Assembly: GCA_036503065.1 (NCBI GenBank)
Contig: DASXXM010000151.1
Span: 2,539-66,538 of the forward strand
DNA length: 64,000 bases
Direction of reading: 5' to 3'
From: Pseudonocardiaceae bacterium
Lineage (GTDB): Bacteria; Actinomycetota; Actinomycetes; Mycobacteriales; Pseudonocardiaceae
Shown: one piece after another, positions 1 through 64,000 of the stretch
Layout: the number at the start of each line of letters is the position of its first letter
How positions within the stretch are numbered: the stretch's first letter is position 1
Program-made: the position numbers and the translations under genes
Notes under the pieces: model-generated
The model's database searches: none
What the model was told of the DNA's origin: nothing
What the model saw: only the letters and a program-made list of their open reading frames with translations

Positions 1-1099
1 GGCCGCGCCTGGCCCGCAGTGCCCGCGCCCGCAGGTCACCGGGTGCCGGCAGCGGGATCTCCGCGGCGGGAATGCCGTTGGAGTACATCGGCACGGCCGT
101 GAACGGCCACTCCTCCGACGAGCGAACCAGCACCATGACCAGCGCCAGGCAGGCCGCGATGCCGATCGCGGTGAAGACGACGGGGCCGACACCGCCGGTG
201 GCGAACACGGTCGCGGGTGCCGAGGAGCCGCCGACCGCCCTGATGAGCCACGGCCAGTTCACCAGCGCCAGGTAGCACCACATCTGGATCCAGTAGGCGG
301 GCATCATCACCAGCAGGATGCTGACGTGCAGGCCGACCCAGACCACGATCAACGGCATCCGCAGCGGCGCACTGACGATGGCCAGCGGCGCGGACAACTC
401 GACCAGTACCGCGCCGACCGCCATGCACCGGCACAGCAACGGCCGGGCCACGACCTGGCGCGACAGCCAGGGCCAGCGGGCCAGTGACGCCGACTGCTCA
501 AGGTAGTACCGCAGCGCACGGCCGTCGAGCCAGCGCAGGCCGCCGTTGCGCAGCTTGGAGACACCGCCGGAGAACAACGTGTACGACAGGAAGACCAGCA
601 TCAGCAGCGGCGCGAAGCCGGACTCGAACACCGATCCCGGCGAGACCAGCAGCGGCCACGCGGTGTGGTCGGCCAGCAGGCCGTCGACCGAGAACCCGTA
701 CGACACCGAGAAACTCAGGGCCGTCAACGCGTACAACGCCGAGTGCGTCGAGTGGTTCGCGCCGAGGGCGCCCGCGTTGACGCTGTGCAGGAACGCGAAG
801 CCGAGACACGTCACGATGCCGGTGACCGGCTGCAGGAAGCCGAGCGCCGCCGCGATCCAGAACGCGATCGTGAGCCGGACGAGCACGGTCAGCACCGCGG
901 GGCGCACCCACCGCAGGCCCAACAGTTTCACCAGGCCCGTCGGCGTGTAGAACAACGGCTCGGTGCCGGCGATGATCTTCGGGGCGCCCAGCGGGGACGG
1001 GCTGTCGATCAGGCACAGCACGAGCAGGCCGCCGTAGAGGACCAGCCGGAGGATACCGGAGATCGGCCGCATTTCGTTGAGCCACCAGTACGTGATCAT
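1..1099 (-). CDS. polytopic membrane protein, possibly HTTM/SdpB-like; C-terminus runs off the window start
   Basis: Minus-strand frame is open from the ATG at 1097-1099 to the window edge. It is absent from the ORF track because there is no stop in the window. My translation is MITYWWLNEMRPISGILRLVLYGGLLVLCLID...WPWLSRQVVARPLL...; it is very hydrophobic with many TM-like stretches and GC-rich third positions. Family assignment is by resemblance only. Confidence 0.55.
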   Translation of the reverse strand, partial: MITYWWLNEMRPISGILRLVLYGGLLVLCLIDSPSPLGAPKIIAGTEPLFYTPTGLVKLLGLRWVRPAVLTVLVRLTIAFWIAAALGFLQPVTGIVTCLGFAFLHSVNAGALGANHSTHSALYALTALSFSVSYGFSVDGLLADHTAWPLLVSPGSVFESGFAPLLMLVFLSYTLFSGGVSKLRNGGLRWLDGRALRYYLEQSASLARWPWLSRQVVARPLLCRCMAVGAVLVELSAPLAIVSAPLRMPLIVVWVGLHVSILLVMMPAYWIQMWCYLALVNWPWLIRAVGGSSAPATVFATGGVGPVVFTAIGIAACLALVMVLVRSSEEWPFTAVPMYSNGIPAAEIPLPAPGDLRARALRARRG

Positions 1100-1142
1100 G
1101 TATCTCGTCCATTTCTCGCAAAGTCGGCGGGAGTCGCGCGAC

Positions 1143-2144
1143 TCACCAACGGCGGGTCTCGGCGAAGAAGTCGGGGATGGCGACGGCGGTCCCGCGCTCC
1201 CTGGCCCGCTGGTGCACGTGGGCGCCGACGGCGATGTCCAGCACGCCGAGCCCGAACGGGGAGAAGATCACCGGCCGGTCGGCCGGCACGGCGACCGCGC
1301 CGGTGAGCACGCCGGCCAGCGTGCCGGTGACGAAGTCCCGGTTGCCGGTGAGCTGTTCGGCCAGGTGCGGCGAGGTGTTCGCCTTCAGGCAGTGGTCGAC
1401 GTCGTCGAGGATGTTCGCCGCGTCGAGGACGACCTCGGGGGCGATGTCGCGCAGCGAGATGTTCAGCACGACCTGTCCCGGCCGGAACCTCTCGGTCACG
1501 TAGGGCGCGGCCGCGGTGGTGGCGAGGACCACCATGTCCGCCTGGTGGATATCGTCCATTGTGGATACCACGGATGCCTTGCTGTCCAACCGCTGCCGGA
1601 GATGGTCGGCCAGCGCGGCGGCGGACGCGGCGTGCACGTCGTACACCAGGAACTCGTCCGGATCGCACCGCGCGGCACGCAGATACGCACAGATCTCGCG
1701 GGCGATCACGCCGGCGCCGACCACGCCGATCCGGGTGCCGGCGAAGCCCGCGGGCCGCAGCGCGGTCGCCGCGACGGCCGCCGATGCCGCGGTGCGGGCG
1801 GAGCTGATGGTCGCGGCTTCCAGGCAGGCGATCGGATAGCCGGTCCGGTAGTCGTTGAGCACGAGGACCGCGGCGGCGCGGGGCACGCCGTGCTCGACGT
1901 TGCGCGGGAAGCTGGCGATCCACTTGATGCCGGCGAGTTGGACATCGGCGCCGAGGAACGCCGGCAACGCGATGATGCGCGCCTCCGGCTTCTCCGGGAA
2001 CCGCAGGAAGTAGCTGTCCGGGTTGACCGACTCGCCTGCCTCGTGCCGCAGGTAGGTGCGGCGGACCAGGTCGAGCACCGCGCCGCGGTCGGCCGACAGT
2101 ATCTCGTGGACGGCGGGCCCCGGGATCACATCGAAGTCGAACAT
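1143..2144 (-). CDS. sbnB: ornithine cyclodeaminase/mu-crystallin family enzyme, SbnB-like (L-2,3-diaminopropionate pathway)
   Basis: This is the C-terminal 333 aa of the 634-aa run-on ORF, starting MFDFDVIPGPAVHEIL. It has the Rossmann motif GVVGAGVIAREI. It sits 2 nt downstream of the SbnA-like gene (TGATCATG junction), the classic SbnA/SbnB pairing. Confidence 0.7.
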   Translation of the reverse strand: MFDFDVIPGPAVHEILSADRGAVLDLVRRTYLRHEAGESVNPDSYFLRFPEKPEARIIALPAFLGADVQLAGIKWIASFPRNVEHGVPRAAAVLVLNDYRTGYPIACLEAATISSARTAASAAVAATALRPAGFAGTRIGVVGAGVIAREICAYLRAARCDPDEFLVYDVHAASAAALADHLRQRLDSKASVVSTMDDIHQADMVVLATTAAAPYVTERFRPGQVVLNISLRDIAPEVVLDAANILDDVDHCLKANTSPHLAEQLTGNRDFVTGTLAGVLTGAVAVPADRPVIFSPFGLGVLDIAVGAHVHQRARERGTAVAIPDFFAETRRW

Positions 2145-2146
2145 GA

Positions 2147-3136
2147 TCAGCTCTTTTCGTTGGGCGAGACGCCGTCGAGCGGCAGCAGGGCCGCCGGGCC
2201 GAAGTGCTGCAGCACCCAGTCGTCGTTGTAGAGCGTGCTGAGGTAGCGGTCGCCCATGTCGGGCGAGATGCACATGGAGCGCAGGCGCCGGTTCGGGTCG
2301 TGCCGTGCCAGCCACTGCACCGCGCCGCTGACCACCGTGCCGGTGGAACCGCCGAGCAACATGCCGCGCGACGCCAGCAGGCGGCAGGCCCGGATCGTGT
2401 CCAGCTCCCCGACCTGGACCAGGTCGTCGAAGACGCTCAGGTCCAGCAGCGGTGGCACGACGCTGGCGCCGAGACCCGGGATCAGGCGCGGCGCGGCCGG
2501 TTTGCCGAAGCTGACCGAGCCGACCGCGTCGACCGCGACGACCCGCACCGAGCTGGCGTTGTCGCGGAAGTAGCGGGCGCAGCCCATCGCGGTGCCACCG
2601 GTGCCCACCCCGACGAACAGCACGTCCAGGTCCGGGAAGTGCTTGAGGATCTCCGGCGCGGTGCCCTCGTAGTGCGCGCCCCAGTTGGCCTCGTTGGCGT
2701 ACTGGTTGAGCCATACGTAGCGGTCGTCCGCCGCGCACCTGCGGCGCACGTAGTCCAGCCGTGCCCCCAGAAAGCCGCCGGCCGGATCGGGGGTGTCGAG
2801 GACGACCAGTTCGGTGCCCAGCGCCCGGATCATGGCCGCGGTGATCTGGTTGCACCGGGTGTCGGTCACGCAGGTGAACCGCAGGCCCTTGTGCGCCGCG
2901 ATGACGCTGAGCGCCACCCCCAGGTTGCCCGACGACGACTCGATCAGCACCGAGTCCGGGCCGATCAGGGCGTCCCGCTCGGCCGCGGCGATCATCGACG
3001 CGGCCGTGCGCAGCTTGATGGACCCGCCGAAGTTCATGCCTTCGCACTTGAGGTGCAGCTCATGCCCCACCAGCGGGCCGAGATCCACGAAGAAATCGGG
3101 CTGGATCAGCTCGTGTGGTCCCAATGTGGCGGTCAC
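2147..3136 (-). CDS. sbnA: PLP-dependent cysteine-synthase-fold enzyme, SbnA-like
   Basis: The ORF is 2147..3178. The likely start is the GTG at 3136, preceded by GAGGAG. PLP-lysine context is NFGGSIKLRTAASMI, with the glycine loop GVGTGGTAMG and SSGNLGVALS. It is adjacent to the SbnB-like gene. Confidence 0.7.
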   Translation of the reverse strand: MTATLGPHELIQPDFFVDLGPLVGHELHLKCEGMNFGGSIKLRTAASMIAAAERDALIGPDSVLIESSSGNLGVALSVIAAHKGLRFTCVTDTRCNQITAAMIRALGTELVVLDTPDPAGGFLGARLDYVRRRCAADDRYVWLNQYANEANWGAHYEGTAPEILKHFPDLDVLFVGVGTGGTAMGCARYFRDNASSVRVVAVDAVGSVSFGKPAAPRLIPGLGASVVPPLLDLSVFDDLVQVGELDTIRACRLLASRGMLLGGSTGTVVSGAVQWLARHDPNRRLRSMCISPDMGDRYLSTLYNDDWVLQHFGPAALLPLDGVSPNEKS

Positions 3137-3161
3137 GATTCTCCTCTTTGCTTCGTTGTGG

Positions 3162-4823
3162 TCACAGCGACAGCACACCCGCGTCGACGGTGGCTCGGGT
3201 CACGTTCACCACGACGTCGGCCGCGGCGAGCAGATCTTCGTTACGTGATACGACAATCCACGCGGCAGGCCACTGCCGGGGCAGCGTCGCCCAGATGGCG
3301 CGGGCGGTCGGACCGTCCAATGAGGAGTCACAGTCGTCGACAACGTACAGATCGGCGGGACGGCACAGCATCCTTGCCAGTGACAGGCGTTGTCGCTGGC
3401 CACCGGACAACTGGCCCGCGGTGCCCGAGTCGATCCAGGTGTCCAGCCCACGCGGCAGTTCCTCGGAGCCGGAGCACAGCCGTACCGCCGCCATGGCGGC
3501 CTCGACCCGCGCCGGGGTGACGTCGTCCGAACCAAGGGTCAGGTTGTCCAACAGGCTGCCGTGCACGAACTTCGCCTGCTGCCGGGCGTAGCCGACCCGT
3601 GGCGCACCGAGCCGCGACCGGTCGCCGGCGACTTCCGCGCCGTTCCACCGGATGCTGCCGGTGGTGCCGGGCTGGAGGCCGAGCAGGCTGCGGACCACCA
3701 GGCTCTTGCCCGACCCGAGCTCGCCGGTGATGACCACGAGTTCGCCGGGGCGCACCTGGAAGCTCACGGGTCGAGGGGCGGTGGCACCGACGGGCGCGGC
3801 ACAGGTCAGGTCGGTGACGGTCAGTTCACGCAGCGGCCGGACGTCGTTGGAGGCGGGCCGGGGCGGCTCGTCGCCTGCGAGTTCGGCGAGTCGCCGGTAG
3901 GAGACCCGGCCGCTCTGGTAGCGCGCGAGGATCTTGCCGAAGAAGTACATCTGCTGGCCGAGCCACGACGCGTAGGTCAGAAAGAGCACCAGCTTGCCGG
4001 CGCTGAAGTCGCCGCGCGCCACGCTCAGGCTGACGGTCAGCAGCACCACACCGGTGCCGACCATCACCAGGTTGTAGAACAGGTCCGACAGGAGGTCCAG
4101 GTAGATCTGGTGGCGCAACTGCACGGTGCGGCGCCAGGCGAACCGCCGGTACAGCCCCGCCAGCCTGCCGGTCATCGCGCCGGCCAGCCGCAGGTCACGG
4201 ACGCCGGTCAGGGTGTCGGTGATCTCCGCGCTGATCATGCCCTGCCGGACACGGGTTTCCGCCTGGGTCGCGGCCACCCGCTTCTTGAGCATCACCGAGG
4301 CCACCAGGCCGCCTGCCAGCAGCACCAGCGGGATGGTCATCACGAGGTCCGCGGTCGCCAGCACGGCGACGGCGATCACGAGCAGCACCGAACGGTAGAT
4401 CAGGTCGGTGGTCCACTCGAGCAGGCCGCCGATCTCGTCGCTGTCGTCGCGCAGCCGATTGAGGATCTCCCCGCTGCCGCGTGCCGGTCCCAGTGCGGTC
4501 GGCCGCCCGAGCAGCCGCCCCAGTACCTCGGTCTTGATCCAGGCGCTGGTGCGGAAGATCAGGACGAAGGTCAGTTGCAGGCCGATCCACAGTGCCACGG
4601 CCCGCAACACCATCAGCGCCACCGCCGCCCCGAGCAGCCACCACGTCGCCGCCGTGACGGGCGGATGCGCCGCGTGATCGAGCATGGCGGCGATCAGCGC
4701 GCCGATGATCAGCGGTACGCCGTAGATCGTGCTCCACACGGCCATCGTCGAGAGGTACAGGCCCTTCACCCGGACGGCCGCACCGCGCAGGAAACGGCCG
4801 AACCCCAGCTGTTCGGTGTTCAT
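3162..4823 (-). CDS. ABC exporter, fused permease-ATPase
   Basis: True start is MNTEQLGFGRF, inside the 723-aa ORF. The N-terminal half has six TM-like segments. Walker A is GELGSGKS and the ABC signature is LSGGQRQRLSLARML. It has an ATGA overlap with the upstream ABC gene. Confidence 0.85.
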   Translation of the reverse strand: MNTEQLGFGRFLRGAAVRVKGLYLSTMAVWSTIYGVPLIIGALIAAMLDHAAHPPVTAATWWLLGAAVALMVLRAVALWIGLQLTFVLIFRTSAWIKTEVLGRLLGRPTALGPARGSGEILNRLRDDSDEIGGLLEWTTDLIYRSVLLVIAVAVLATADLVMTIPLVLLAGGLVASVMLKKRVAATQAETRVRQGMISAEITDTLTGVRDLRLAGAMTGRLAGLYRRFAWRRTVQLRHQIYLDLLSDLFYNLVMVGTGVVLLTVSLSVARGDFSAGKLVLFLTYASWLGQQMYFFGKILARYQSGRVSYRRLAELAGDEPPRPASNDVRPLRELTVTDLTCAAPVGATAPRPVSFQVRPGELVVITGELGSGKSLVVRSLLGLQPGTTGSIRWNGAEVAGDRSRLGAPRVGYARQQAKFVHGSLLDNLTLGSDDVTPARVEAAMAAVRLCSGSEELPRGLDTWIDSGTAGQLSGGQRQRLSLARMLCRPADLYVVDDCDSSLDGPTARAIWATLPRQWPAAWIVVSRNEDLLAAADVVVNVTRATVDAGVLSL

Positions 4824-6547
4824 TTCGCTCCCACCACTCGACCGCCGTCCATCGTCATCAGTTCGTCGACGCCGACCAGGGTGGCCATCCGGTGTTCGAC
4901 CATCACGACCGTGCGGTCGCGCATGACCAGCTCCAGCAGGTCCGTCCAGCTCCGCTCGGTCTCGGCGTCGAATCGCGACGTGCCCTCGTCGACCACCAGC
5001 ACGCTGTAGGGGCGCAGCAGCGCGCGGGCACCGACGAGCACCTGCGACTCGCCCTCGGACAGCGTCCTGGCATCCGCGCCGACCCGGGTGCGCAGCCCGG
5101 CCGGCAGGTCCCGTACCCAGTCGGCCGCGTTGAGGCGGTCCAGCACCTGCCAGACGCGGTCCTCGGACACGGAATCGTCGAAGAGCGTGATGTTCTCGTA
5201 GACCGACGCGCTGAACACGTGCGCCCGCTGGCTGAGCACGGTCACCCGGCGGGCGAACTCCAGCGGCGGCAGCCGCCGCACGTCGACACCGCCGATCCGC
5301 ACCCGGCCCTGCCCCGGTTCGCCGAGGCCGCACAGCAGGTTGATCACCGTGCTCTTGCCGGCGCCGGTCGGCCCGACGATGCCGAGACTGCGCCCCGGCG
5401 CCACGGTGAACGACACGTCACGTAGTACGGGAGTGTCGCCGTAGCCGAAGGTGACGTGGTCGAACTCGATCCCGAGTGGACCGTCCGGCAGCGATACCGC
5501 AGGCGGCTCGGGGGTGCCGGTCGCCGTCTCGGCCGGCAGGGTGCGTGCGGCGATGGCCAGCACGGCGAACATCTGCTGCATCTGGCCGGACTGGGAGGAC
5601 ATGTCCTCCAGCGGTCCCTGCAACAGGTTCACGTACAGGTAGATCATGGTCAGGGTGCCGATGGTGATGCTGCCCAGTTGCAGTTCGCGCAGGCCGAAAC
5701 CGAAGCCGATGGCGAAGAAGACCGCGGTGCACAGTTGCGTCACCGGCCAGAAGATCCGGCCGCTGATGTAGGCGCGCCCCTCCGTGTGCAGCAGCGCGGC
5801 GAGGTCGGCCCTGGTCCGGTCCGCCGCCCACCGGGAGCGGCCCAGCATCAGCAGATCGTCGCGTGCGCCAATCGCGTCGCCGACGAAGCCGAACAGCTTC
5901 GCCTGCTGGCCCCGCGCCTTCTCCCAGCGCACCCGCGAACGCCGGGACAGCCGGGTCAACACGAAGCACACGACCACGATCAGCACCAGAATACCCAGCC
6001 CCGCCTGGGGCACCACCAGCGACATGGCAACGACCGTGCCGGCGCCGACCAGCACGTTGCTGATCATCCGGAACCCGGACGTGGCGATGGCCTGACCGAC
6101 GATGTCGGCGCTGCCCGACACCTGCTCCAGCACCTGGCCGACCGGCCGGTTCTCCACCTCCAGCACCGGCGCTTCGACCGCGACGTGGTGCAACAACCGC
6201 ATCCGCAGGCTGTCGGCGATGCGCCAACCCGCGTGCACGGCGAGATAGCTGGAGCAGATCCGCGCCGCGCCACCGGTCACCGCGATGACCAGGTACCACA
6301 CGGCGATCGTGATCAGGACGGACTGCGTGGTACCGCCGGTCGCCCGGTCCACGAACCGCTGCACCAGCATGGGGCCGGCCAGCGTGGCCAGCACGCTGAC
6401 GGTGAGGACGGCCAGCGCGATCAGCGCGGTCCCGGTGACCGGCCGGATTTCCCGCAGCAGCAGGCGAAGCGCTGCCGAACGGGAGTCTCTTGTGCCGGAC
6501 ACCCGACCTCCATTGGATTCCACTGTGGACGACTGCCGGCGCGTCAT
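4820..6547 (-). CDS. ABC exporter, fused permease-ATPase (probable heterodimer partner)
   Basis: 575-aa ORF. Walker A is GPTGAGKST and the signature-like motif is LSEGESQVL. The N-terminal half is a TM domain. ATGA overlaps on both sides. Confidence 0.85.
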   Translation of the reverse strand: MTRRQSSTVESNGGRVSGTRDSRSAALRLLLREIRPVTGTALIALAVLTVSVLATLAGPMLVQRFVDRATGGTTQSVLITIAVWYLVIAVTGGAARICSSYLAVHAGWRIADSLRMRLLHHVAVEAPVLEVENRPVGQVLEQVSGSADIVGQAIATSGFRMISNVLVGAGTVVAMSLVVPQAGLGILVLIVVVCFVLTRLSRRSRVRWEKARGQQAKLFGFVGDAIGARDDLLMLGRSRWAADRTRADLAALLHTEGRAYISGRIFWPVTQLCTAVFFAIGFGFGLRELQLGSITIGTLTMIYLYVNLLQGPLEDMSSQSGQMQQMFAVLAIAARTLPAETATGTPEPPAVSLPDGPLGIEFDHVTFGYGDTPVLRDVSFTVAPGRSLGIVGPTGAGKSTVINLLCGLGEPGQGRVRIGGVDVRRLPPLEFARRVTVLSQRAHVFSASVYENITLFDDSVSEDRVWQVLDRLNAADWVRDLPAGLRTRVGADARTLSEGESQVLVGARALLRPYSVLVVDEGTSRFDAETERSWTDLLELVMRDRTVVMVEHRMATLVGVDELMTMDGGRVVGAK

Positions 6548-8307
6548 GCTGCCTGCCGGAGTTTGGTGTCCAGGACGGACGCGAGGTCCCGCAGGACGGT
6601 GTTGTTGAGTACCACCGGGAAGGTGAGCGACGTGCCCAGCTCCCGGTTCACCCGGTGGTGCATGCGGAAGGCGAGCAGCGAGTGGCCGCCGAGCCCGAAG
6701 AAGTCCTCGTCCCGCCCCACCCGTTCGGTGTTGAGCAGTTCCGCCCAGAGCGTGGCCAGGTACCGCTCGGTGTCGGTTTCCGGTGCCACGTAGGCGTCCT
6801 CGCGCTCCCGCTGCGCCGCGAGCAGTTCGTACAGGGCCGCCGTGTCCCGCTTGCCGTGCTCCGTGGCGGGAATCCGCGGCAGCACGACGAACTGGCTGGG
6901 CACCATGAAGTCCGGCAGGTCGCGCTGGGCCCGCGCGCGCAGTTCCGCGGTCCCCAGGCCGTCGTCGACCACCACGAACGCGACGAGACGGCGGTCGTTG
7001 CCGGTGCCGTGCGGCAGGACGACGGCGTCGGTCACCTCGGCGTGCCGCAGCAGGCCGCGCTCGACCTCACCGGGTTCGACGCGGTAACCGCGGATCTTCA
7101 CCTGGTTGTCGGCCCGGCCGACGAAGAGGAACGTGCCGTCCGCCCGCTGACGCACCAGGTCGCCGGTCCGATAGGCACGCACGGCGCCGTCGCTGTCGGG
7201 CAACGTGACGAAGCGCTCGTCGGTCAGGTCGGGGCGGTCCAGGTAGCCGCGTGCCACGCCGGGCCCCGCGATGAACAGTTCGCCGGTCTCCCCCACGGCG
7301 ACCGGCCCGCGGTCCTGGTCGAGCACCCACAGCGACGTCCCGGCCAGCGCGCGCCCGATCGGGATCGTGTCGGACTCCGCGTCCTGCCCGGTCACCTCGT
7401 GCAGGGTGCAGGCCGTGGTGATCTCGGCGGGCCCGTAGAGGTTGAAGAGTCGTCCGGCGAACCGGCCGCCGAGCAGTGCGCGGCAGGCCGACGGCAGCAG
7501 CACGTCGCCGCCCACCTGAAGAATCCGCAGTGCCACGAAAGCGTCCGGGTCCTCCTGGACCACGTGGTTGACGACCATCGTCGGGACGATCATCGACGTG
7601 ATCGCGTACTTCGTGAGCTGGCGCTGGAAATCGGCGGCCAGCAGCTCCGGCACGGGCGGCAGCACGACGCACTCGGCGCCGGCGGCCAGCGTGGGCCAGA
7701 GCTCCAAATGGAACGCGTCAAATGAGACGCTGGAGATCTGTCCGGTCCGGTCGGCCGGCCGCAGCGCGGGCAGGTCCGGGTTGTACGCGAGCGACACCAG
7801 GTTGCGGTGCTCCAACACGATGGCCTTCGGCTCACCGGACGAGCCGGAGGTGAACAGAACACTGGCCGCGTCCCGCGGGTTCGGCCGAGACACCGGGCTC
7901 GTCGCGTCGGCAAGCTGGCCAAGGCTGACGATCCGGCTGGACAGCCCGGCCAGCCGGCTCGTCCAGCCGGGCTCGGTGACGACGACCTTGACCGCGCCGT
8001 TGCCCAGCATGTAATCGCGCCTGGCGTCCGGATACCTGGCGTCCACGGCGAGATAGGCGGCGCCCGTCTTGAGTACACCGAGGACGGCCGCGACGAGCCC
8101 GGCGGAACGGTTGACGTAGAGCCCGACCCGGTCTTCCGCCCCCACGCCGAGACCGCTCAGCAGCGCGGCGATCGCGTCGGATTCACGGTCCAGCTGTGCA
8201 TAGGTCATGGTGCGCGTGTCGTCACTCACGGCAGGCCGGTCCGAGTACTGCCGAACCGAGCGCGCGAACAGCTCGACAAGCGTGCCGCTGGCGGCGTCAT
8301 GTGTCAT
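6544..8307 (-). CDS. stand-alone NRPS adenylation-thiolation (A-T) didomain protein
   Basis: 587 aa. Adenylation motifs are LFTSGSSGEPKAIV, NLYGPAEIT, YRTGDLV and GRADNQVKIRGYRVEPGEVE. Carrier motif is FFGLGGHSLLAF. Confidence 0.9.
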   Translation of the reverse strand: MTHDAASGTLVELFARSVRQYSDRPAVSDDTRTMTYAQLDRESDAIAALLSGLGVGAEDRVGLYVNRSAGLVAAVLGVLKTGAAYLAVDARYPDARRDYMLGNGAVKVVVTEPGWTSRLAGLSSRIVSLGQLADATSPVSRPNPRDAASVLFTSGSSGEPKAIVLEHRNLVSLAYNPDLPALRPADRTGQISSVSFDAFHLELWPTLAAGAECVVLPPVPELLAADFQRQLTKYAITSMIVPTMVVNHVVQEDPDAFVALRILQVGGDVLLPSACRALLGGRFAGRLFNLYGPAEITTACTLHEVTGQDAESDTIPIGRALAGTSLWVLDQDRGPVAVGETGELFIAGPGVARGYLDRPDLTDERFVTLPDSDGAVRAYRTGDLVRQRADGTFLFVGRADNQVKIRGYRVEPGEVERGLLRHAEVTDAVVLPHGTGNDRRLVAFVVVDDGLGTAELRARAQRDLPDFMVPSQFVVLPRIPATEHGKRDTAALYELLAAQREREDAYVAPETDTERYLATLWAELLNTERVGRDEDFFGLGGHSLLAFRMHHRVNRELGTSLTFPVVLNNTVLRDLASVLDTKLRQAA

Positions 8308-8380
8308 CGATACTCACGATCTCCTGATTCAAGAGCCCAAAAATCCATGTTCGGCGACTGTGTGGCACACGGATCAACTC

Positions 8381-8393
8381 ATGAATCATTCAT
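8381..8393. promoter_or_regulatory. candidate operator palindrome upstream of the A-T/ABC/SbnAB operon
   Basis: ATGAATCATTCAT is a perfect 6-1-6 inverted repeat. It lies in the lower-GC 175-bp gap about 75-85 nt upstream of the 8307 start. The identity of any binding protein is unknown. Confidence 0.25.
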
Positions 8394-8482
8394 ACACGGA
8401 TGCCCGGCAACGGACTCCCGGTCATCTTGCTCCGATAGGGGACGCTTCTGCCGAGTCCGGCGTCACAGCTTTCTCGGAGAAG

Positions 8483-9901
8483 TCACAGGCTTTTCAGATA
8501 GGCCAGCGCCGCCGATGCGGCATGCGCGCCGCACATGCCGTGCGCGCCGGGGCCGGGCGGCGTGGCCGCCGAGCAGAGGTAATAGCCGGGAAGTCCGACG
8601 TCATAAGGGCTGAAGGTGAGGCGGGGGCCCAGCACCAGCTGCCGGACGTTCTTGGCGCCGGTCATGATGTTCCCGCCGACGTAGTTCGGGTTGTACTCGG
8701 CGAACCCGCCCGGCGACCGCACCGCCATGCCGACGATCCGCTCACGGAAGCCCGGCGCGAACCGCTCGATCTGGGCGATGATCGCCGCGGTGGCGTCCCC
8801 CGGATAGCCGCTCGGCACGTGCGCGTACGTCCACACCGGATGGACATCGCCGACGGAACGCCCCGGATCGGCCAGATACTGCTGTCCGACCAGCACGAAC
8901 GGCCGCGCCGGCATCGAACCGGCGTTGACGGCCCGCTCGGCCGCGGCCACTTCGGCGTACGTCCCGCCGAGATGGACGGTGCCCGCACTACGCGCCGCGA
9001 CGGCGGTCCACGGGACGCCCTGCGCCACGGCGAAGTCCACTTTGAACGCGCCCGGCCCGTATCGAAACCGCCGGTACGCCCTGGCGATCCGCGCAGGCAG
9101 CCGGTCACCGAGAATGTCGGCCACCGCGGTGGGCGCGAGGTCGAACATCGTGACGTCCGCCGCCGGCAGCTGATCGTGCGACCTGATCCGGGCGCCGGTT
9201 TCGATGGTGCCACCGAGTTCGCGCAGCTTGGCGGCCAGCGCGTCGGTGATCGACCGGGAACCGCCCGCGGCGACGGCCCAGCCGTGCCGGTGACCCGCGG
9301 TCAGAATGCCGAGTCCGATACTGGAGCTCAACGGGAGATGCAGCGGTACGAAGGCATGCGCGGCGACACCACCGAACAACGCCCGCGCCGCCTCGCCCGC
9401 GAACAGCCGCGCCAGGAGCGAAGCCGGGGCCAGTGCGGGGATGCCGAAGCGGGCGAGCAGCAGGGGATGGCGCGGGAGCCTGGTCAGCGGGCCCAGAATG
9501 TCCTCGGCCAGTTCGTCGTAGTGCGACGCGGGCCCACCGAACAGCCATCGCCACCGCCCGCCGTCCACGCCGAGCCCGGCCGCCGTCCGTTCGACCGACC
9601 GGTGCAGGACGCCCGCGGTGCCATCGTCCAGCGGGTGCACGCAGTCGATCTCGGGCAGCCGCCACGCCAGGCCGTACCGTTCCAGTTCGAGGCTGCGCAA
9701 CACGGGAGATCCCACGGCCATCGGATGGATCGCCGAGCAGTGGTCGTGCACGAGTCCGGGCAGGATCGCCTCGCCGCTGCGGGTACCGCCGCCGATCGTG
9801 TCGGCCGCCTCGAACACGGTGACGCGGACGCCCGCCCGAGCCAGCAGCACGGCCGCGGCCAGCCCGTTCGGGCCACTGCCGACGACAACGGCGTCACTCA
9901 C
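8483..9901 (-). CDS. FAD/NAD(P)-dependent oxidoreductase, phytoene-desaturase (CrtI)-like family
   Basis: 472 aa. The N-terminal dinucleotide fold is MSDAVVVGSGPNGLAAAVLLARAG. GC3 is high. Confidence 0.8.
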   Translation of the reverse strand: MSDAVVVGSGPNGLAAAVLLARAGVRVTVFEAADTIGGGTRSGEAILPGLVHDHCSAIHPMAVGSPVLRSLELERYGLAWRLPEIDCVHPLDDGTAGVLHRSVERTAAGLGVDGGRWRWLFGGPASHYDELAEDILGPLTRLPRHPLLLARFGIPALAPASLLARLFAGEAARALFGGVAAHAFVPLHLPLSSSIGLGILTAGHRHGWAVAAGGSRSITDALAAKLRELGGTIETGARIRSHDQLPAADVTMFDLAPTAVADILGDRLPARIARAYRRFRYGPGAFKVDFAVAQGVPWTAVAARSAGTVHLGGTYAEVAAAERAVNAGSMPARPFVLVGQQYLADPGRSVGDVHPVWTYAHVPSGYPGDATAAIIAQIERFAPGFRERIVGMAVRSPGGFAEYNPNYVGGNIMTGAKNVRQLVLGPRLTFSPYDVGLPGYYLCSAATPPGPGAHGMCGAHAASAALAYLKSL

Positions 9902-9986
9902 CTGGTGCCCTCCGGTCGTCCAGCAGTGCGGCGCATCCGCAACGTATCGTTTCGTGCTTCGTTCGGCAAATCTCGTTCGGTCCTAA

Positions 9987-12611
9987 GTGGTGCCCATGTA
10001 TAAATATCCGGTGAGCGCTAATTTGTCAGGTCTGGTGCAACGTCCCATTGGGTCGACGGCCGATAATCCGGCGATTGTCAGCACGGACGGAGAACTGACC
10101 TACGGCGAGATGTGGGATCGGATATTCGCCGTCGCGGAACTGCTCCAGCGATCCGGGGTGAACCCGGGCGATCGGGTGGGCCTGTACCTGCCGCGATCGG
10201 CGGACTACATCGTGTCCCTGCTGGCCACCTTGTGGATCGGCGCCACCGCGGTGCCACTCGACCCGGACTACCCGGCGACCCGGATCGAGCGGATGCTGGC
10301 CATGACGAACCCGGCGATCGTGCTGCGGTCCGGGATGACCACCGTCGCCGATTCGGCCCCGTGGCTGGAACTCGGCGAACCGTGGCTGATGCCACACGGC
10401 GAACCCACCGCGTACCCGTCGGCAGAACACCCGGCACTCATCCTGTTCACCTCGGGCTCCAGCGGCACACCCAAGGGCGTGGTACTCGGCCATGCCGCGC
10501 TGGCCAACCGGATCACCTGGGCACAGGACCAGTACGGCTTCGACGAGACGGATCGCGTGCTGCACAAGGCTTCCACCGCGTTCGACGCGGCACTGCCGGA
10601 GATCTTCTCAGCCCTGCTGGCCGGCGGCACGGTGGTCGTCGCGCCGCGTGGCCTCCAGTACGACAGCCTCGGCCTCGTGCACCTCATGCGCGACGCGGGC
10701 GTGACCACCGCCCACTTCGTGCCGTCCCTGCTGCGCTACGTCGTGGCGGAGGAAGAGCTGGCCTACTGCGCCGACCTGCGGCGGGTGTTCAGCGGTGGCG
10801 AGGTGCTGGACCGGGCCCTGATGCTGCGGTGCCAGGAAGTCCTGCCGTGCCCGCTGTTCAACCAGTACGGGCCGACCGAGACCGCGGTGAACGTCAGCTT
10901 CTGGGACTGCCGGGAACCGTTCGACGGCACCACGGTGCCGATCGGCAGGCCGATCGCGAACGTCACCTGCCACGTGCTGGACGAGCACCAGCGGCCACTG
11001 CCGGCCGGCGTGACCGGCGAACTGTGGGTCGGCGGCGTCAACGTGGCCGACGGCTACCTCGACGACCCAGCCGAAACCGAACGGCGGTTCCGGCCGGATC
11101 CGTTCGCCGGCCACGGCAGGCTGTACCGCACCGGCGACCTGGCACTGCTGACCAAGCAGGGCTATCTGGAGTTCCACGGCCGGATCGACGACCAGGTCAA
11201 GGTCCGCGGTGTCCGCGTCGAGCCGGACGAGGTGGCCGCCGTGCTGCGCGAGCACCCCTCGATCATCGACGCCACCGTGGTGGCCGACCGGAGCGAGTCC
11301 GGTGAGGTACGGCTCCATGCCTACGTCGAGGCCGGACACCGGGATCTGCCCGTTGTCGATGGCCACCAACGGGTCCTGTTGCCCAACGGACTGGCCGTGA
11401 CGGCCGGGTCGCCCGACGAGGCGCTGTTCCTGTACCGGAAGATCTTCGAAGAGGACGAGTACGCCCGGTTCGGCATCCGGATTCCGCCGGACGCCGTCGT
11501 GGTCGACGTCGGCGCCAACATCGGGATGTTCGACCTGTGGGTCGGCAGCCGCGCGCCGAACGCGCGGATCGTCGCGGTGGAGCCGAATCCGGACGTCCTG
11601 CCGTACCTGCGGGCCAATCACGAACTGTACGAGCTGGACGCCGACGTGGTGCCGCTCGCGATCGCCGACGGACCGGGCACGGCGGAGCTGACGTCCTTCC
11701 CGCAGCTCACCTACCTGTCCGGGCTCGGCGACCGGCACCCGGCCGCTGCGGCACTTGTCCAGTCGAACTCCGAGCTCACCAACGGATCGATGACCAGCGA
11801 CGAGCGTGCCACGCTGCTGCGGGACACCCAGGACCGCCTGCACGCGACGCGACACGTCGTGTCGACCACCGATCTGTCCACAGTGTTCCGACAGTTCGGT
11901 CTCGACCGGGTCGACCTGCTCAAGGTCAATGTCGAGGGCAGCGAGCTGCAGGCGCTCGCCAGCCTCGACGCCGATGGCTGGTCGTGCGTTGCGCAGGTGT
12001 GCGTCGAGGTCGAGAACTCCAGTACCACCGGACGGCAGGTCGCCACGCTGCTGCGGGACGCCGGTTTCGAGATCCACGAGATCGGTGACTGGATGGTGAG
12101 CGCGACCGGCGACGTCTCGTACATCTACGCGATGCGCCGTGGGTATGCGCGCGCCACGGTGCCCGTCATCGCCGGACGCCGGTACCGGCCGCCGCTGTCC
12201 GCCCGGTCGATCCGCGAGTTCCTCGCGCGACGGCTGCCGCCCGCCATGCACCCCGCCCAGTTCGTCTTCCTGCCCGAACTGCCCAGGCTGCCCAACGGAA
12301 AGATCGCGCGCGCGGAGCTACCACCGCCGTCGACGACCCACGACGTCGACACCGGAGGCAGCGACGACCTGGCCGGCCGGTTGCGGGAGATCTGGCGGCA
12401 GGCGCTGGGCGTCGACTCGATCTTCGATGACGACAACTTCCTTGCGCTGGGCGGACATTCGCTCATCGCGCTGCGCATCAGCGCGCAGGTCAGGGAGGCG
12501 ACCCGGATCGACGTGCGGCCCGCGGCCTGTCTGGAATCGCCGACCTTCGCGGACTGGCTGGCCGACCTGGCCCGCCCGGACGTCCCCGCCACGCAGCGGA
12601 GGGCCGCCTAG
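9987..12611 (+). CDS. NRPS A-T protein whose adenylation domain is interrupted by an FkbM-type methyltransferase
   Basis: 874 aa. Adenylation motifs up to A8 are LFTSGSSGTPKGVV, NQYGPTETAV, YRTGDL and GRIDDQVKVRGVRVEPDEV. An insert of about 330 aa follows, carrying VVVDVGANIGMFDLW and LLKVNVEGSELQAL. The domain then resumes with LPPAMHPAQFVFL and LPNGKIARAEL, followed by the carrier motif LGGHSLIALRI. An alternative ATG start is at 9996. Confidence 0.85.
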   Translation: MVPMYKYPVSANLSGLVQRPIGSTADNPAIVSTDGELTYGEMWDRIFAVAELLQRSGVNPGDRVGLYLPRSADYIVSLLATLWIGATAVPLDPDYPATRIERMLAMTNPAIVLRSGMTTVADSAPWLELGEPWLMPHGEPTAYPSAEHPALILFTSGSSGTPKGVVLGHAALANRITWAQDQYGFDETDRVLHKASTAFDAALPEIFSALLAGGTVVVAPRGLQYDSLGLVHLMRDAGVTTAHFVPSLLRYVVAEEELAYCADLRRVFSGGEVLDRALMLRCQEVLPCPLFNQYGPTETAVNVSFWDCREPFDGTTVPIGRPIANVTCHVLDEHQRPLPAGVTGELWVGGVNVADGYLDDPAETERRFRPDPFAGHGRLYRTGDLALLTKQGYLEFHGRIDDQVKVRGVRVEPDEVAAVLREHPSIIDATVVADRSESGEVRLHAYVEAGHRDLPVVDGHQRVLLPNGLAVTAGSPDEALFLYRKIFEEDEYARFGIRIPPDAVVVDVGANIGMFDLWVGSRAPNARIVAVEPNPDVLPYLRANHELYELDADVVPLAIADGPGTAELTSFPQLTYLSGLGDRHPAAAALVQSNSELTNGSMTSDERATLLRDTQDRLHATRHVVSTTDLSTVFRQFGLDRVDLLKVNVEGSELQALASLDADGWSCVAQVCVEVENSSTTGRQVATLLRDAGFEIHEIGDWMVSATGDVSYIYAMRRGYARATVPVIAGRRYRPPLSARSIREFLARRLPPAMHPAQFVFLPELPRLPNGKIARAELPPPSTTHDVDTGGSDDLAGRLREIWRQALGVDSIFDDDNFLALGGHSLIALRISAQVREATRIDVRPAACLESPTFADWLADLARPDVPATQRRAA

Positions 12612-12613
12612 CC

Positions 12614-13801
12614 GTGACTCATCCGCTGTCGGACATGCAGGAGTCCATGCTGGTCCACGAGGCGATCGAGGGGCGGCCGATCTACAACGCCCCGCTGTGC
12701 TTCGACATCGAGGGCGACATCGACGCGGACGCGTTGCGCCGGGCCTTCGAGTCGGTGGCGCGACGCCATCCGATCCTGTTGTCGACCTACCAGTTGGACA
12801 CGGGTCTTGCGCTCGTCGGCGCGGCAACACCACCCGATCTCGTTGCGCCGCAACGGTGGGCCGACTTCTGGACTCAGCAGTTCGACCTGGCACGGGAACC
12901 GCCGGTGCGGCTCGGCCTGACATCCGACGGCGACCACCACACGTTCGGCATGTGCGTCCACCACGTGGCGGGCGACTCGTGGTCGGTCGACATACTGCTG
13001 CGTGACCTTGGCACCGCGTACAACGCGCTGGCCAGGGGCCGCGAGCCCGGCTGGCCAACCGAAGCGCCCAGTTTCTTCGACTACGCGGACGCGGAACGAG
13101 CCCAGCGGTACGACACGAGTTGGTGGTCGCGGTCGCTGGCCGGGATCGAACCGCCGCCCGGCCCGCGAGCGGACCCGCCACCCGAGGACGAACGCGGCCG
13201 CTGCCACCGTGTCCGGCTGCCGCTGGGCACCACGCACACCCAGGGCGTGCGCAGGCTGGCACGGACGATGCGCGTGTCGCCCGCCGCGATCCTGTTCACC
13301 GCGGTCAGCATGACGGTGGACGCGCCGGTAGTCGGCCTGCCGGTCGTGTTGCGCGACACGACAACGCAGCAGCGGATCGTAGGCCCGTTGCTGAACATGC
13401 TGCCCGTCGTCACCCCGCAGGGTGCGCCGACGAACCGGGCCAAACTGATCCAGCGCCACGCCGAAGCGATGGAATCCGCGATCCAGCACAAGAACGTGCC
13501 GTACTCACGGATTCTGGCCACCCGGCCGGCGAGCGGTCAGCTGTTCCTGCACGCGGTCAACGTCGACCCGGTCATCCCACGGCTCGGGCTCGCCGGAACG
13601 CGCGTGACACCGGTGCCGGTGCCCCCGGTCTGGGCGATCTGGCCCGCACTGTGGGACTTCTCCTGGCCCACCGTGGGCAACCTGCGAGGCGACCTGGCCG
13701 TCTCGGCAAGCGACTTCGCCCCGGAACAGTTGCCGGCACTGGTCGACGGCTTCCTGGCAAGCCTCGAGTGGCTCCTGGAAAAAGACGAATGGTCAGGTTG
13801 A
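12614..13801 (+). CDS. stand-alone NRPS condensation domain protein
   Basis: 395 aa. GTG start lies 2 nt after the upstream stop. Catalytic motif is CVHHVAGDSWS (HHxxxD). Confidence 0.8.
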   Translation: MTHPLSDMQESMLVHEAIEGRPIYNAPLCFDIEGDIDADALRRAFESVARRHPILLSTYQLDTGLALVGAATPPDLVAPQRWADFWTQQFDLAREPPVRLGLTSDGDHHTFGMCVHHVAGDSWSVDILLRDLGTAYNALARGREPGWPTEAPSFFDYADAERAQRYDTSWWSRSLAGIEPPPGPRADPPPEDERGRCHRVRLPLGTTHTQGVRRLARTMRVSPAAILFTAVSMTVDAPVVGLPVVLRDTTTQQRIVGPLLNMLPVVTPQGAPTNRAKLIQRHAEAMESAIQHKNVPYSRILATRPASGQLFLHAVNVDPVIPRLGLAGTRVTPVPVPPVWAIWPALWDFSWPTVGNLRGDLAVSASDFAPEQLPALVDGFLASLEWLLEKDEWSG

Positions 13802-15034
13802 CAGGTGGCTCCGGACCTCGCCGAGTCGTTCGGTGAGGAAGGCGCGCTCCACGTCGTTGTCGGTGAGGGTCAGGGCTTCCTCGTAGGCCGCCGTCGCGGC
13901 AGGCCACCGTTGCAGCCTGCGCAGGAAATCGGCGCGGGCGGCGCTGAGATAGCTGTAGGTCGCCAGTGTCGGATCGGCGAGCAACGGCGTCAGCGCGTCG
14001 AGGCCGGCCAGCGGGCCGTCGCGGAAGCCGATCGCGACGGCGCGGTTGAGCTCGGCGACCGGCGATGGCCAGTGCTTGAGCAGGACGTCGTACAGCGCGA
14101 CGATCTCCGGCCATGCGGTGTCCTGCCACGTCGGCGCTTCCGCGTGCACGGCGGCGATCGCGGCCTCGACGGCGTACCGGGTCGGCGGCTGTCGGCGCAG
14201 CGCGCCGGTCAGCAGGCCGACGCCCTCGCTGATGAGCCGCGCGTCCCAGCGGGTGCGGTCCTGTTCGGACAGCAGCAGCAGCTTCCCATTGGCGGACAGG
14301 CGGGTGTGGCGCCGTGCGTCGACGAGCAGCAGCAGTGCGAGCAGTGCCCTGATCTCGACGTCGCCCGGCATCAGCAGGTGCAGCATGCGGGCGAGACCGA
14401 CCGCGCTGTCGGCCAGATCCGCGCGGACGAGCTCAGCGCCGACCGGCGCCGTGTGGCCGGTCGTGAAGATCAGGTATACGACCTCGAGAACGGCGCTGAC
14501 CCGCTCGGCGAGTTGGTCCGGCGACGGCACGCGGTACGGGATGCGGGCGGTGACGATCTTCTTCTTGGCCCGCGTGATCCGGGCGGCCATGGTGGTCTCC
14601 TGCACCAGGAACGCGCGGGCCACCTCGGCGGTGGACAGGCCGCACACCAGCCGCAGCGTCAGGGCCACCTGGGCGTCCCGGGACAGGGCCGGGTGACAGC
14701 AGGTGAAGACGAGCCGCAGCCGACCGTCGTCGACGAGGCCGTCGTCGGGGCCGGGCACCGACTCGTCCGCCACCAGCAGCGGCAATGCCTTACGCAGCAC
14801 GGATTCGCGGCGCAGCACGTCCAGCGCACGGTTCCGCGCGACGGTCGTCAGCCAGCCGGCGGGTTGGTCGGGAATGCCGGTCCGCGGCCAGGTCCGCAGC
14901 GCCTGCACGTAGGCGTCCTGCGCGCACTCCTCGGCCAGGTCGAGGTCCCGGGTGAGGTGCACGGTGCTGGCGAACACCCTGGCCCAGTCGCGGCGGTGCG
15001 CCTGCGCGACCGCCGCGACGACCGCGGCACTCAT
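13793..15034 (-). CDS. ECF-type sigma-70 family factor with long C-terminal extension
   Basis: True start is MSAAVVAAVAQAHRRDW, inside the 517-aa ORF, with an ATGA overlap with the YciI gene. Region 2 is WLTTVARNRALDVLRR and region 4 is GLSTAEVARAFLVQETTMAARITRAKKKI. Confidence 0.8.
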   Translation of the reverse strand: MSAAVVAAVAQAHRRDWARVFASTVHLTRDLDLAEECAQDAYVQALRTWPRTGIPDQPAGWLTTVARNRALDVLRRESVLRKALPLLVADESVPGPDDGLVDDGRLRLVFTCCHPALSRDAQVALTLRLVCGLSTAEVARAFLVQETTMAARITRAKKKIVTARIPYRVPSPDQLAERVSAVLEVVYLIFTTGHTAPVGAELVRADLADSAVGLARMLHLLMPGDVEIRALLALLLLVDARRHTRLSANGKLLLLSEQDRTRWDARLISEGVGLLTGALRRQPPTRYAVEAAIAAVHAEAPTWQDTAWPEIVALYDVLLKHWPSPVAELNRAVAIGFRDGPLAGLDALTPLLADPTLATYSYLSAARADFLRRLQRWPAATAAYEEALTLTDNDVERAFLTERLGEVRSHLST

Positions 15035-15387
15035 CCGTGATCCACTACCGGCCTGATCTCGACCCCGCTGTGGCCCGCGTGCACTTCCGGCAACAGGGAC
15101 GCGAGCGCGATCACCTCGTCGAGGTCGGCCGCCTCGACGAGGTAGTAGCCGCCGAGCGCCTCCTTGGCCTCCAGGAACGGCCCGTCCGTGGTGCTGACCC
15201 GGTCGTCGGTGGCCATCCGCAGGGTGGTCGCCATCGTCGACAGCTCCAGTTCCTCGCCACCGATGACCTGTGCGCCTGCCTTGGCTCGGAACGCGGCATG
15301 GGCGGCGTGATGGGCCTGCTCCTGCGTTGTGGACATCGCGTCCCACTCCTGGGCGTCGCCGTAGATGAGGATCATGTACTTCGTCAT
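15031..15387 (-). CDS. YciI-like (YCII) family protein
   Basis: 118 aa, MTKYMILIYGD...GGYYLVEAADLDEVI. This is the typical partner located upstream of this sigma-factor class. Confidence 0.8.
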   Translation of the reverse strand: MTKYMILIYGDAQEWDAMSTTQEQAHHAAHAAFRAKAGAQVIGGEELELSTMATTLRMATDDRVSTTDGPFLEAKEALGGYYLVEAADLDEVIALASLLPEVHAGHSGVEIRPVVDHG

Positions 15388-15475
15388 CGGGTACCTCCCG
15401 TCGTGGTGGCCCCGGTCGGGCCCCTCGTATGTACCTATGACGAACGTGGCGGGGCGCGGATCGACAGCTTCGGGC

Positions 15476-16078
15476 TCAGGTGTTGAACGGATTGGCCGTC
15501 AGGTCGATGGCCTCCTGCCGGACGTCGGAGGATTCGAAGCGGTTCAGTGCGACGACGGCGGCCAGCACGAGCCGCCGGTCCACCCGGGAGTCATGCACGG
15601 TCACCGCGAACCTGGCCCGCACGCCGCCGGACCTGGAGACCACGAACCCGGTGGAGTCCCTCGCGTCGAACAGGAAATTGAAGGGCAGGACGTTGTTCGC
15701 CACGCCGGTGAGCACGAGCGAGAACGGGAATCGGTAGCGGGTGGCGCTGGCGCCGGTGGGATGCGCGGTCAGGACCGGCAACCCGGGTTGGGCCACCGAC
15801 CACCGCTTTCGCCGGGGCGCGCCGAAGCGGGAGTTGACGGTGCCGAGTTCGGTGCGATCCGGGGCGTACGCGGCGCGTTCGGTGACGTATCCCGCGATGT
15901 CGGCCAGTTGCGGCCCGACCAGCAGTTGCAGCGCACGCAGGCTGTCGTAGGCGCCCGCCCGGTACAGCCGGGCGACCGGGGTGGCCCGGTCGGCGCCCCA
16001 GACGTCGAAGGTCGTCTGCTGCCGGCCGTAGGACACGGTGACCTGGAACGAGGTCAGGGAATGCAGTTCGGGGCTCAT
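15476..16078 (-). CDS. hypothetical protein (beta-rich; faint LURP-one/scramblase-like pattern)
   Basis: 200 aa with high GC3. Its ATGA start overlaps the stop of the upstream 82-aa gene. It has no signal peptide and no motif I can name. Confidence 0.6.
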   Translation of the reverse strand: MSPELHSLTSFQVTVSYGRQQTTFDVWGADRATPVARLYRAGAYDSLRALQLLVGPQLADIAGYVTERAAYAPDRTELGTVNSRFGAPRRKRWSVAQPGLPVLTAHPTGASATRYRFPFSLVLTGVANNVLPFNFLFDARDSTGFVVSRSGGVRARFAVTVHDSRVDRRLVLAAVVALNRFESSDVRQEAIDLTANPFNT

Positions 16079-16323
16079 ACGTCCTCGTCGAAGAGTGTGA
16101 ACTCGGTGTCGGCCCGCTCCGCGCGCTGCTGCTCGTGTTCCGCGCGGTACCTGCGCGACGTGTGGCTCAGCTGCTCGATGAGACCGCGGACGTCCTCGAC
16201 CTCCGCGCCCGCCATCATGCGTGTGAAGATCTGGCCCGCGATCGCCCGCTGCTCCGGCGTCTGTTCGGCGAGCAGGCGCGCGCCGAACTTCTCCTCGATC
16301 ATCGGGTCGTCCTTGGGGTGCAT
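16075..16323 (-). CDS. small acidic helical protein (82 aa), hypothetical
   Basis: MHPKDDPMIEEKFGARLL...TEFTLFDEDV, preceded by GGGAGGAG. It is translationally coupled to the downstream gene. Confidence 0.6.
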   Translation of the reverse strand: MHPKDDPMIEEKFGARLLAEQTPEQRAIAGQIFTRMMAGAEVEDVRGLIEQLSHTSRRYRAEHEQQRAERADTEFTLFDEDV

Positions 16324-16349
16324 GCGCTCCTCCCTACCCTCTGGACCGG

Positions 16350-17561
16350 TCATGAGGACGGCAGCAGGCCGATACGCAGGGCGCCGAGTTCCGGGTTCCA
16401 GCCGCTGTTCGTCTCGAACTCGGCGGCGCGCTGCTGCACGTCGTTCTTGATGTCGTCGATGCTGGGGATCGGCGAGCTGAAGAACTTCTCCACCGCCTTG
16501 ATGTCGCTGGAGATCTTGCTGATCGCGGCGGAGATCTTGTTGAAGATCGAGATGATCGTGCTGATCACCGAGATGATCGTGCGCACCGTCTTGTATATCT
16601 TGTACAACTCCCAGATATCCAGGACGATCGCGCCGATGTCCGCCACCGGGTCCTCGGGGCCGCCGCCCGCGGCCTCGATCGCCGCGGTGCCGCCAAGGAT
16701 CGTCGCGGCCTCTTCGGCGAGCTGCTTGACGCCCTGCTCCAGCAGATCGTTGATCGCCTTGAGCACCGCGAAAACCAGCACGCAGACGGCGTCGTAGCCG
16801 TCCTTGTACAGCTTCGCGGCGACCTTGGCCGCGTCCCCGAGACCACCGATTCCCATGTGCCAGCGAAACAGGTAGGAGTCGAATGCCGAGCCCGCGTCCC
16901 CGGTCCATTCGGAGGCCAGCCGCCAGGTGCCTTTGCGCAGGGTGCCGGCGACGGTGTAACTGGCGTCGCTGAGCTGTTGGTAGGACTCCTCGAGGTACTT
17001 CAGCCGCCCGTACTCGCCGACGATGGGCTTGAGAATCAACTCGACAAGGCTTTGTCCGGTCACGAACTTGAAGAGGATCTCGGCGCCCTTGAGCTCGCCG
17101 CCGATCAGCTTGCCGCTGGCCAGCTTGAGCTGTATCTGGATGTTCTTGGCGGTGTCGTCCCCCGCACTGTCCGGTTCCTTGAGCGTGATCGGGGCGTCGT
17201 CGAAGGTGCCGAGCTTGGGCAGGTTCGGCAGGACGGAGAAGCCCGGAATCGCGGCGGGATAGGCGTTCTTCAGGTTCTGCTCGGCCTGCGCGTCACCGCG
17301 TAAGTAGGTGTCGCGCGACTGGAGGATCTTGCTCGACACGCCGGTCATGCCGGACTGGCACTGGGTGTATCTCGGGTGGAAGAACCCGGCTGCCTCGGTG
17401 ACCAGGCCGCGCAACGGTTCGAGGAGCCCGTCGAGGCCGTCCGTTGTGGCGCACTCCTTGCCGGCCCAGTCCGCCAACTGGCCCAGGTCGCCGCCCTGCT
17501 TGAGCACGAGCCCGGAGTACGACGTGAAGTCGCCGCTCGGCGGCGCGTTGAATCCACCCAT
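16350..17561 (-). CDS. WXG-motif protein, T7SS-substrate-like, with Ile/Ser/Lys-rich amphipathic C-terminal region
   Basis: 403 aa starting from MGGFNAPPSGDF, inside the 474-aa ORF. The internal sequence LASEWTGDAGSAFDSYLF is a WxG-type helix-turn-helix signature. It is followed by the hydrophobic helix VCVLVFAVLKAI and then RTIISVISTIISIFNKISAAISKISSDIKAVEKFF. Confidence 0.65.
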   Translation of the reverse strand: MGGFNAPPSGDFTSYSGLVLKQGGDLGQLADWAGKECATTDGLDGLLEPLRGLVTEAAGFFHPRYTQCQSGMTGVSSKILQSRDTYLRGDAQAEQNLKNAYPAAIPGFSVLPNLPKLGTFDDAPITLKEPDSAGDDTAKNIQIQLKLASGKLIGGELKGAEILFKFVTGQSLVELILKPIVGEYGRLKYLEESYQQLSDASYTVAGTLRKGTWRLASEWTGDAGSAFDSYLFRWHMGIGGLGDAAKVAAKLYKDGYDAVCVLVFAVLKAINDLLEQGVKQLAEEAATILGGTAAIEAAGGGPEDPVADIGAIVLDIWELYKIYKTVRTIISVISTIISIFNKISAAISKISSDIKAVEKFFSSPIPSIDDIKNDVQQRAAEFETNSGWNPELGALRIGLLPSS

Positions 17562-17574
17562 TTTTGACCCCCAC

Positions 17575-17808
17575 TCACCCGATCGTCCCTTCCGGAACGA
17601 CAGCGTTGCACACGTCGAGGACAGCGGCAACCGAATCGGACCATTCACAGCCGAGCCGCACGCGGCTCGCCGGTGGCATGACGCTGGGGATCCGGCCGGG
17701 TTCGTCCGCGTCACCACTGCCGCGGCGCTCGACCGCGGTACCGATGGCCGAGCGGTTACCTTTCCATGGATCAAAGCCCACGAATTGTTCCGGCATATCA
17801 GTTCGCAT
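17575..17808 (-). CDS. small hypothetical protein, first gene of the WXG-motif operon
   Basis: 77-aa ORF (alternative start MPEQF at 17796). It ends 13 nt before the 17561 start and has moderately high GC3. No recognisable motif. Confidence 0.4.
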   Translation of the reverse strand: MRTDMPEQFVGFDPWKGNRSAIGTAVERRGSGDADEPGRIPSVMPPASRVRLGCEWSDSVAAVLDVCNAVVPEGTIG

Positions 17809-19268
17809 TTCTCGATCCGATCACCGGACTACCGGTCGGCCTGATCAACCTGGCCCTGCCGCTGGAGTGCGCTCGCCGGGGCTTGTGTGCCGCGGTAGGG
17901 TGGTCGAGGCGTCTGGGGGGGTGCATTGGTTTGGCCGGGGGGATTCGTGGGCGCGCGCTGCGGCAGGCGCGGGGGATTGAGCCGAGCGTTGTTCTGCTCG
18001 TCGCCGGGCTGGCCCTCGCACTGTACCTGCAGGGCGCATTCGTCCCGAGGACACAGCTTCTCGTCGCGGTGCCGCTGGTCGTCGGTGTGCTGCTCGCGCC
18101 TCGTCTACCGGCGGTCACGCGGCAGGACCTGCCGGTCGTGCTCGCCGCCGCGGGGCTGGCTGGCTGGGCGGTGGCCGACGGCGCGCTGACCGGCCATCTG
18201 CTTGCCGGATTCCGGTATCTGCTGCTGATCGCGGGTGTGCTCGTGCTGGCCGGCGTCTGCCGGCAACTGTCGGGTACGGCGCGCGGCACGCTGGTCAACG
18301 GCCTGCTCGTGGTCTGCGCCGCGGTGGCCGCGCTGGGCTGGTTCGGCGTGGTGGTGCATCACCCGGCGTGGGGTTTCCTGAGTGCCGGCATGTGGCGCGC
18401 GTCGTCGACCCTGACCTACCCGAACGCGACCGCGGCCGTGCTGGCCATGGCCGCGCTGGTCTGCCTGGCACTGCGTACCGGCGATCCGGCCGCACGATGG
18501 CCGGGTGGCACGGCCACCATCCTGCTCACCGGATTGGCGGCCACGCTGAGCCGGGCCGGCCTTGGCGGGTTGGCGATCGGACTGATCGTGCTCGGTATCG
18601 GCATCGGCTGGCGGCCGCTGCTGCGGGGTGCGGTCGGACCGCTGCTCGGCGCCCTGGTCGCGACGACCGGCCTGCTGCCCTCGATCACCGCGCACACGCC
18701 CACCGCGGTCACCATCGTGGTCGCAGGCCTTGCGGCGGCGGCCGGGTTGGTCATCGGCAGCCGCGTCGGTGCCACCCGCATCGTGCTGGTCGTCTTCGTT
18801 GCCGGACTGGCCGCCGCGCTGGTGCTGCTGGCCGGGCGACTGGCATCGCGGTTCACCTTCGACTCGCCGGACCGGTGGGGTTCCTTCCGCGCCGCCTGGG
18901 AGGTGTTCCTGCGTCACCCGGTGACCGGCGCCGGTCCCGGCATCGACCAGTTCGTGCTCGCTCAGGCGACGGGCGACACCAACGTGTTCCTGTTCGTACA
19001 CAACGAATATCTCCAGGTTCTCGCCGAGTTGGGCATCCTCGGCGGCATCCTGCTCGTCACCTTCCTCGCGCTGGTCGTGCTGCGACTGTGGCGGCGCGAC
19101 GCGGGCGCGCTCGGTGTCGGCGGCATCGCCGCACTGGCGGCGCTCCTGCTGCACGCCGGGTTCGACTTCGTGTGGCACATCCCGGCCGTCCCACTGCTCG
19201 CGGCGGCCTTCTTGGGCGTCGCCATGCCCCAAGCCAGCTCAACCACAACGGAACCGAAAGGGAAATGA
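17766..19268 (+). CDS. O-antigen ligase (Wzy_C)-like polytopic membrane protein
   Basis: More than 10 TM segments. It has the Wzy_C-type stretches LTGLAATLSRAGLGGLAIG and VHNEYLQVLAELGILGG. The start is uncertain because the 5' end overlaps the divergent operon; the in-frame TTG at 17931 is a plausible start. Confidence 0.7.
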   Translation: MDQSPRIVPAYQFAFLDPITGLPVGLINLALPLECARRGLCAAVGWSRRLGGCIGLAGGIRGRALRQARGIEPSVVLLVAGLALALYLQGAFVPRTQLLVAVPLVVGVLLAPRLPAVTRQDLPVVLAAAGLAGWAVADGALTGHLLAGFRYLLLIAGVLVLAGVCRQLSGTARGTLVNGLLVVCAAVAALGWFGVVVHHPAWGFLSAGMWRASSTLTYPNATAAVLAMAALVCLALRTGDPAARWPGGTATILLTGLAATLSRAGLGGLAIGLIVLGIGIGWRPLLRGAVGPLLGALVATTGLLPSITAHTPTAVTIVVAGLAAAAGLVIGSRVGATRIVLVVFVAGLAAALVLLAGRLASRFTFDSPDRWGSFRAAWEVFLRHPVTGAGPGIDQFVLAQATGDTNVFLFVHNEYLQVLAELGILGGILLVTFLALVVLRLWRRDAGALGVGGIAALAALLLHAGFDFVWHIPAVPLLAAAFLGVAMPQASSTTTEPKGK

Positions 19269-19269
19269 A

Positions 19270-19719
19270 TTGATCCGCAACAGCAGAATCAAGGCGGCCA
19301 TCGCCGCCGTCACGATCCTCGGGGCAACGGGAGCCGCACTGCTCGTCCCCGCCTCCCCCGCGGTCGCCTTCAGTTCCGGCGGCCTGGTACTCGACGTCGC
19401 GATTCAGTCGCCCGCACATCTCCTCGCCAACGGGGCCGCGATCGCCCAGCCCGTCCAATACACCTGCTTCGGCACGAACAATGCCCAGGTAGAGGTGAGC
19501 GTGACCGAACGGGTGAGCGGCGGCGCCATCGCCACCGGCAACGGGATACTGTCCAACCCGGTCTGTACCGGTGAAATCCAGACCACCAAGATCGACATAG
19601 TGGCATCCGGAGCCAGGGCATTCACCAAGGGAAGCGCCTTCGCGACCGCCAGCATCTTCGGCTGCGCCAACTTCTGCGGGAATGAGACCGACAACCGCAC
19701 GATCGCAATCCAGCGCTAG
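19270..19719 (+). CDS. small secreted protein, hypothetical
   Basis: TTG start lies 2 nt after the upstream stop and is preceded by AAGGGAAA. Signal peptide is IRNSRIKAAIAAVTILGATGAALLVPASPAVA/FSS. The mature part has 4 Cys. Confidence 0.55.
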   Translation: MIRNSRIKAAIAAVTILGATGAALLVPASPAVAFSSGGLVLDVAIQSPAHLLANGAAIAQPVQYTCFGTNNAQVEVSVTERVSGGAIATGNGILSNPVCTGEIQTTKIDIVASGARAFTKGSAFATASIFGCANFCGNETDNRTIAIQR

Positions 19720-19744
19720 CATTTCCGGTATGCATTAACCGGCG

Positions 19745-19776
19745 CCGGTCGGGTGGGGTATCGCACACCCGACCGG
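19745..19776. terminator. bidirectional hairpin between convergent genes
   Basis: CCGGTCGGGTG, a 10-nt loop, then CACCCGACCGG. This gives a perfect 11-bp stem. Confidence 0.6.
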
Positions 19777-19843
19777 TCAGGGCTGTGGACGGGCCAACGG
19801 TGCGGGAGGGGTTGGCCTCGAACCCGGTCGACCACCCGAACTC

Positions 19844-20440
19844 CTAACGGAACTCGGCGATCAACTCGTCCGACGCGAGAACGCGGCCGAAGAACCTGCC
19901 GATCACCGATTCGGTCGCGCGCTGCGACGCATCGCTCAGGCCGCCGGTCGCGTCGCCGACGAACACGACCCGGAAGTCGCGCATGTACGCACCGCGCGCC
20001 GTCGAGTCGCAGCAGATCTCGGTGAGCGTGCCGACGATCACGACGGTGTCGATCACGCGCGGCCCGGACACGGTCGCCAGCACGGTTTCCAGGCACGTGT
20101 TGTGGAACGCGTCGTACCGGTGCTTGCGGACCACGACGTCACCGGACTCGGGCGCCAACTCGTCGACGATGCGCGCGCCGTCGCTGCCAGCGCGCAGGCC
20201 CGCCGTCCGCAACACCGGGTTGTAGGCGGTCTCCAGCGGCGAGATGTCGAACGTGTCCAACAGGATGTGCTCGGTGTAGATCACCGGCATGCCGACCGCC
20301 CGGCATGCCGCGACGACACGCCGCATCGTCGGCAACCGGTCCAGCGCCATCGGCACGTGCATGGGATGTCCCGGCAGGACGAAGTCGTTCTGCATGTCGA
20401 TGACGAGCAGCGCCGACCGCCGCGAATCAACCCGCCACAT
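19844..20440 (-). CDS. isochorismatase-family cysteine hydrolase
   Basis: Starts at MWRVDSRRSALLVIDMQNDF. The catalytic Cys context is VIVGTLTEICCDSTARGA. Confidence 0.8.
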   Translation of the reverse strand: MWRVDSRRSALLVIDMQNDFVLPGHPMHVPMALDRLPTMRRVVAACRAVGMPVIYTEHILLDTFDISPLETAYNPVLRTAGLRAGSDGARIVDELAPESGDVVVRKHRYDAFHNTCLETVLATVSGPRVIDTVVIVGTLTEICCDSTARGAYMRDFRVVFVGDATGGLSDASQRATESVIGRFFGRVLASDELIAEFR

Positions 20441-20510
20441 GGCCCACCTCCGGACTATGACGCGCACCGCGGGCGTAGACCAGCGGTCCATGTCAGGCTA
20501 CCCTGACAGC

Positions 20511-21233
20511 ATGAGCAAGGATGTGGACCCGTGGCAGGAGGGTCAGCAGGCGTGGGGACGACTCGCGGGGTGGTCCCGGGACACGCCCGCCGCAACCGGT
20601 CCCCAGGACGATGGTGACCGTGCTTTGACGGCGCTGACCGATATCGGCGTGATCCGGCGATTCCTCGATCAGGTCGAGTTCGAGGCGGTGCGGACCGCGC
20701 GCAGACAGCGCAAGTCATGGTCGGAGATAGCGATCCGGCTGGGCGTGACGCGACAGTCGGCGTGGGAGCGGTGGCGCGACGTGGACGAGGCGGCATCGTC
20801 GACCGGACCGGCATCTGTGCTCGCGACCGAAGCCGACGCGGTGGCACGGGCCCGGCTGGTGTTGGGCGGCTCTCCCACCGGGCCGGACGACGTGAGCATG
20901 CGGGCGCGGGAAATGCGCAGACGCTCGTTCGTGTTGGTGCCCAACGTGGTCGGCATGTCCTGGGACGACGCCCATGCCGCGTTGCAGCGCAGTGGACTCG
21001 TCGCGGTAGGACCGGACCCGGACGGCCCGCCGATGACCGCAACGGGTTGGCCGCAGAGCGTGGTGACCGACCAGAGCCCGGAGTCCGGCGCGACGGTACC
21101 CCCCGGCGCCCACGTGACCCTGTGGGTGGACCGAGGCGGCGGCTCCGGCGTACGCGAACCACGACGCCCCAAGCCGGACCCGAAGACAGGCCGCAAGATG
21201 TGGGACGAGGTAACCGACGAGGCGGTGAGCTGA
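20511..21233 (+). CDS. HTH plus C-terminal PASTA domain protein, no TM segment
   Basis: Starts at MSKDVDPWQEG. The HTH-like segment is SWSEIAIRLGVTRQSAWERW. The PASTA-like segment is VPNVVGMSWDDAHAALQRSGLV...VVTDQSPESGATVPPGAHVTLWV. Confidence 0.7.
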   Translation: MSKDVDPWQEGQQAWGRLAGWSRDTPAATGPQDDGDRALTALTDIGVIRRFLDQVEFEAVRTARRQRKSWSEIAIRLGVTRQSAWERWRDVDEAASSTGPASVLATEADAVARARLVLGGSPTGPDDVSMRAREMRRRSFVLVPNVVGMSWDDAHAALQRSGLVAVGPDPDGPPMTATGWPQSVVTDQSPESGATVPPGAHVTLWVDRGGGSGVREPRRPKPDPKTGRKMWDEVTDEAVS

Positions 21234-21300
21234 CCACCCAGGATGACGCGAATCTCGCACTTGCCATAGCAAACAGCAAATCCGCATCCAACACCCCATC

Positions 21301-21332
21301 GTGCACGGGTGATCAGACAATCACCCGTGCAC
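21301..21332. terminator. hairpin downstream of the PASTA gene
   Basis: GTGCACGGGTGAT, loop cagaca, then ATCACCCGTGCAC. This is a perfect 13-bp stem with no T-tract. Confidence 0.5.
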
Positions 21333-21507
21333 CGCCACCACACCACGCATGCTATAGCAAACAGCACACACAATCACCAAGCATCGCCACAGCACCCGCT
21401 ATAGCAAATAGCATGCAGCAAAATTCGTGCGGCACAACATGACATCCGCCACTGAACAGGTCGGCCGCCTGCCGCCTGCCCTAGTTTCCGCGGATGCCAC
21501 ATGCCAT

Positions 21508-21558
21508 AGCAATCAGCAATCAGCAATCAGCAATCAGCAATCAGCAATCAGCAATCAG
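21508..21558. repeat. heptanucleotide microsatellite (AGCAATC) x7
   Basis: Counted directly in the sequence. Confidence 0.95.
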
Positions 21559-21710
21559 ACGAGCATCGCAGGAGCAGCAGCTATAGCAAATAGCATGCAG
21601 AGGTGTGGGCGATCATGCTATAGCAAATAGCATGCAGCAAATCCGCGTCACAACGTGATGTCCACTGATGGACAGGGCGGCCGCCTGCCTCCCGCGCCCG
21701 GGCGACGCCG

Positions 21711-21754
21711 ATGCCACACATGCCACATGCCACATGCCACATGCCACATGCCAC
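21711..21754. repeat. heptanucleotide microsatellite (ATGCCAC) x6, first unit offset by AC
   Basis: Counted directly in the sequence. Confidence 0.95.
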
Positions 21755-22025
21755 AGCAAATAGTAATCATCCGAGCGTCGCCGCAGGTGCTCACAGAAGG
21801 ACTCGCCGTGGGCGGTCAGTTCGGCGTCCAGCGCGGTCCAGGAACCACGCAGTTCGGGATCGTCGGTACGCGCCGGTCCCGCGATGTCGCCGAACCGGGC
21901 GGACAAGGTCTAGGTGATCATGCTATAGCAAATAGCATGCAGTGAATTCCGCGTCACAACGTGGTGTTCGCTACTGGACAGGACAGGGCAGGGCAGCCGC
22001 CTGCCTCCCGCGCCTGGCGACGCCG

Positions 22026-22053
22026 ATGCCATATGCCATATGCCATATGCCAT
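22026..22053. repeat. heptanucleotide microsatellite (ATGCCAT) x4
   Basis: Counted directly in the sequence. Confidence 0.95.
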
Positions 22054-22162
22054 AGCATGCAGCAATCTCCGGATGTCGCTGCGGAGATGCTATAGCAAAT
22101 AACATACAGCAAATTCGTGCGTCACAATGTCGCGTCCGCTGCTGGCGGGGCGGTTGTCTGTC

Positions 22163-23452
22163 TCACGGGGCGATGGGGGTGGCTGCCGCGCTGGTGGGCG
22201 TTGTTGCCGGTGCCTCGTTCCGTGGTTTGGTCACGATGGGGAGTATCAGGGCGACCGCGGCGATGATCCCGATCGTGGTGAAGGCCACCGTGTAGGACTT
22301 GCCGTTGATCAGGGCGGCGACCAGTAGCGGGCCCGCGACTCCGCCGATGCTCCAGCCAACGATCATCAGACCGTAGACGGCACCGGCGTTGCGCAGCCCG
22401 AAGAAGTCGCCCGCGGTGGCCGGCATCGTGCCGAAACCGCCGCCGTAGCACAGGTACACCAACGCGGTCAGCACCGCGAACAGCACCGCCGACGAGGAGT
22501 GCGGCAGCACCAGGAAGCACACCGCCTGGATACCGAGCATGCACAGGAACGCCACCATCCTGCCGATGTGCGTCGACAGCCAGCCCCAGAAGACCCGGCC
22601 GCCACCGTTGAACAAGCCCATCACGCCCACCAGCGTGGCCGCCGATACCGCGCTGTAACCGGCGATGTCGGAGGCCGCGGTGGCCGCCACCGAGATCAGC
22701 GCGATGCCCGCGGTCACGTTGAGCGTCAGGATCGCCGTGAGCAGGTACCACTGCGGGGTGCGCAGCGCCTCGGTCAGCGAGAAGTCGCGTCCGCTGGACA
22801 CCACGGCGCTGTGGGCCGGCGGGGTCCAGCCGGGCACGGTGTATCCGGCGGGCGGGTTCCGGAAGAACGCCGCACCGACGATCACCATGATCAGGTAGGC
22901 CGCGCCGAGCCAGAGAAACGCCCGGGTGGGCACCTTGGCGTAGTGCGTCACCAGGGCCTGGGCGACCGGCGACGTGATCACCGCGCCGAAGCCGAAGCCG
23001 CCAACCGCGATGCCGGTGATCAGGCCCCGGTGGTCGGGGAACCACTTCTGCAGCATCGCGATGGGCACGATGTAGGCACATCCGAGCCCGAATCCCGCGA
23101 TCACGCCGTATCCGAGTATCAGCAGCCAGAACTGGTTACTACCGCCGGCCAGTCCGGCCAGCAGCACGCCGATCGAATAGATGATCCCGCCGCCCAGCGC
23201 GACCACCCTCGGGCCCCTGGCGTCCTGGATCCGTCCGCCGATGAAGGTGCCGATGAAGACCATGCCGATGGCGACGGAGAACGGCACCGCCGCCGCCGAC
23301 TTGCTCAGCTGGAAGTCGTTTCCGGTGGCGTGCAATGCCTTGGCGAACACGCTCCAGGCGTACACCGCACCAAGGGCGAGCTGCAGCAGGATCGCGGCGG
23401 CCGCGACTCCCCAACGGCGACGGGTCAGATTGTCGGTGGCGGCTGCGGTCAC
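22163..23452 (-). CDS. MFS transporter, oxalate/formate antiporter (OFA)-like
   Basis: 429 aa with 12 TM-like segments. The N-terminal RRRWGVAAAAILLQLALGAVYAWSVF is typical of OFA-type MFS proteins. Confidence 0.8.
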   Translation of the reverse strand: MTAAATDNLTRRRWGVAAAAILLQLALGAVYAWSVFAKALHATGNDFQLSKSAAAVPFSVAIGMVFIGTFIGGRIQDARGPRVVALGGGIIYSIGVLLAGLAGGSNQFWLLILGYGVIAGFGLGCAYIVPIAMLQKWFPDHRGLITGIAVGGFGFGAVITSPVAQALVTHYAKVPTRAFLWLGAAYLIMVIVGAAFFRNPPAGYTVPGWTPPAHSAVVSSGRDFSLTEALRTPQWYLLTAILTLNVTAGIALISVAATAASDIAGYSAVSAATLVGVMGLFNGGGRVFWGWLSTHIGRMVAFLCMLGIQAVCFLVLPHSSSAVLFAVLTALVYLCYGGGFGTMPATAGDFFGLRNAGAVYGLMIVGWSIGGVAGPLLVAALINGKSYTVAFTTIGIIAAVALILPIVTKPRNEAPATTPTSAAATPIAP

Positions 23453-23672
23453 GACCCACGCTCCTTTGCGAGTGCCAGCTGATCACTCCGCAGTATGCCC
23501 GCAACCGCACCCGCAATCCATGCGATCGCGTTGTCGGGCGGCTCCGCTGCGGCGAGCGGCGCCGCCGGCCGGGGGAAGGCCGTCCCGCCAGCCGGTTGCA
23601 CAGCAGGTGACCTGGTGATATCCGTGGATTAGCCCGCTGGGTGGATCGCCGTCAACCGTTACCAGATGGCGG

Positions 23673-23880
23673 TCAGTTGATGCTGAATGCCAGTGCCCCG
23701 AGGCCGCCGTCGACCGTCAGGGTCTGGCCGGTCACGCACGACGCGTCTTCGCTGGCCAGGAAGCTTACGCGGGGCGGCGACCTAGTCAAGTCGAGCGGGC
23801 CGTCGCATCGGCACCCCGCCCTGCGGACCGACGCCTCGAAATGCCCGAGATCACGAGTCCGGTCCGGGTGCGCGCGCCGG
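23673..23880 (-). pseudogene. 3' relic of an SDR gene, paralogous to 24092..24865
   Basis: It ends FLASEDASCVTGQTLTVDGGLGALAFSIN, compared with FLASDGASYVTGQTLTVDGGLAASAFSIT in the intact gene. The DNA of 23673-23790 aligns by eye to 24092-24210. No N-terminal part is present. Confidence 0.7.
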
Positions 23881-23883
23881 ACG

Positions 23884-24099
23884 ATCGCCGATGTGAGTGC
23901 CGTGGCCGACCCGAACACCGGTGTCGCCGTCTTCGACAGCACCTCGTCCGGTGGCTTGTCGGGCTGGTTGGTGTTCGGTGGCACCAGTGTCGCGTCGCCG
24001 CTCATCGCCACCGTGTACGCGTTGGCGGGCAACGCATCCTCGGTCACCTACGCTTCGTTCCCCTACTCACACACGTCCTGGGCACCGCCGGTCAAGTGA
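23884..24099 (+). pseudogene. C-terminal fragment of an S8/S53 serine peptidase
   Basis: ADVSAVADPNTGVAVFDSTSSGGLSGWLVFGGTSVASPLIATVYALAG contains the catalytic-serine motif GTSxAxP. No upstream catalytic Asp/His (or Glu/Asp) region is present. Confidence 0.65.
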
Positions 24100-24865
24100 T
24101 ACTGAATGCCGAGGCCGCGAGACCGCCGTCGACCGTCAACGTCTGACCGGTGACGTACGACGCGCCGTCACTTGCCAGGAATCGAACACAGGCCGCGATC
24201 TCCTCGACCCGACCCGGCCGCCGCATCGGTACCTTCCTGCGGGCCGAATCCTCGAAGTGCCCCACCTCGTGCGTGAGATCCGTTCGAACCAATCCGGGAG
24301 CGACCGCGTTCACCGTGATTCCCTTGGGTGCCATCTCGACAGCCAATGCCCGGGTCAGGCCGGCGAGGCCGGATTTGGCCGCGACGTAATTGGCAACCCC
24401 GGGTAGCGCCTGTTGCGCGAGGATCGACGTAATATTGATGATGCGGCCGTGCCGTGCCCGCACCATCGGACCGAGCGCTCGCGCCGACGCCCGGTAAGCG
24501 GCCGTCAGGTTCACGTCCAGAACCTGATGCCATTCCTTGTCCGCCATCCCGAGCAACAAGCCATCGGCCCGGACACCGGCGTTGTTCACCAGGACCGCCA
24601 CGTGCCCGAAGTATTCTTCCAGTGCGTCGAACGACTGATCTATCGCCTGTGGATCACCCAGGTCACACGCCATCGCGATCGCGGTACCGCCGGACAGTTC
24701 GATATCGGACGCGACCGACTCGGCGGCTTCACGATTCCGTACGAAACCAACCGCCACCGGCCGGCCGGCCGCGGCCAGTTCTCGCGCGATCGCCGCTCCG
24801 ATACCCCGGGAACCGCCGGTCACGAAGGCACAGCCCGCTGATCGGACGTCCTGCGGGTCCACCAC
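24092..24865 (-). CDS. short-chain dehydrogenase/reductase (FabG/BprA-like ketoreductase)
   Basis: 257 aa. Motifs are TGGSRGIGAAIA, NNAG and YVAAKSG (YxxxK). Confidence 0.85.
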   Translation of the reverse strand: MVDPQDVRSAGCAFVTGGSRGIGAAIARELAAAGRPVAVGFVRNREAAESVASDIELSGGTAIAMACDLGDPQAIDQSFDALEEYFGHVAVLVNNAGVRADGLLLGMADKEWHQVLDVNLTAAYRASARALGPMVRARHGRIINITSILAQQALPGVANYVAAKSGLAGLTRALAVEMAPKGITVNAVAPGLVRTDLTHEVGHFEDSARRKVPMRRPGRVEEIAACVRFLASDGASYVTGQTLTVDGGLAASAFSIT

Positions 24866-24881
24866 TGTCTGCTCGCTTTCG

Positions 24882-25502
24882 TCAGGTGATCAGTGGCCAG
24901 AGTTGCTCGGCGGCGGAGCCGCTGTCGACGAAGTGAATGGCATGCCACCCAGCGGCTTCGGCGCCGACGCAGTTGTCAAGCACGTCGTCGATCAGCACGC
25001 ACTCAGCGGGCCGGACCCCTGCCCGTATGGCCGCAAGACTGAAGATCTCCTTGCTCGGCTTGCGAGCGCCCACCTCGAAGGACAGCACCACGTGATCGAA
25101 CAACTCGTCCGCATCGACCATTCGGCGCCAGTACTTGTCCCAGGTCGGGACCATGTTGGACATCATGCTGACACCAACACCCTGATGCCGTACCGCGCGT
25201 AGTGTGTCGATCCATTCCTGATTCGCCGGGCGGCCGTCGAACCACGCCTCGCCGAAACTGCTGACGTGGATGGGCCTGCCCAATGCCTCGGACATGTACC
25301 CCAACCATTCCTGCTCGCCGACCAGTGGGGTGTCCAACGGCTCAAGAATGTCCGACGTGCCATATCGGGCGCTGACCGTCGCCGCGGCACGCAGGAACTC
25401 GCTCCGGTCGAGCCCGTGCGTTGCGCAGAACGCGGCAAGACTGTCCGCGACCGGAGGGGTCAGGACGCCGCCGAAGTCGGTCCACACCGCACTGACGTTC
25501 AT
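24882..25502 (-). CDS. HAD-superfamily hydrolase (possible phosphatase)
   Basis: 206 aa. Motif I is WTDFGGVL; the second Asp of DxD is replaced by Gly. Late motifs are KPSKEIF and LIDDVLDN. ATGA overlap with the AfsA-like gene. Confidence 0.75.
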   Translation of the reverse strand: MNVSAVWTDFGGVLTPPVADSLAAFCATHGLDRSEFLRAAATVSARYGTSDILEPLDTPLVGEQEWLGYMSEALGRPIHVSSFGEAWFDGRPANQEWIDTLRAVRHQGVGVSMMSNMVPTWDKYWRRMVDADELFDHVVLSFEVGARKPSKEIFSLAAIRAGVRPAECVLIDDVLDNCVGAEAAGWHAIHFVDSGSAAEQLWPLIT

Positions 25503-26497
25503 GACTGCGCCAGAATTCGGGTCATGGTCAGCTCGACCTCGGCGACGACGTTGCCGTCCTGCTCGATGACAACGGACATGTCGAGCGAGGAATCATCGGG
25601 AGCGGGCGGCGTGGCGCGAACGGTGACGGTCGAGTCCAGTTCCGCGAATCGCATGAACCTGCCGGCCAGCCTGGTGAGGTGCCAGTCCGCGATCGCGCGG
25701 CCCGATGCGGTCACCGCCGCCAGGGTCAACTGTCGGGCGGCCTCGGTGAGAATCTGCATCGTCACGTGGTCGTACGAATGGTCGAAGAGCGCGCGATTCG
25801 CCAGCGGCAGTGCCACCCGCGCCGACACCTCGCCGGCAGTATGCGCCAGACCCGCCAACACGACATTCAGCCGATCGCGCCTGCCCACCGTGTACGGCGC
25901 GACCAGTTCCGGGTCCCGCTGATCGACCAGGTCGGCCGTCCACGGCGGTGGATCACCCCGCTGCGCGGTACGGAGCAGGTCGAGTTCTTCATAGGCCAGG
26001 AACAAACTGCTGGCCTGCAGGGTGGCGATCTGCTGGCCCTTGACGAAGACCCGCTGCTGGCAGGTACCGGAGCGCGGCCGGCCGCGGCGCACGCGCGTCC
26101 AGGTGAACTCGCTGTCGACGCGCAACCCGATGACCGGGTCGTCACCGCGCCACGTTCCCGGCACGGCAACCCGCAGATCCCAGTCTTCGGTGATCAGCAC
26201 GACGCCCGTGGACACACCCAACTCGTAGGCGGTCGCAAGCCCCGCCTGCCGGCAGACCTCCATCATGAGAAGCGGATCCACCGCCGATTCGCTACCGAGG
26301 TGGTCGTTGAAGTACCGGTGACAGGTCGGCAGTTGCGCGGCAAGTGCGACTCGCCTGTCGCCCAGTGGCCGCACGTCGGTGATGAACACCTCGGAAACCG
26401 CTGCCCGGTGCACCATACGGCGATCGATCGTGCGATCGAAGGACAGCGCGATGTCCTCGTCGAGCTGCCATTCCGCTGCGACGCTGACGTCCGTCAC
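25499..26497 (-). CDS. AfsA/ScbA-family butenolide/gamma-butyrolactone synthase (double hot-dog)
   Basis: GTG start at 26497, 1 nt after the upstream stop. The two AfsA-repeat signatures are MVHRAAVSEVFITDV...CHRYFNDH and FDHSYDHVTMQILTEAARQL. Confidence 0.8.
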   Translation of the reverse strand: MTDVSVAAEWQLDEDIALSFDRTIDRRMVHRAAVSEVFITDVRPLGDRRVALAAQLPTCHRYFNDHLGSESAVDPLLMMEVCRQAGLATAYELGVSTGVVLITEDWDLRVAVPGTWRGDDPVIGLRVDSEFTWTRVRRGRPRSGTCQQRVFVKGQQIATLQASSLFLAYEELDLLRTAQRGDPPPWTADLVDQRDPELVAPYTVGRRDRLNVVLAGLAHTAGEVSARVALPLANRALFDHSYDHVTMQILTEAARQLTLAAVTASGRAIADWHLTRLAGRFMRFAELDSTVTVRATPPAPDDSSLDMSVVIEQDGNVVAEVELTMTRILAQS

Positions 26498-26498
26498 G

Positions 26499-26876
26499 CT
26501 ACGCGCCGCCGAACATGTACAGCGCGGTGATCTTGCCGGCGTCATCGCGGATGAGGAAGTCCCGACCCGTTCGGAGGATGTTGCCGCTGGCGTCCGCGAT
26601 GTCCCACTCCTGCTGGATCGAATCGTGGTTGGTCACCGTGTTACCGAAGCCGAAGACGAAACCCGCCCCTTGGATCTGCTCCTTGTTCACTTGGGCGATG
26701 TTCGCCTCGATCTCGTCGATGCCCGAGAAGCGGAGGTTCTCCCCCGCCACGTGGTGCACGGCGGATTCGGCGAAGACGTTGTGCACCAAGGCATGACGAC
26801 GTTCATCGTCGTGCGTCCGCCAGGCCTCGAGAAGATCACCCATGAGTTCTTTGGCTTCCATTTTCTTTCCTTTCAT
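26499..26876 (-). CDS. NTF2/SnoaL-like fold protein
   Basis: About 125 aa (MKGKKMEAKELMGDLLEAW...). It is a clear paralogue of 27710..28069: they share AVHHV, IDANIAQV/IEANIAQV and GRDFxxxDDxGxIxALYMF. Confidence 0.7.
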   Translation of the reverse strand: MKGKKMEAKELMGDLLEAWRTHDDERRHALVHNVFAESAVHHVAGENLRFSGIDEIEANIAQVNKEQIQGAGFVFGFGNTVTNHDSIQQEWDIADASGNILRTGRDFLIRDDAGKITALYMFGGA

Positions 26877-27298
26877 GTCAGGGCCGAGTAGAACCGCTCC
26901 AGCATCGGTATGTCGGACAGGTGGGTGTCGATGGTGGCGATGCGACCGGACCGGAGCGTGAAGACCAGGGCCAGCCATTCGTCGAGTTCGACGGGCCGTA
27001 CCGCCGTGTTGTGAATGGTCGCGACGATGCTGCGGTAGCCGATGAGCATGTGCTGTGGATCGACCGTAAGCTTGGCGGCATCGATTACCTGAGCCCTGGC
27101 CACCACGGCCTCCCGCCCGACCGCGAGTCCGGAGATCCGCGAATTGCCGGGCAGATACCAGACAACATCCGGATCAAGCAGTTCGGCCACCCGGTCCCAG
27201 TCCTGCCGCCTTGACGCGACCAGCATCTCCGTGACGACGGCGCGGTCTGCCCCAGTCACGATTTCCGTCTCTGTTGCCACGATGGCATCTTGTGACAT
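26873..27298 (-). CDS. NTF2/SnoaL-like fold protein (ketosteroid-isomerase-like)
   Basis: 141 aa with DPDVVWYLPGNSRISG. ATGA overlap with the downstream gene. Confidence 0.65.
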   Translation of the reverse strand: MSQDAIVATETEIVTGADRAVVTEMLVASRRQDWDRVAELLDPDVVWYLPGNSRISGLAVGREAVVARAQVIDAAKLTVDPQHMLIGYRSIVATIHNTAVRPVELDEWLALVFTLRSGRIATIDTHLSDIPMLERFYSALT

Positions 27299-27322
27299 AC
27301 CGGTACCCCTTCGATTCGATTA

Positions 27323-28065
<743 letters not shown>

Positions 28066-28069
<4 letters not shown>

Positions 28070-29484
28070 TGGTTCGTAACTTCCTTCACCGTTGTTGATG
28101 GGACAAGCATCTCGGCGTTCGCCGCCGGAGCAACCGGATTCGTCCGGGCTCCTGGAAGGATTGTAGCCACAACGAGCGACCCGACGCCCGCCACGCAAGC
28201 CGCCGCGACCATCGGGGCCGTCAGATTGTGAAAGCCTGTCGACGCCACACTTCCCATGATCGCGATTCCCAGAGCCCCACCGAGGTTCATCGCCACGTCG
28301 GCGACAGCGGAGCCGGCTGCCGACTGCTCGGCCGATGCGGCGCCTACGATCGATTCCACCGAGGTGGGAGCGCCGAATCCGATGCCGAGTCCGAGTACCC
28401 CGAGTGCGATGAGCACCCGCAGGCCCGACGGAGGCCCGCCGATCGCCATAAGAACCATGGACGCGGCGACCAGCAACGGGCCGAGCGCCGACACCGGTCC
28501 GAGTCCGAACCGCTGTACCAACTTGGGTGCTTGCGGCGCGACAAGAATCACCGTGCACATCCCGAGCAGGTGCAGCCCGGCGATCAGGGGACGGTCGTGC
28601 AAGGTGAGCTGCAAATACTGGGTTACTACGAACAAACCCCCGGTCACCCCGAAGAAGATGGTCGAGATCGTCACGAGCGGTCCGCCGAACAAGCGGTTGG
28701 AGAAGACGGCGTGACTGAGCATCGGGGTGCGCGTGCGCCGCTCCCACCAGATGAAGGTGGCCAGGACAGCAGCGCCACCAACGATGAGTGCCAGCGTGCG
28801 GGCCGACGTCCAGCCCTGTGACGGCGCCTCGATGATGCCGCCGACGAGCGCAAGCGAGCCGACGACCGAGAGCACCAGGCCAGGAATGTCCAAGCCGAGA
28901 TGGTTCTCGTTGCGGGATTCGGGGATCAGCAGCAGGCATCCGACGATCGCGGCGGCGATGATCGGAATATTGATCAGGAAGACCGAGCCCCACCAGAAGT
29001 TCTGCAGCAACAGTCCCCCGACGATCGGGCCCAACGGGACGCCCAGGGTGGCGACGCCCACCCAGAGCCCCATGGCCTTGGCCCGCTCCGCAGGTGGGAA
29101 CACGTCCCGCAGGATCGCGAGGGTGCAGGGCATGATCATGGCCGCACCCAGCCCCATACCGGCTCGGGCCGCGATCAGCATTTCCGGTGACCGGGCGAAG
29201 GCCGCTGCCGATGAGGCGGCGAGAAAGACCAGCAGACCGACGAGAAACCCGCGCCGACGACCGAAACGGTCCGCGAACGCGCCGAAGAAGAGGATCGGCG
29301 CGGCGAAGGCCAGCGCGTAGGCATCCACCGTCCACTGCAGCTGCCCGGTGGACGCGCCGAGCTCGGTTTTGATCGACGGCACCGCCATGGTGATGATCAG
29401 ACTGTCCAGAGCCGTGATGATCAGCGCAAGACACATGACGCCGAGGATCGCCCAACGGCGTGGGTGACCCGTGGTCGAGTTCAT
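28066..29484 (-). CDS. MFS efflux transporter, 14-TM DHA2 (EmrB/QacA)-like
   Basis: 472 aa. It has LDSLIITMAVPSI and the FGRRRGFLVG loop motif. Confidence 0.85.
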
Positions 29485-29526
29485 AGTGGCCTTTCCCGCA
29501 ACGATCAGCTCCTACAACGATCAAAG

Positions 29527-29568
29527 TTGACGTTGTCAATCTAGCGGGGTCGTGTTGACGGCGTCAAC
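29527..29568. promoter_or_regulatory. two palindromic candidate TetR operators in the MFS/TetR divergent region
   Basis: TTGACGTTGTCAA at 29527-29539 and GTTGACGGCGTCAAC at 29554-29568. Both have the form TTGAC-N3-GTCAA. Confidence 0.5.
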
Positions 29569-29585
29569 TACGTACCCTGCATGAT

Positions 29586-30200
29586 GTGAGTCAACCCACG
29601 GGCGATGTAGGCGCCGCGCTGGTGGCTGCGGCCAGCGACCTGCTGACGCGCGGCGGTCCCGAGTTCGTGACCCTGCGCGCGGTCGGCAGGGCAACCGGCG
29701 TGTCGCGCACGGCGCCGTACCGCCACTTCACCGACAAGGATGACCTGCTCAGTGCGGTAGCCGCGGAGAGCATGAATCGTCTCACCGAGGCGATGCGGCA
29801 CGGGGCGGCCGACGAGGCCGCGGGAGGGACGCCACTTTCCCGGGCCTGCCTCGGCTACGCGAGAGCCGCGATGGAGCGACCGGCCCACTATCGCCTCATG
29901 TTCGGCGACTTTCCGATCAACAGGCCGAGTGCGGAGCTCGAACGCGCGGCGGACGAGTGCGCCAAGGTGCTCTACGACCTCGTCGCCGAAGCCCAGAGCG
30001 AGGGCGTTCTCCCCGCGGTCGACGTACGCGAAGTCGGCACGTTGCTGTGGGCGGCACTGCATGGCTTGGTGGACCTCACACTGACTCGCCATCTCCATGA
30101 ACCGCGCACTGTCGACGGCGTCGATGCCATGCCGACCCTTGTCGCGGTTGCCATACAGAACTGGGTCACCGGCAAAGCCGCTCCCCACGTCCGATCGTAA
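29586..30200 (+). CDS. TetR/AcrR-family transcriptional regulator
   Basis: 204 aa. The HTH is TLRAVGRATGVSRTAPYRHFTDKDDLL. It is divergent from the efflux pump. Confidence 0.85.
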   Translation: MSQPTGDVGAALVAAASDLLTRGGPEFVTLRAVGRATGVSRTAPYRHFTDKDDLLSAVAAESMNRLTEAMRHGAADEAAGGTPLSRACLGYARAAMERPAHYRLMFGDFPINRPSAELERAADECAKVLYDLVAEAQSEGVLPAVDVREVGTLLWAALHGLVDLTLTRHLHEPRTVDGVDAMPTLVAVAIQNWVTGKAAPHVRS

Positions 30201-30342
30201 CGCGCTTCGACGGACGCCTCCCGTATTTGGCCACTGTTCGCGTGCAACCCATGGACGCGTTCCGTCGGTCGCAACGAAACCTGGGACTTCCCGTATCGTC
30301 GCCACTGCTCCGATGGAGCCATGGACGAAGGGAAGCCAAAAA

Positions 30343-31296
30343 ATGATGCGGAGAACAAGTCTGGCCGGCCTCGACGTGTCGGCACAGGGACTCGGCTGCA
30401 TGGGTATGAGCGAATGGTATGGCCCGACCGACTGGGACCGGTCGATCTCGACGATCCGGCGCGCTATCGACCTTGGCGTAACGCTTTTCGACACCGCCGA
30501 CATCTATGGTGCCGGTCACAACGAGGTGCTCGTCGGCCGTGCGATCACCGGGCACCCCGACGCCGTGCAGATCGCGACGAAGTTCGGCATCGATCGCAGC
30601 GCGGGCGACGGCAATCGAGTGCATCGCGGCGAGGCCGCCTACGTCAAGCGGTCGTGCGATGCGTCGCTGCTGCGACTCGGTATCGACACGATCGACCTGT
30701 TCTACCTGCACCGACCGCCGGACACCGCAGAAATCGAGGAGACGGTCGGCGCGATGGGTGAGTTGGTGGCCGAAGGCAAGGTGCGCCACCTAGGACTGTC
30801 TGATGTGGATAGTAGTCTGCTGCGCCGGGCACACGCGGTGCACTCGATTGCAGCAGTGCAGACCGAGTACTCGTTGTGGAGCCGCAAGCCCGAGTCGACG
30901 CTGTTGAACACTATGCGCGAGCTGGGTGTCGGGCTGGTGCCGTACGCGCCGCTCGGACGCGGCTTCCTTGCGGGCAGCGTGACCCGTGATTCGCTGGTGG
31001 ACAGTGACATCCGCACATCGCGACCCGCCATGCAGTCCTGGCAGGCGATCCCGTCTATCGCACAGGTCGTGGACTCGATCGCCGAGGCACAGGCGGTGAC
31101 ATCGGCGCAAGTCGCGCTCGCCTGGGTTTATGCCCAGGAGGTCCGCTGGGGCGTCCCCATCGTGCCGATTCCGGGTACGAAACGGGTGGCCTGGCTGGAG
31201 CAGAATGTGCGGGCGATGGACGTATCGCTCACGGACAGTGAGCGCGCCACTCTCGACGGTATTCCGGATCGGTCCGCGGCCGCACAGCAGGCGTAG
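30343..31296 (+). CDS. aldo/keto reductase
   Basis: Starts at MMRRTSLAGLDVSAQGLGCMGMS. Motifs are DTADIYG, IDLFYLHRPD-type and GLSDV. Confidence 0.85.
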   Translation: MMRRTSLAGLDVSAQGLGCMGMSEWYGPTDWDRSISTIRRAIDLGVTLFDTADIYGAGHNEVLVGRAITGHPDAVQIATKFGIDRSAGDGNRVHRGEAAYVKRSCDASLLRLGIDTIDLFYLHRPPDTAEIEETVGAMGELVAEGKVRHLGLSDVDSSLLRRAHAVHSIAAVQTEYSLWSRKPESTLLNTMRELGVGLVPYAPLGRGFLAGSVTRDSLVDSDIRTSRPAMQSWQAIPSIAQVVDSIAEAQAVTSAQVALAWVYAQEVRWGVPIVPIPGTKRVAWLEQNVRAMDVSLTDSERATLDGIPDRSAAAQQA

Positions 31297-31349
31297 CGGA
31301 AGGCCCGGCACGGCTTCGCGGCGTGACGAACGGCACGTTTGGCAGCAAG

Positions 31350-31378
31350 TTGACACCGTCCACGTCACTCGTTAGCGT
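31350..31378 (+). promoter_or_regulatory. sigma-70-like promoter candidate
   Basis: TTGACA, 17 nt, then TAGCGT (TANNNT). It lies about 70 nt upstream of the decayed ACP copy. Confidence 0.35.
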
Positions 31379-31444
31379 GGATCGTGCTGGAAGCTTGGGG
31401 AGCGGCAGCTAGGGGGAGATCAGCATATCGGGAGATGCAGATCA

Positions 31445-31944
31445 ATGTCGATTGATTCGCGCGCATACGAACATAAGACTATTCACGACGTCGTGGTCAA
31501 TCAGATCGCAGCCATCGGCAGGACACCGAGTTAATTTCACGTGACGCGACTCGTCGGACGCGTATAGAACGGCCACATTCGGCCAGGATCTCTGCAAACG
31601 GCTGCACTTCGGCCGGGCGGGAATTCAGTGACCAGACGGGTGGTCGTCACCGGCATCGGCGCGGTCACCCCCTCGGCATCGGCGCCGACACGCTGCACGC
31701 GGCTGCCGTACGCGGCGACAACGGAATTGTCGACGGCATGGGCCGATGTGCGGAATTCGACGGCCAGAAGATGCTCGGCCGCCGCGAAGCGCACCGGATG
31801 GACCGGTTCTGCCAGCTCGCCGTCGCGGCCGTCGATCGGGCCGGCTGGGCCGGCTGGGCCGGCTCGCCGCCGGTGCCGGCGCAGCGGGTGCCGTGTGTGA
31901 TCGGCACCGCGATCGGCGGGCTCAACACGATCGAGTCGCAGCTG
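31445..31944 (+). pseudogene. decayed duplicate of the ACP gene and the first ~320 nt of the KAS II gene
   Basis: MSIDSRAYEHKTIHDVVVNQIAAIG resembles MSAALSGYDRKSVEEFVIEQVEATG. The stretch 31600-31944 aligns by eye to 32600-32945, including the GGGAATTCAGTGA junction. The frame is lost after VVVTGIGAVTP by a 1-nt deletion, and there is a GGGCCGGCT triplication. Confidence 0.75.
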
Positions 31945-32103
31945 GCCACGCCCAGAAGCAGTCCGATCAATCAATGTTCAACCAACTCACCGCGTGGCTG
32001 CGAAATGCGCGTGCACACGATGGCATACGAAGGCAACCTCGACGTCACGAGATACACGTTGACTCCGCACGAAGTGCCGGCTACGCTCGTTCCCAAGCTC
32101 ATA

Positions 32104-32308
32104 TTCATGGGGATTCACTGGGGAATCAACCGCGACCGTGTCTTGAGTCGTGTGGGACAAGCAGATAATTCGTGATTTACCGAATTAGTGTCACTGAATC
32201 GCTGTCTACGGGCAACAGGGGGAACTGAGGCTCGGCTCCGACGGGGTGTGTTCATCGGGTGATTTCATTGGGGAAATCGACCACCAGGGTGTACTGAGTC
32301 GTGCTGAC
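32104..32308 (+). repeat. two ~55-nt direct repeats in the low-GC leader of the AfsA/FAS operon
   Basis: Copy 1 (32104-32158) is TTCATGGGGATTCACTGGGGAATCAACCGCGACCGTGTCTTGAGTCGTGTGGGAC. Copy 2 (32251-32308) is TTCATCGGGTGATTTCATTGGGGAAATCGACCACCAGGGTGTACTGAGTCGTGCTGAC. Confidence 0.6.
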
Positions 32309-32366
32309 GCACGGCTGGTTTGTGGTTGACCAATTTCTGAAAGCGACGAGCGACAAGGGGATAGCT

Positions 32367-32630
32367 ATGTCTGCTGCACTGTCCGGGTACGACCGAAAGT
32401 CGGTCGAGGAATTCGTCATCGAGCAGGTCGAGGCGACCGGCGCCGACCCCGACCTGATCGCCACCACGGCCACCCTCGAATCGCTCGGCCTCGACTCGCT
32501 GGACGTGGTTGAACTCAGCCAGGGCGTCAAGAAGCAGATGGGGATCCCGGTGAGCCCGAAGGACTTCGTCGACGCGCTGACCATCTCCGACGCGATCGCG
32601 GTCATCTGCCGTCAGGCGGGTATTCAGTGA
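32367..32630 (+). CDS. acyl carrier protein
   Basis: 87 aa, with AAGGGG upstream as RBS. The phosphopantetheine site is LGLDSLDVVEL. Confidence 0.85.
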   Translation: MSAALSGYDRKSVEEFVIEQVEATGADPDLIATTATLESLGLDSLDVVELSQGVKKQMGIPVSPKDFVDALTISDAIAVICRQAGIQ

Positions 32631-33832
32631 TTCGACGGGTGGTCGTCACCGGCATTGGCGCGGTCACCCCGCTCGGCATCGGAGCCGACACGTTGCACCT
32701 GGCCGCCGTGCGTGGCGACAGCGGGATCGTCGACGGCGTCGGTCGGTGCCGGGACTTCGACGCGGCGAAGCTGCTCAGCCGCCGCGAGGCGCATCGGATG
32801 GACCGCTTCAGCCAATTCGCCGTCGTCGCCGCGGACGAAGCCGTCGAACAGGCGGGCTGGGCCGGCGCGCCGCCGGTGCCGGCCCAGCGGGTGCCGTGCG
32901 TGATCGGCACCGCGATCGGCGGCCTCAGCACCATCGAGTCGCAGCTCGAGACACTGCGCATCGAGGGTGCCGAGTACGTGTCGCCGCTGACCGTGCCGAT
33001 GCTGATGGGCAATGCCGCCGCGGCACAGCTGTCGATGCGGTACGGCCTGCGCGGCGAAGCCTCCGCGCTGGTCGCGGCGTGCTCCGGCGGGGCGCAGGCC
33101 ATCGTGGCGGGTGTCCGCGCGATCCGCTCCGGCGAGGCCGACGCGGCACTCGTCGGCGGCGCGGAGGCCGCGATCACCGAGTTCACCATGGCGATCTTCA
33201 CCGCTGCCGGCGCGCTGTCGCCGAGCGGGCGATCGGTGCCGTTCGACCGGAAGCGGGACGGCTTCCTACTCGGCGAAGGTGCCGGCGTCCTGGTACTCGA
33301 AGAGGCCGAGGTGGCGCGGGCACGGGGCGCCCGGGTGCTCGGCGAGATCCTGGGCTACGGCGTGACGACCGACGCCTACCACGTGACGGCCCCCGAGCCC
33401 TCCGGCGTCGCGGCCGCGGCCGCGGTGCGCGCCGCACTGGCCGACGGCGGGATCGACGCAGGCCAGGTTGCGTACATCAACGCGCACGGGACCGGCACGG
33501 CACTCAACGACAGCGCGGAGGTGAACGCGTTGCGTGCCGCGCTCGGCGACGCGCTCGCCGGCATCCCGATCTCCTCGACCAAGTCGTATCTCGGCCACCT
33601 GATCGGCGCGGCGGGCGCGGTCGAGGCGATCGCGACGCTACAGGCGCTCCGGCACCGGATCGCGCCACCGACGTGCGGACTCACCGAACCCGACGAGGCC
33701 CTCGGCGAGCTCACGCACGTACCGGCGGCACTGCCACTGGCACGGTCCGGTGCCGACCGTGTCGGGTTGACCAACTCGATGGGCTTCGGCGGTCACAACG
33801 TGACCATCGCGATCAGGGCGTGGGAAAGATGA
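32627..33832 (+). CDS. beta-ketoacyl-ACP synthase II (FabF-type, Cys-His-His)
   Basis: 401 aa with a GTGA overlap onto the ACP gene. Motifs are VAACSGGAQAI, INAHGTGT and KSYLGHLIGAAG. Confidence 0.85.
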   Translation: MIRRVVVTGIGAVTPLGIGADTLHLAAVRGDSGIVDGVGRCRDFDAAKLLSRREAHRMDRFSQFAVVAADEAVEQAGWAGAPPVPAQRVPCVIGTAIGGLSTIESQLETLRIEGAEYVSPLTVPMLMGNAAAAQLSMRYGLRGEASALVAACSGGAQAIVAGVRAIRSGEADAALVGGAEAAITEFTMAIFTAAGALSPSGRSVPFDRKRDGFLLGEGAGVLVLEEAEVARARGARVLGEILGYGVTTDAYHVTAPEPSGVAAAAAVRAALADGGIDAGQVAYINAHGTGTALNDSAEVNALRAALGDALAGIPISSTKSYLGHLIGAAGAVEAIATLQALRHRIAPPTCGLTEPDEALGELTHVPAALPLARSGADRVGLTNSMGFGGHNVTIAIRAWER

Positions 33833-34827
33833 GCGTAGACGTCAGCGACTTGCCGAGACAGCTCAATTGGCCGATGCCCGAGCCGGAACTGCTCGGGATG
33901 CGCAACACGACAACCGTCGATCGGCGCCTCGCGCACAAAGAATCCACCGAACAGGTGTTCATCAACGACGTGGCGCGCGACGGTGAAACGCTCGTCGCGC
34001 TCGGTGAACTACCGCGGTCGCACCGGTTCTTCAATGATTCCGCGATACCGCGCTACGACGCGTTGCTGCTCGCCGAGTTCATTCGACAGGGTGTCGAGGT
34101 CATCGCACACGCGTTGCTCGATGTGCCGCTGACCAGCCAGTTCGTCCTACGTTCGGTAGAACTGGAGCTGGTCGACCGACAGGCGACGGTGATCGGTGAC
34201 CGGGCGATGCCGGTTGTCGTCGCGCTGCCCGCCAGTCAGGTGCGGCGCAATCGCGGCGGCATGGCATACGCGGCGACCGGGCCGGTGTACTGCTTTATCG
34301 ACGGCCGCCCGGCCGCGCGGTTCGGCGGCAAGGTCGGATTCCTGGCCTGTGACACCTACGGCGAAATCCGTGCGGCCGCACCGCTCGGCGTGCCGGGTGG
34401 CTCGGTTGCCGCGTGCGAGCCGCGGGCCGTCGGCAGGCAGTTCCGGGAGAACGTCTTCATCGGCAGGCCGTGGGGATATCCGCGCGGGGCGAAGTGCCTT
34501 GTCGTGCCGCGGCCGCATCCGGCCTTCTTCGACCGGCCGCTGGACCACTACCCCGGCATGATGCTCGCCGAGGCGGCACGCCAACTGGCCGCGAGTTCGC
34601 TGGCCGCGGACGCGCACGTCCCGATCTCGTCCGTGTGCACGGACTATGCCGCCATGGACTTCGTGTCCTTCGCCGAACTCGACACGTCGCCGACTTTGAC
34701 GGTGGTCGACTGGATCGACCTTGACGACGGCGCCGAGCTGACGGTCACCGCCCGGCAAGGCGCCCGCACCATGTCGACGTACACCTTCCGGATGTTCCAC
34801 GACGACTACAGCGAGGATCGGTCATGA
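33829..34827 (+). CDS. AfsA/ScbA-family butenolide/gamma-butyrolactone synthase, second copy
   Basis: Starts at MSVDVSDLPRQ with an ATGA overlap. Signatures are HKESTEQVFINDV...SHRFFNDS and FFDRPLDHYPGMMLAEAARQL. It is hidden inside the artefactual 693-aa ORF 32746..34827. Confidence 0.8.
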   Translation: MSVDVSDLPRQLNWPMPEPELLGMRNTTTVDRRLAHKESTEQVFINDVARDGETLVALGELPRSHRFFNDSAIPRYDALLLAEFIRQGVEVIAHALLDVPLTSQFVLRSVELELVDRQATVIGDRAMPVVVALPASQVRRNRGGMAYAATGPVYCFIDGRPAARFGGKVGFLACDTYGEIRAAAPLGVPGGSVAACEPRAVGRQFRENVFIGRPWGYPRGAKCLVVPRPHPAFFDRPLDHYPGMMLAEAARQLAASSLAADAHVPISSVCTDYAAMDFVSFAELDTSPTLTVVDWIDLDDGAELTVTARQGARTMSTYTFRMFHDDYSEDRS

Positions 34828-35798
34828 CGGCGATCGTGTCCGGGGTCGGCGCCGCGCTGCCCGAGACGGCAGTGGACAACGACGCGTTCGGGGCGCTCGG
34901 CGTCACCGATGAGTGGATCGTCGGCCGAACCGGGGTTCGGCGGCGCTACTGGCTCAAGCCGGACGAGCGACTTGTCGACCTCGCGGCGGCGGCGAGTGCG
35001 ACCGCACTGGCCGACGCCGGGGCCGACGCCGCGGACGTGGACTTCGTGATCGCCGCGACGACGACACCCGACCGCGTCTCACCGGGACTGGCGCCCGAGA
35101 TCGCCCATCTGCTCGGCATTCCGCGGGCCGGCGCGGTCGATATGAACGGGGCGTGCACGGGCTTTCTCTATGCCCTGGACTATGCGCTGAATCGGGTCGA
35201 GGCCGGCTCCGCGGATCGCATTCTCGTCATCGGCGCCGATGCCATGTCACGGATCACCGACGAGTCCGATCGCAATACGGCGGTGCTGTTCGGCGATGCC
35301 GCGGGGGCGGTCGTGGTCGAGGCGGCACGGGGCGCCGCTTGCGACGGCTGCGCCCAGTACCTGTCCTTCGGATCGGCGGGCGAGCACGCCGATTCGCTGT
35401 GCGTGGACCGGGAAACCGGGGTCGTGCGAATGGACGGGGGCGAGGTCTACGCGTACGCCGTTGACGCGATGGCGAACGAGATCGAGGCGGTGCTGCTCGC
35501 CTGTGAGGTCGAACAGGACGATGTCGACCTGCTGGTGTGTCACCAGGCCAACAGCCGGATCGTCAACGCCGTCGCGCGGCGACTGAAATGGGGCGTCGAC
35601 CGCGCCGCCTGTTACGTGGATCAGTTCGGGAACACCTCGTCGGCGTCCATTCCGGTGGCCATGTGGCAGGCGCAGGCCGACGGCAGGCTCAAGCCGGGGC
35701 ACCGGGTCGGGCTCAGCGCCTTCGGGGCCGGATTCACCTGGGGCGCGGGCGTCATCAACTGGAAAGGGTGCGGTCACGCGGGTCAGCAGGCCGGCTGA
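34824..35798 (+). CDS. beta-ketoacyl-ACP synthase III (FabH-type)
   Basis: 324 aa. The Cys-His-Asn triad contexts are MNGACTGFLYAL, LVCHQANSRI and FGNTSSASIP. Confidence 0.85.
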   Translation: MTAIVSGVGAALPETAVDNDAFGALGVTDEWIVGRTGVRRRYWLKPDERLVDLAAAASATALADAGADAADVDFVIAATTTPDRVSPGLAPEIAHLLGIPRAGAVDMNGACTGFLYALDYALNRVEAGSADRILVIGADAMSRITDESDRNTAVLFGDAAGAVVVEAARGAACDGCAQYLSFGSAGEHADSLCVDRETGVVRMDGGEVYAYAVDAMANEIEAVLLACEVEQDDVDLLVCHQANSRIVNAVARRLKWGVDRAACYVDQFGNTSSASIPVAMWQAQADGRLKPGHRVGLSAFGAGFTWGAGVINWKGCGHAGQQAG

Positions 35799-35837
35799 TC
35801 AGAAATAGCCCAGCACAGACCGAGGGAGCGGAGTGAA

Positions 35838-36902
35838 GTGCTTAATCTGGATCACCTGAACGGCTCGGACCACATGCCCGGTTCGACGGCCGCAACCGCG
35901 TTGTCGGTCCGCGATGACGAGGAGACGATACTGCTGCGCGGCTACCGGGCCATGGTCATCGGCCGCCGGTTCGACCAGCAGGCGACCAACCTCGCCAAGC
36001 AGGGTTATCTTGCGGTGTATCCCTCGTCGTACGGACAGGAAGCCTGCCAGATCGGCGCGGTGTCGGCACTGCGTGCGACGGACTGGCTGTTTCCCACGTA
36101 TCGCGACTCGATGGCCATCGTGACGCGAGGCGTCGACCCGGCGCAGACCCTGACTCTGCTGCGCGGTGACTGGCACTGCGGCTACGACCCGGCAGCCACG
36201 CGCACCGCGCCGCACTGCACGCCACTGGCCACCCAGGCATCGCACGCCGTCGGGCTGGCCATGGCGGCGCGACTGGCGGGTGACGACACGGTTGCCGTCG
36301 TGCTCTGCGGCGACGGCTCCACGAGCGAGGGCGACTTCCACGAGGCGGTCAACCTGGCGGCCGTGTTCGCCGCACCCGTGGTGTTCCTGGTGCAGAACAA
36401 CGGATATGCGATCTCGGTCCCGCTGGCCAAGCAGACCAGGGCGCGCTCGCTCGCGGCGAAGGCGCCCGGCTACGGCATCCCGGGGGTCCAGATCGACGGC
36501 AACGACCTGCCCGAGGTGTACGCGGCGATGACGGCGGCCGTCGAGTTGGCGCGCGGCGGTGGCGGGCCCACCCTGATCGAGGCGATCACCTACCGCGTCG
36601 GACCGCACACCAACGCCGACGACCCGTCCCGCTATCGCGACGAGGCCGAGGCACTCGCGTGGCGGCGCAAGGACCCGATCGATCGGCTCGGCGCCACCCT
36701 GCGCGCACGTGGCCTGCTCGACGACGACCTGCAGCAGGCGATCGACGCCGATGCCGAGGAGTTCGCGGCACGGACCCGGCGCACGGTGATCGAGTACCCC
36801 GCGCCGACGGCCGCGGAGATGTTCGCGCACGTGTACGCCGCGTTGCCACCACACCTGGCCGAGCAGGCCGACCGCTACGGCCGCGAAGGCGGTGCCGCAT
36901 GA
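35838..36902 (+). CDS. 2-oxoacid dehydrogenase E1 alpha subunit (BCKDH/PDH type, ThDP-dependent)
   Basis: 354 aa with a GTG start after GAGGGAGCGGAG. The ThDP motif region is CGDGSTSEGDFHEAVNLAAVFAAPVVFLVQNNGYAIS. Confidence 0.85.
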   Translation: MLNLDHLNGSDHMPGSTAATALSVRDDEETILLRGYRAMVIGRRFDQQATNLAKQGYLAVYPSSYGQEACQIGAVSALRATDWLFPTYRDSMAIVTRGVDPAQTLTLLRGDWHCGYDPAATRTAPHCTPLATQASHAVGLAMAARLAGDDTVAVVLCGDGSTSEGDFHEAVNLAAVFAAPVVFLVQNNGYAISVPLAKQTRARSLAAKAPGYGIPGVQIDGNDLPEVYAAMTAAVELARGGGGPTLIEAITYRVGPHTNADDPSRYRDEAEALAWRRKDPIDRLGATLRARGLLDDDLQQAIDADAEEFAARTRRTVIEYPAPTAAEMFAHVYAALPPHLAEQADRYGREGGAA

Positions 36903-37918
36903 CAACGGATGTCGCGTCCACTGTGGACGTCAAGCAGAGGGTTGCCACGGTTTCCATGGTCAAGGCGATCAACACCGCGTTGCGCGACGCGATGCTCGCG
37001 GACGACCGCGTGGTGATGTTCGGCGAGGACGTCGGCCGACTCGGGGGCGTGTTCCGGGTGACCGAGGGACTTTCCGCACGGTTCGGCGATGAGCGCTGTT
37101 TCGACACGCCGATCGCCGAGGCCGGGATTCTCGGCGCGGCGATCGGTATGGCCGTCTACGGCGCCCGGCCCGTGGTGGAGATGCAGTTCGACGCGTTCGC
37201 CTACCCCGCGTTCGAACAGATCATCAGTCACCTGGCCAAGATGCGGAACCGGACGCGGGGCGCGCTCAGCACGCCGGTCGTCGTGCGGGTGCCCTACGGC
37301 GGCGGCATCGGCGCGGTGGAGCACCACAGCGACTCGTCCGAGGCCTACATGACGCACACTCCCGGGCTGCACATCGTGACACCGGCCACGGTGTCCGACG
37401 CGTACGGCCTGTTGCGGCAGGCGATCAGGGGCGCGGACCCGGTGCTGTTCTTCGAGCCGAAGCGCCTGTACTGGGACACCGAGGAACTCGCGTTGCCGGT
37501 CGAAGTGGAGCCGATCGGCCGGGCCGTGGTACGCAGGCCCGGCACCGACGTCACCCTGATCACGTACGGGCCCGCGCTGCCGCTGGCGCTGGCGGCCGCG
37601 GACGCCGCCGCGGAGGCCGGTTACGACGTGGCCGTGGTCGATCTGCGGTCGCTGGTGCCGTTCGACGAGGACACCGTGTGCGATGCGGTGACGAAGACCG
37701 GTCGCGCCGTGGTGGTGCACGAGGCATCGGGATTCGGCGGGTTCGGCGCGGAGGTGGCCGCTCGGGTGACCGAGCGGTGCTTCAACTATCTGGAGGCGCC
37801 GGTGCGCCGGGTGACCGGACTGGACGTGCCGTACCCGCCGCCGCAGTTGGAACGCTTCTACCTGCCGACCGTCGGCCGAATCCTGGACGCCATCGCGACC
37901 ACGTTCGGAGATTCGTAA
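36899..37918 (+). CDS. 2-oxoacid dehydrogenase E1 beta subunit
   Basis: 339 aa with an ATGA overlap. Motifs are FGEDVGRLGGVFRVTEGL and DTPIAEAGILGAAIGMA. Confidence 0.85.
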   Translation: MTTDVASTVDVKQRVATVSMVKAINTALRDAMLADDRVVMFGEDVGRLGGVFRVTEGLSARFGDERCFDTPIAEAGILGAAIGMAVYGARPVVEMQFDAFAYPAFEQIISHLAKMRNRTRGALSTPVVVRVPYGGGIGAVEHHSDSSEAYMTHTPGLHIVTPATVSDAYGLLRQAIRGADPVLFFEPKRLYWDTEELALPVEVEPIGRAVVRRPGTDVTLITYGPALPLALAAADAAAEAGYDVAVVDLRSLVPFDEDTVCDAVTKTGRAVVVHEASGFGGFGAEVAARVTERCFNYLEAPVRRVTGLDVPYPPPQLERFYLPTVGRILDAIATTFGDS

Positions 37919-38430
37919 TGGATCGCCTGACCGAATGCGTGTTCCGGCTGCCCGATCTCGGCGAGGGCCTGGTGTCCGGCGAGATCATCGAATGGCTCGT
38001 CAAGGTCGGCGAGCAGGTCGAGGTGGACCAACTGGTCGTGGTGGTCGAGACGGAGAAGACCACCGTCGAACTGCCGATCCCCTTCGGGGGAACGGTGGTT
38101 CGGCTGCACGGCGAGCCCGCGGACCGGCTGCCGGTCGGCGCGCCGCTGGTCACCATCGAGGCGGCGGAAGTCCCGGACCGGCCGGCGAGCGCGATCACCC
38201 ATCTCGTCGGGCAGGGTCCGAACCTGGCTGCCGCGGACGCCGACGACCGGCTGGCCGGCATTCGCAGGCTGCCGCAGAAGACACAGCGCGAGCGTGTCGC
38301 GGCATCGCCCGCGGTGCGCCGACTGGCCCGCGAACTGGACGTGGACCTGAGCGGCGTCGTCGGCACCGGTATGGGCGGCGCGATCACGAAGGACGACGTG
38401 TCCGCCGCGAGCCGGAATGCCGAAAGCTGA
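37918..38430 (+). CDS. truncated E2: lipoyl domain plus E1/E3-binding domain only, no acyltransferase core
   Basis: 170 aa with a TAATG overlap. The lipoyl-lysine context is VVVETEKTTVELP. The subunit-binding domain is ASPAVRRLARELDVDLSGVVGTGMGGAITKDDV. The ORF then ends, and the next gene is MaoC-like. Confidence 0.8.
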   Translation: MDRLTECVFRLPDLGEGLVSGEIIEWLVKVGEQVEVDQLVVVVETEKTTVELPIPFGGTVVRLHGEPADRLPVGAPLVTIEAAEVPDRPASAITHLVGQGPNLAAADADDRLAGIRRLPQKTQRERVAASPAVRRLARELDVDLSGVVGTGMGGAITKDDVSAASRNAES

Positions 38431-38885
38431 TGGCGACCTTCGACAGCATCGACGCGCTGACCGCGGCCGTTGGCCAGACGCTGGGCACCACCGAGTGGCA
38501 GGTGGTGTCGCAGGAGCGAATCCGGGCGTTCGCGGACGTCACGGGTGACCATCAGTGGATTCATGTGGACGAGGAGCGTGCTCAGGTCGAGAGCCCGTTC
38601 GGCACGACGGTCGCGCACGGGGCGCTCACGCTGGCGCTGGTGCCGGTGTTCGTGGGCGAACTGGTCCGGGTGCCCGGCGCCAGCATGGTGGTCAACGGCG
38701 GACTGGAGCGGGTCCGCTTTCGCGCGCCGGTGCCGGCAGGGGCCAAGGTGCGCGGAATGGTCAAGCTGCTGAGCACGGTCGAACTGGCCGACGCGACGCA
38801 GGTGGTCGCGCGGGCCACCGTGCAGGTGTACGGGGAACAGAAACCGGCGTGCGTCGCTGATCAGGTGATGGTGTTGCATGACTGA
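38430..38885 (+). CDS. MaoC-like (R)-specific enoyl-CoA hydratase/dehydratase
   Basis: 151 aa with the hot-dog motif FADVTGDHQWIHVDEERA. Confidence 0.8.
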   Translation: MATFDSIDALTAAVGQTLGTTEWQVVSQERIRAFADVTGDHQWIHVDEERAQVESPFGTTVAHGALTLALVPVFVGELVRVPGASMVVNGGLERVRFRAPVPAGAKVRGMVKLLSTVELADATQVVARATVQVYGEQKPACVADQVMVLHD

Positions 38886-39711
38886 CGAACCCGCGGTGCG
38901 CCGCGAAACGTTCGGTTCCGTGGTGTTGCTGACGATGAACCGCCCGGCACGCGGCAACACGTTGGACGCCGAGGTACTCGACGGACTCGTCACGCACACC
39001 ACCGAACTGGTCGACGACGACAACGTGCGCGCGCTCGTGCTGACCGGCGCGGGCGAGCATTTCTCGCTTGGCGGCGCGCTGACCGATTTCGAGGAAGCGC
39101 TGTCCGGCGGTGCACACGGTGCGCTCAGGTACTGCAAGGAACGCACCGAAGCGCTGGCGACTGTCGTGTTGAATCTGTTCGACATGCCGTTTCCGGTGAT
39201 CGCCGCGGTGAACGGGCAGGCGGCCGGCGCCGGTTTCTCCCTGACGCTGGCCTGTGACCTTCGGATCGCTGCCCAGCACGCAAAGCTGCATTTCGCGTAC
39301 GGCTCGCTCGGGGCGTCCACCGACGGCGGGATGAGCTGGCTGCTGCCCAGGGTGGTCGGTCCGGCTCGAGCACTGGCGCTGCTGCTGGAACAGCCGATCA
39401 TCCGGACGCCACGGGCCAGGCAGGAGGGTCTGGTCACCGAGGTGGTGCCGGCCGCGGAATTGCGCGACCGAGCATTGCGAATGGCGACGGACCTCAGCCA
39501 GAACGCGCGTCATTCGGTCACCGCGGCAAAGCGGCTCGTGCATGCGTCGGCGTTTGCCACGCTGGCCGAGCACATGCGAGAGGAACACCGTACGTTCGGC
39601 GACGGCCTGCTCGGTCCGGACATGCGGACCGCGCTCGCCGCTCGTCGGATCGGCGAGATGCCTTCGTTCGGTCTATCTGGAGGAAGCGATGAGTATCAGC
39701 CAGTCCGATAA
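38878..39711 (+). CDS. enoyl-CoA hydratase/isomerase (crotonase) family protein
   Basis: 277 aa. Motifs are LTGAGEHFSLGG and AAVNGQAAGAGFSLTLACDLRIA. Confidence 0.8.
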   Translation: MTDEPAVRRETFGSVVLLTMNRPARGNTLDAEVLDGLVTHTTELVDDDNVRALVLTGAGEHFSLGGALTDFEEALSGGAHGALRYCKERTEALATVVLNLFDMPFPVIAAVNGQAAGAGFSLTLACDLRIAAQHAKLHFAYGSLGASTDGGMSWLLPRVVGPARALALLLEQPIIRTPRARQEGLVTEVVPAAELRDRALRMATDLSQNARHSVTAAKRLVHASAFATLAEHMREEHRTFGDGLLGPDMRTALAARRIGEMPSFGLSGGSDEYQPVR

Positions 39712-39973
39712 CATGTCAGCCGCGCCGGCCGACATTACGGACCTACGCGAGGAGATCGACCGGCTTGATTCGGAGATCCTGCGGTTGGTGAAGCGCAGGG
39801 CGGCGGTGTCGCAGGACATCGGTCGGCAGCGGATGGCGTCCGGTGGTACCCGGATCGTGGTCAGCCGGGAAATGGCGGTGCTGAATCGGTATCGCGAGCT
39901 GGGGCCGGAAGGTCGACAACTGGCCATGGCGCTGCTGACTCTTGGCCGCGGTCGATTGGGACGAGTCCTGTAA
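39689..39973 (+). CDS. AroQ-class chorismate mutase (small, CM_2)
   Basis: 94 aa with GGAGGA as RBS. The sequence is LREEIDRLDSEILRLVKRRAAVSQDIGRQR...SREMAVLNRY. It overlaps the crotonase 3' end by 23 nt. Confidence 0.7.
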   Translation: MSISQSDNMSAAPADITDLREEIDRLDSEILRLVKRRAAVSQDIGRQRMASGGTRIVVSREMAVLNRYRELGPEGRQLAMALLTLGRGRLGRVL

Positions 39974-39980
39974 TGTCGAG

Positions 39981-40025
39981 GTTGGTGGTTGTCGAGACCG
40001 AAAGAGTATCTTGACAACCACCAAC
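39981..40025. terminator. hairpin between convergent genes
   Basis: GTTGGTGGTTGTC, a 19-nt loop, then GACAACCACCAAC. This is a perfect 13-bp stem. Confidence 0.6.
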
Positions 40026-40042
40026 AATCGCCCAAGAGGACG

Positions 40043-40687
40043 TTACCCGACACCGCCATTCCGCAGAGCGTCGAGCACGTCGAGGTAGCCATCGCCGGCA
40101 CGCCACAATGCATCGGCGACGGGCTCCAACTTGCCGGGGCTCCAACGCCGTTCGTCATAGTCCCGACTGCGCCCACGCAGCGCCGCCAGGCTCACCCCGA
40201 GCTCGTCGTCCAGCCGCGTACGCAACTCCGCCGCCGTCGGGGCCGGCAGGCGAACCGACTCGGCTCGTCCTTCCCGCAACGCCGCGATGGTCTCCTCGGC
40301 GACCCCACTCGCTGAGTCCCACACGAGCGCGGGCCGGTCGACGTAGTGGTTCCAGATCGGCGCGTGGACCGATCGCCACAGGGGCACGATCGGATTCTTG
40401 GCCAGTCGGGTGGCGTAGGCCCACTGCTGACCACCGGATGGCTCGCCCAACCACGGAACCTCGTCGACCGGCAGGTCAACGCCCAAAGCCACGGTGACCG
40501 CCTCGATGTCACCGACGGCACCCAGGATGTCGCCGACCGCCCACAGTTGGACGACACGCACCGGGAAGATCGACCGTGGCTTGGTGATCATCTCCGCGCA
40601 GGTCTCCGCCAGCGTCTCCACATGATGGACAGCGCGGCTCCACTTCACCCGACCCATCATGCCCGCCACCGGAACAGCCGGGGCCAC
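40043..40687 (-). CDS. hypothetical protein
   Basis: 214-aa ORF with high GC3. No motif recognised, and the start is uncertain. Confidence 0.5.
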   Translation of the reverse strand: MAPAVPVAGMMGRVKWSRAVHHVETLAETCAEMITKPRSIFPVRVVQLWAVGDILGAVGDIEAVTVALGVDLPVDEVPWLGEPSGGQQWAYATRLAKNPIVPLWRSVHAPIWNHYVDRPALVWDSASGVAEETIAALREGRAESVRLPAPTAAELRTRLDDELGVSLAALRGRSRDYDERRWSPGKLEPVADALWRAGDGYLDVLDALRNGGVG

Positions 40688-40693
40688 CGGGCC

Positions 40694-41389
40694 CTAGGCG
40701 TTGCTGCCCAACAGGTTGGCGCGGACCGTGGTCAGGTGGGCCTGCATGGCCGCGACGGCGGCAGCACTGTCCCGGGTGCGCAGTGCATCCACGACCAGGT
40801 GATGTTGTGCGCGGTAGTGCACCCGCCGCTCCGTCGAATCGTTGCGTCGCTTCAGATCTCCCCAGAGCTGGCCGTGGCGGGCGGTCTCGACACAGGCGTA
40901 CAGGCGCAGCAGCAACGGATTGTGGCTGGCCGCCATCAGGCATCGGTGCAGCGCCAGGTCCCACAACTCGAAATCGGCGTAGGTGTCCGCCGACTCGCCA
41001 CCGACCAGGCAGCGTCGCATCTCCTCGAAGTCGCGGCCGGTCGCTCGTGCCACGACGATCGGCATGGCCTGGGGCTCCAGTAGCAGCCGGACGGTCATCA
41101 CGTCGGCGGGGCCGACGTCGGTGACGTCGACGAGGCCGTCCGTGTCGTCCGAGTCGGCGATCGGCTCGAACCGGCGGATGAACGTGCCCCGGCCCACCTC
41201 GCGGGAGATCGCGCCTGCCGCCTCGAGCCGGGCCAACGCGTGCCGGACGACCGTGCGACTCACGCCGAGGTCGTCGGCGAGGGTGCGCTCGGTGGGCAGC
41301 CGGCCGCCGACTCGCCTACCGGCGTCCTCGGCCTCGCGCAGGATGCGGCGCGCGAGTTCGTCACCGTTGAGGTCTGCCGGGGTGCGCAA
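40694..41389 (-). CDS. GntR-family (FadR/FCD subfamily) transcriptional regulator
   Basis: 231 aa. The HTH is LPTERTLADDLGVSRTVVRHALARLEAAGAI, followed by a helical C-terminal domain. Confidence 0.85.
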   Translation of the reverse strand: MRTPADLNGDELARRILREAEDAGRRVGGRLPTERTLADDLGVSRTVVRHALARLEAAGAISREVGRGTFIRRFEPIADSDDTDGLVDVTDVGPADVMTVRLLLEPQAMPIVVARATGRDFEEMRRCLVGGESADTYADFELWDLALHRCLMAASHNPLLLRLYACVETARHGQLWGDLKRRNDSTERRVHYRAQHHLVVDALRTRDSAAAVAAMQAHLTTVRANLLGSNA

Positions 41390-41481
41390 CGCGCCTCCAT
41401 TCCGTTGTGCTGAACCAATTCTACCAATGTGGCCGGGTGCGCCCTTGACGGGTCCGTGTCCAGCGACCTATGGTCAACCAA

Positions 41482-41507
41482 TTGCGATTGTAGCCTACCA
41501 ATCGCAA
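41482..41507. promoter_or_regulatory. inverted repeat, candidate GntR operator
   Basis: TTGCGATTG, 8 nt, then CAATCGCAA. This is a perfect 9-bp inverted repeat in the GntR/FAH divergent region. ACCAAT is repeated 4 more times nearby. Confidence 0.4.
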
Positions 41508-41537
41508 CCAATCTGCCTCGGTCGGGAGGACTCACCG

Positions 41538-42443
41538 TTGAGACTCGCCACGATCAGCACCAGTGACGGTCCCCGCCTGCACGTGCGCGGACGCTCCGGC
41601 TACGTCGATGTCGCGACCGAATCGGGCGAAGCGGAACTGCGCGACCTGACCGGATTCCTGGCCGGCGGCGCCGCCGCTGCCGACCTGGTGGCGCGACTGT
41701 CCCAGCTGGACGGACGGGAGTACGCCGAGTCCGAACTCGCCGCGGCGGTCCCGGAGCCGAACCGGATTCTGTGCCTCGGGCTGAACTACCGCGAGCACGC
41801 CCTCGAGGGCGGCCGTGCGGTGCCGTCGTGGCCCGAGTCGTTCGTGCGCGGGCGCGGCAGCGTGCTGGCACCGTTCGCGGACCTGGTCAAACCCGCTTTC
41901 TGCCAGGGTTTCGACTACGAGGGCGAACTCGGCGTGGTGATCGGCCGGGGCGGGCGTTACCTGTCCGCCGACAAGGCACTGGACGCCGTCGCCGGCTTCA
42001 CCGTGCTCAACGACGCGTCCGCACGCGAATGGCAGCGCGCCGGCAGCCAGTGGACGCCGGGCAAGAACTTCGACGGCTCCATGCCGATCGGACCCGAACT
42101 GGTGACCAGCGACGAACTGGACGCCACGGACCTCGCGCTGACCACCCGGCTCAACGGCAACGTCATGCAGGCCGCCCGCACCGCACAGATGATCGTCGAC
42201 ATCGCGAGCGCCATCGAGTTCTTCTCCTCCTTCACCACCCTGATGCCCGGCGACGTGATCGCCACCGGCACCCCGGGCGGCGTCGGGTTCGCCCGCACAC
42301 CACCGGTCTGGCTGATGCCGGGCGACGTCGTCGAGGTCGAGATCGAGGGCATCGGCACCATCCGCAACACCGTCGTCGCCGAACAGCACGCACCCAGCGA
42401 CTGGCGCTGGGCTCCGGTCGCCGCAACCACGGGTGTGTTGTGA
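41538..42443 (+). CDS. fumarylacetoacetate hydrolase (FAH) family protein
   Basis: TTG start after GGGAGGA. Motifs are CLGLNYREHA and FDYEGELGVVIG, ending in GDVIATGTPGGVG. Confidence 0.8.
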   Translation: MRLATISTSDGPRLHVRGRSGYVDVATESGEAELRDLTGFLAGGAAAADLVARLSQLDGREYAESELAAAVPEPNRILCLGLNYREHALEGGRAVPSWPESFVRGRGSVLAPFADLVKPAFCQGFDYEGELGVVIGRGGRYLSADKALDAVAGFTVLNDASAREWQRAGSQWTPGKNFDGSMPIGPELVTSDELDATDLALTTRLNGNVMQAARTAQMIVDIASAIEFFSSFTTLMPGDVIATGTPGGVGFARTPPVWLMPGDVVEVEIEGIGTIRNTVVAEQHAPSDWRWAPVAATTGVL

Positions 42444-42479
42444 CGACCTGACCGAACGAAAGCGGAGGGAGTCGACGCC

Positions 42480-43775
42480 ATGAGACGACGACTGGCGGCC
42501 GTGACAGCGATGGCGGCGGTGGCGCTCGCGGCCTGCGGGAGCACGTCGTCGGGCGGCGGCAGCGGTGGCAGTGGCCCGCTCACCATCGCCGACCTCGCGC
42601 CGTTCACCGGACCGGACGCCAACCTCGGGCCGATCTACCTGGCCTCCTGCTTCGGCGCGACCAGGGCCATCAACAACGCGGGCGGCGTGCTCGGCCACAC
42701 GGTCAACTGCAAGTCCGTGGACACCAGGGGCGACCCCGCCGACGCGGTCCCGGCCACCCGGCAGATGTTCGCCAGCACCAGCAACCTCGCGCTGGTGATC
42801 GGCGTGACGTCGGACGAGGCGGCGTCGGTGGTGCCGATCATCAACTCGAACAAGACCGTCGTGTTCGGCATGACCGGCCAGTCCGAGTTCGACAGCACCC
42901 ACTTCGACTACTTCTACCGGCTGGTCGCGCCCGACCTGGACGAGTCGTACGCGATGGTCGCCATCGCCAGACAGAAGCACTACTCGAAGATCGCGCTGGC
43001 GTTCGGCAACGACATCGGCTCGCAGACCTTCGTCGCGCCTGCCGTCAGCGCCGTCAAGAAGGCCGGCATGACGCTGGTGGACAACGAAACGCTGGACCTG
43101 CACGCGACCACGTTCCGCACCGAGGCGGCCAAGATCGTCGCCGCGCACCCGGACGTCATCCTGACCGAGGCGCTCGGCGCCACCGCGGCCAGCTTCCTGA
43201 GTGAGGTCAAGCAGCTCAACGGCGGCACGATGATCCCGATCATCGGCACGTCGGCCACCATCGACCCGGCCTGGTACTCGTCGGTTTCCGGCGCGATCGG
43301 CGCGAGCACCCTGACCAGCAGCTACGTGGCCGACAACCTGGTGGTCGAGTCGACCGGGGCCGGGTACCTGGCCTTCTCGCAGAACCTGTTGGCGGAGAAG
43401 GGAAAGGTCGGCAACACCGGTAACTTCGACACCTATCTGACCGCGCCCGGCGCCGTGCACCTGTACGACGGGATCAACCTGGCGGCGCTGGCGATGATCG
43501 AGGCGAAGAGCACCGACGCCACGGTGTTCCGGCCGTTCGTCGAGAAGATCGGCAACGGTGTGCCGGGCGCCACCGTGGTGACCTCGTTCGCCGACGGTGT
43601 CGCTGCGCTCAAGGCGGGCAAGACCATCCGGTACGTCGGTCCTGGCGGTCCGACCAACTTCGACAGCTTCCACGACTCGACCGGACTGTTCGAAGTGGAC
43701 ACCTACGACGCCACCGGTCAGGTCAAGGTGGTCGGGACGTTGACACCGCAAGAGCTGCGGGCGCTGGCGGGATGA
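42480..43775 (+). CDS. ABC transporter substrate-binding lipoprotein (branched-chain amino acid type)
   Basis: 431 aa. The lipobox is AVALAACGS. Confidence 0.8.
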   Translation: MRRRLAAVTAMAAVALAACGSTSSGGGSGGSGPLTIADLAPFTGPDANLGPIYLASCFGATRAINNAGGVLGHTVNCKSVDTRGDPADAVPATRQMFASTSNLALVIGVTSDEAASVVPIINSNKTVVFGMTGQSEFDSTHFDYFYRLVAPDLDESYAMVAIARQKHYSKIALAFGNDIGSQTFVAPAVSAVKKAGMTLVDNETLDLHATTFRTEAAKIVAAHPDVILTEALGATAASFLSEVKQLNGGTMIPIIGTSATIDPAWYSSVSGAIGASTLTSSYVADNLVVESTGAGYLAFSQNLLAEKGKVGNTGNFDTYLTAPGAVHLYDGINLAALAMIEAKSTDATVFRPFVEKIGNGVPGATVVTSFADGVAALKAGKTIRYVGPGGPTNFDSFHDSTGLFEVDTYDATGQVKVVGTLTPQELRALAG

Positions 43776-44638
43776 ACCTGCTGCTGGCGTCGCTCGGCTT
43801 CGGGCTGGTGACCGCGGCCGTACTCGCGATCGCCTCGGTCGGGTTCACCATGCAGTTCGCGGTCACCGACGTGCTGAACCTGGCCTACGGCGCGGTGATG
43901 ATCGTCTGCGCCTACGTCGCCTACGCCGTCAACCAGGCCGGGATCTCGGTCTGGCTCGGCGTCGCGGTCGCCGCGGTGCTCGGTGCGCTGATCTCGGTGG
44001 CGCTGAACCGGGGCGTCTACACGCCGTTCCAGCGCAGGGGCACCTCGCCGATCGCGATCGTCATCGTGTCGCTCGGCCTGACCCTGATCCTGGAGTTCGG
44101 CCTGCAGGCGGTCGTCGGCGGCAACAACGTGTCCTACCGGGTCAGCCAGGGACCGACCCTGCACGTGGGTGGGCTGCAACTGACCGTGGTGCAGTTGGTG
44201 ATCATCGGGTTGAGCCTGGTCGCGATGCTGTCCGTGCACACGCTGCTGGCGTTCACCAAGCTGGGCAAGGCGATGCGGGCCACGGCGGCGGACAGGTCGC
44301 TGGCCCGCACCTGTGGCATCCGGACCGATCGGGTGGTCACCGTCACCTGGCTGCTCTCCGGTGCGCTGTGCGGCATCGGTGGCGCGGTCTTCGCCCTTGA
44401 CGCGGGCAGTTTCGGCGCCACCAGCACGGACCTGTTCCTGGTGCTGATCCTGGCCGCGGTGTTTCTCGGCGGCCCCGGCCAGTCCTACGGCGCGATGCTG
44501 GGCGCGCTGGTGATCGGGATCGGCACGGAGGTCAGCGCCGCGTACATCACGCCGGAATACAAGGACGTGGTGGCGTTCGTGCTGCTGCTGATCATGCTGG
44601 CGGTGCGCCCGACGGGCCTGCTCGGCTCGCGAGCCTGA
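43772..44638 (+). CDS. livH: branched-chain amino acid ABC permease (LivH-like)
   Basis: 288 aa, polytopic, with an ATGA overlap. Confidence 0.75.
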   Translation: MNLLLASLGFGLVTAAVLAIASVGFTMQFAVTDVLNLAYGAVMIVCAYVAYAVNQAGISVWLGVAVAAVLGALISVALNRGVYTPFQRRGTSPIAIVIVSLGLTLILEFGLQAVVGGNNVSYRVSQGPTLHVGGLQLTVVQLVIIGLSLVAMLSVHTLLAFTKLGKAMRATAADRSLARTCGIRTDRVVTVTWLLSGALCGIGGAVFALDAGSFGATSTDLFLVLILAAVFLGGPGQSYGAMLGALVIGIGTEVSAAYITPEYKDVVAFVLLLIMLAVRPTGLLGSRA

Positions 44639-44647
44639 GGGGGACGC

Positions 44648-46477
44648 GTGAGTAGCGGAATCGTCTTCTACCTCACCACGCTGCTGGTCTACGCGGGCGT
44701 GGACATCCTGGCGTGCCTCGGCCTGAGCCAGCAGTTCGGCGTTGCGGGGGTGACCAACTTCGGCTTCATCATCTTCCAGGCCGCAGGCGCCTACGCCGCG
44801 TCGGTGCTGTCGCTGCCCGGTGACGGTGCCAACGGCGGTTTCCAGAGCTATCTCGGTGGCTGGTCGCTGCCGTTTCCGCTGCCGTGGCTGGGTGCCGCGT
44901 TGGTCGGCGGGCTGCTGGCGGTGCCGTTCACGTTCCTGGTCGGCAGGCGGCTGCGGGGTGACTTCGCCGCGATCGGACTGCTCGTCACGGCGGTGATGGC
45001 GAACCTGCTGATCACCAACTACCGGCCGCTGTTCAACGGCTCGGCCGGCCTGTCGCTGGTGCCCGCGCCGCTGCAGGACCGGTTCAACCCGCAGTTGGTC
45101 GGCTACCAGTGGGGATACGCGGCCGCGGCACTCGTGCTGGCACTCCTGGTCTACCTGTTCCTGCGGCGGGTCACCGAATCGCCGTACGGGCGAACGCTGC
45201 GTGCCATGCGCGACAACGACGTGGTGGCCGACTCGCTGGGCAAGAACCTCGTCGCGCTGCGGCTGGCGATGCTGGTGCTCGGCGGCGCGGTCGCCGGGCT
45301 GTCCGGCGGCATCCTGGTCGGGTTCATCAACCTGTGGGCGCCGTCGGGCTGGACCTATGCGGAGACCATCGTGCTGTTCGCGGCGGTCATCATCGGCGGC
45401 GCCGGCAATCACCGGGGCGCGGTGCTCGGCGCGCTGCTGGTGCCGCTGCTGTTCGAGGAACTGACCAGGTTCATCCCGGCGTTCGGGCCACCGGGGCTGA
45501 TTCCCGCGTTGCAGTGGGTGGCCATCGGGCTGTTGATCGTGGTGTTCCTCTGGTTCCGGCCCCAGGGCGTGCTGCCGGAACGACGTCGGGTCACCACACG
45601 CTTCGCCACCGCGCCAACCGTTGTCGCGGACGAGGACGACTGGGTGTTGCCGGGCGCGGTCACGCCGGACCCGGCGAAGCTCAGCGTGGTGATCTCCGAT
45701 CCGATACCGACCGAGCCGTCCGAGGTGGTCCTGCGGGCGGATGCGTTGACCCGCACGTTCGACGGGGTCGCGGTGGTGTCCGGCGTGACGTTCGAACTGC
45801 GGCGGGGCCGGCTGACCGGACTGATCGGACCGAACGGGGCCGGCAAGTCCACCACACTGGCCATGCTGGCCGGCACTCTCGCGGCGACATCGGGTCGGGT
45901 GCTGTTCGACGGCCGGGACGTGACCCGGCTGCCGGCGTTCCGGCGGGCACGTGGCGGGCTGCTGCGCACGTTCCAACTGGCCAGCGAGTTCAAGCGCCTC
46001 ACCGTGCTGGAGAACCTGTTGTCCGCGGTGCCGCGCCAGCCGGGTGACACCTTCCACGGCGCGGTGCTGGGTCGCCGCTACTGGCGGGCCGCCGAGGAAC
46101 GGGCGATCGACCGCGCCGAGGTGATGCTCGACGAATTCGGGCTGGCCGGCTACGCCAACCAGTACGCGGGCGATCTCAGCGGCGGGCAGCGGCGGCTGGT
46201 GGAGATCATGCGGGCGCTGATGGCCGAGCCGTCCGTGCTGTTGCTGGACGAACCGGTCGCCGGCGTGCATCCGCATCTCGCGCACGAGATCGGCGAGCAC
46301 CTGCTGCGGCTGTGCGCCGGCGGAATGACGATCATGATGGTCGAGCACGAACTCGCGATCATGGACGAGTTCTGCGACCCGGTGGTGGTGATGGCCGAGG
46401 GGCAGGTGCTGGCGGAGGGCACCATGCAGGTGTTGCGTGGCCGTTCCGACGTCGTGGAGGCATATCTTGTCGGCTGA
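44648..46477 (+). CDS. LivM-like permease fused to LivG-like ATPase
   Basis: 609 aa. The N-terminal half is a permease. The C-terminal half has Walker A GPNGAGKST and signature LSGGQRRLVEI. Confidence 0.8.
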   Translation: MSSGIVFYLTTLLVYAGVDILACLGLSQQFGVAGVTNFGFIIFQAAGAYAASVLSLPGDGANGGFQSYLGGWSLPFPLPWLGAALVGGLLAVPFTFLVGRRLRGDFAAIGLLVTAVMANLLITNYRPLFNGSAGLSLVPAPLQDRFNPQLVGYQWGYAAAALVLALLVYLFLRRVTESPYGRTLRAMRDNDVVADSLGKNLVALRLAMLVLGGAVAGLSGGILVGFINLWAPSGWTYAETIVLFAAVIIGGAGNHRGAVLGALLVPLLFEELTRFIPAFGPPGLIPALQWVAIGLLIVVFLWFRPQGVLPERRRVTTRFATAPTVVADEDDWVLPGAVTPDPAKLSVVISDPIPTEPSEVVLRADALTRTFDGVAVVSGVTFELRRGRLTGLIGPNGAGKSTTLAMLAGTLAATSGRVLFDGRDVTRLPAFRRARGGLLRTFQLASEFKRLTVLENLLSAVPRQPGDTFHGAVLGRRYWRAAEERAIDRAEVMLDEFGLAGYANQYAGDLSGGQRRLVEIMRALMAEPSVLLLDEPVAGVHPHLAHEIGEHLLRLCAGGMTIMMVEHELAIMDEFCDPVVVMAEGQVLAEGTMQVLRGRSDVVEAYLVG

Positions 46478-46478
46478 C

Positions 46479-47225
46479 GTGATTCCGTTGTCCACGAAGC
46501 GCGGCGCCGCACTGCGGACCGTGGCGCTCAGTGCCGGTTACGGCGGCCGGCCGGTCGTGCACGGCGTGTCGATCGACGTGGCGCCCGGCCAGGTGGTGTC
46601 CATCGTCGGGCCCAACGGTTCCGGCAAGTCGACGCTGCTCAAAGGGATCGTCGGCGTGGTGCGGGTGTTGTCCGGCCAGGTGCTGCTCGGCGGTGCCGAC
46701 ATCACGAACCGGCCGCCGGAGTTCGTCGCCCGCGCCGGGGTGGGTTACGTCCCGCAGGTGGACGACGTGTTCGGGCCGCTCTCGGTGCGGGAGAACCTGG
46801 AGATGGGCGGCTACCTGTTGCGCGGCAAGGAGATCCCCGGCCGGATCGACAGGGTGATCGGCTACTTTCCCGCGCTGGGCCCGTTGCTCGGCCGGCGGGC
46901 CGGCAAGCTGTCCGGCGGGGAACGGAAGATGCTGGCGATGGGCCGGGTGCTGATGCTGCAGCCCGCGCTGTTCGTGCTCGACGAGCCGACGGCGAACCTG
47001 GCGCCCGCGATCGCCAGGCGGCTGCTGCACGAGCACGTGCGCCAACTGTCCGTGGACGGCGCGTCGGTGCTCATCGTGGAGCAGCGCGCCAAGGCGGTAC
47101 TGGAGATCTCCGACCACACCTACGTGCTGGCCGGCGGCCGGCTGCGGATGGCGGGGAGTCCGGCGGAACTGGCCGACAGCCCGGAATTCGTCAGCTCCTT
47201 CCTGGGTGGCGGCCCGACGCTGTGA
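46479..47225 (+). CDS. livF: ABC ATPase (LivF-like)
   Basis: The track ORF is 46437..47225. The in-frame GTG at 46479 lies just after the upstream stop. Motifs are GPNGSGKST and LSGGERKMLAM. Confidence 0.8.
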   Translation: MIPLSTKRGAALRTVALSAGYGGRPVVHGVSIDVAPGQVVSIVGPNGSGKSTLLKGIVGVVRVLSGQVLLGGADITNRPPEFVARAGVGYVPQVDDVFGPLSVRENLEMGGYLLRGKEIPGRIDRVIGYFPALGPLLGRRAGKLSGGERKMLAMGRVLMLQPALFVLDEPTANLAPAIARRLLHEHVRQLSVDGASVLIVEQRAKAVLEISDHTYVLAGGRLRMAGSPAELADSPEFVSSFLGGGPTL

Positions 47226-47274
47226 CATGGCGCGCTGGCGCGCGCGGGTCGTCGGGTCTGGGATCATCGTCGCC

Positions 47275-47895
47275 ATGGCAGCAGCGTTTCCGTACCGGCA
47301 GGTTCGGGCGGAGCACGACGACGACACGATCACCGTCTACCAGGCCTACCCGCCCGGCATCGCCGATGCCGCGCTCGCGGCCGGCACCTTCGTGGCGCCG
47401 TTCAAACGGGAGCGGATGACCTGGATCAAGCCGTCGTTCCTGTGGATGGCGTACCGCTCCGGCTGGGCCGGTAAGCCCGGCCAGGAACGGGTGCTCGCGG
47501 TGCGCCTGCGCCGGGACGGCTTCGCCTGGGCGCTGGCGCATTCCTGCCTGAGCCACTACGACCCCGACACCCACGCCGACCAGGCAGCCTGGTCGCGACG
47601 ACTGCGCGAGTCGCCGGTGCGCATCCAGTGGGATCCGGAACGGGGCCTGCACCACGAACCGCTGGCCCACCGGGCCATTCAGGTCGGCCTGCGCGACGAT
47701 GCCGTGCACCGCTACGTCGACGAGTGGATCGTGTCGATCGCCGACCTGACCCCACTCACCAGGACGATCGCCGACCTGGTCGAGATAGGCCGCCTGGACG
47801 AGGCCCGCGCGCAGCTGCCGGCGGAGCCGGCCTACCCGCTGCCCGCGGACCTCGCCGAGATCATCGGCGCGACCCCGGTCACGGATCGACGGTGA
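47275..47895 (+). CDS. DUF4291-like protein
   Basis: Starts at MAAAFPYRQVRAEHDDDTITVYQAY. It contains MTWIKPSFLWMAYRSGWA. Confidence 0.6.
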   Translation: MAAAFPYRQVRAEHDDDTITVYQAYPPGIADAALAAGTFVAPFKRERMTWIKPSFLWMAYRSGWAGKPGQERVLAVRLRRDGFAWALAHSCLSHYDPDTHADQAAWSRRLRESPVRIQWDPERGLHHEPLAHRAIQVGLRDDAVHRYVDEWIVSIADLTPLTRTIADLVEIGRLDEARAQLPAEPAYPLPADLAEIIGATPVTDRR

Positions 47896-48385
47896 CCAGG
47901 CGCGCCCCGGCCGCGCGCAGCAGCCACTCCAGCGAGCCGACCGGCGCAGGCCAGGTGTCCACCTGGATCCGGATGCGCAACCGCGTCGCGTCGCGGACTT
48001 CGGCGTCCCACCAGAACCAGTGACGATCGTCCGGATCGAACCAGAAGATCCAGTCGCCGACCGACCACGGCTTCTCGCTCGCCGCGTCGGCAAGCCGTTC
48101 CTGGTACGACATCGCCTCCCACCGTGCGCGATACCGCTCGACCTCGTCCGGAGTCGGCTCCGGTGCGCTCGCGGCCACGAACCAGTCCGGCAGCAGCGCC
48201 ACCCATTCCTCGTCGGTGGGCCATTCGCCGTCGGAGTGGTCGAGCACGACGGTCAGCACCTCGCGGCACCGGGCGAGCACCTGCGCCGCGTCGTCGCACA
48301 CCGCGTCCACCGCGACCAGGTTCCCATCCGGTTCTTCGCCCGGAAGCGGCCCGTCGACCACGCGCCGCCGCTCATCGGCCGTCAT
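47879..48385 (-). CDS. candidate immunity protein for the Rhs C-terminal toxin
   Basis: 168 aa. It starts 10 nt downstream of the Rhs stop on the same strand. It is acidic and Trp-rich (WSVGDWIFWFDPDDRHWFWWDAEV) with no signal peptide. The call is made by position only. Confidence 0.55.
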   Translation of the reverse strand: MTADERRRVVDGPLPGEEPDGNLVAVDAVCDDAAQVLARCREVLTVVLDHSDGEWPTDEEWVALLPDWFVAASAPEPTPDEVERYRARWEAMSYQERLADAASEKPWSVGDWIFWFDPDDRHWFWWDAEVRDATRLRIRIQVDTWPAPVGSLEWLLRAAGARLVTVDP

Positions 48386-48395
48386 CGCCAGTCCC

Positions 48396-51300
48396 TCACG
48401 TGTTCTCGGGGACGAAGCCGTCCCACACCTTGCCGCTGCCCGGGATGATCGCGCCGCGCAGCGCGTCCAGGTGGCTCGAACGCAGACCGTACTGGTCGTC
48501 GGCCTTGGTCGGGTCGGCGATCACCGGTCTGGTCTTGCCGGGGTCGATTCGCTTGATGTCCCCCTCGCTGACCGCCTGCTGCCGAATCCCGTCGACGTAG
48601 CTGGCGGGCACCTGGAACGACTTGATCTGCGCGCCCTCCGCCCCCTGGTCGTAGCGCTTCTGCAGATACTCGTTGGCGCGCTTGGCCGAACCGAAGTTCA
48701 GGTAGAGCATCTTGTCCTGCGGGACCGTCGCGTTCCCCTGCGCGTCGACGTTCAGCAGGATGTTGCCCTCCTTGCCCTTGACCACTTTGCCGTCCGGGCC
48801 GACCTTCGGCGGCACCTCCACCCGGTACACCGTGGTGGTCTTGTTCGGACATTCCTCCGGCGCCAGTCCGCTGGGGTCGATCCAGTTGGTCGGGTTGGGC
48901 ACGTACGCACGCGGGTTCGGGCTCGGCTGAAGGCCGAGCGGGTCCGTCGACGCGTAGCGGCCGGTCACCGGGTCGTAGTAGCGCTGCAGGTTGTAGTGCA
49001 GGCCGGTTTCCGGGTCGTGGTACTGCCCCGGAAAGCGCAGCGGCGTGTACACCGCGCCACCGGCGGCCTGCGCGCCCCAGAGGTTCGGCCTCGGCAGTTC
49101 GGCCAGATTGCCGTCGGTGTCGACCAGTTCGGTCGGGGTGCCGACCAGATCGGTCACGATGGCGTAGAACTGCTGGTCGACCCAGTTCGCGGGCGCGTCC
49201 CGCAGGGCGGCGCGCTCGCGCTGGCACAGCGCCCGGTAGCTGCCGGGGTCCCAGTCCCACACCGTGGCCCGGCTGCCGTTGTGCACCTGTTCGATCAGCT
49301 CGTTGCCGTCCCAGGTGAACTCGGTCTGTTCGAGCACGCCGACCCCGTCGGGCGCGAGGCGCTGCTTGGCGATCCGGCGGCCGAACACGTCGTAGCGGTA
49401 GCGCCAGCGCTGCCCGTCCGGCGTGCGCACCGCGACCAGCCGGTCGTCGGAATTCCAACTGTAGTGCCAGTTCTGCGGCGCGGCGGACAGGGTTTTGCGC
49501 TGCCGCAACACGATCCGACCCTCGGCGTCGTGCTCGTAGCGCAGGTTGCCGGCACGGGTGACCAGCGTGCCGGTGTAATCGCGTTGGCCGGCCCCGTCGG
49601 TCGCCTGGCCGGGCCCGGCGCCGGGCCAGTCCGCCCTGGTGATGTTGCCGGCCGGGTCGTAGTCGTAGCGTTCCGACCATCCCGTGCCACGGACCGCGGT
49701 GATCCGGCCGGCCGGATCGAGGTCGTAGCCGCGCGGGCCGGCGAGCTGATCCGCAACGCCGGCCAGGAAGCCGTCCTGGCGGTAGTGGTAGGCGCGCCGC
49801 TGCATGGTCCGCTGCGGCGTCGAACCACCGCCGGCCAGCACGGCCTGTGCGGTCAGGCGGTTGTTGGCGTCCCAGGTCTGGGTCAGCCGGACGCCCGCGC
49901 CGAGCTGTCGTTCGACCTCGCGGCCTGCCGCGTCGTAGCCGAAGCGGATGGTTCGGCCCGCCGTGTGCAGCGCGACCGGCCTGCTGTCGGCGTCGTACTC
50001 CCACCCGCTCTCCGCGCCGGACGGCGTCCGGCGCCGCACCCGCCTGCCGAGCACGTCGTACGCGGAGGCGACCACCCTGCCGTTGACGGTCTCGGTCAGC
50101 GGCCTGCCCAGCGGGTCGTAGCTGAAGGCCACCTCCGCGTCGGCGTTGCGGGCCAACAGGATTCGCCCAGCCGGATCGTAGCCGAATGTACTGATCTCGT
50201 CGGCTGCCGCACGGCGCACCAGGCGACCCATCGGGTCGTAGTCGTACCGCGTTGTCTGTCCGGCGCCGTCGGTGTGCGCGACGAGCTGCCCGGCCGCGTC
50301 GTGCTGGTAGCGCCGCACGCGGCCGTTGAAGTCCGTCTCGGCCATCATGTTGCCGGCCGCGTCGTACTCGTACCGCCAGACGAGGCCCTGTTCGTTGGTG
50401 ACCGAGACCAACCGCAGTTCGGTGTCGTATTCGTAGCCGAGCCTGCTGCCGTCCGGCCGGATCTCGGTCACCGGCAGGTCGAAGTGCGCGATCTCGGTGC
50501 GGGTGACATTTCCTTGCGGGTCAACGGTTTCCCGCAGGTTGCCCTCGCCGTCGTAGACCCACCGCTCGACCGTGCCGTCCGGCTGACGACGACGCAGCGG
50601 CTTGCCCTCGACGGTCCAGGACATCGTGGTCACCCCGCCGAGCGGATCGGTGACCGCGGTCATCCGGCCGAACCGGTCGTAGGCGTAGCGGGTGGTCGCG
50701 CCGAGCGGATCGGTGACCGCGACCGGCAGGCCGACCGGACCGACCTCGAACCGCGTGGTGTTGCCCAGCGCGTCGGCGACCGCGGTCAGGTGACCGTGCT
50801 CGTCGTAGTCGTAGGTGGTGCGTGCGCCGGTCGGGTCGACCAGGGTGCCGAGCAGGCCGTCCGCCTGCCGGTACGCCCTCCCCCACACGGCGCCGTCCGG
50901 CTCGACGGTGGTGACCGGACGGCCCTGCGTGTCGTACTCGGTGATCGTCTGGGTGCCATCCGGCTGGGTGACGCGGGTGACGTTGCCGATCTCGTCGTAG
51001 TCGTACCGGACTGTTCGGCCGAGCGGATCAATGCGCGAGCGCAGGTTGCCGTAGCGGTCCCAGACGGACCGGGTCGTTGCGCCGAGCGGGTCGGTTTCCG
51101 CTGTCACGCGGAAGTTCTCGTCGAGCTGATAGGTGCTTGTGTGGCCGAGTGAGTTGGTCGCGGTGGTGGTCCGGTTGCCGGCGTCGTCGACCTGGTAGCC
51201 GAAGGCGTAGCTGAGGTAGTCCCCGGCGCCCCACGCCCGTACGCAGCGGTCCCGTTCGTCGTAGGCGTAGCGGTACCACATGCCGTTGCGGTCGTCCCAC

Positions 51301-52427
51301 CGGATGATCCGGGCTGCCTCGTCGTAGCCGAACCGCAGTGGCTGTCCGGCGGAGTTCAGCACCTCGACCAGGTTGTCCGCGTCGTCGTAGCGGTAGCTGA
51401 CCAGACCGAGGTCGCCGGTTTCGCCGTTGTCGCCCGTTTCGCGGCCGAGCAGCCGCAGCGCGGTGATCCGGCCGTGCTCGGTGCTCACCCCGATTCGGTA
51501 GCCGCCGGAGTGCCGGATCTCGGTCGGCACCCCGGCGGTGTCGCGGTCGATGTCGATGCGATGACCGTTGCCGTCCGCGACGGCCTCGATCAGGCCGCTA
51601 CCGGCGAAATGCCAGACCTGGTCGGTCGACTGCTGGGCGATGGCGTAGCCGGTGTCGGTGCGCACCAACGGCCAGCGCGGTCCCTCGACCGGCAGGACCG
51701 CCGTCCCGTCCGCCGGGATCGGGTAGACCAGCAGCGTGCCGTCGGCGACCGCGAGGTGCACGCCGTCGTCCGCGACCTCAAGCCGCTGGTCCACAGTGGA
51801 CGCCCAGGACCGACCGAACGACCGGCCGAGCCGGTAGCCGGACAGGTGCGTGCGGGCCAGGATCAGGGGCAGCGCGCCTGCCAGGTCGACGTCCACCTGG
51901 GTCAGGCTCATGCGGCCGGTGGACAGGTCGACCGGGTCGCCGCACGAGGGCCGGTCCTTGGTCGGCGTGGCGTTCGCCTTGGGCGCGGTGTTGTGGTCGG
52001 AGATCTTCGGCTCGTGCGACGACGGCTTGGTGACCCCGGAACTGCCGGGGGCGGAGCCGTTGTGGGCGGCGCCGGCCGGCTTCGGCTCGTGGCTCGGCTT
52101 GTCCTTCGGGCTCAGTCCGCGGAACACGTCGGCATGATGGTCGTCGTTGTTGCGGTGGTTCTGGCCGTTGGAGTGCAGGTTCTTGCCGGCACGCGACGCC
52201 CAGCCGCCGCCCTCGCTGAACACCTTGCCGGTGATCTCGGTGCCGCGGCCCAATCCCTTGGTGAGCGCCGCGCCAAAGCCGGACTGGTCCCCCTTGGCCG
52301 AGTTGACCATGTTCTGCCCGGCGGTTTCCAGTTTCTTGCCACCCTCGGCGAGCTTCGTGCCGAAGTCGGCCAGCTTCCCGCCGGAACTCGACAGGTGCGA
52401 AGGGGTGATGTCGAATCCGTCGCTCAT
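48396..52427 (-). CDS. Rhs/YD-repeat polymorphic toxin
   Basis: 1343 aa. The N-terminal ~110 aa are helical. A DUF6531-like CGDPVDLSTGRM follows, then many YD units (YDYDEHGHLT, YEYDAAGNMM, YRYDVFGRRI). The core-end motif is NWIDPSGL, followed by a 155-aa C-terminal extension. Confidence 0.9.
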   Translation of the reverse strand: MSDGFDITPSHLSSSGGKLADFGTKLAEGGKKLETAGQNMVNSAKGDQSGFGAALTKGLGRGTEITGKVFSEGGGWASRAGKNLHSNGQNHRNNDDHHADVFRGLSPKDKPSHEPKPAGAAHNGSAPGSSGVTKPSSHEPKISDHNTAPKANATPTKDRPSCGDPVDLSTGRMSLTQVDVDLAGALPLILARTHLSGYRLGRSFGRSWASTVDQRLEVADDGVHLAVADGTLLVYPIPADGTAVLPVEGPRWPLVRTDTGYAIAQQSTDQVWHFAGSGLIEAVADGNGHRIDIDRDTAGVPTEIRHSGGYRIGVSTEHGRITALRLLGRETGDNGETGDLGLVSYRYDDADNLVEVLNSAGQPLRFGYDEAARIIRWDDRNGMWYRYAYDERDRCVRAWGAGDYLSYAFGYQVDDAGNRTTTATNSLGHTSTYQLDENFRVTAETDPLGATTRSVWDRYGNLRSRIDPLGRTVRYDYDEIGNVTRVTQPDGTQTITEYDTQGRPVTTVEPDGAVWGRAYRQADGLLGTLVDPTGARTTYDYDEHGHLTAVADALGNTTRFEVGPVGLPVAVTDPLGATTRYAYDRFGRMTAVTDPLGGVTTMSWTVEGKPLRRRQPDGTVERWVYDGEGNLRETVDPQGNVTRTEIAHFDLPVTEIRPDGSRLGYEYDTELRLVSVTNEQGLVWRYEYDAAGNMMAETDFNGRVRRYQHDAAGQLVAHTDGAGQTTRYDYDPMGRLVRRAAADEISTFGYDPAGRILLARNADAEVAFSYDPLGRPLTETVNGRVVASAYDVLGRRVRRRTPSGAESGWEYDADSRPVALHTAGRTIRFGYDAAGREVERQLGAGVRLTQTWDANNRLTAQAVLAGGGSTPQRTMQRRAYHYRQDGFLAGVADQLAGPRGYDLDPAGRITAVRGTGWSERYDYDPAGNITRADWPGAGPGQATDGAGQRDYTGTLVTRAGNLRYEHDAEGRIVLRQRKTLSAAPQNWHYSWNSDDRLVAVRTPDGQRWRYRYDVFGRRIAKQRLAPDGVGVLEQTEFTWDGNELIEQVHNGSRATVWDWDPGSYRALCQRERAALRDAPANWVDQQFYAIVTDLVGTPTELVDTDGNLAELPRPNLWGAQAAGGAVYTPLRFPGQYHDPETGLHYNLQRYYDPVTGRYASTDPLGLQPSPNPRAYVPNPTNWIDPSGLAPEECPNKTTTVYRVEVPPKVGPDGKVVKGKEGNILLNVDAQGNATVPQDKMLYLNFGSAKRANEYLQKRYDQGAEGAQIKSFQVPASYVDGIRQQAVSEGDIKRIDPGKTRPVIADPTKADDQYGLRSSHLDALRGAIIPGSGKVWDGFVPENT

Positions 52428-53179
52428 TGTGTTCCCCCGGTTGGCACGCCCTGACCGGTGATGACCGAATCCGCGGTGCCGAGCGGATTGGTGGCGATGT
52501 TCTGCGCCGCCCCGGAAAGCTGCTGCTCGGACTGTTGCACGCCCTGCGAGAAGCCGGATTGCCCGGCGCCGGCGACCGCGCCGAGATCAACGCCGCTGTG
52601 CGTGCCCAGCGCGTCGCCGAGCAGTTGACCGGCCAGATTGCCGGCCGCACTCTCCAGCGCCGCGAAGATCGGTCCCTCCACGATCTGCGTCAACTGCTGT
52701 TCGACCGCCTGCACGGCCTGCTTGAGCGCCTGTTTGACGATCTGCTCCGTGAACGCCGTCTGCGCCGCGGCCAGTGCCTCCGACGCGCCGAAGGTCTCGA
52801 CCGCGGCCGCCTGGTCGGCGATGATCTCGACGGCCAGAATGCCGAGCTGCACGATCGCGGCGACCTTCATGCCCTCGATGACCACCGCCGAGATGTCAAG
52901 GCCGGTGCCGAGCAGTTTCAGGCCCTCCCCGAGTTGGGGCAGGTGCCCGTTGGCCACCTTCTGCCACAGCGCGTTGAAATTGTCCAGCGACTGCGCCTTG
53001 TTGACCCCGAGCATCTGCTCGATCTCGGATTTCGCGGCCCCGTTGTTGCTGTCCAACTCACCGGCGAGTTGCCGCATCTGGTTCGCCGTGTCCCGCAACT
53101 GGTCCTCGTCGATGTTCGGCCAGGTGACCCCGATGAGGTTGAGCACCCAGGCCAGTTCCGACGGCAGCACCACGCCCAT
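52424..53179 (-). CDS. WXG100-like / CpnT-N-terminal-like T7SS-associated protein
   Basis: 251 aa. The N-terminus LPSELAWVLNLIGVTWPNIDEDQLRDTANQMRQLAGEL recurs at the N-termini of actinobacterial T7SS-linked toxins. A hydrophobic helix AAIVQLGILAVEII follows. ATGA overlap with the Rhs start. Confidence 0.6.
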   Translation of the reverse strand: MGVVLPSELAWVLNLIGVTWPNIDEDQLRDTANQMRQLAGELDSNNGAAKSEIEQMLGVNKAQSLDNFNALWQKVANGHLPQLGEGLKLLGTGLDISAVVIEGMKVAAIVQLGILAVEIIADQAAAVETFGASEALAAAQTAFTEQIVKQALKQAVQAVEQQLTQIVEGPIFAALESAAGNLAGQLLGDALGTHSGVDLGAVAGAGQSGFSQGVQQSEQQLSGAAQNIATNPLGTADSVITGQGVPTGGTQ

Positions 53180-53185
53180 GCCGGC

Positions 53186-53794
53186 TCACCAGCTCCTGTC
53201 GTCCAGGACCGAGTCGGCCCCGTCGGTGTCGTCCGGTGGCCGCGCCTGACGGACCGGCTCTGAATGGTCCGGCCGCGCGTCCGACGGCACGTTGCCGGAC
53301 GGAAACGGGCTGTCGGACGGATCGGTCGCGGTGTGCGGCACGGCCGGCACGGCCAGCCGGTCCGGGCTCAGCTCCGGGTACGCCCGCGCCGCCGCCGCCA
53401 ACACGCCCGCTCCGGGCGCCCGCACCGGCGCCATCGTCTCCGACACCCGCGCCCTGGCCTGCGCGGCGGCCGCCTGGATGGTGGCGACGGTCGCCTGGGC
53501 CAGTTTCTCCGGCGTGCTCCGGTCGAACGCCGACGGCGCGAACACCAGCGAGGTCACCACCCCGGTCGCGTCCACGACGGCACGCACCGAGCCGTCCCGC
53601 GAGCTCGCCGCCGCGGTGGTGGCCAGCGCGCTCTGCTGCGCCTGCCGGACCGCCGCCAGCTTGTCGCGCAGCCCACCGAGTACCTCATCGGCCGCGCCAC
53701 GCAGCTCGGCCACCCGCGCCTGCTCCGCCGCGAGATCGAACTCCACCACGACCCTGCTCCCCTGCTCGATCCGTTGCTGTCTGTGATTGAACAC
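53186..53794 (-). CDS. YbaB/EbfC-fold protein (EspL-like, T7SS-associated)
   Basis: 202 aa with a GTG start. The core SRDGSVRAVVDATGVVTSLVFAPSAF is YbaB-like. The tail is Pro/Asp-rich. Confidence 0.55.
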   Translation of the reverse strand: MFNHRQQRIEQGSRVVVEFDLAAEQARVAELRGAADEVLGGLRDKLAAVRQAQQSALATTAAASSRDGSVRAVVDATGVVTSLVFAPSAFDRSTPEKLAQATVATIQAAAAQARARVSETMAPVRAPGAGVLAAAARAYPELSPDRLAVPAVPHTATDPSDSPFPSGNVPSDARPDHSEPVRQARPPDDTDGADSVLDDRSW

Positions 53795-53948
53795 GTGTGA
53801 CGTGGCGCGCGGCCGCGCGGTTCCCCCAAAAGGCCGACGATCACCTGAACGGGGCGCACCCGACGCGATACCTCCTGTTCATCTGCGGGCCAGCGGGCGC
53901 TCGCCGTTCGGCGCCGAAACGTCACCGGGTCGTGCGAAGGTGAGTGCC

Positions 53949-55427
53949 ATGCGCTCGATCAACCGCCGCAGGTTTCTCAGCGACACCGGCAAGATGCTGG
54001 CGGTCGGCGCCGCCGCCGCGGGCGCCGTCGGCACGGCCGGGGCCACCGCGGGCGCCGCCGCCCTACCCGCTGCTGCCCTGCCGAACCAGGCCGCCGCGCT
54101 GCGCGCCCTCGGCCGCCGCACGTTGCGCCTGCCCGGTGCCCTACCGCGGCCCGAACTGCCCGCCGGCACCGACCTGTTGCCCGGCATCGACCACATCGTG
54201 GTCCTGATGCTGGAAAATCACTCGTTCGACAACATCTTCGGCATGCTCGGCCGTGGCGACGGCTTCACCCTGCGGCACGGCAGGCCCACCGCGACGAACC
54301 CGTACCCCGACGGACGGACCCAGCACGCGTTCCACATGCCGACCACCTGCCAGCTGCCCGCGCGGCCCAGCCAGGAGTGGACGGCCAGCCACAACGCCTA
54401 CCACAACGGCGCCAACGACGGCTTCGTCAGCACGCCGATCAGCCCGGCCACCACCGAGCTCGTCGGTGGCGTCGCGATGGGCTACTGGACCGGCGAGGAC
54501 CTGCCGTTCACCTACAGCCTGGCGCGCGCCTTCCCCATCGCCGACCGCTGGTTCAGCTCGCTGCTCGGCCAGACCCACCCCAACCGGCGCTACCTCATCG
54601 CCGGCACGTCCGTCGGCCTGACCGCCACCGTCAATCCGACGACACCGGCCGGCATGGCGCAACTCACCTCACCCGTGCCACCGGCCGGGACGATCTTCAA
54701 CCAACTGGACAGCCACGGCATCAGCTGGGCCAACTACGCGGCGCTCCTCCAGTTCGGCGCCACGCCGGAACTGTTCCCGATCAACGACGCGGCCACGGAA
54801 GCCGCCCACCAGAAGCCGTTCGCGCAGTTCTTCGCAGACGCGGCCGCGGGCACCCTGCCGGCGTTCAGCCTGCTCGACCCCGACTACAGCACCCAGTCGC
54901 AGGAGAACCCGGAGAACATCGTCGTCGGGGAGGCGCTGTTGGCGCAGGTCGTGCACGCGCTCGGGGCCGGGCCGCAGTGGCCGCGGACGCTGTTCGTCCT
55001 GACGTACGACGAGCACGGCGGCTACTACGACCACGTGCCGCCGCCCCCGGCCCTGCCGCCCGACGCGTTCCCGCCACTGGTCTTCCCTGGTGAGTCCACC
55101 TACGACGGCTTCGCCCGCTACGGATTCCGGGTGCCCACGGTCGTGGTGTCCCCGTATGCCAGGCGCAACCACGTCAGCCACCGCGTCTACGACCACACGT
55201 CGATCCTCGCGATGGTGCAACGCAAGTGGAACCTGCCCGCGCTCACCTTCCGCGACGCCAACGCCCACGACCTGACCGACTTCCTCGACCTGGACGCGTT
55301 GGAGGACCGCAGGCCGACCTTCCGAACGCTGCCCAGGCTGGCCGCACCGGGCAACACACCGGCCGCATTGGCCTGCTCGACCACCGGCCCCGGCACCATC
55401 CCGCCACCAGGGTCCATCAGCGGCTGA
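53949..55427 (+). CDS. phosphoesterase-family phospholipase C / acid phosphatase, Tat-secreted
   Basis: Starts at MRSINRRRFLSD (twin-arginine). Motifs are HIVVLMLENHSFDNIFG and LTYDEHGGYYDHV. Confidence 0.85.
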   Translation: MRSINRRRFLSDTGKMLAVGAAAAGAVGTAGATAGAAALPAAALPNQAAALRALGRRTLRLPGALPRPELPAGTDLLPGIDHIVVLMLENHSFDNIFGMLGRGDGFTLRHGRPTATNPYPDGRTQHAFHMPTTCQLPARPSQEWTASHNAYHNGANDGFVSTPISPATTELVGGVAMGYWTGEDLPFTYSLARAFPIADRWFSSLLGQTHPNRRYLIAGTSVGLTATVNPTTPAGMAQLTSPVPPAGTIFNQLDSHGISWANYAALLQFGATPELFPINDAATEAAHQKPFAQFFADAAAGTLPAFSLLDPDYSTQSQENPENIVVGEALLAQVVHALGAGPQWPRTLFVLTYDEHGGYYDHVPPPPALPPDAFPPLVFPGESTYDGFARYGFRVPTVVVSPYARRNHVSHRVYDHTSILAMVQRKWNLPALTFRDANAHDLTDFLDLDALEDRRPTFRTLPRLAAPGNTPAALACSTTGPGTIPPPGSISG

Positions 55428-55453
55428 GCACCGGTCACCGGGCAATCGAGAAG

Positions 55454-56578
55454 ATGCCCACCGTCGTACCGTGGTGGGATTCTGCCGGTATGTCGGATGC
55501 AAACCTTGACGCACTGCTCGAATCGCTCACGCGCGCCCAGCTGAAGGGCTTCGAGTACAACGGTTTCGTCGCCAACCACGCGCCGATGGCAGCGGAGGTG
55601 CTTGCCACCCTCGGTCTGTCCTATGCGGACATAGCGAAATGGACGGAGACCTATCTCACCTGGGTGGACGAGCCGGAGCCCGGCCAGGAACGGATCGTCG
55701 ACTCGCCCGCGTCGCTGGCCGCCGCGCTCGGTGACATCGAGCGCTCGACCGACTGGGTGGCGTTCTTCGACGAGGAGCTCAAGCGCGCGTCGTGGCGTGA
55801 CGTGTTGCTGAGTTGGTGGCCCCGGCTGCTGCCGGGCGTTTCCGCCGCCGGCACGCACGGCTTCCTGCGGGTGGCGCACACGGTGCGCACGATCACCACG
55901 CTGGGCGAGGTGAATGCCACGCTGCTGCACGAGATCGCGCACGGCCTCGGCTACTGGGCCGCGCGGTACCAGGAGTTGCCCGGGGCGTACGCGGGGGCGC
56001 GGGCGAACCGGGATCTCGACGCCGCCCTGGCCGGGCTGCCCTGGCTGCCGGCGACGGCGAAGTCGCCACGCGAGGGCATTCCCGGCCGATTCGAGCTGCT
56101 CTCGGCGACGCCGGACGTCGCGCCCGGTTTCGCCGGGCTGGTGCAGGACGTGCTGCCGGCGCGGCCGTGGTCGGCCGGGATCGACCGGCTCACCGCGATC
56201 GGGGCGCACGCGTTCATCGCCTACCAGAAGACGCCGATCCCGTTCGTGCACCTGGTGACCGCCCCGTCCGCGCTGCGGATACTCGACGGCGTGCTGCCGG
56301 CGGACCTGCTCGACGCGACGGCATGGCACCTGTGGCAGTTCTTCGCCGCGATCTTCGCCGGTTTCGGCGCGCTGACGCCGGCGAAGTTCACCGACGACGT
56401 GGCCGCACCCACGGCCACCGCGCTGTGGACCGGTGCCGTCGAACACGGCGACGAGCACGTGCTCAAGTTCACCGACGCCTGCCTCACCGAGTACGCGCGG
56501 TCCGGTGACGACGTCTTCCGGCGTGCCGCGTCGGTGGCGCCGTCGCGCTTCGGCACGTTGAAGGCGAAGCCGCTGTAG
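55454..56578 (+). CDS. questin-oxidase-like (DUF4243) protein
   Basis: Starts at MPTVVPWW (alternative start 55490). Motifs are NHAPMAAEVL and THGFLRVAHTVR. Confidence 0.6.
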   Translation: MPTVVPWWDSAGMSDANLDALLESLTRAQLKGFEYNGFVANHAPMAAEVLATLGLSYADIAKWTETYLTWVDEPEPGQERIVDSPASLAAALGDIERSTDWVAFFDEELKRASWRDVLLSWWPRLLPGVSAAGTHGFLRVAHTVRTITTLGEVNATLLHEIAHGLGYWAARYQELPGAYAGARANRDLDAALAGLPWLPATAKSPREGIPGRFELLSATPDVAPGFAGLVQDVLPARPWSAGIDRLTAIGAHAFIAYQKTPIPFVHLVTAPSALRILDGVLPADLLDATAWHLWQFFAAIFAGFGALTPAKFTDDVAAPTATALWTGAVEHGDEHVLKFTDACLTEYARSGDDVFRRAASVAPSRFGTLKAKPL

Positions 56579-56603
56579 CGAACCGCCAGGAGAGGGAGTT
56601 CCC

Positions 56604-57812
56604 ATGTCGGTCGCCGCGTCGGTCGAGGAGATCAACGCGACACCGGTGGCACGGTCGACGTTCCTGTTGATGGCCGTCGCCACCGGTGTCACGGTCGCGA
56701 ACCTGTACTACGTACAGCCCCTGCTGCACCGGATGCAGCAGGACTTCCACACCACGTCCGAGGTGGCGGCGCTGACCGTCACGGTCGCGCAGGTCGGCTT
56801 CGCCGCGGCACTCGCGCTGGTGGTGCCACTCGCGGACGTCGTCGCGCGGCGCAAGCTGGCCGTCGGCCTGCTCGTCCTGCTCGCGGCGGCGATGGCGACC
56901 GCCGCGTCGAGCCCGTCCATCGCGGTGCTCCTCGTGGCGTCCGCGGTGATCGGCCTCGGCGTGGCGGCCGCGCAGGTGATCGTGCCGTTCGCCGCGTCGC
57001 TGGCCGAGCCGGCCGGTCGCGGCCGGGTGGTCGGCACGGTGATGACCGGGATGCTGTTGGGCACGCTGCTGGCCAGGACCGTGTCGGGCGCGCTCGCCGA
57101 CGCCGCGGGCTGGCGCACGGTGTACTGGCTGGGCACGGTGCTGGTGGCGGTGCTGGCCGTGGTCCTCGCGCTGCGACTGCCCGCCGACGGCGTGCGGGAG
57201 AAGGTGCGCTACCCGGCGTTGTTGGCGTCGCTGTACCGGGTGTTCCGGGCGGAGCCCGTGCTGCGCGACCGGATGCTGTTGGGCGGCCTCGGCTTCGCCA
57301 CGTTCAGCCTGTTCTGGGCCACCATGGCGTTCATGCTCGCCGGCGACCCGTACCGGTACGGCACGCGGGTCATCGGCCTGTTCGGCCTCGCCGGGGCAGC
57401 GGGCGCGCTCGCCGCGAACCTCGCGGGCCGCTATGCCGACCGGGCGCCCGGACGGCTGCCCGGCGTCGTGTTCGGGTTGTGCGTGCTGGTCTCGTTCGTG
57501 CCACTCGCGTTCGCCCGGCAGTCGATCGTGCTGCTCATCGTCGGCGTCGTGCTGCTGGACATCGGGGTGCAGGGCCTGCAGGTGACCAACCAGAGCACCA
57601 TCTATCGGCTTTCCGCCGGGCGCAACGGCCGCATCACCGCGAACTACATGGTGGCCTACTTCGTCGGCGGCGCGCTCGGTTCGTGGCTCGGCAACCTCGC
57701 GTACGGCATCGCGGGCTGGACCGGCGTCTGCGGTCTGGGTGCCATCGTGGCGGGCCTCGCGGTACTCGTCGCGACACGCGCCCGGATGGTCACCGGCCAA
57801 CCAGCGGTCTGA
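56604..57812 (+). CDS. MFS transporter
   Basis: 402 aa with 12 TM-like segments. Confidence 0.8.
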   Translation: MSVAASVEEINATPVARSTFLLMAVATGVTVANLYYVQPLLHRMQQDFHTTSEVAALTVTVAQVGFAAALALVVPLADVVARRKLAVGLLVLLAAAMATAASSPSIAVLLVASAVIGLGVAAAQVIVPFAASLAEPAGRGRVVGTVMTGMLLGTLLARTVSGALADAAGWRTVYWLGTVLVAVLAVVLALRLPADGVREKVRYPALLASLYRVFRAEPVLRDRMLLGGLGFATFSLFWATMAFMLAGDPYRYGTRVIGLFGLAGAAGALAANLAGRYADRAPGRLPGVVFGLCVLVSFVPLAFARQSIVLLIVGVVLLDIGVQGLQVTNQSTIYRLSAGRNGRITANYMVAYFVGGALGSWLGNLAYGIAGWTGVCGLGAIVAGLAVLVATRARMVTGQPAV

Positions 57813-57932
57813 TCTGCACCGCAGCCTCCTCGCCGCGATCCGCTCAACCAACCGGACATTCGTGGCAACTTTCCTGGTCGCCCACGGCGTCTTAACCAAC
57901 GGAAAGGGTTCTTCGTCGGAGGGCGGGTCGAC

Positions 57933-60017
57933 ATGGTGGGCGCTGCGGCACGAGGTGCGGCCCGGCGACGGTGGCGCCCGATCGACTACCCGCGACGCGG
58001 CCGGACCGGACTGCGGCACTGGCTGCCGTCCTGGAAGCTGATCCTCGGGACGACCCTGCTGTTCATCGGCCTACTGGTCGGTGGCTTCTATCTCGCCCTG
58101 TGGCGGGTGCAGATCCCGCAGGCCAACGACTTCGCGACCAGGCAGGCCACCGTGTTCGACTACGCCGACGGGACCACCCAGATCGCGCACGTGGGCGTGA
58201 ACCGGGTCTCGGTGCCGCTGGCACAGGTGCCGCAGACCGTGCGGCACGCGGTGCTCGCCGCGGAGGACCGGTCCTTCTACCGGGAGGCGGCCCTGTCCCC
58301 GACCGGCATGCTGCGCGCCCTGCGCAACGACGTGACCAGCGGCGGCGCCCTCCAGGGCGGCTCGACGATCACCCAGCAGTACGTCAAGAACTACTACCTC
58401 ACCGAGAAGCAGACGTTCAGCCGCAAGCTGGACGAGGCACTCGTGGCCATCAAGATCGACCAGCGGCAGTCCAAGGACACCATCCTGCAGAACTACCTGA
58501 ACACCATCTTCTTCGGCCGAGGGACCTACGGCATCCAGACCGCGTCCCGCGCCTACTTCGGCACCGACGTGTCCGGCCTCGCCAACGATCCGGCCAAGGC
58601 CGCCTACCTGGCCGCCCTGGTCCAGTCGCCCTACTACTACAGCACCGCGAACACCGACCCGGCCGCGGCCAAGGCGCTGCGCCGGCGCTGGACCTACGTG
58701 CTCGACGGCATGGTCAGCGAGCACTGGCTGGACGCGAGAACCCGCGCCGGACTGCACTTCCCGACCACGATCCCGCCCAACACCAACGACCTGGCCGGCA
58801 CCAACGGCTACCTGGTGAACGCCGCGATCAGCTACCTGGACCAGGCGCACCGCCAGAACCCGGACGTGCCGGACTCGGCCATGATCATGCGCGGCGGCTA
58901 CACCGTCGTCACCACGTTCCGCCGGAACTATCTCGCCACGGCAACCACCGTCGTGCAACAGAACCTGGCCTCGCTCACCACGACCAACCCGGCCGACCAG
59001 AACGTCCACATCGGACTCGCTGCCGTCGACGAGACGACCGGCGCCGTCGTCGGCATCTACGGCGGCGCCGACTACGTCACACGCGGCTACAACGACGCGA
59101 CCCAGGCCGCGGGCCCGGTCGGGCGGTCGGTCGGCGACATGCTGGCCGTCGGCGTCCGGGCCAAACCGTCGGCGGACTGGCCGACCGCGATCGCCGCGCT
59201 GGGCCGAGCCGGCATCACCGACGCCAACCCGAAGGACGTCCCGCCGTCGGACGACGACCTCACCGCGACCCCGCTGCGCGCCGCGGCCGCCTACCAGGTC
59301 GTGGCCAACCACGGCGGTTATCATCCGACCTACGAGGTGGCCGAGGTCCGGTACAACGGCGCCGTGGTCTGGCGCGCGACCCCGACCACCGACACGTTCG
59401 CCGACAGCGGCGGCCGGTCGGGCACCTCCGGCACCGCGACCGGCGGCGTCGACGGCTCCGACCAGTGGGCGTGGACGGTCGGCGGCGTCGGCAACATCGC
59501 CGTGGCCGTGGACACCTACGCCACCGGCCCTGATGGCCGCGGCAACCGGCCGCTCGCCGGCATGACCGCGTCAGCGCCGGACCTGGCGTTCGCCAAGACG
59601 ATGGCCCCCACCAGCAACCAGCGATTCGCTATGCTGGCGCTCGTGCTGTCCGGTCTGGGCGCGCGGTCCACCCACTCGGCCGCGCAGCAGCGCACCGAGT
59701 CGATCTGGGTGTCCTACCTGGGCGCGATCGTGGCCGCCGGGGACGGCGTCACCGTCAACACCGCCGACGTCCTCCCCCCGTCCCCCGCCACCACACCACA
59801 CCAGTCGGACCGCCCAGCGGCCCGGCACACGACGCGAGTCCCCGCCACCACGACACACCCGCCGGCCACATCGACGACCGCACCGCCGACCTCCGTTGCG
59901 CCGACGACGAGTTCGACCCCGAGGCCGGTCATCACCGGCAAGCACGGCAGGCCACCCACCCGGCCCACCATGCCGCCGACCACACCGCCCGCCACGTCGG
60001 ACCCCGGCAGCCCGTGA
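57933..60017 (+). CDS. GT51 peptidoglycan glycosyltransferase with PBP-like but apparently degenerate transpeptidase region and Pro/Thr-rich tail
   Basis: 694 aa with an N-terminal TM anchor. GT51 motifs are LAAEDRSFY and GGSTITQQYVKN. I could not find SxxK or KTG motifs in the second half. Confidence 0.75.
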   Translation: MVGAAARGAARRRWRPIDYPRRGRTGLRHWLPSWKLILGTTLLFIGLLVGGFYLALWRVQIPQANDFATRQATVFDYADGTTQIAHVGVNRVSVPLAQVPQTVRHAVLAAEDRSFYREAALSPTGMLRALRNDVTSGGALQGGSTITQQYVKNYYLTEKQTFSRKLDEALVAIKIDQRQSKDTILQNYLNTIFFGRGTYGIQTASRAYFGTDVSGLANDPAKAAYLAALVQSPYYYSTANTDPAAAKALRRRWTYVLDGMVSEHWLDARTRAGLHFPTTIPPNTNDLAGTNGYLVNAAISYLDQAHRQNPDVPDSAMIMRGGYTVVTTFRRNYLATATTVVQQNLASLTTTNPADQNVHIGLAAVDETTGAVVGIYGGADYVTRGYNDATQAAGPVGRSVGDMLAVGVRAKPSADWPTAIAALGRAGITDANPKDVPPSDDDLTATPLRAAAAYQVVANHGGYHPTYEVAEVRYNGAVVWRATPTTDTFADSGGRSGTSGTATGGVDGSDQWAWTVGGVGNIAVAVDTYATGPDGRGNRPLAGMTASAPDLAFAKTMAPTSNQRFAMLALVLSGLGARSTHSAAQQRTESIWVSYLGAIVAAGDGVTVNTADVLPPSPATTPHQSDRPAARHTTRVPATTTHPPATSTTAPPTSVAPTTSSTPRPVITGKHGRPPTRPTMPPTTPPATSDPGSP

Positions 60018-60023
60018 GGTCCG

Positions 60024-61979
60024 CTACCGGCCGGCGTAGGCACGTACGTCCGCGACGCTCCACCAGCTTCCCGACGCGGCGGTCAGCGTGAGCCGCACGA
60101 ACCGGACCGGGCGGCCACCCACGTTCGCGGTGGTGAACTGACCGCTGCCGACGCCCTGCGCCACCGCGGTGGTCCAGTGGGCGCCGTCCGTGCTGACGGT
60201 GACGGTGTACCCCCGCGGGAAGTCCCCGGTCGACACGCCGGTGTCGAAGACCACCTGCCGCACCCGCGCGACCGTGCCGAAGTCGACCTGCAGGTACTGG
60301 CCCGGCTGCTGCCCGGTGCCGGTGCTGTACCGGGTGCTGGCGTCGTCGTCGACGGCCTTCGCGGCCACATCCGTTGCGCAGCAAGGGTTGGTCGGGCCGG
60401 CCGGATTCGCCGTCGCGGTCCAGCGCGCCGGGTCCACGGCACGCGCATCGCCGGATTCCCGGCCGTGCCAGACGAAGGTCGCCAGGGCACCGCCGGGCAG
60501 CGTGTAGGTGAAGGTCTCCGCACCCTCCCGCACGGCGAAGGTCTGCGGGTTGTCGTTCTCGTTGTGGGCCACCAGAACCGTGCTGCCGTCCGGGTTGCGG
60601 AACGCGACGTCCATCACCTGGCCGTTCCAGCCGGTGGTGCCGAAGGACGTGCTGGCGATGCGCACCGCGCCCGGCCGGACGAAGCGCGCCAGGTGCCCGA
60701 GCGTGTAGTACTCGGCGTTGCGAACGACGGTGCCGTCGGGATTGACGGTCACCACACCGGTGCACGTGCCGCAGCCACCGGTGTGCGGGCCGCCGCTCGG
60801 GTCCAGCGCGATGTTCCAGTTGACGACGGTCTTGGCCCAGTTGCGGGTGGCACCGATGATCAGGTTGCGGGCGTGCCACTTCAGCGTGTCGGAGAACGTG
60901 TTGGCCGGGCTGGCCGACTGGCTGCCGGAGCACTCGGTGAAGTAGATGTCCGTGGTGGGGAACTGGTTGTGCAGCGCGGTCATCATGCTCGGGTCGCCGG
61001 AGTAGCAGTGGTACGCGATGCCGGCGACGTACCGGGCGGCGGTGGAGTCGAGTAGCTGCTGCGGGTAGTCGTTGATGTCGGCGGTCTCGTCGGGCGGGGT
61101 CGCGGCGACGTCGTTGGGGTGCTCGGACCAGTTGTGGTCGTAGCCGAGGATCTGGGTCCGCAGGCCGGCGTGCCGCAGCATCGGGCCGAGTTGGGCGATG
61201 ACCTTCGCCTCCTGCCACGACGGCAGGTCGGTGCCCGGATAGCCGGACGGGGTGCGGTTCTGGGGCTCGTTCTGGACCGTGAGCTGGTCGACCCGGACGC
61301 CGTTGGCGCGGTAGGCCTGCACGAAGTCGACCAGGTAGGCGGCGTACGCGCGGTAGATCCGCGGATCGTCGATCAGGCGGCCGCCGACGAGCGAGTCGCC
61401 GGTCTTCATCCACGCGGGCGGGCTCCAGGGTGACGCCAGGATGCGCAGCGACGGGTTGAGCCGTTCTGCCTGCCGCAGCAGCGGCAGGATCTGCTGCTGG
61501 TCGTGCGCGATGGTGAAGTGCGCCAACGAGTAGTCGCTCTGGCCCGCGGGCACGTCGTCGTAGGTGTAGGCGGCGGTCGGGGTGAAGTCGGAGGCACCGA
61601 TGGGCTGGCGCAGGTAGCCGAGGCCGTCGCCGGTGTTCGGATCGAACAGCGAGGCCATCGTGGCGACACGTGCGGCGGGCGGCAGCGCCGAGAGGACGGT
61701 GGCGGCGGAGTCGGTGATGGACGCCCCGAACCCGACCATCGACTGGAACGTGCGGCTGGGGTCGACGACGACCGTGGGCGCGGTGCTCGGGCTGGTCGTG
61801 AACGCGACAGTGCCGAGGTCCGCCATCTTGTCGGTGCCGTCCGGCGTCGTGATCCACACGTGCGCCGTGTCGGTCGTCGGCCGCTCGGCCGGCACGGCCG
61901 CGCTCGCGCCAACGCCGGCGAATGCGGTGGCCACCAGGGCGCTGCCGGCGACGATCAGTGCCGAGGAACGTGGACGCAT
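60024..61979 (-). CDS. glycoside hydrolase family 30 with C-terminal F5/8-type-C (CBM32) domain, secreted
   Basis: Starts at MRPRSSALIVAGSALVATAFA. GH30-like segments are FGASITDSAA and SPWSPPAWMK. The discoidin-like tail is AVDDDASTRYSTG...WWSVADVRAY. Confidence 0.8.
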   Translation of the reverse strand: MRPRSSALIVAGSALVATAFAGVGASAAVPAERPTTDTAHVWITTPDGTDKMADLGTVAFTTSPSTAPTVVVDPSRTFQSMVGFGASITDSAATVLSALPPAARVATMASLFDPNTGDGLGYLRQPIGASDFTPTAAYTYDDVPAGQSDYSLAHFTIAHDQQQILPLLRQAERLNPSLRILASPWSPPAWMKTGDSLVGGRLIDDPRIYRAYAAYLVDFVQAYRANGVRVDQLTVQNEPQNRTPSGYPGTDLPSWQEAKVIAQLGPMLRHAGLRTQILGYDHNWSEHPNDVAATPPDETADINDYPQQLLDSTAARYVAGIAYHCYSGDPSMMTALHNQFPTTDIYFTECSGSQSASPANTFSDTLKWHARNLIIGATRNWAKTVVNWNIALDPSGGPHTGGCGTCTGVVTVNPDGTVVRNAEYYTLGHLARFVRPGAVRIASTSFGTTGWNGQVMDVAFRNPDGSTVLVAHNENDNPQTFAVREGAETFTYTLPGGALATFVWHGRESGDARAVDPARWTATANPAGPTNPCCATDVAAKAVDDDASTRYSTGTGQQPGQYLQVDFGTVARVRQVVFDTGVSTGDFPRGYTVTVSTDGAHWTTAVAQGVGSGQFTTANVGGRPVRFVRLTLTAASGSWWSVADVRAYAGR

Positions 61980-62125
61980 GGCGGCCTCCGCGACTGTAAC
62001 AAGTTGGAACAAAATGAAACACCACCGACCAAGACAGGAAACCAGCCGCGCGTCCCGCCGTCAATCCATCACTGCCCGTCACGGGAGACCCGTATGCTGC
62101 GAAGTGAAACAAGGAGGTGTAACAG

Positions 62126-63163
62126 ATGGCCAGGCAGGCCGGCCGGGTCACCGTCCGGGACATCGCCGCCGCGACCGGCGTCTCCATCGCCACGGTGTCG
62201 CGGGTCCTCAACGAGCACGCGAACGTCGCCCCGCACACCCGGGACCTGGTCCGGCGGGCCGTCGAGCAGTTGGGCACGCCGCACCCGCGATCGGCAGGAC
62301 GACCCGCCCAGGGCGCGGTGTACGTGCGCTGTCCCTACCTGCTCACGGACTACTTCGGCCTGATCGTGTCCTCCATCGCGGAGACGCTGGAACTGCACGG
62401 CAGGCAGTTGGTGCTCGACGCGGGCGAGGCATCCCAGCGGACCGCCGTCCTGCCCACGCTGGCCGGCAGGCCCGGGATCGGCGGCGCGCTCCTGATCCTC
62501 CCGCCCGAGCCCGGCGACGACCTCGAAACCCTGCGCGCCCAAGGGTTCCCGTTCGTCGTCGTGGATCCCCGCACCGCGACGCCGCGCGACATCGCCGCAG
62601 TGTCCGCGAGCCATTTCGCCGGCGCCCGCAGCATGGCCCGGCACCTGGTCGAACTGGGTCACCGGCGGATCGGTGTGCTCGCCGGACCGCACAACTGGCT
62701 GGCCGCCCAGGCCCGCCTGGCCGGCCACACCTCGGCGCTCGCCGACGTGGGCGTCCTGCCAAGACCCGAACTGGTCCGACCCGGCGAACCAACCACCCGA
62801 TTCGGCTACCGAGCCGCGGCCGAACTGCTCGATCTGCCGGAACGACCCACCGCGCTGGTCGGATTCAACGACAAGACCGCCGTCGGCGCGCTGGCCGCCG
62901 CAGCGGAACGCGGCCTGCGGGTGCCGGCGGACCTGTCCGTCGCCGGCTTCGACGACATCGACCTGGCACAGGCCACCAGCCCTCGGCTCACCACGGTCCG
63001 CCAGCCCCTGCCGGAGATGGGCCGCATGGCGGTCGGGCTGCTCGTCCGGCTCCTGGAGCGGCACCGGCTCGACGCGCTGCACGTCGAACTGTCCACCGAA
63101 CTGGTGATCCGCGAATCCACGGGCCCGGTACCGGTCGCGCGGCCCGTGACGCGAGCACAATGA
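62126..63163 (+). CDS. LacI-family transcriptional regulator
   Basis: 345 aa. The HTH is VTVRDIAAATGVSIATVSRVLN. Confidence 0.85.
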   Translation: MARQAGRVTVRDIAAATGVSIATVSRVLNEHANVAPHTRDLVRRAVEQLGTPHPRSAGRPAQGAVYVRCPYLLTDYFGLIVSSIAETLELHGRQLVLDAGEASQRTAVLPTLAGRPGIGGALLILPPEPGDDLETLRAQGFPFVVVDPRTATPRDIAAVSASHFAGARSMARHLVELGHRRIGVLAGPHNWLAAQARLAGHTSALADVGVLPRPELVRPGEPTTRFGYRAAAELLDLPERPTALVGFNDKTAVGALAAAAERGLRVPADLSVAGFDDIDLAQATSPRLTTVRQPLPEMGRMAVGLLVRLLERHRLDALHVELSTELVIRESTGPVPVARPVTRAQ

Positions 63164-63165
63164 CA

Positions 63166-63209
63166 GTTCGGCGGATGCGCATTCAGTACGAATGCGCAAT
63201 CCGCCGAAC
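63166..63209. terminator. long hairpin between convergent genes
   Basis: GTTCGGCGGATGCGCATTC, loop agtac, then GAATGCGCAATCCGCCGAAC. The stem is about 19 bp with one bulge. Confidence 0.6.
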
Positions 63210-63212
63210 CGG

Positions 63213-63638
63213 CTACCTGATCGTGAGGCTGATGTTGACGTCGTGTTCGATACCGCCGCCGGTCGCGTGAATGGTCATCGCGAAGGTGCCGATCAGCACG
63301 GACTGCTTCTTGATCTGAATGGCCACCTCACCGTCGTGCAGCGGGCCGAACCCGTTCGGGTCGATGATCGAGACCGTGCCGGTGGCCGGGATGTCACCGG
63401 ACAGGCCCAGCGAGACGTGCCCGCTGAACCCGTTCAGCGAGTTGACGGTGACGAAGTAGGGCGCCCCGGTGCCGCGCTTGCGGGTCTGTGTCAACGGGTT
63501 CACCGTGACGGTGAAATCGGGCGACGCCGCAGTGCGCCCGGTCGCCGCGGCGTGCTGCACGGGTACCAGCACGAACGTCATGGCGAACGCGAATACGAGC
63601 AGCAGAGCCATCACCGCGGACCGAATCCGATGCAGCAT
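63213..63638 (-). CDS. small secreted/membrane-anchored hypothetical protein
   Basis: Starts at MLHRIRSAVMALLLVFAFAMTFVLVP. The remainder is beta-rich. Confidence 0.55.
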   Translation of the reverse strand: MLHRIRSAVMALLLVFAFAMTFVLVPVQHAAATGRTAASPDFTVTVNPLTQTRKRGTGAPYFVTVNSLNGFSGHVSLGLSGDIPATGTVSIIDPNGFGPLHDGEVAIQIKKQSVLIGTFAMTIHATGGGIEHDVNISLTIR

Positions 63639-63805
63639 AAGACCACGCCTTTCGTGTCGACTGGAATACGGGCACCAGAAATATAGCCGCCGCACCGACG
63701 ACCTGCCGCCATGTGAATTGTCAATGGCGGACGGAAACCGCGCAGTCCGGGCCGTTTGCGACTAACAAAAGTCTCACCGGGTACTTGAATGAGACACTTG
63801 AGGGC

Positions 63806-64000
63806 ATGGAGTCCCGAGACAGCGCCGCAAGCACGGCCCGGCTGACCGAGAAGGACATCATCGAGTTCGCGACGAGCCTGCCCGGCGTGGTCGCCATCAC
63901 CGCATGCGAAGCCGACGGATCGCCCGCGGTGGCGTGGGGCGACACGTTCGTCTACTACGACCCGGACGGCGCCGCGGCCAACCGTCGAATGCCGTTCGCC
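63806..64000 (+). CDS. hypothetical protein, 5' part only (DUF6194-like?)
   Basis: ATG at 63806, with the frame open to the window end. The sequence is MESRDSAASTARLTEKDIIEFATSLPGVVAI...GDTFVYYDPDG. Confidence 0.4.
   Translation, partial: MESRDSAASTARLTEKDIIEFATSLPGVVAITACEADGSPAVAWGDTFVYYDPDGAAANRRMPFA

Follow-up and report, generated by a model that had tools for sequence, protein, structure and literature searches.

A hypervariable heptad-repeat locus between convergent genes of an uncultured Pseudonocardiaceae lineage, probably grown from a short terminator spacer

The locus analysed here lies in a 64,000-nt stretch of DNA from a Pseudonocardiaceae bacterium (the window), where a repeat block of 0.9 kb separates a PASTA/HTH gene from an OFA-family MFS transporter gene, the 3' end of each facing the block. 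The arrangement is convergent, as the first-pass annotation had described it, with the left gene ending at 21233 on the plus strand and the right gene beginning its 3' end at 22163 on the minus strand. The left gene encodes the protein P0121 (100% identical to the product in the window), the PASTA domain of which was detected with a Pfam E-value of 2e-12 and the orthologues of which in the related loci L007-L010 show 84-88% identity. The right gene product carries an MFS_1 domain (Pfam E 1.6e-43), and the other neighbouring genes are those for isochorismatase, Wzy_C, SDR, HAD and AfsA proteins. The features of the spacer and its flanks are as follows:

20511-21233, plus strand: left flanking gene, 240-aa protein P0121 with N-terminal HTH and C-terminal PASTA domain; stop codon at 21231-21233
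21263-21283, plus strand: degenerate copy of the motif, GCCATAGCAAACAGCAAAT, preceding the hairpin, with a polymorphic ACAGCAA tract inside
21301-21332, no strand assigned: single-copy hairpin with 13-bp stem, GTGCACGGGTGAT-CAGACA-ATCACCCGTGCAC, from folding and alignment to L008
21351-21397, plus strand: second degenerate motif copy GCTATAGCAAACAGCACACACAATCAC and the 'tail' CAAGCATCGCCACAGCACCC, sharing homology with the terminal part of unit A
21398-21579, plus strand: unit A, consisting of 21-mer (21398-21418), body (21419-21493), two copies of ATGCCAY (21494-21507), seven copies of AGCAATC (21508-21558) and tail (21559-21579)
21580-21616, plus strand: solo 21-mer (21580-21600) followed by the 16-nt AGGTGTGGGCGATCAT; match to the repeat family, 88% over 42 nt
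21617-21789, plus strand: unit B, consisting of 21-mer (21617-21637), body, five copies of ATGCCAC (21717-21755), degenerate motif (21756-21769) and tail (21770-21789)
21790-21921, minus strand: fragment of a DUF3000-family gene, Pfam PF11452 match
21922-22088, plus strand: unit C, consisting of 21-mer (21922-21942), body, four copies of ATGCCAT (22026-22054), degenerate motif (22047-22066) and tail (22067-22088)
22089-22162, plus strand: unit D, which has GCTATAGCAAATAACATACAG as its variant 21-mer and a body reaching the MFS stop codon
22163-23452, minus strand: right flanking gene, P0277, a 429-aa MFS transporter of the OFA (oxalate/formate antiporter-like) family

The 21-mer GCTATAGCAAATAGCATGCAG occurs in four exact copies at the positions reported earlier (21398, 21580, 21617 and 21922) and once more with two mismatches at 22089; no match is expected in shuffled sequence. 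All copies are in direct orientation on the plus strand, at irregular distances of 182, 37, 305 and 167 nt. The 21-mer consists of three degenerate heptads (ATAGCAA ATAGCAT GCAGCAA) and, at the same time, forms a palindrome, the arms of which extend to 8 bp in only two copies, as had been noticed before, and measure 5 bp in the others. Four mutually homologous units, A to D (starting at 21398, 21617, 21922 and 22089, respectively), could indeed be aligned over approximately 110-130 nt with identities of 66-89%, and they are contiguous and arranged head to tail, which makes the block a tandem-repeat locus. Tandem Repeats Finder reported three 100% perfect heptad tracts, namely AGCAATC in 7.3 copies (21508-21558), CACATGC, equivalent to ATGCCAC, in 5.6 copies (21717-21755) and ATGCCAT in 4.1 copies (22026-22054). 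Thus, the first-pass counts of seven and four copies stood for AGCAATC and ATGCCAT, and the six copies given for ATGCCAC came down to a perfect run of five. Five different heptamers are present, all at this one locus, and a periodicity at lag 7 survived masking of the perfect tracts (0.329 versus 0.265 ± 0.016). The GC content of the block is 52-60%, compared to 68.8% across the window, so that the label 'AT-rich' applies in this relative sense only, and its base composition is strongly strand-skewed.

None of the words ATAGCAA, GCTATAGC and AGCAAT occurs outside the block in the whole 64 kb, and no copy of the unit, or of the 21-mer with up to three mismatches, was found in the window outside 21263-22162. 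The four exact copies are identical at 21 of 21 positions, and the sequence adjacent to them is 72-74% identical between unit A and units B or C and 89% identical between B and C. Given the divergence of A from B and C, the probability of such identity by chance is about 1e-3. Since the 21-mer has stayed uniform although its flanks diverged, either short-patch gene conversion or selection is needed, and the pattern points to gene conversion or, with lower probability, to a function specific to the lineage.

The block also contains an ectopic piece, which had been described as some 125 bp reading like a gene fragment on the minus strand within a unit. This piece is a genuine DUF3000 fragment: the minus strand of 21790-21909 matches positions 122-164 of the 175 of Pfam DUF3000 (PF11452) with an E-value of 2e-8 and a score of 34.3 bits, above the curated Pfam cut-off of 25, and its best full-length relative in a phmmer search, P0241, shares 71% identity with it across residues 139-179 of 200. 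The fragment comprises approximately 40-44 codons with an in-frame TAG at 21910-21912, has neither a start nor a natural end, and has no paralogue in the window or the related loci. The 16-mer AGGTGTGGGCGATCAT that follows the solo 21-mer recurs at 21906-21921, where it forms the 5' edge of the fragment.

Between the two degenerate motif copies on the left, the hairpin at 21301-21332 has a very stable stem, with folding energies of -24.7 and -26.4 kcal/mol (z -6.6 and -3.1) on the plus and minus strand, respectively, and is devoid of a U-tract; a consensus terminator scan made no call there. Terminators that lack a U-tract are common in Actinobacteria. A counterpart with energies of -19.2 and -22.4 kcal/mol is conserved in the 112-bp spacer of L008 (see below), and the hairpin is probably a two-way terminator shared by the two flanking genes.

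A related uncultured Pseudonocardiaceae lineage (L008/L010) also has these two genes in convergent order, with coding DNA 88-92% identical to that of the window, an HTH-PASTA protein 87% identical to the window's, and a spacer of only 112 bp. In blastn alignments, homology between the window and this sister lineage stops at 21242 and restarts at 22107. The short spacer contains one strong hairpin and one unit of about 70 nt beside the MFS stop codon, and the homology of this unit to the repeat block is directly observed: unit D aligned to the L008 spacer with a score of 110 (null 17.4 ± 2.7) and the body of unit A with a score of 38 (null 15.5 ± 2.2). Unit D is the gene-proximal unit and presumably of the ancestral type. 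The 21-mer palindrome is missing from the short spacer, which has GCTATAGAACCCAGCAAC at the corresponding site. Among the other relatives, L007 carries 5.9 kb inserted at the same spacer site, and in L009 and L001-L004 the neighbours differ; the PASTA/MFS spacer is a hotspot of rearrangement. The more distant PASTA-gene loci L011-L032 contained no MFS neighbour, motif words or comparable heptad arrays.

The array was also recovered from two other assemblies made independently, L033/L035 and L034, in the case of L035 in part. L033 (JGI 3300036772) contains the array in full, its units and 21-mers being those of the window and its DUF3000 fragment identical, and differs from the window by 4 mismatches in 2384 nt of flanking sequence (about 99.8% identity) and by 2 substitutions within the array. 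At this level of identity, four of the five heptad tracts differ in copy number: the window and L033 have, respectively, one and three copies of ACAGCAA, one and four copies of CATAGCA (an extra tract in the region of unit A), seven and four copies of AGCAATC, and five and eight copies of ATGCCAC (+21 nt). The copy number of ATGCCAT is equal, as is the number of large units in this comparison with one strain. L034 and L035 confirm both edges of the array. The short-read contigs L033, L034 and L035 all end inside the array, that of L035, which comes from the same sample as L033, in the ATGCCAT tract of unit C; short-read metagenome contigs end here because of the repeats. Copy number thus varies among close strains at the heptad tracts, as is characteristic of a VNTR, and the tracts are hypermutable and of strain-variable length, as are those of contingency loci. 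The slippage proposed in the first-pass annotation was thereby borne out.

Taken together, we consider it likely that the block is a lineage-specific hypervariable VNTR that has grown from a short 3' spacer between convergent genes, most likely without any selected function. Because the sister lineage keeps a 112-bp spacer with one homologous unit, we regard the block as an amplification of this spacer, the direction of change, expansion rather than collapse, being inferred from this single sister lineage (L008/L010). The ancestral state would have been the 112-bp spacer with one hairpin and one unit of about 70 nt, as still present in L008/L010. In the lineage of the window, the spacer unit would have been duplicated head to tail to about 3.5 copies, and a heptad duplication from ATAGAAC to ATAGCAA ATAGCAT may have created the 21-mer, in which case the 'hairpin' would be a by-product. 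Heptad seeds within each unit could then have grown into different 7-nt microsatellites by replication slippage, and a DUF3000 piece of 120-130 nt would have been taken up, probably as filler DNA when a break was mended by illegitimate or end-joining repair. End-joining scars in Streptomyces have been shown experimentally to capture DNA of the own genome, ranging from 30 bp to 18.8 kb (PMC5869714). Subsequent deletion and gene conversion may have reshaped the unit junctions and held the 21-mer uniform, and the heptad tracts would slip to the present day, the array being carried, presumably neutrally, as surplus untranslated DNA that separates the MFS stop codon from the terminator hairpin. The earlier reading was supported in part, in its exclusions and in the slippage it listed among its candidates; the functional roles it offered gained no support, and it had missed the origin from an amplified 112-bp terminator spacer.

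Two functional explanations deserve discussion, both of which we regard as improbable. According to the first, the 8-5-8 palindrome CATGCTAT-AGCAA-ATAGCATG would be a lineage-specific site for a dimeric protein, for example the HTH-PASTA protein, maintained by selection as an operator, a decoy or a nucleoprotein platform. The four identical 21-mers amid flanks of 72-89% identity and the gene for an HTH protein directly upstream speak for such a site, as does the palindromic layout, which is typical of operators bound by HTH dimers. However, no further site with up to three mismatches exists in the 64 kb, all promoter regions included, the 21-mers are located between two 3' ends, and the sister lineage, despite its closely similar HTH-PASTA protein, has no palindrome in its spacer with one unit. 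The uneven arms and irregular spacing likewise count against such a site, and the irregular spacing and the lack of a nearby rep or par gene against the iteron or binding array that had been suggested. In a more specific version, to which we give an equally small chance, the 21-nt palindrome would be a newly evolved lineage-specific site for a DNA-binding protein such as HTH-PASTA or for a hairpin-specific enzyme, with the heptads tuning the spacing and number of sites. If this were true, the block would be a newborn and fast-evolving array of regulatory or nucleoprotein nature, located where two genes of an uncultured Pseudonocardiaceae lineage converge.

According to the second explanation, which we hold to be no more probable than the first, the units would be transcribed as a long MFS 3' UTR or as small RNAs and act at the RNA level, in mRNA stability, as a roadblock for termination or as a sponge. 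With the MFS stop codon on one side of the array and the only strong terminator-like hairpin on the other, transcripts reading through from the MFS gene probably include it. In addition, minus-strand RNA of the whole block folds better than shuffled sequence (z -6.6), and the strand-skewed base composition fits an RNA; such a low z for the whole block would, however, be produced by internal palindromes and repeats. Single units folded no better than shuffles (z -0.7 and +0.8), and consensus folding of the units on both strands gave no compensatory pairs and weak energies of -7.4 and -10.6 kcal/mol. Rfam returned nothing at the gathering threshold for the whole window, or with E-values up to 10 for the block. 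A consensus scan detected no promoter-like site in the block and one terminator-like site at 22136-22153 on the plus strand, which runs antisense to the 3' end of the MFS gene and does not exceed chance expectation. A structured small-RNA family, which had been among the roles proposed, thus finds no support.

A mobile element of REP or MITE type, with the motif or the unit inserted several times at this site, is in our view very unlikely, even though the motif is short, forms a hairpin and lies in the extragenic space between convergent genes, the classic location of REPs, and the 21-mer at 21580 stands alone, with no other part of a unit attached. The copies all have direct orientation and adjoin one another, neither terminal inverted repeats nor target duplications were detected (a single weak long-range inverted pair was seen), and the resident spacer of the sister lineage is homologous to the unit, which together with the lack of dispersed copies in the 64 kb speaks against the MITE suggested earlier. 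Pfam scans of about 38 neighbouring ORFs revealed no transposase, integrase, Rep, Par or Cas domain and no RAYT-type gene, and a scan for tRNA and tmRNA genes found none and hence no signature of an integration site. The block had no BLAST match to plasmids or phages, and a degenerate 21-mer had no match in viral contigs or in 185,579 species-representative genomes, among them the MAG of the sister lineage. In metagenomes, the same search yielded two matches (L005 and L006), both rejected as chance occurrences in AT-rich unrelated DNA, and it missed L033, so that absence from public collections is weak evidence.

A contingency locus, in which the number of heptads switches a gene or small ORF by phase variation, has a still smaller claim. 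Heptad tracts do vary here between near-identical strains, and 7-bp repeats that change length by slippage in the promoters of hmw1A and hmw2A modulate these genes in Haemophilus influenzae (PMC2424069). The tracts of the window, in contrast, are downstream of both flanking genes, with no gene start within reach, no promoter-like site and no reading frame under their control; the ORFs that cross them (67-97 aa) are partly repeat or gene-fragment sequence and lack homologues. Of the contingency idea in the first-pass annotation, the slippage therefore remains and the functional switch does not. Finally, an assembly artefact can practically be dismissed, because the same array is present in independent assemblies: although short-read metagenome contigs end inside it, assemblies from other samples match base for base outside the heptad tracts, and the units are sufficiently diverged (66-89%) to be assembled unambiguously.

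Several further candidates were considered and rejected. A CRISPR array is contradicted by the irregular spacing, by 'spacers' that are homologous to one another and by the lack of cas domains; the earlier exclusion of a promoter, a CRISPR array and a recognisable transposon accordingly holds. An iteron or par array is contradicted by the irregular spacing, by neighbours other than rep or par genes and by the lack of similarity to plasmids or phages. An AfsA gene is located 3.3 kb away in an island that is absent from the relatives, and a gamma-butyrolactone receptor site was rejected, with no 21-mer near the promoters of this island; we also take the motif to be unlike such sites. A 7/9 match to a DnaA box was seen by eye in unit B only, and a DnaA box or origin was not upheld. 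An integron-like cassette array would come with an integrase, of which there is none, and its 'cassettes' would here be mutually homologous.

The evidence thus points to a VNTR, and away from a new system based on an RNA, binding sites, a mobile element or a gene switch. Mycobacterium tuberculosis has MIRU-VNTRs, head-to-tail intergenic repeats with fast changes in copy number that are regarded as mostly neutral markers, and most MIRUs are intergenic and thought to be transcribed within operons (PMC3635867). Both systems are intergenic head-to-tail repeats of actinobacteria, and the heptad tracts vary between close strains. However, MIRUs are dispersed over dozens of loci and the array of the window occupies a single locus between convergent genes in the 64 kb searched. 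It is, moreover, built on two levels, with units of 170-300 nt that each contain several 7-nt microsatellites of different sequence, holds a captured gene piece in addition, and shares no sequence similarity with MIRUs. Tandem 7-nt repeats in intergenic DNA are also known as STRR in cyanobacteria and as TAACTGA repeats in Beggiatoaceae (PMC4679880); there, more than 100 loci share a single heptamer, in most cases shortly before a start codon, whereas the window has five different heptamers, all of them confined to one locus within the 64 kb. The contingency loci of H. influenzae share heptanucleotide tracts and length change by slippage, but their repeats are in promoters or 5' coding regions and switch a gene, and those of the window lie between two 3' ends. 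With REP/BIME elements and MITEs the motif has in common that it is short, extragenic, hairpin-forming and found at gene 3' ends, but its copies are not dispersed in the 64 kb, have one orientation and derive from the local spacer. The DUF3000 fragment resembles the filler DNA of end joining in Streptomyces as a short piece of an unrelated gene, from the same type of genome, embedded in non-coding DNA; unlike there, the capture mechanism in the window is a proposed one, and the source DUF3000 gene lies outside the window.

On the preferred reading, the locus shows clearly, in a case from nature, how nearly 1 kb of structured-looking DNA can develop from a plain 112-bp terminator spacer, and it cautions that a 'hairpin motif array' may arise without any function. 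A greater importance would follow only if the uniformity of the 21-mer reflects selection. For the uncultured soil actinobacterial lineage in which it is found, the locus is a high-resolution strain marker.

The gap of ~0.9 kb between the convergent PASTA and MFS genes carries a repeat block as described in the first-pass annotation, with its 21-mers, three perfect tracts, homologous units and convergent flanks all confirmed. The exact 21-mer, GCTATAGCAAATAGCATGCAG, is found at 21398, 21580, 21617 and 21922, with a copy carrying 2 mismatches at 22089, and it had no match in shuffled sequence. By repeat search and MAFFT alignment, four homologous units (A-D) were delimited and weaker motif copies located at about 21265, 21350, 21503, 21756 and 22047, and Tandem Repeats Finder returned three perfect 7-nt tracts and no further period-7 array within the 64-kb window.

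Features of the array and its flanks
End at 21233, plus strand: HTH + PASTA-domain gene, 240 aa
21301-21332: single very stable hairpin separating the PASTA gene from the array; fold energy -24.7 kcal/mol on one strand and -26.4 kcal/mol on the other
Start at 21398: unit A
21508-21558: perfect tract (AGCAATC)x7.3
Start at 21617: unit B
21717-21755: perfect tract (ATGCCAC)x5.6, listed as CACATGC
21790-21921, minus strand: DUF3000 gene fragment, Pfam PF11452 positions 122-164 of 175, E 2e-8
Start at 21922: unit C
22026-22054: perfect tract (ATGCCAT)x4.1
Start at 22089: unit D
End at 22163, minus strand: OFA-family MFS transporter gene, 429 aa

A full unit consists of the 21-mer, a body of ~75 nt (CAAAWTYCGYG..CACAAYRTG..GGCCGCCTGCC..), (ATGCCAY)n, a degenerate motif copy, which in unit A has grown into (AGCAATC)7, and a tail of ~20 nt. 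Given this shared order, the supposed three different microsatellites represent two homologous unit positions that have since drifted apart. The GC content of the block is 52-60%, compared to 68.8% for the window, and the words ATAGCAA, GCTATAGC and AGCAAT occur within the 64 kb only here. The 21-mer is itself composed of three degenerate heptads (ATAGCAA ATAGCAT GCAGCAA), and lag-7 base identity, with the perfect tracts and the gene fragment masked, was 0.329 versus 0.265 +/- 0.016 in shuffles; thus, the whole block is built on a 7-nt periodicity. This two-level structure, with units of 170-300 nt containing several different heptad tracts each plus a captured pseudogene piece, is odd, and its evolutionary history is unusually clear.

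Three contigs from other samples, reached via proteins clustering at ≥90% identity with the PASTA and MFS proteins of the window, carry all or part of the array, which rules out an assembly artefact. The most complete one, L033 (JGI 3300036772), spans from the upstream genes through the array to unit D, has all units, all 21-mers and the DUF3000 piece, and differs from the window at 4 of 2384 flanking nt and by 2 substitutions within the array, in addition to the tract lengths listed below. The second, L034 (Logan SRR11832861), agrees over the first 190 nt and stops within the first 21-mer. The third, L035, shares its JGI sample and its MFS protein sequence with L033; it begins within (ATGCCAT)n, and two differences from L033 in the overlap indicate co-existing variants in that sample. 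The heptad tracts therefore change at a rate well above that of point substitution, and this is what defines a VNTR. Across 206 kb of related loci a single other period-7 array was seen, a perfect (GTTTCCC)x6 tract in a locally AT-richer stretch of a related Pseudonocardiaceae contig (L001, 6667-6709); heptad slippage may thus be recurrent in this group.

Heptad copy numbers in the window and in L033
ACAGCAA: window 1; L033 3
CATAGCA: window 1; L033 4
AGCAATC: window 7; L033 4, plus a 15-nt duplication
ATGCCAC: window 5; L033 8
ATGCCAT: window 4; L033 4

Orthologues of the MFS and PASTA proteins place the window in an uncultured Pseudonocardiaceae lineage of soil-type MAGs and metagenomes. In two independent assemblies of a sister lineage, L008 (Logan ERR10755948) and L010 (GTDB MAG CAVPCF01), the same convergent genes, with coding DNA 88-92% identical to the window, are merely 112 bp apart. 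This spacer, CCACCCCGGCCATAACACGGGTGATCGAGCAATCACCCGTGCACCTGCTATAGAACCCAGCAACATCGTTCGGTGCAACGTGGCATCCGCTGGGGTCGGGGCGCCGGCCGCC, holds exactly one unit, which aligns to unit D with a score of 110 (null 17.4 +/- 2.7) and to unit A with a score of 38 (null 15.5 +/- 2.2); blastn homology to the window ends at 21242 and restarts at 22107. At the position of the 21-mer, L008 reads GCT ATAGAAC CCAGCAA, i.e. one heptad less and no palindrome, and the inverted repeat GCTAT...ATAGC thus appears to have arisen by duplication of one heptad. The simplest reading of these comparisons is that the 929-bp block derives from an ordinary terminator spacer by amplification and heptad expansion, the polarity of this change being based on one sister lineage. 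In line with such an amplification, units A and D differ by ~34%, B and C by ~11%, and unit D and its L008 counterpart by ~30%, which suggests that the first unit duplication took place at around the time the sister lineage diverged and that the last one is much younger.

As to the mechanism, the unit beside the MFS stop codon may have been duplicated illegitimately, followed by unequal exchange or slippage between the similar motif copies bracketing the units, and the heptad seeds would have lengthened through replication slippage. The minus-strand sequence previously read as a gene fragment is truly one: it aligns at 71% identity with residues 139-179 of a 200-aa relative, contains an in-frame TAG and lacks both the start and the natural C-terminus. 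Break repair probably brought this piece in as filler DNA; segments of the organism's own genome, 30 bp to 18.8 kb long, were captured at end-joining scars in Streptomyces ambofaciens (PMC5869714). At its 5' edge the DUF3000 piece has 16 nt (AGGTCTAGGTGATCAT) that are seen again at 21601-21616 (AGGTGTGGGCGATCAT) beside the solo 21-mer; this points to the A/B junction being a remodelled copy of the B/C junction minus the fragment interior, presumably through partial deletion. The direct results behind this mechanism are the homology of units and spacer, the head-to-tail order, present-day slippage, the foreign gene piece and the uniformity of the 21-mer.

This uniformity could also reflect function. 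The four 21-mers are identical at 21/21 positions, compared to 72-74% (A vs B/C) to 89% (B vs C) in the adjoining unit sequence, with a probability of about 1e-3 for chance identity of A with B/C, and the 21-mer of unit D has kept 19/21 positions versus 66-78% in its flanks. Across lineages, no part of the unit is less conserved than the 21-mer stretch. Copies that agree within the array but diverge between lineages are the signature of concerted evolution, as opposed to an old function, and short-patch gene conversion may hold them identical; that the 21-mer has gained a new, lineage-specific function seems to us very improbable.

Of the interpretation given in the first-pass annotation, only slippage gained support, from the tract lengths in the window and L033. 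The array has 7-nt slippage in common with contingency loci, but control of a promoter or reading frame is absent: the tracts lie downstream of both flanking genes and no promoter-like site was found in the block, whereas Haemophilus influenzae hmw1A/hmw2A, the documented 7-bp case, carry the tract within the promoter (PMC2424069). For an sRNA family, the whole-block fold (z = -6.6 on the minus strand) is what the palindromes and repeats lead one to expect, and single units folded no better than shuffles, consensus energies were only -7.4 and -10.6 kcal/mol, the five unit sequences showed no compensatory pairs, and Rfam gave no match to the block even at E up to 10. A protein-binding array, iteron or centromere is made unlikely by irregular spacing, by the lack of other sites with ≤3 mismatches to the 21-mer in the 64-kb window and by the lack of Rep or Par domains (as of transposase, integrase and Cas domains) in about 38 neighbouring ORFs; the sister lineage has no palindrome, though its HTH-PASTA protein is 87% identical. 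A MITE or REP is improbable, as the copies are all direct and contiguous, without terminal inverted repeats. Searches with the motif pattern gave nothing in 185,579 species-representative genomes, among them the MAG of the sister lineage, or in viral contigs, plasmids and phages, and both metagenome matches (n=2) were chance hits in AT-rich DNA; L033 was missed in this search, so the public metagenome collection is incomplete.

The PASTA/MFS spacer is a rearrangement hotspot. In the relative L007, 5.9 kb of other genes (5346-11217; an ice-binding-like protein, a GAF histidine kinase, a response regulator and two hypothetical genes) separate PASTA from MFS in place of the array, which shows the spacer to be an insertion hotspot. 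The gene after PASTA differs in L009, and the genes after MFS differ in L001-L004, where homology stops at the stop codon. DNA upstream of MFS in L004 (1-437) matches window 55040-55433 and 56341-56379, ~32 kb distant and in opposite relative orientation, indicating a larger rearrangement around the MFS gene.

Other differences were seen nearby. Window 17828-20465 (a Wzy_C, O-antigen-ligase-like membrane protein, a small secreted-looking ORF and an isochorismatase-family gene) is absent in L007 and whole or partial in L009, L033 and L034, and is a further strain-level indel adjoining the array. Window 23676-40046 (16.4 kb) is absent from L010 and L007, where ~0.5 kb bridges the same points; its SDR, HAD hydrolase, MFS exporter, TetR regulator, ACP, KS, KASIII and 2-oxoacid dehydrogenase E1 alpha/beta genes, together with an AfsA-type gene (gamma-butyrolactone/butenolide synthase; 25499-26545), suggest a strain-specific island for the biosynthesis of a signalling molecule or small lipid. 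A second small biosynthetic cluster at 6544-13801 comprises stand-alone NRPS-like genes (A-T, A-MT(FkbM)-T, condensation-domain protein), an ABC exporter and a flavin amine oxidase. A 1343-aa Rhs/YD-repeat protein (RHS_repeat, DUF6531; 48396-53179, minus strand) directly downstream of a WXG100-like gene (52424-53179) probably marks a type VII-secretion-associated polymorphic toxin locus. A 474-aa ORF (16350-17774, minus strand) has no Pfam match and an in-frame 21-nt tandem repeat at 16533-16582, also present in L007; as EspC/WXG100-like genes come after MFS in L003, its product may be secretion-associated. The L010 contig (CAVPCF010000020.1), 88-92% identical to the high-GC actinobacterial window, belongs to a GTDB representative MAG titled 'Candidatus Melainabacteria bacterium', probably by bin contamination or mislabelling.

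Among known kinds of loci, the array fails every defining feature tested of CRISPR, REP/MITE, iteron arrays and Rfam RNA families, and differs from the TAACTGA/STRR genome-wide repeats, in which a single heptamer recurs across many loci, for the most part ahead of start codons (PMC4679880). It acts like a bacterial VNTR or minisatellite, the nearest actinobacterial example being the MIRU-VNTR loci of mycobacteria (PMC3635867), of which family it is not a member as it is neither dispersed (64-kb window searched) nor similar in sequence. Thus, the block is a new example of an already known kind of locus. The hairpin at 21301-21332, the sole conserved element, is also present in the 112-bp spacer of the sister lineage (-19.2 and -22.4 kcal/mol) and is the probable terminator of the two convergent transcripts, in which case the array adds ~0.8 kb to the 3' untranslated region of the MFS transcript and nothing more.

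Follow-up and report, generated by a model that had tools for sequence, protein, structure and literature searches.

Gene content and organization of the locus

The window, a stretch of 64,000 nucleotides from an uncultured Pseudonocardiaceae bacterium, holds a biosynthetic gene cluster in two parts that spans about 16 kb (24092-39973). A set of ten plus-strand genes, from an acyl carrier protein (ACP) to a chorismate mutase, is its right-hand operon. The plus-strand operon is headed by a TetR regulator and an aldo-keto reductase (AKR). A divergent minus-strand operon (24092-29484) encodes a second AfsA, a HAD phosphatase, a FabG-like reductase, three NTF2/SnoaL-like proteins and an MFS exporter. 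The features are as follows.

23679..23864, minus: relic that partly duplicates the C-terminal region of the cluster SDR (tblastn, 54% identity to residues 192-252 of the Streptomyces SDR)
24092..24865, minus: FabG-like short-chain reductase (SDR), 257 aa (NCBIfam FabG subfamily PRK12826.1-2, 246.5 bits against a cut-off of 222)
24882..25502, minus: HAD-family phosphatase (Pfam Hydrolase/HAD_2, NCBIfam HAD-IA)
25499..26497, minus: AfsA2, second AfsA-family double hot-dog protein (GTG start, 332 aa; two PF03756 repeats, E 3.5e-35)
26499..26861, minus: NTF2/SnoaL-like small protein b, 120 aa (sub-threshold SnoaL_4/SnoaL_2 matches)
26873..27298, minus: SnoaL_2-like protein, 141 aa (PF12680, E 3.6e-9)
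27366..27590, minus: C-terminal remnant of a class II DAHP synthase gene (tblastn against the enzyme of related locus L015: residues 368-442, 88% identity, E 6e-39)
27710..28069, minus: NTF2/SnoaL-like small protein c, 119 aa (sub-threshold SnoaL_2 match, 24.9 bits)
28066..29484, minus: DHA2-type MFS efflux transporter, whose gene opens the minus-strand operon (MFS_1, E 5.9e-48)
29527-29539 and 29555-29567: two perfect palindromes TTGACNNNGTCAA in the MFS/TetR divergent promoter region (pattern search)
29586..30200, plus: TetR-family regulator with a TetR_C_33 (WHG-type) C-terminal domain (Pfam)
30340..31296, plus: AKR (PF00248, E 9e-67)
31350..31378, plus: probable operon promoter, TTGACA (31350-31355), 17 nt, TAGCGT (31373-31378) (pattern search)
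31446..31950, plus: degenerate partial duplicate of the 5′ ends of the ACP gene (31446-31535) and the KAS II gene (31628-31950, with a 1-nt deletion)
32367..32630, plus: dedicated ACP, 87 aa, DSL serine (PP-binding, E 6.9e-10)
32627..33832, plus: KAS II, FabF-type elongating ketosynthase (ketoacyl-synt and Ketoacyl-synt_C)
33829..34827, plus: AfsA1, predicted divergent AfsA-family double hot-dog acyltransferase (PF03756, E 6.8e-34)
34824..35798, plus: KAS III, FabH-type initiating ketosynthase (Pfam; PRK09352, 326.6 bits against a cut-off of 249)
35838..36902, plus: E1 alpha, ThDP subunit of a 2-oxoacid dehydrogenase (E1_dh, E 1e-75; ThDP motif GDG...NN)
36899..37918, plus: E1 beta of the 2-oxoacid dehydrogenase (Transket_pyr and Transketolase_C)
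37918..38430, plus: E2′, 170 aa, lipoyl and peripheral-subunit-binding domains (Biotin_lipoyl and E3_binding only)
38430..38885, plus: MaoC-type (R)-specific enoyl hydratase/dehydratase (PF01575, E 6.2e-23)
38878..39711, plus: crotonase-fold protein, PaaG-like, isomerase-type (ECH_1, E 2.3e-41)
39689..39973, plus: AroQ chorismate mutase, housekeeping high-GC type (CM_2; passes PRK07857 and TIGR01808)

An earlier note had described ten plus-strand reading frames joined by start/stop overlaps at most junctions. All ten lie where it placed them with the domains it assigned (Pfam), and its reading of the junctions, and with it the tight operon structure, was right. GTGA forms the ACP/KAS II junction, ATGA those of KAS II/AfsA1, AfsA1/KAS III and E1 alpha/E1 beta, TAATG that of E1 beta/E2′ and TGATG that of E2′/MaoC. 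MaoC overlaps the crotonase gene by 8 bp. The overlap between the crotonase and chorismate mutase genes is 23 bp, and the 3′ end of the crotonase gene contains a GGAGGA ribosome-binding site. The only gap among the ten genes is 39 bp, between KAS III and E1 alpha. The minus strand is also packed, with 4-bp overlaps between the HAD gene and the AfsA2 stop and between the gene for small protein c and the MFS stop.

The note's call of a private ACP/KAS II/KAS III set with E1 alpha and beta, a truncated E2 and an AfsA held in the Pfam searches, but its extent did not: the cluster is roughly twice the size given there. The minus-strand half with the second AfsA, the TetR gene at 29586-30200 and the degenerate ACP/KAS II duplicate at 31446-31950 had been overlooked.

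AfsA paralogues and putative lactone-core genes

AfsA1 matched PF03756 with 117 bits (cut-off 24) over two repeats, as the earlier note had anticipated for 33829-34827. Its AF2 model (pLDDT 90.3) retrieved only double hot-dog folds in Foldseek, and 33 of 1171 AfsA-family cluster representatives matched it at E<=1e-30. AfsA2 shares 25% identity with AfsA1 and 43-69% with its orthologues from the other loci; each paralogue forms a separate orthologue group. ExxRQ is retained in repeat 1 of both, as are (E/D)xxRQ and DH in repeat 2. Against the NCBIfam ScbA_BarX model (cut-off 200), AfsA1 scored 162.9 bits and AfsA2 160.3 bits. Since both fall below this equivalog cut-off, their acceptor substrate may differ from DHAP.

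The HAD gene adjoins AfsA2 in six related loci, and AfsA2, the HAD phosphatase and the SDR make up a trio typical of classical lactone loci. The SDR, 83% identical to that of the Streptomyces cluster, is a candidate ketoreductase for the private fatty acid synthase (FAS) or for the lactone side chain. Other proteins also have counterparts in related clusters: the AKR is 80% identical to the one that follows TetR in L015, the 141-aa SnoaL_2-like protein 78% identical to the Streptomyces SnoaL, small protein b 63% identical to a 120-aa Streptomyces protein and small protein c 63% identical to a 119-aa Amycolatopsis protein.

Putative chain-building enzymes and the 2-oxoacid dehydrogenase

KAS II passed NCBIfam PRK07314 (413 bits, cut-off 387). 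Its Cys-His-His residues, already noticed earlier, were read in the translation within the motifs ACSGG, HGTGT and GHLIGAAG, and alignment to E. coli FabH bore out the Cys-His-Asn triad proposed for KAS III. The same alignment showed that the equivalents of Trp32, Arg36 and Arg151 are kept in KAS III. Trp32 and Arg36 contact CoA, which argues for an acyl-CoA primer. Phe87 of E. coli FabH, the pocket-capping or gatekeeper position, is replaced by a Ser that is invariant among eight family members. The nearest solved structure to MaoC is M. tuberculosis Rv0130 (145 bits). For the crotonase, the best NCBIfam matches were the alternative-type oxepin-CoA hydrolase and PaaG, both under their cut-offs; the best solved relatives were the Thermus entries 3HRX and 6SL9/A/B, which we take to be PaaG, and E. 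coli 1,2-epoxyphenylacetyl-CoA isomerase (4FZW_C). The cluster has no enoyl reductase.

The E1 had been labelled BCKDH-type. Membership of the PDH/BCKDH family stands, but the label is imprecise: E1 alpha passed the NCBI model PDH_E1_alph_x (TIGR03181; 417 bits, cut-off 411) and among solved structures it is closest to the Geobacillus PDH E1 (1W85, PDH E1 alpha; 229 bits against 176-194 bits for BCKDH E1s), although the sequence does not show specificity. E1 beta is 77-86% identical among the actinobacterial loci. E2′ carries the lipoyl-lysine motif ETEKT and, as claimed before, only lipoyl and subunit-binding domains, with no 2-oxoacid_dh catalytic domain in Pfam. More than 50 homologue clusters of E2′ are all 160-220 aa long and all lack PF00198, and a short E2′ was found in every related locus reaching past E1 beta. 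The missing catalytic domain is a conserved feature of the family rather than decay. The cluster encodes no enzyme for moving the acyl group from lipoyl to CoA.

Related clusters

Eleven loci (Streptomyces, Micromonospora, Amycolatopsis, Nocardia, Acidimicrobiales, an Actinomycetota MAG, Roseobacteraceae/Rhodobacteraceae and Rothia dentocariosa) share the conserved set of SDR, ACP, KAS II, AfsA1, KAS III, E1 alpha, E1 beta, E2′ and crotonase, and seven of them also have AfsA2 and HAD. The hosts live in soil (actinomycetes), in the sea (Roseobacters) and in the human mouth (Rothia dentocariosa). Gene order is nearly identical in Streptomyces, Micromonospora, Amycolatopsis, Nocardia, Acidimicrobiales, Roseobacteraceae and Rothia dentocariosa. 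The literature searched describes no characterised cluster in which the genes follow this order, and none of the clusters with near-identical order is characterised there.

Regulation and export

The earlier note saw no adjacent receptor gene, a statement that finds no support here: a TetR gene and the 13-bp palindrome are conserved before both operons in related loci. The ACP gene follows the TetR gene at a distance of 2.2 kb; TetR is divergent from the MFS exporter, and this divergent pair is kept in Streptomyces, Amycolatopsis and MAG loci, where the intergenic palindrome is also conserved in the alignment. Compared with the clusters of L008, L013 and L015, TetR is 75-84% and MFS 74-78% identical. 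The palindromes are probably TetR operators. A copy with one mismatch (31350-31362) overlaps the plus-strand operon promoter, and GTTGACnnnGTCA followed by TAGCGT/TAGCTT is conserved upstream of ACP in L008, L012, L013 and L015.

We considered TetR as a receptor of the ArpA/ScbR class and rejected it. Its best NCBIfam match was ScbR_bind_reg, with 41.5 bits against a cut-off of 150, and it matched CprB weakly and only over residues 9-117. It is thus a regulator, not a demonstrated lactone receptor.

This failure, together with the pairing of TetR with a drug-efflux-type DHA2 pump (best NCBIfam matches: efflux pumps SmvA, LfrA and the EmrB family), would fit a product that is a bioactive end product and not a diffusible autoregulator, such as a butenolide that is phosphorylated or doubly acylated and inhibits an enzyme. 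Its role would be comparable to that of salinipostins/cyclipostins, with the TetR/MFS pair serving self-protection and export. With about 17 genes the cluster is also far larger than classical hormone loci, and the pair of AfsA paralogues could produce a doubly acylated scaffold. Non-hormone pathways with AfsA homologues are known, namely those of salinipostin (PMC8209734) and gladiofungin/gladiostatin. However, the salinipostin gene set is not matched: none of the Pfams of Spt1, Spt5, Spt6, Spt7 and Spt8 (listed in PMC8209734) was present within 22-48 kb. The HAD phosphatase argues for phosphate removal, luxI/luxR adjoin the cluster in a Roseobacter, and the spread among commensals also fits signalling. 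On balance we regard an end product of this kind as unlikely.

Relic fragments

Three relic fragments lie in this copy, which may therefore be partly degraded. The DAHP synthase relic noticed upstream before is real. Compared with the L015 enzyme (class II, 455 aa), it has lost about 367 N-terminal codons, and its last codons are frameshifted in the six-frame reading. The ACP/KAS II duplicate sits between the operon promoter and the functional ACP. It has 79% mean column identity to the DNA of 32361-32990, much higher in the KAS II part than in the ACP part, and 66% identity to KAS II residues 15-112 (tblastn). The SDR relic has a weak adh_short_C2 match.

It might be argued that the cluster in this MAG is a decaying remnant without product, its loss of function signalled by an inverted AfsA2 block, a truncated DAHP synthase and the duplication of part of ACP/KAS II. 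Besides the relics, a 0.9-kb degenerate stretch separates the conserved promoter/operator from the functional ACP, and GC content is lower over 24-32 kb. Yet all 19 predicted genes have intact reading frames and match their orthologues along the entire length at 55-86% identity, with catalytic motifs intact and overlapping start/stop junctions kept on both strands. The divergent two-operon layout is likewise present in an Acidimicrobiales genome. Decay of the whole cluster seems quite improbable to us.

The starter unit

The suggestion that an aromatic 2-oxoacid feeds E1 was strengthened, although it is unproven: an intact class II DAHP synthase lies in the exporter operon of L015 and L013, at the same position as the relic here, and L012 has a DAHP_synth_1 fragment. 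The in-operon AroQ chorismate mutase reported before was recovered as CM_2. It is 70-85% identical to Pseudonocardiaceae chorismate mutases that normally lie beside uvrD, and it is a housekeeping-type copy relocated into the operon from that position.

The retained DAHP synthase, the recruited chorismate mutase, the Ser of KAS III, the crotonase, which is closest to PaaG-type isomerases of phenylacetyl-CoA metabolism, and an FAD amine oxidase directly upstream of E1 alpha in the Micromonospora variant all point to an arylacetyl starter from phenylpyruvate or 4-hydroxyphenylpyruvate. There are also published precedents for such a reading. The proposed styrolide route leads from 4-hydroxyphenylpyruvate through an activated arylacetate and KAS III to an AfsA-like enzyme (PMC7154651), and in the tropolone trl cluster a DAHP synthase and a CM/PDT are phenylpyruvate feeders (PMC7497051). 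Against it, the Streptomyces, Roseobacter and Rothia versions have no shikimate genes, and the chorismate mutase was found in this locus only, being absent from all related clusters compared. We hold the arylacetyl starter to be the most likely one, but tentatively, at slightly less than even odds.

The same architecture could use an aliphatic 2-oxoacid: a branched-chain one (2-oxoisovalerate, 2-oxoisocaproate) or else pyruvate/2-oxobutyrate. In that case one would expect an A-factor / virginiae-butanolide type of lactone, iso-branched or short-chain, and the shikimate genes would be incidental neighbours. The absence of these genes from those three versions counts in favour of this reading. 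E1 alpha and beta belong to the PDH/BCKDH heterotetramer family. The closest solved FabH to the cluster KAS III is that of S. aureus, which takes branched-chain primers, and the known lactone hormones bear branched alkyl chains. However, the housekeeping BCKDH of actinomycetes already supplies branched-chain acyl-CoAs, so a private E1/E2′ set is hard to justify. Moreover, DAHP synthase occupies a constant place in the cluster in three taxa, the chorismate mutase is inserted in the operon with an overlapping start, and the invariant gatekeeper Ser hints at a bulkier KAS III primer. We regard an aliphatic starter as rather unlikely.

Proposed pathway

The best overall explanation, to which we assign a probability of roughly 0.6 from the sequence comparisons, is a bipartite two-AfsA lactone-type cluster working by the following route. 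E1 would oxidatively decarboxylate the 2-oxoacid and load the acyl group onto the lipoyl arm of E2′, as the chemistry of the family and the observed domains and motifs suggest. The acyl group would reach KAS III as acyl-CoA after a transfer, or straight from the lipoyl arm, and be joined to malonyl-ACP on the cluster ACP. Ketoreduction by the FabG-like SDR, dehydration by MaoC and double-bond isomerisation by the PaaG-like crotonase would be optional, and at least one KAS II extension would give a beta-ketoacyl-ACP. By analogy with AfsA/ScbA chemistry, AfsA1 would move the chain onto a C3 phosphate such as DHAP, and aldol closure would give a butenolide phosphate. More speculatively, the HAD phosphatase and the SDR/AKR reductases might finish the core, AfsA2 might perform a second acyl transfer or make a parallel congener, and the NTF2-like proteins might aid cyclisation or isomerisation. 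The product would be exported by the MFS pump, and the conserved operators suggest that TetR represses both operons until a ligand, probably the product, builds up.

The whole cluster is one of a conserved family for which no product is known. The hallmarks of this family are a pair of AfsA paralogues that diverged long ago, a private set resembling a type II FAS, and the E1 alpha/beta of a 2-oxoacid dehydrogenase whose E2 is a lipoyl carrier only. The product of the cluster is most likely a small molecule of the butenolide or butyrolactone type, with a chain built by the cluster's own enzymes.

Gene content and extent of the cluster

The cluster at 24092-39973 represents an uncharacterised variant of the AfsA-type biosynthetic gene clusters, one that is conserved and widely distributed. 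It consists of two divergent operons in a window of high GC content (64-72%). The earlier note had described ten plus-strand genes joined by overlapping junctions. All ten were found by Pfam with the domains named there: an acyl carrier protein (ACP), KAS II, an AfsA protein (AfsA1), KAS III, 2-oxoacid dehydrogenase E1 alpha and beta (E1a and E1b), a short E2 (E2′), a MaoC dehydratase, a crotonase (ECH) and a chorismate mutase (CM; CM_2). The junctions were GTGA, ATGA (three times), TAATG and TGATG, and the last two gene pairs overlapped by 8 and 23 bp; the sole gap was 39 bp. Translations and alignment showed that the catalytic motifs of these enzymes are intact. On the whole, the observations of that note (genes, junctions and AfsA) stood, together with part of its interpretation. 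The divergent minus-strand operon was found by Pfam scans of the flanks and by tblastn with a Streptomyces relative.

Positions of genes and of one relic in the cluster
24092-24865, minus strand: FabG-like SDR, passes a FabG subfamily model
24882-25502, minus strand: HAD phosphatase
25499-26497, minus strand: second AfsA (AfsA2), PF03756, two repeats
26499-26861, minus strand: NTF2-like protein
26873-27298, minus strand: SnoaL-like protein
27366-27590, minus strand: class II DAHP synthase relic, matches residues 368-442 of an intact relative at 88% identity (E 6e-39)
27710-28069, minus strand: NTF2-like protein
28066-29484, minus strand: MFS exporter
29586-30200, plus strand: TetR regulator, ahead of the ten genes
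30340-31296, plus strand: aldo-keto reductase (AKR), after TetR and ahead of the ten genes
33829-34827, plus strand: AfsA1
37918-38430, plus strand: E2′
38878-39711, plus strand: ECH
39689-39973, plus strand: CM

All of the 19 cluster genes are intact, and the copy is rearranged, with three relic fragments. Between the putative operon promoter and the functional ACP gene, at 31446-31950, the 5′ ends of ACP and KAS II are duplicated in degenerate form. The ACP part of this duplicate is strongly diverged with internal deletions; its KAS II part is much better conserved and has one 1-nt deletion. It is followed, up to about 32300, by about 350 bp of lower GC content without recognisable homology. 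Just past the intact SDR, a partial second copy of the C-terminal end of this gene (23679-23864) is the mark of a rearrangement breakpoint.

On the 3′ side of CM we found DUF7711, GntR, an FAA-hydrolase family gene, a Liv-type ABC transporter and an RHS toxin. As the related loci have none of these genes, the end of the cluster was placed at 39973. Scans for tRNAs and Rfam families gave no match.

Other loci in the window

The RHS/YD-repeat protein at 48396-52427 (minus strand; 1343 aa, 15 RHS repeats, DUF6531) is followed by small ORFs. This is likely a polymorphic toxin locus, unrelated to the lactone-type cluster. A small NRPS-like cluster (2147-13801) is situated 10-20 kb upstream, and an ECF-type sigma factor fused to DUF6596 (13793-15346) lies between it and the cluster region.

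Genes of the NRPS-like cluster
2147-3178, minus strand: PLP-dependent enzyme
4820-6547, minus strand: ABC exporter
6544-8307, minus strand: A-T didomain
8483-9901, minus strand: FAD amine oxidase-like protein
9987-12611, plus strand: A-FkbM methyltransferase-T protein
12614-13801, plus strand: free-standing condensation domain

Distribution of related loci

When one genome per species was scanned, the same gene order was observed in seven loci. The best AfsA match was 57% identical, and no close relative of the cluster was found in that scan. Gene tables of further homologues extended the family beyond these seven, and the gene contents were set out as a presence/absence matrix. The shared set comprises SDR, ACP, KAS II, AfsA1, KAS III, E1a, E1b, E2′ and ECH.

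Copies of the cluster in other taxa
Streptomyces: collinear, MFS (minus strand), TetR, ACP to ECH, SnoaL, NTF2, AfsA2, HAD, SDR
Actinomycetota MAG: shared set, intact DAHP synthase and AKR
Acidimicrobiales chromosome: shared set
Nocardia: shared set
Amycolatopsis sp. CA-126428: cut off after E1a
Micromonospora echinospora (L010, 12042-20201): variant with four extra genes
Roseobacteraceae/Rhodobacteraceae: shared set, luxI/luxR adjacent in one locus
Rothia dentocariosa, a common human oral commensal (L020, 1-9739; L021, 1-12538): two-AfsA/FAS/E1ab/E2′ cluster, then a 4′-phosphopantetheinyl transferase

The closest metagenomic relative (L012) has an AfsA1 that is 72% identical to that of the window. 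After its crotonase, at the position that CM occupies in the window, it carries an extra FabD-like acyltransferase (Acyl_transf_1; 15996-16970). The Amycolatopsis copy is broken, because everything from E1 beta onward is missing; E1 alpha is followed by a TPR/MalT-like gene and a protein of unknown function (L013, 8824-12289). In Micromonospora, KAS III and E1a are separated by a HemN/ChuW-like radical SAM enzyme, an alpha/beta hydrolase and an FAD amine oxidase. The fourth extra gene, between E2′ and MaoC, codes for an aldehyde dehydrogenase that passes a succinic-semialdehyde dehydrogenase model. In a Roseobacteraceae MAG, a luxI/luxR pair (Autoind_synth, Autoind_bind; L014, 1757-3287) directly adjoins the cluster, which suggests that acyl-homoserine-lactone quorum sensing controls the cluster or has cross-talk with it. 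The Rothia cluster proteins belong to sequence clusters with hundreds to more than 1700 members in public metagenomes.

Two AfsA proteins

The AfsA-like protein that had been proposed at 33829-34827 passed the PF03756 search, with two repeats, 117.2 bits (gathering threshold 24) and E 6.8e-34. AfsA2 also matched in two stretches, with 121.4 bits against the same threshold. Both fell below the cut-off of 200 of the ScbA/BarX equivalog model NF041195, with full-length alignments at 162.9 (AfsA1) and 160.3 bits (AfsA2). The AF2 model of AfsA1 had a pLDDT of 90.3 and a pTM of 0.91. Its top Foldseek PDB matches were all double hot-dog proteins (PKS DH, TesB, FatA and PksA PT), at TM 0.45-0.55 and identities of at most 17%; a sequence search found no solved AfsA structure.

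Both proteins retain ExxRQ in repeat 1 and (E/D)xxRQ plus DH in repeat 2. Alignments of 12 and 38 sequences showed that E83, R86 and Q87 are invariant and that D239/H240, R251 and Q252 vary little or not at all. We take the acidic and arginine residues of these motifs to be the counterparts of ScbA E78, E240 and R243, which were reported as essential. AfsA1 and AfsA2 share only 25% identity, and each has 37-69% identity with its counterparts from other taxa; thus, they are ancient, co-inherited paralogues. The AfsA1 sub-clade is small. Among 1171 cluster representatives of the AfsA family, drawn from 1.84 billion proteins, 33 matched it at E≤1e-30.

Regulation

The earlier note had stated that no receptor gene is adjacent. 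This was not supported, because a dedicated TetR regulator is present and conserved putative operators stand in front of both operons. Judged from its sequence, this TetR protein is not an ArpA/ScbR-class receptor. Its best NCBIfam match was indeed ScbR_bind_reg (NF041196), but at 41.5 bits against a cut-off of 150. Its match to CprB covered only the N-terminal half (residues 9-117, E 2.2e-5), and its C-terminal domain is TetR_C_33. The ACP operon also has the pair of MFS (minus strand) and TetR (plus strand) ahead of it in Streptomyces, Amycolatopsis and the Actinomycetota MAG.

Alignment of the intergenic regions revealed a 13-bp palindrome, TTGACNNNGTCAA, of which the window has two copies here, at 29527-29539 and 29555-29567. 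A generic inverted-repeat search had missed it, the arms being just 5 nt long. The palindrome also occurs just 5′ of the ACP gene, in two copies in the Streptomyces loci, and likewise in the closest metagenomic relative, Amycolatopsis and the Actinomycetota MAG. In the window, a copy with one mismatch overlaps a putative promoter (TTGACA-17-TAGCGT) at 31350-31378, where the interval described in the earlier note begins.

Chain-building enzymes and the short E2

The dedicated ACP, KAS II and KAS III lie in one operon and are kept in all related loci. KAS III passes NCBIfam PRK09352, and its Cys-His-Asn triad aligns with C112/H244/N274 of E. coli FabH. KAS II has the Cys-His-His motifs and passes PRK07314, and the ACP has a DSL serine. 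The FabG-like SDR, a candidate ketoreductase, and the MaoC dehydratase are present in the cluster, and no enoyl reductase was found there. MaoC is missing from the Streptomyces versions; its nearest match was the (R)-hydratase Rv0130 of M. tuberculosis (145 bits). The crotonase is nearest to PaaG-type isomerases, yet under the family cut-offs.

The E1 pair had been called BCKDH-type. Its identity as a 2-oxoacid dehydrogenase E1 stood (E1_dh, E 1e-75; Transket_pyr and Transketolase_C), and BCKDH was not established. E1 alpha passes TIGR03181 (PDH_E1_alph_x; 417 bits, cut-off 411) and is nearest to the Geobacillus PDH E1; actinobacterial members of TIGR03181 include true BCKDHs.

It was correctly noted that E2′ consists of lipoyl and subunit-binding domains alone. 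The 170-aa protein matched Biotin_lipoyl and E3_binding and had no PF00198 core; the MaoC gene begins at its stop codon. The short form is no accident, because it is shared by more than 50 homologue clusters (all 160-220 aa, with lipoyl and E3-binding domains and without PF00198) and by every related cluster examined that reaches past E1 beta. No E3 (dihydrolipoamide dehydrogenase) was found among the ORFs scanned at 22-52 kb or in the related loci; primary metabolism would have to supply it. Without an E2 core, no cluster gene is able to pass the acyl group from dihydrolipoyl-E2′ to CoA.

Three routes of KAS III priming may be envisaged. A housekeeping E2 core might act in trans, the acyl-lipoyl arm of E2′ might be accepted directly by KAS III, or another cluster protein might transfer the acyl group. 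In E. coli FabH, Trp32 and Arg36 contact CoA. The equivalents of both are invariant and that of Arg151 is present in six of eight members, so priming from the lipoyl arm through a loss of CoA binding was unsupported. No description of lipoyl-carrier priming of KAS III was found in the searchable literature, most subscription-journal papers being outside its reach.

Aromatic or aliphatic starter

Several independent features point to a shikimate-derived input. In the Actinomycetota MAG and in Amycolatopsis, the last gene of the exporter operon is an intact class II DAHP synthase, with 83% identity between the two copies, and the relic at 27366-27590 occupies the same place. A DAHP_synth_1 fragment follows the cluster in the closest metagenomic relative. 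CM, the FAD amine oxidase immediately 5′ of E1a in Micromonospora, and an invariant Ser in KAS III at the position of E. coli FabH Phe87 point the same way. Phe87 caps the primer pocket. The PaaG-likeness of the crotonase was kept as a hint of aromatic-type chemistry. There are parallels for such an input. In the styrolide proposal, 4-hydroxyphenylpyruvate yields an activated arylacetate, KAS III lengthens this chain, and an AfsA-like enzyme couples it to a C3 phosphate (PMC7154651). In a Streptomyces tropolone cluster, DAHP synthase and CM/PDT feed phenylpyruvate (PMC7497051).

Against an aromatic starter, no shikimate genes were found in the Streptomyces, Roseobacter and Rothia clusters. CM itself was ruled out as a conserved cluster gene. 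It passes housekeeping high-GC models and is 70-85% identical to chorismate mutases of Pseudonocardiaceae, whose orthologues adjoin uvrD in Amycolatopsis, Prauserella and Sciscionella. In the window it is joined into the operon, with its ribosome-binding site inside the crotonase gene. As it is missing from every other cluster, it is a lineage-specific recruitment rather than a family feature. We also considered MaoC and ECH (with the Micromonospora ALDH) as a split PaaZ/PaaG set for tropone-like chemistry. This idea was weak: MaoC scored 29 bits against PaaZ and 145 bits against Rv0130, and the PaaABCE oxygenase was absent. On balance, we would place an aromatic starter at slightly below an even chance and an aliphatic one somewhat lower.

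Comparison with known systems

The classical GBL and butenolide loci (AfsA-BprA of S. griseus, ScbA/B/C-ScbR of S. coelicolor, and also SabA/P/D of S. ansochromogenes and MmfL/H/P of the methylenomycin furans) share the PF03756 tandem hot-dog with our cluster. Their trio of synthase, phosphatase and reductase is mirrored by AfsA2-HAD-SDR, the HAD and the FabG-like SDR lying directly 3′ of AfsA2 and the AKR after TetR, and a TetR-family regulator is adjacent in both. In contrast to these loci, our cluster has two AfsA paralogues, both under the ScbA/BarX cut-off, and a private ACP, KAS III, KAS II, dehydratase, crotonase and E1ab/E2′ where the classical loci use primary FAS. Its regulator is of the TetR_C_33 type, fails the ScbR model and has TTGACNNNGTCAA as its putative operator.

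The styrolide (sto) and acaterin (aca) clusters of Pseudomonas have the same proposed logic, in which a 2-oxoacid is decarboxylated, KAS III adds malonyl and an AfsA-like enzyme acts on the product. For sto, it was proposed that the AfsA-like StoB esterifies the C3 phosphate before Knoevenagel closure (Klapper et al. 2020, PMC7154651). However, sto uses the pyruvate-flavodoxin oxidoreductase StoA where our cluster has E1ab and a lipoyl carrier, and it has a single AfsA-like gene and other reductases, contains an AMP ligase and is without KAS II. As compared by description, sto matches in its logic only; it decarboxylates with another enzyme and its accessory genes are different.

The salinipostin cluster spt1-9 of Salinispora and the spt-like clusters, like ours, place an AfsA homologue (Spt9) within a multi-gene pathway with an ACP. 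The spt cluster lacks E1ab/E2′, KAS III/KAS II and a second AfsA, and our cluster lacks Spt1 (PEP-utilising), Spt5 (reductase), Spt6 (NDK), Spt7 (UbiA) and Spt8 (luciferase-like). Among the genes at 22-48 kb, no match was found for Spt1 (PF00391/PF01326), Spt5 (PF07993), Spt6 (PF00334) or Spt7 (PF01040). A salinipostin/cyclipostin-type cluster was ruled out by the absence of these spt-specific Pfams (list from PMC8209734). Creamer et al. (2021, PMC8209734) described, in several actinomycete families, a clade of Spt9 homologues that have two 3-oxoacyl-ACP synthases, an ACP, a hydrolase and a 3-oxoacyl-ACP reductase as neighbours; it is probably the present cluster family.

With Gram-positive PDH/BCKDH, our cluster shares a heterotetramer E1 with the ThDP motif and an E2 with an N-terminal lipoyl domain (ETEKT lysine) and a subunit-binding domain. 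It differs in the loss of the PF00198 core from every family member, in the lack of a cluster-encoded E3, and in the position of the E1ab/E2′ genes between KAS III and the dehydratase.

An orphan BGC of Rothia dentocariosa has the same order: MFS, AfsA2, HAD, SnoaL, SDR, ACP, KAS II, AfsA1, KAS III, E1a, E1b, E2′, MaoC and ECH. It adds a PPTase and is without TetR, AKR, chorismate mutase and DAHP synthase in the region examined, and its AfsA1 is 28% identical. An orphan 'butyrolactone' cluster in R. dentocariosa was listed by antiSMASH surveys (PMC10668837; Uranga et al. 2020, PMC7190385). No characterised cluster, product, enzyme or regulator of the family was found in the searchable literature, which most subscription-journal papers lie outside.

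Implications

AfsA enzymes are the entry to bacterial 'hormones' that switch on antibiotic production. To our knowledge, almost all characterised examples take the acyl chain from primary metabolism and have an ArpA-type receptor as partner. AfsA chemistry, FAS-like priming and TetR/MFS control are each already known in kind, so the cluster does not form a new category. The family joins two AfsA paralogues, a private chain-building system, a core-less 2-oxoacid dehydrogenase E2 and a different TetR type. We give a probability of about one in four to the joint reading that the family makes a new lactone/furan-type class, common to soil actinomycetes, marine Roseobacters and Rothia dentocariosa, in which AfsA1 and AfsA2 would act in sequence and the free-standing E2′ would, by a new priming mechanism, hand a 2-oxoacid-derived, probably arylacetyl, starter to KAS III/ACP without E2-catalysed CoA transfer.

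The family is compact (about 15 genes) and is present in culturable Streptomyces, Micromonospora and Rothia, which opens the product and its priming to direct experiment. Its interest lies in the combination of two AfsA proteins, the E2 that is only a lipoyl carrier, and its reach into human oral and marine microbiota. Given that the family occurs in Rothia and, beside luxI/luxR, in Roseobacter, its product could act in the human mouth and the sea as a bioactive compound or as a signal between phyla.

Follow-up and report, generated by a model that had tools for sequence, protein, structure and literature searches.

The 64-kb stretch of DNA that was analysed as a whole (hereafter the window) carries a gene cluster in which the two subunits of a 2-oxoacid dehydrogenase-type E1 and a short E2-like protein are encoded together with an acyl carrier protein (ACP), an elongating and a priming ketosynthase (KASII and KASIII) and the A-factor-type protein AfsA. 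Stop/start codon overlaps join genes along the run from the ACP gene to the chorismate mutase gene. The features of this region are as follows.

24092-24865, minus strand: short-chain dehydrogenase/reductase (SDR), part of an AfsA-HAD-SDR unit
24882-25502, minus strand: HAD phosphatase of the same unit
25499-26545, minus strand: AfsA2, second AfsA paralogue (PF03756, 3.5e-35), first gene of the unit
26873-27298, minus strand: SnoaL-like protein
28066-29484, minus strand: MFS transporter
29586-30200, plus strand: TetR-family regulator
30340-31296, plus strand: aldo/keto reductase (AKR; start approximate)
31635-31943, plus strand: frameshifted partial copy of the KASII gene, a relic of its 5' end that is 83% identical to 32634-32946 by blastn
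32367-32630, plus strand: ACP (PP-binding, 7e-10; likely ATG at 32367, open frame from 32301)
32627-33832, plus strand: KASII, FabF-like elongating ketosynthase (ketoacyl-synt N and C domains)
33829-34827, plus strand: AfsA1, A-factor-type double hotdog protein inside the cassette (PF03756, 7e-34)
34824-35798, plus strand: KASIII, FabH-like priming ketosynthase (Pfam; closest solved structure S. aureus FabH, 4e-68)
35838-36902, plus strand: E1 alpha, TPP-binding, BCKDH/PDH alpha2beta2 type (PF00676, 1e-75)
36899-37918, plus strand: E1 beta (Transket_pyr and Transketolase_C; best solved match T. thermophilus BCKDH E1 beta, 6e-94)
37918-38430, plus strand: stand-alone protein of 170 aa with lipoyl domain, linker and peripheral subunit-binding domain (PSBD), an E2 remnant without catalytic core (Pfam, AF2)
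38430-38885, plus strand: MaoC-like (R)-hydratase/dehydratase (PF01575, 6e-23)
38878-39711, plus strand: enoyl-CoA hydratase/isomerase (ECH, crotonase) family protein (ECH_1, 2e-41)
39689-39973, plus strand: chorismate mutase type II (CM_2, 3e-11; 23-nt overlap with the ECH gene)

Gene content of the cassette

Across nine cassettes, namely that of the window and those of eight further loci, a conserved set consisting of ACP, KASII, KASIII, E1 alpha, E1 beta, the lipoyl-PSBD protein and at least one AfsA was present in every case, and the lipoyl-PSBD gene was always located 3' of the E1 genes. Genes for the MaoC-like and ECH proteins were found in 7/9 and 8/9 cassettes, respectively, and the order ECH-chorismate mutase recurs in L004. 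The MaoC-like protein keeps the Asp and His of its GDHQWIH motif, and ACP orthologues are 83-87 aa long. An AKR gene is also found in L086 and L093. In L002, an aldehyde dehydrogenase gene lies 3' of the lipoyl-PSBD gene.

AfsA1 and AfsA2 of the window share 29% identity. The AfsA-HAD-SDR unit is also found in L001, L086, L088, L092 and L093, and in L003 AfsA-HAD occurs without an SDR within the stretch fetched. With two AfsA proteins, the HAD phosphatase and the SDR, the window contains the AfsA, phosphatase and reductase genes of an AfsA-type gamma-butyrolactone/butenolide cluster, and the Rothia version of the cluster has been called 'butyrolactone' by antiSMASH (PMC10668837).

A lipoyl-PSBD protein without a catalytic core

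In the 170-aa protein, Pfam detected a Biotin_lipoyl domain (PF00364) at residues 9-80 (E=1.8e-16) and an E3_binding domain (PF02817), the PSBD, at 127-161 (E=1.2e-15, model positions 1-35 of 36), and no other domain. Its lipoylatable lysine, Lys47, lies at the hairpin tip in the context VVETEKTTVELP. These results bear out an earlier note on this DNA, which had described a 170-aa E2 ending in a stop after its lipoyl domain and PSBD, with an ETEKTT lysine context and a MaoC-like gene next to it. In the AF2 model, the lipoyl domain (1-85) forms a beta-barrel with a pLDDT of ~95 and the PSBD (127-170) is helical (~87), and the linker between them, with values below 50 at 94-124, is predicted to be disordered.

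The open reading frame begins with ATG, preceded 7-11 nt upstream by GGAGA, and ends with TGA; its codon-position GC content (0.78/0.47/0.87) is similar to that of the neighbour genes. It is tightly packed between them: the E1 beta start overlaps the E1 alpha stop (ATGA), the E1 beta stop overlaps the lipoyl-PSBD start (TAATG), and the lipoyl-PSBD stop overlaps the ATG of the MaoC-like gene (TGATG). A sequencing or assembly frameshift concealing a full-length E2 had been considered in the earlier note. Logan SRR11832861 and JGI 3300036772 are, however, independent assemblies that contain the identical protein with the same flanks, and its homologues form a conserved short family, so that such an error is excluded, and a pseudogene left by recent truncation of a normal E2 can practically be dismissed as well.

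No C-terminal 2-oxoacid_dh (CAT-like) core with a DHRxxDG motif follows the PSBD. With a threshold as permissive as E<=10, PF00198 still matched none of the three frames read forward across 37600-39000, and a custom E2-core HMM, built from 77 E2 catalytic domains, returned negative scores only in the six frames of the 64-kb window; the same HMM scored control loci at 1e-65 to 1e-92. Neither profile found a catalytic domain hidden in 38430-38885, and annotation of 37918-38885 gave the lipoyl and E3_binding domains followed by the MaoC-like protein. As previously proposed, the core is therefore missing and has not been split into a neighbouring gene. E2s that are truly split occur elsewhere and look unlike the window locus: in L089 and L091 the PF00198 gene comes immediately after, and in L089 an E3 gene follows it.

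A complete 2-oxoacid dehydrogenase operon encodes E3 with E1 and E2, and E3 too is missing here. In the 64-kb window, the best tblastn match had an E value of 1.2, no CxxxxC-P-[ST]-K motif was present and no E3 was found among the Pfam-scanned ORFs, in agreement with the operon without E3 noted earlier; tblastn and motif searches of the eight further cassette loci likewise found none. Bacterial E3 is often unlinked to E1/E2 anyway, and an operon that lacks it is expected to rely on a borrowed housekeeping enzyme. In the pepteridine pathway, too, E3 has been described as coming from the host (PMC5384830).

Conservation and spread of the truncated family

The 50 closest homologue clusters (43-89% identity) consist exclusively of proteins of 138-219 aa with lipoyl and E3_binding domains and no catalytic domain. 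Among 23 family members, with identities down to 44%, Lys47, the N-terminal LPDLGEGL and the PSBD motif VRRLAR are invariant (23/23), a pattern suggestive of purifying selection on the protein. In this set the core of the lipoyl domain is invariant and conservation is highest in the PSBD, after which only 5-15 variable residues follow. The equivalent of Lys47 is also invariant in all 77 full-length E2 proteins compared, which were taken from neighbouring bkd-type operons. No didomain fused to another domain was found among the best 150 matches from 1.84 billion representatives, and a plasmid search returned full-length E2 only. The cassette is carried by members of Streptomyces (S. collinus among them) and Micromonospora (among them Micromonospora sp. 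CP192055) and by Rothia dentocariosa, a species of the human mouth, and the truncated state has been kept in at least four actinomycete orders.

Origin of the E1 and residues of KASIII

The closest solved structures to E1 alpha are G. stearothermophilus PDH E1 alpha and BCKDH E1 alpha. Among the matches listed, E1 alpha and E1 beta are 56-64% and 63-72% identical, respectively, to housekeeping actinomycete bkd E1 alpha and E1 beta. In a neighbour-joining tree, the cassette E1 beta sequences are monophyletic and placed next to actinomycete bkd E1 beta. A profile search of the genome contigs yielded, among the matches listed, housekeeping E1 alpha-E1 beta-E2 operons only; these were used as comparators, and the bkd operons among the matches listed carry a full-length E2 of 351-549 aa. 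By sequence comparison, the cluster E1 is best assigned to the BCKDH type and to a single clade with its origin in actinomycete bkd operons. The HH motif of E1 beta, the His pair used in reductive acylation, is kept.

KASIII retains the catalytic triad C112/H244/N274 together with R249, W32, R36 and R151, and F87 is replaced by Ser. Of the positions between which E. coli FabH holds the CoA adenine, W32 and R36 are conserved in 6/6 cassettes and R151 in 5/6, the Rothia KASIII having Ala at R151.

Comparison with known systems

The E2 proteins of 2-oxoacid dehydrogenases are textbook three-part enzymes. The BkdC-type E2 of actinomycete bkd operons shares with the window protein the lipoyl domain, the [T/H]-L-V-G linker motif, the PSBD and the position after E1 alpha-E1 beta. 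The window protein, in contrast, lacks the entire C-terminal 2-oxoacid_dh core (~230 aa), and hence both acyltransferase activity and an oligomeric core, and its gene is embedded in a KASIII/ACP/AfsA cluster, whereas BkdC belongs to a catabolic operon. The lipoyl-PSBD architecture is the same as that of laboratory didomains (E. coli E2o 1-176 and E2p 1-190; G. stearothermophilus), which are acylated by E1 and function with the catalytic domain in trans; unlike these truncations, the window protein is the product of a natural, conserved gene.

Other systems share parts of this organization. QncN/QncL/QncM (quinocarcin, naphthyridinomycin) and SclQ1-4 (scleric acid) likewise combine a TPP-dependent E1-like enzyme, a lipoyl protein and a dedicated ACP in clusters without E3. 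The window protein differs from these carrier-loading modules in having a PSBD and no acyltransferase domain, and the window E1 is BCKDH-type rather than transketolase-like. In the pepteridine pathway, the E2-T-C fusion (Photorhabdus plu2796) is comparable in that a thiotemplated pathway is supplied by an E1/E2 resembling those of 2-oxoacid dehydrogenases, host E3 being borrowed; its E2-like part is, however, fused to T and C domains, whereas the window protein is unfused and its core is deleted. The E3-binding protein (protein X) of eukaryotic PDH joins a lipoyl domain and a PSBD to a catalytically inactive core-forming domain, and no core of any kind follows the PSBD here. Resemblance to the glycine-cleavage H protein was limited to a GCV_H match at E=0.17, and the window protein has a PSBD, which H protein and stand-alone lipoyl proteins lack.

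No account of the cassette or of a natural core-less E2 was found in the literature. As far as literature searches show, a natural and widely conserved E2 with arm and docking domain and without acyltransferase core has apparently not been described before.

Proposed mechanism and alternatives

We propose that the lipoyl-PSBD protein is a functional stand-alone lipoyl acyl carrier, a BkdC-type E2 reduced to its N-terminal half, and that its arm is most likely discharged in trans; this reading is held tentatively, at a probability of roughly 0.45. The E2 catalytic core would have been lost once, in the cassette ancestor. The PSBD would dock the didomain on the BCKDH-type E1 (alpha2beta2) of the cluster, which would decarboxylate a 2-oxo acid and reductively acylate the lipoyl-Lys47. 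A branched-chain substrate is possible, and phenylpyruvate is hinted at by neighbouring chorismate mutase and prephenate dehydratase genes, such aromatic-pathway neighbours occurring in only 4/9 cassettes (chorismate mutase in the window, prephenate dehydratase in L092 and L093, DAHP synthase in L003). The acyl group would serve as starter unit for KASIII, ACP and KASII, and AfsA could use the beta-ketoacyl-ACP thus formed to make a compound of the butyrolactone or butenolide type. Primary metabolism would provide lipoylation and re-oxidation by E3. The acyl-dihydrolipoyl arm would most likely be discharged to CoA in trans, either by a housekeeping E2 core or by plain thiol-thioester exchange at low flux, and the resulting acyl-CoA would be a normal substrate for KASIII.

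Actinobacterial OdhA already works with lipoyl domains on another protein: the lipoyl domains reside on a full E2p, and the discharging catalytic domain is kept on a different polypeptide, fused to E1o. The window system differs from the OdhA/E2p arrangement in having no associated catalytic domain at all. In E. coli OGDH, a separate lipoyl-PSBD didomain and catalytic domain reached ~18% of the kcat/Km of the intact E2 in vitro (PMC5986005). The earlier claim that canonical transfer of the acyl group to CoA is ruled out thus stands in cis, where there is no core, and does not hold in trans, given this didomain precedent. Two considerations count against discharge in trans: loss of the core costs efficiency if acyl-CoA is the goal, and a PSBD-tethered didomain cannot be tethered to the housekeeping core as well. 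Retention of the truncated state across the actinomycete orders also hints at an acceptor other than CoA.

A possible but rather unlikely alternative is a direct, CoA-independent hand-off, in which the S8-acyl-dihydrolipoyl arm acylates the active-site Cys of KASIII, or KASIII passes the acyl group to ACP, the didomain serving as an ACP-like carrier of starter units. The constant association of the E1 alpha-E1 beta-didomain module with KASIII and ACP (9/9 cassettes), the overlapping or abutting KASIII and E1 alpha genes of L003, L086, L092 and L093, and the long-maintained loss of the core speak for it, as does the finding that no CoA-acyltransferase (catalytic core) is encoded within +/-10 kb of eight cassettes. 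The QncN/L/M, SclQ1-4 and pepteridine systems offer precedents for carrier-protein priming by E1/E2-like proteins, but all of them keep a catalytic E2 (or C) domain for the transfer. Moreover, no didomain-KASIII fusion or other physical link was found among the top matches, and the CoA-nucleotide-binding residues are kept in KASIII. Conservation of W32, R36 and R151 would fit an ordinary acyl-CoA primer and argues mildly against direct hand-off, although it could be structural.

It is improbable that a dedicated partner, either a stand-alone E2 catalytic domain or a didomain-specific acyltransferase, is encoded at a distant locus. The visible part of the genome is 64 kb only, and split E2s made of a didomain gene and a PF00198 gene do exist in other bacteria; in those cases, however, the catalytic gene is the very next one, none was found in the window or the eight further cassette loci, and secondary-metabolite clusters normally hold dedicated partners together. 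A non-carrier role, in which the didomain mainly serves to stabilize or assemble the E1 heterotetramer or to recruit E3, and the acyl group leaves E1, for example, as an aldehyde or acid, would agree with the PSBD being the most conserved part and with the aldehyde dehydrogenase gene of L002. It is very improbable, as an invariant lipoyl lysine and lipoyl-domain core would be unexpected for an unused arm and the E1 beta His pair for reductive acylation is kept.

Two proteins of the cluster were considered as substitutes for the catalytic domain and rejected. AfsA1 might have acted as a hotdog acyltransferase unloading the arm, but L086 and L093 have the didomain without AfsA1. The MaoC-like protein is encoded in the right position with an overlapping start, but is no general solution, since L001 and L002 lack it.

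Implications

The core-less E2 poses a clean mechanistic question, namely what unloads the arm. If the arm delivered straight into KASIII/ACP, without CoA or an E2 core, this would be a previously unknown start of type II FAS/PKS, and unloading by KASIII/ACP would give lipoate a new role, linking amino-acid-derived 2-oxo acids directly to fatty-acid/polyketide priming. In addition, the cassette forms the centre of an orphan 'butyrolactone' cluster that extends from soil Streptomyces to the oral commensal Rothia dentocariosa, a spread which suggests that its product may act as a signal of interest in ecology and possibly in association with a host. Engineered pathways might also be supplied with unusual starter units by means of the compact E1 alpha-E1 beta-didomain module of three genes.

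Additional sequence observations

In L093, prephenate dehydratase is fused to what looks like a further lipoyl domain; its motif, E-S-M-K-M, is of the biotinyl type and thus gives no evidence for extra lipoyl arms. Three features were rejected as markers of the truncated family, namely the E-K-T lysine context (as opposed to D-K-A), the absence of the Arg normally present at the 'GxI' turn of the PSBD, and HLVG in the linker: in the comparison with the 77 full-length E2 proteins, all three proved to be shared with normal BkdC-type E2. RRLPxK before the PSBD was the only motif of those compared that is enriched in the truncated family. In the KASII relic upstream of the ACP gene, the tblastn matches to aa 1-15 and aa 15-111 lie in different frames.

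A lipoyl-PSBD protein in a coupled AfsA operon

An earlier note had described an E2 of only 170 aa, consisting of a lipoyl domain and a peripheral-subunit-binding domain (PSBD) followed by a stop, and this description was borne out by Pfam, which placed PF00364 at residues 9-80 (1.8e-16) and PF02817 at residues 127-161 (1.2e-15) and detected no further domain in the protein. An AlphaFold2 model, with 23 family members as input, showed a confident beta-barrel (residues 1-85, pLDDT ~95), a disordered linker (94-124, pLDDT <50) and a helical PSBD (pLDDT ~87). Together, the Pfam domains and the model identify the protein as a textbook lipoyl-PSBD "didomain". The following features are referred to by window position:

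25499-26545, - strand: AfsA2, with HAD and SDR genes
33829-34827, + strand: AfsA1, in the FAS-like operon
37918-38430, + strand: didomain, 170 aa, ATG start preceded by GGAGA, TGA stop
39689-39973: chorismate mutase, overlapping the ECH gene

The didomain gene lies in an operon with translational coupling, in the order ACP, KASII, AfsA1, KASIII, E1alpha, E1beta, didomain, MaoC, ECH and chorismate mutase. Its start overlaps the E1beta stop (TAATG) and its stop overlaps the start of the MaoC-like gene (TGATG), and its codon-position GC (0.78/0.47/0.87) resembles that of the neighbouring genes. Upstream lies a divergent unit of AfsA2, a HAD phosphatase and an SDR, together with SnoaL-like, MFS, TetR and aldo/keto reductase genes. 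The two AfsA paralogues are just 29% identical. Just upstream of the ACP gene, a 313-nt stretch at 31635-31943 (+) matches 32634-32946, the 5' end of the KASII gene, at 83% identity; frameshifted and spanning residues 1-111 only, it is, as read from the sequence, a relic partial duplicate of that gene.

Absence of a catalytic core and of E3

No 2-oxoacid_dh match was found in the three forward frames of 37600-39000, even at E ≤ 10. In addition, an HMM was trained on 77 catalytic domains of full-length E2s from related operons and run with all filters off; across the six reading frames of the 64 kb it scored negative throughout, against 1e-65 to 1e-92 for control loci. Neither an E3 query nor the redox-disulfide motif of E3 had a match in the window, and Pfam scans of its remaining large ORFs revealed neither an E2 core nor an E3. 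The missing core, the missing E3 and the MaoC-like identity of the next gene thus all stand as the earlier note had them.

The two cases that would overturn this picture, a frameshift hiding a full-length E2 and a catalytic domain in the next gene, were also considered. Two other metagenomes independently yielded the same didomain between the same flanks. Among 5.8 billion proteins searched, the 50 nearest clusters (43-89% identity) were all of 138-219 aa with just lipoyl and PSBD, the first match with a catalytic domain appearing at 43% identity; these results rule out the frameshift and make an artefact of any kind extremely improbable. Separation of the catalytic domain into the next gene does occur in the short lipoyl-PSBD ORFs of two unrelated bacteria (L089, 8001-9359; L091, 8001-9256), and not at the window locus. 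In L089, an E3 gene follows the catalytic-domain gene, and both parts of the split E2 share a frame, possibly reflecting an in-frame stop or a sequencing error.

Conservation of the cassette in actinomycetes

Eight further loci with a family member were fetched, from Streptomyces collinus (L001), Micromonospora (L002), uncultured actinomycetes (L003, L086, L092, L093) and, most likely, Rothia (L088, L090), whose sibling protein clusters go under the NCBI name of the human oral commensal Rothia dentocariosa. The window, too, stems from an uncultured actinomycete, and Pseudonocardiaceae MAGs and Kutzneria are the nearest named relatives of a penicillin-binding protein encoded in it. Each of the eight loci encodes at least one AfsA alongside ACP, KASII, KASIII, both E1 subunits and the didomain, and neither an E2 catalytic domain nor an E3 occurs within ±10 kb; counting the window, MaoC is present in 7/9 cassettes and ECH in 8/9. 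L086 and L093 have AfsA of the second type only, and L002 has a single AfsA. The Rothia-type cassette is highly represented in sequence data: its protein clusters (P0044, P0052, P0055, P0057) comprise 732-951 member sequences, with didomains of 196-221 aa. It corresponds to the "butyrolactone" BGC reported by antiSMASH surveys (PMC10668837), which is not known to have been characterised. In L092, a LuxI-type autoinducer synthase (13590-14264; PF00765, 9e-39) lies beside the cassette, placing two distinct signal-synthase families next to each other.

Three elements do not vary among 23 family sequences with identities down to 44%: Lys47, the opening LPDLGEGL of the lipoyl domain and the P-x-V-R-R-L-A-R helix of the PSBD. 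Judging by these alignments, the didomain is therefore retained under selection. An RRLPxK motif directly before the PSBD (residues 116-121; window ~38263-38280) is enriched in the truncated family, with Arg117 in 20/23 members, and is not conserved among the 77 full-length E2s; it could be a docking motif, in a segment that the model predicts to be disordered.

The core-less didomain is a solid, conserved and directly testable observation. Since it lacks the catalytic domain, it does not qualify as an E2 acyltransferase, and the JGI names that label family members as such are inappropriate; the NCBI name "biotin/lipoyl-containing protein" is accurate but uninformative. By analogy, the protein would act as do the didomains made in the laboratory by the Perham and Jordan groups. 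Functionally, it groups with E1/E2-like modules that supply starter units in secondary metabolism, but without their transfer domain. Full-text literature searches found no account of this core-less protein or of the cassette.

Origin of the E1 module and proposed substrate

The E1 of the cassette belongs to the heterotetrameric BCKDH/PDH type, with 56-64% (E1alpha) and 63-72% (E1beta) identity to its counterpart in actinomycete bkd-like operons, where a normal E2 of 351-549 aa is encoded. In a neighbour-joining tree, six cassette E1beta sequences formed one clade with all 76 housekeeping sequences outside, which is modest evidence because the tree has no bootstrap values. The simplest history is a single bkd operon duplication, a single loss of the catalytic domain and long retention. 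The E1beta His pair, which takes part in reductive acylation in such enzymes, is kept (EHHSDS, with GHHHSQS at the aligned position in T. thermophilus).

Shikimate/phenylalanine pathway genes adjoin 4/9 cassettes, namely, besides the chorismate mutase of the window:

L092, 12442-13293: prephenate dehydratase after the cassette
L093, 11710-12888: prephenate dehydratase after the cassette
L003, 16572-17939: DAHP synthase near the cassette

Given these three enzymes, phenylpyruvate, a 2-oxo acid, is a candidate substrate of E1. Position 87 of KASIII is Ser in 6/6 cassettes and Phe in E. coli FabH, where it limits primer size. The gene neighbours suggest phenylpyruvate or a prephenate-derived 2-oxo acid as substrate rather than a branched-chain one. 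The L093 protein is an unusual fusion of prephenate dehydratase and ACT with an N-terminal biotinyl-type domain (LESMKMEIPV).

Unloading of the lipoyl arm

The gene set provides a dedicated E1, a dedicated lipoyl arm with an E1/E3-docking domain, a full complement of priming and elongating ketosynthases with an ACP of their own, and AfsA. The PSBD would dock on E1beta, as in the PDH of G. stearothermophilus, and E1 would convert the 2-oxo acid to the S-acyl-dihydrolipoyl arm, whose acyl group would prime KASIII; AfsA would then act on the resulting beta-ketoacyl-ACP. For homologues of AfsA, transfer of a beta-ketoacyl group to dihydroxyacetone phosphate is described (PMC13500789). E3 and lipoylation enzymes would be borrowed from primary metabolism, as described for the pepteridine pathway (PMC5384830).

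How the arm is unloaded may be read in several ways, among which transfer in trans to CoA is given a probability of about 0.45. In support of this reading, actinobacterial OdhA runs on lipoyl domains borne by another protein, and the cassette KASIII retains the CoA-adenine-binding residues W32 and R36 in 6/6 and R151 in 5/6 cassettes; the Cys-His-Asn triad and the ACP-docking Arg249 are also kept. Furthermore, E. coli OGDH was reconstituted from a separate didomain and catalytic domain, at 0.19 versus 1.07 x10^6 M-1 s-1 (PMC5986005). Direct transfer from the arm to KASIII or ACP, as the earlier note had proposed, is rather unlikely, and is nevertheless favoured by the strict linkage of the module with KASIII and ACP and by the absence of any acyltransferase from every cassette examined; it would be odd for a pathway needing acyl-CoA to drop its own CoA-transferase and stay without it. 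One sequence-based test leans against this more exciting reading, and the known carrier-loading E1/E2-like systems (QncL, SclQ4 and plu2796) all retain the catalytic domain, so that such a route would be new chemistry for lipoate. A dedicated catalytic domain encoded at a distant site is improbable, and a non-carrier role of the didomain slightly more so.

Other loci in the window

Read from translations, an operon for a Liv-type branched-chain amino-acid ABC transporter (42480-47895, +) follows a few kb downstream, with no evident link to the cluster. A separate NRPS-like cluster (2147-13801) encodes a pair of adenylation-thiolation proteins, one of which has an FkbM-type methyltransferase embedded in it, and a condensation domain standing on its own; a flavin amine-oxidase-like gene, two ABC exporters and a PLP enzyme also belong to it. 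Finally, a 1343-aa RHS/YD-repeat protein (48396-53794, -), downstream of WXG100-like and YbaB-like genes, looks like part of a polymorphic toxin locus.
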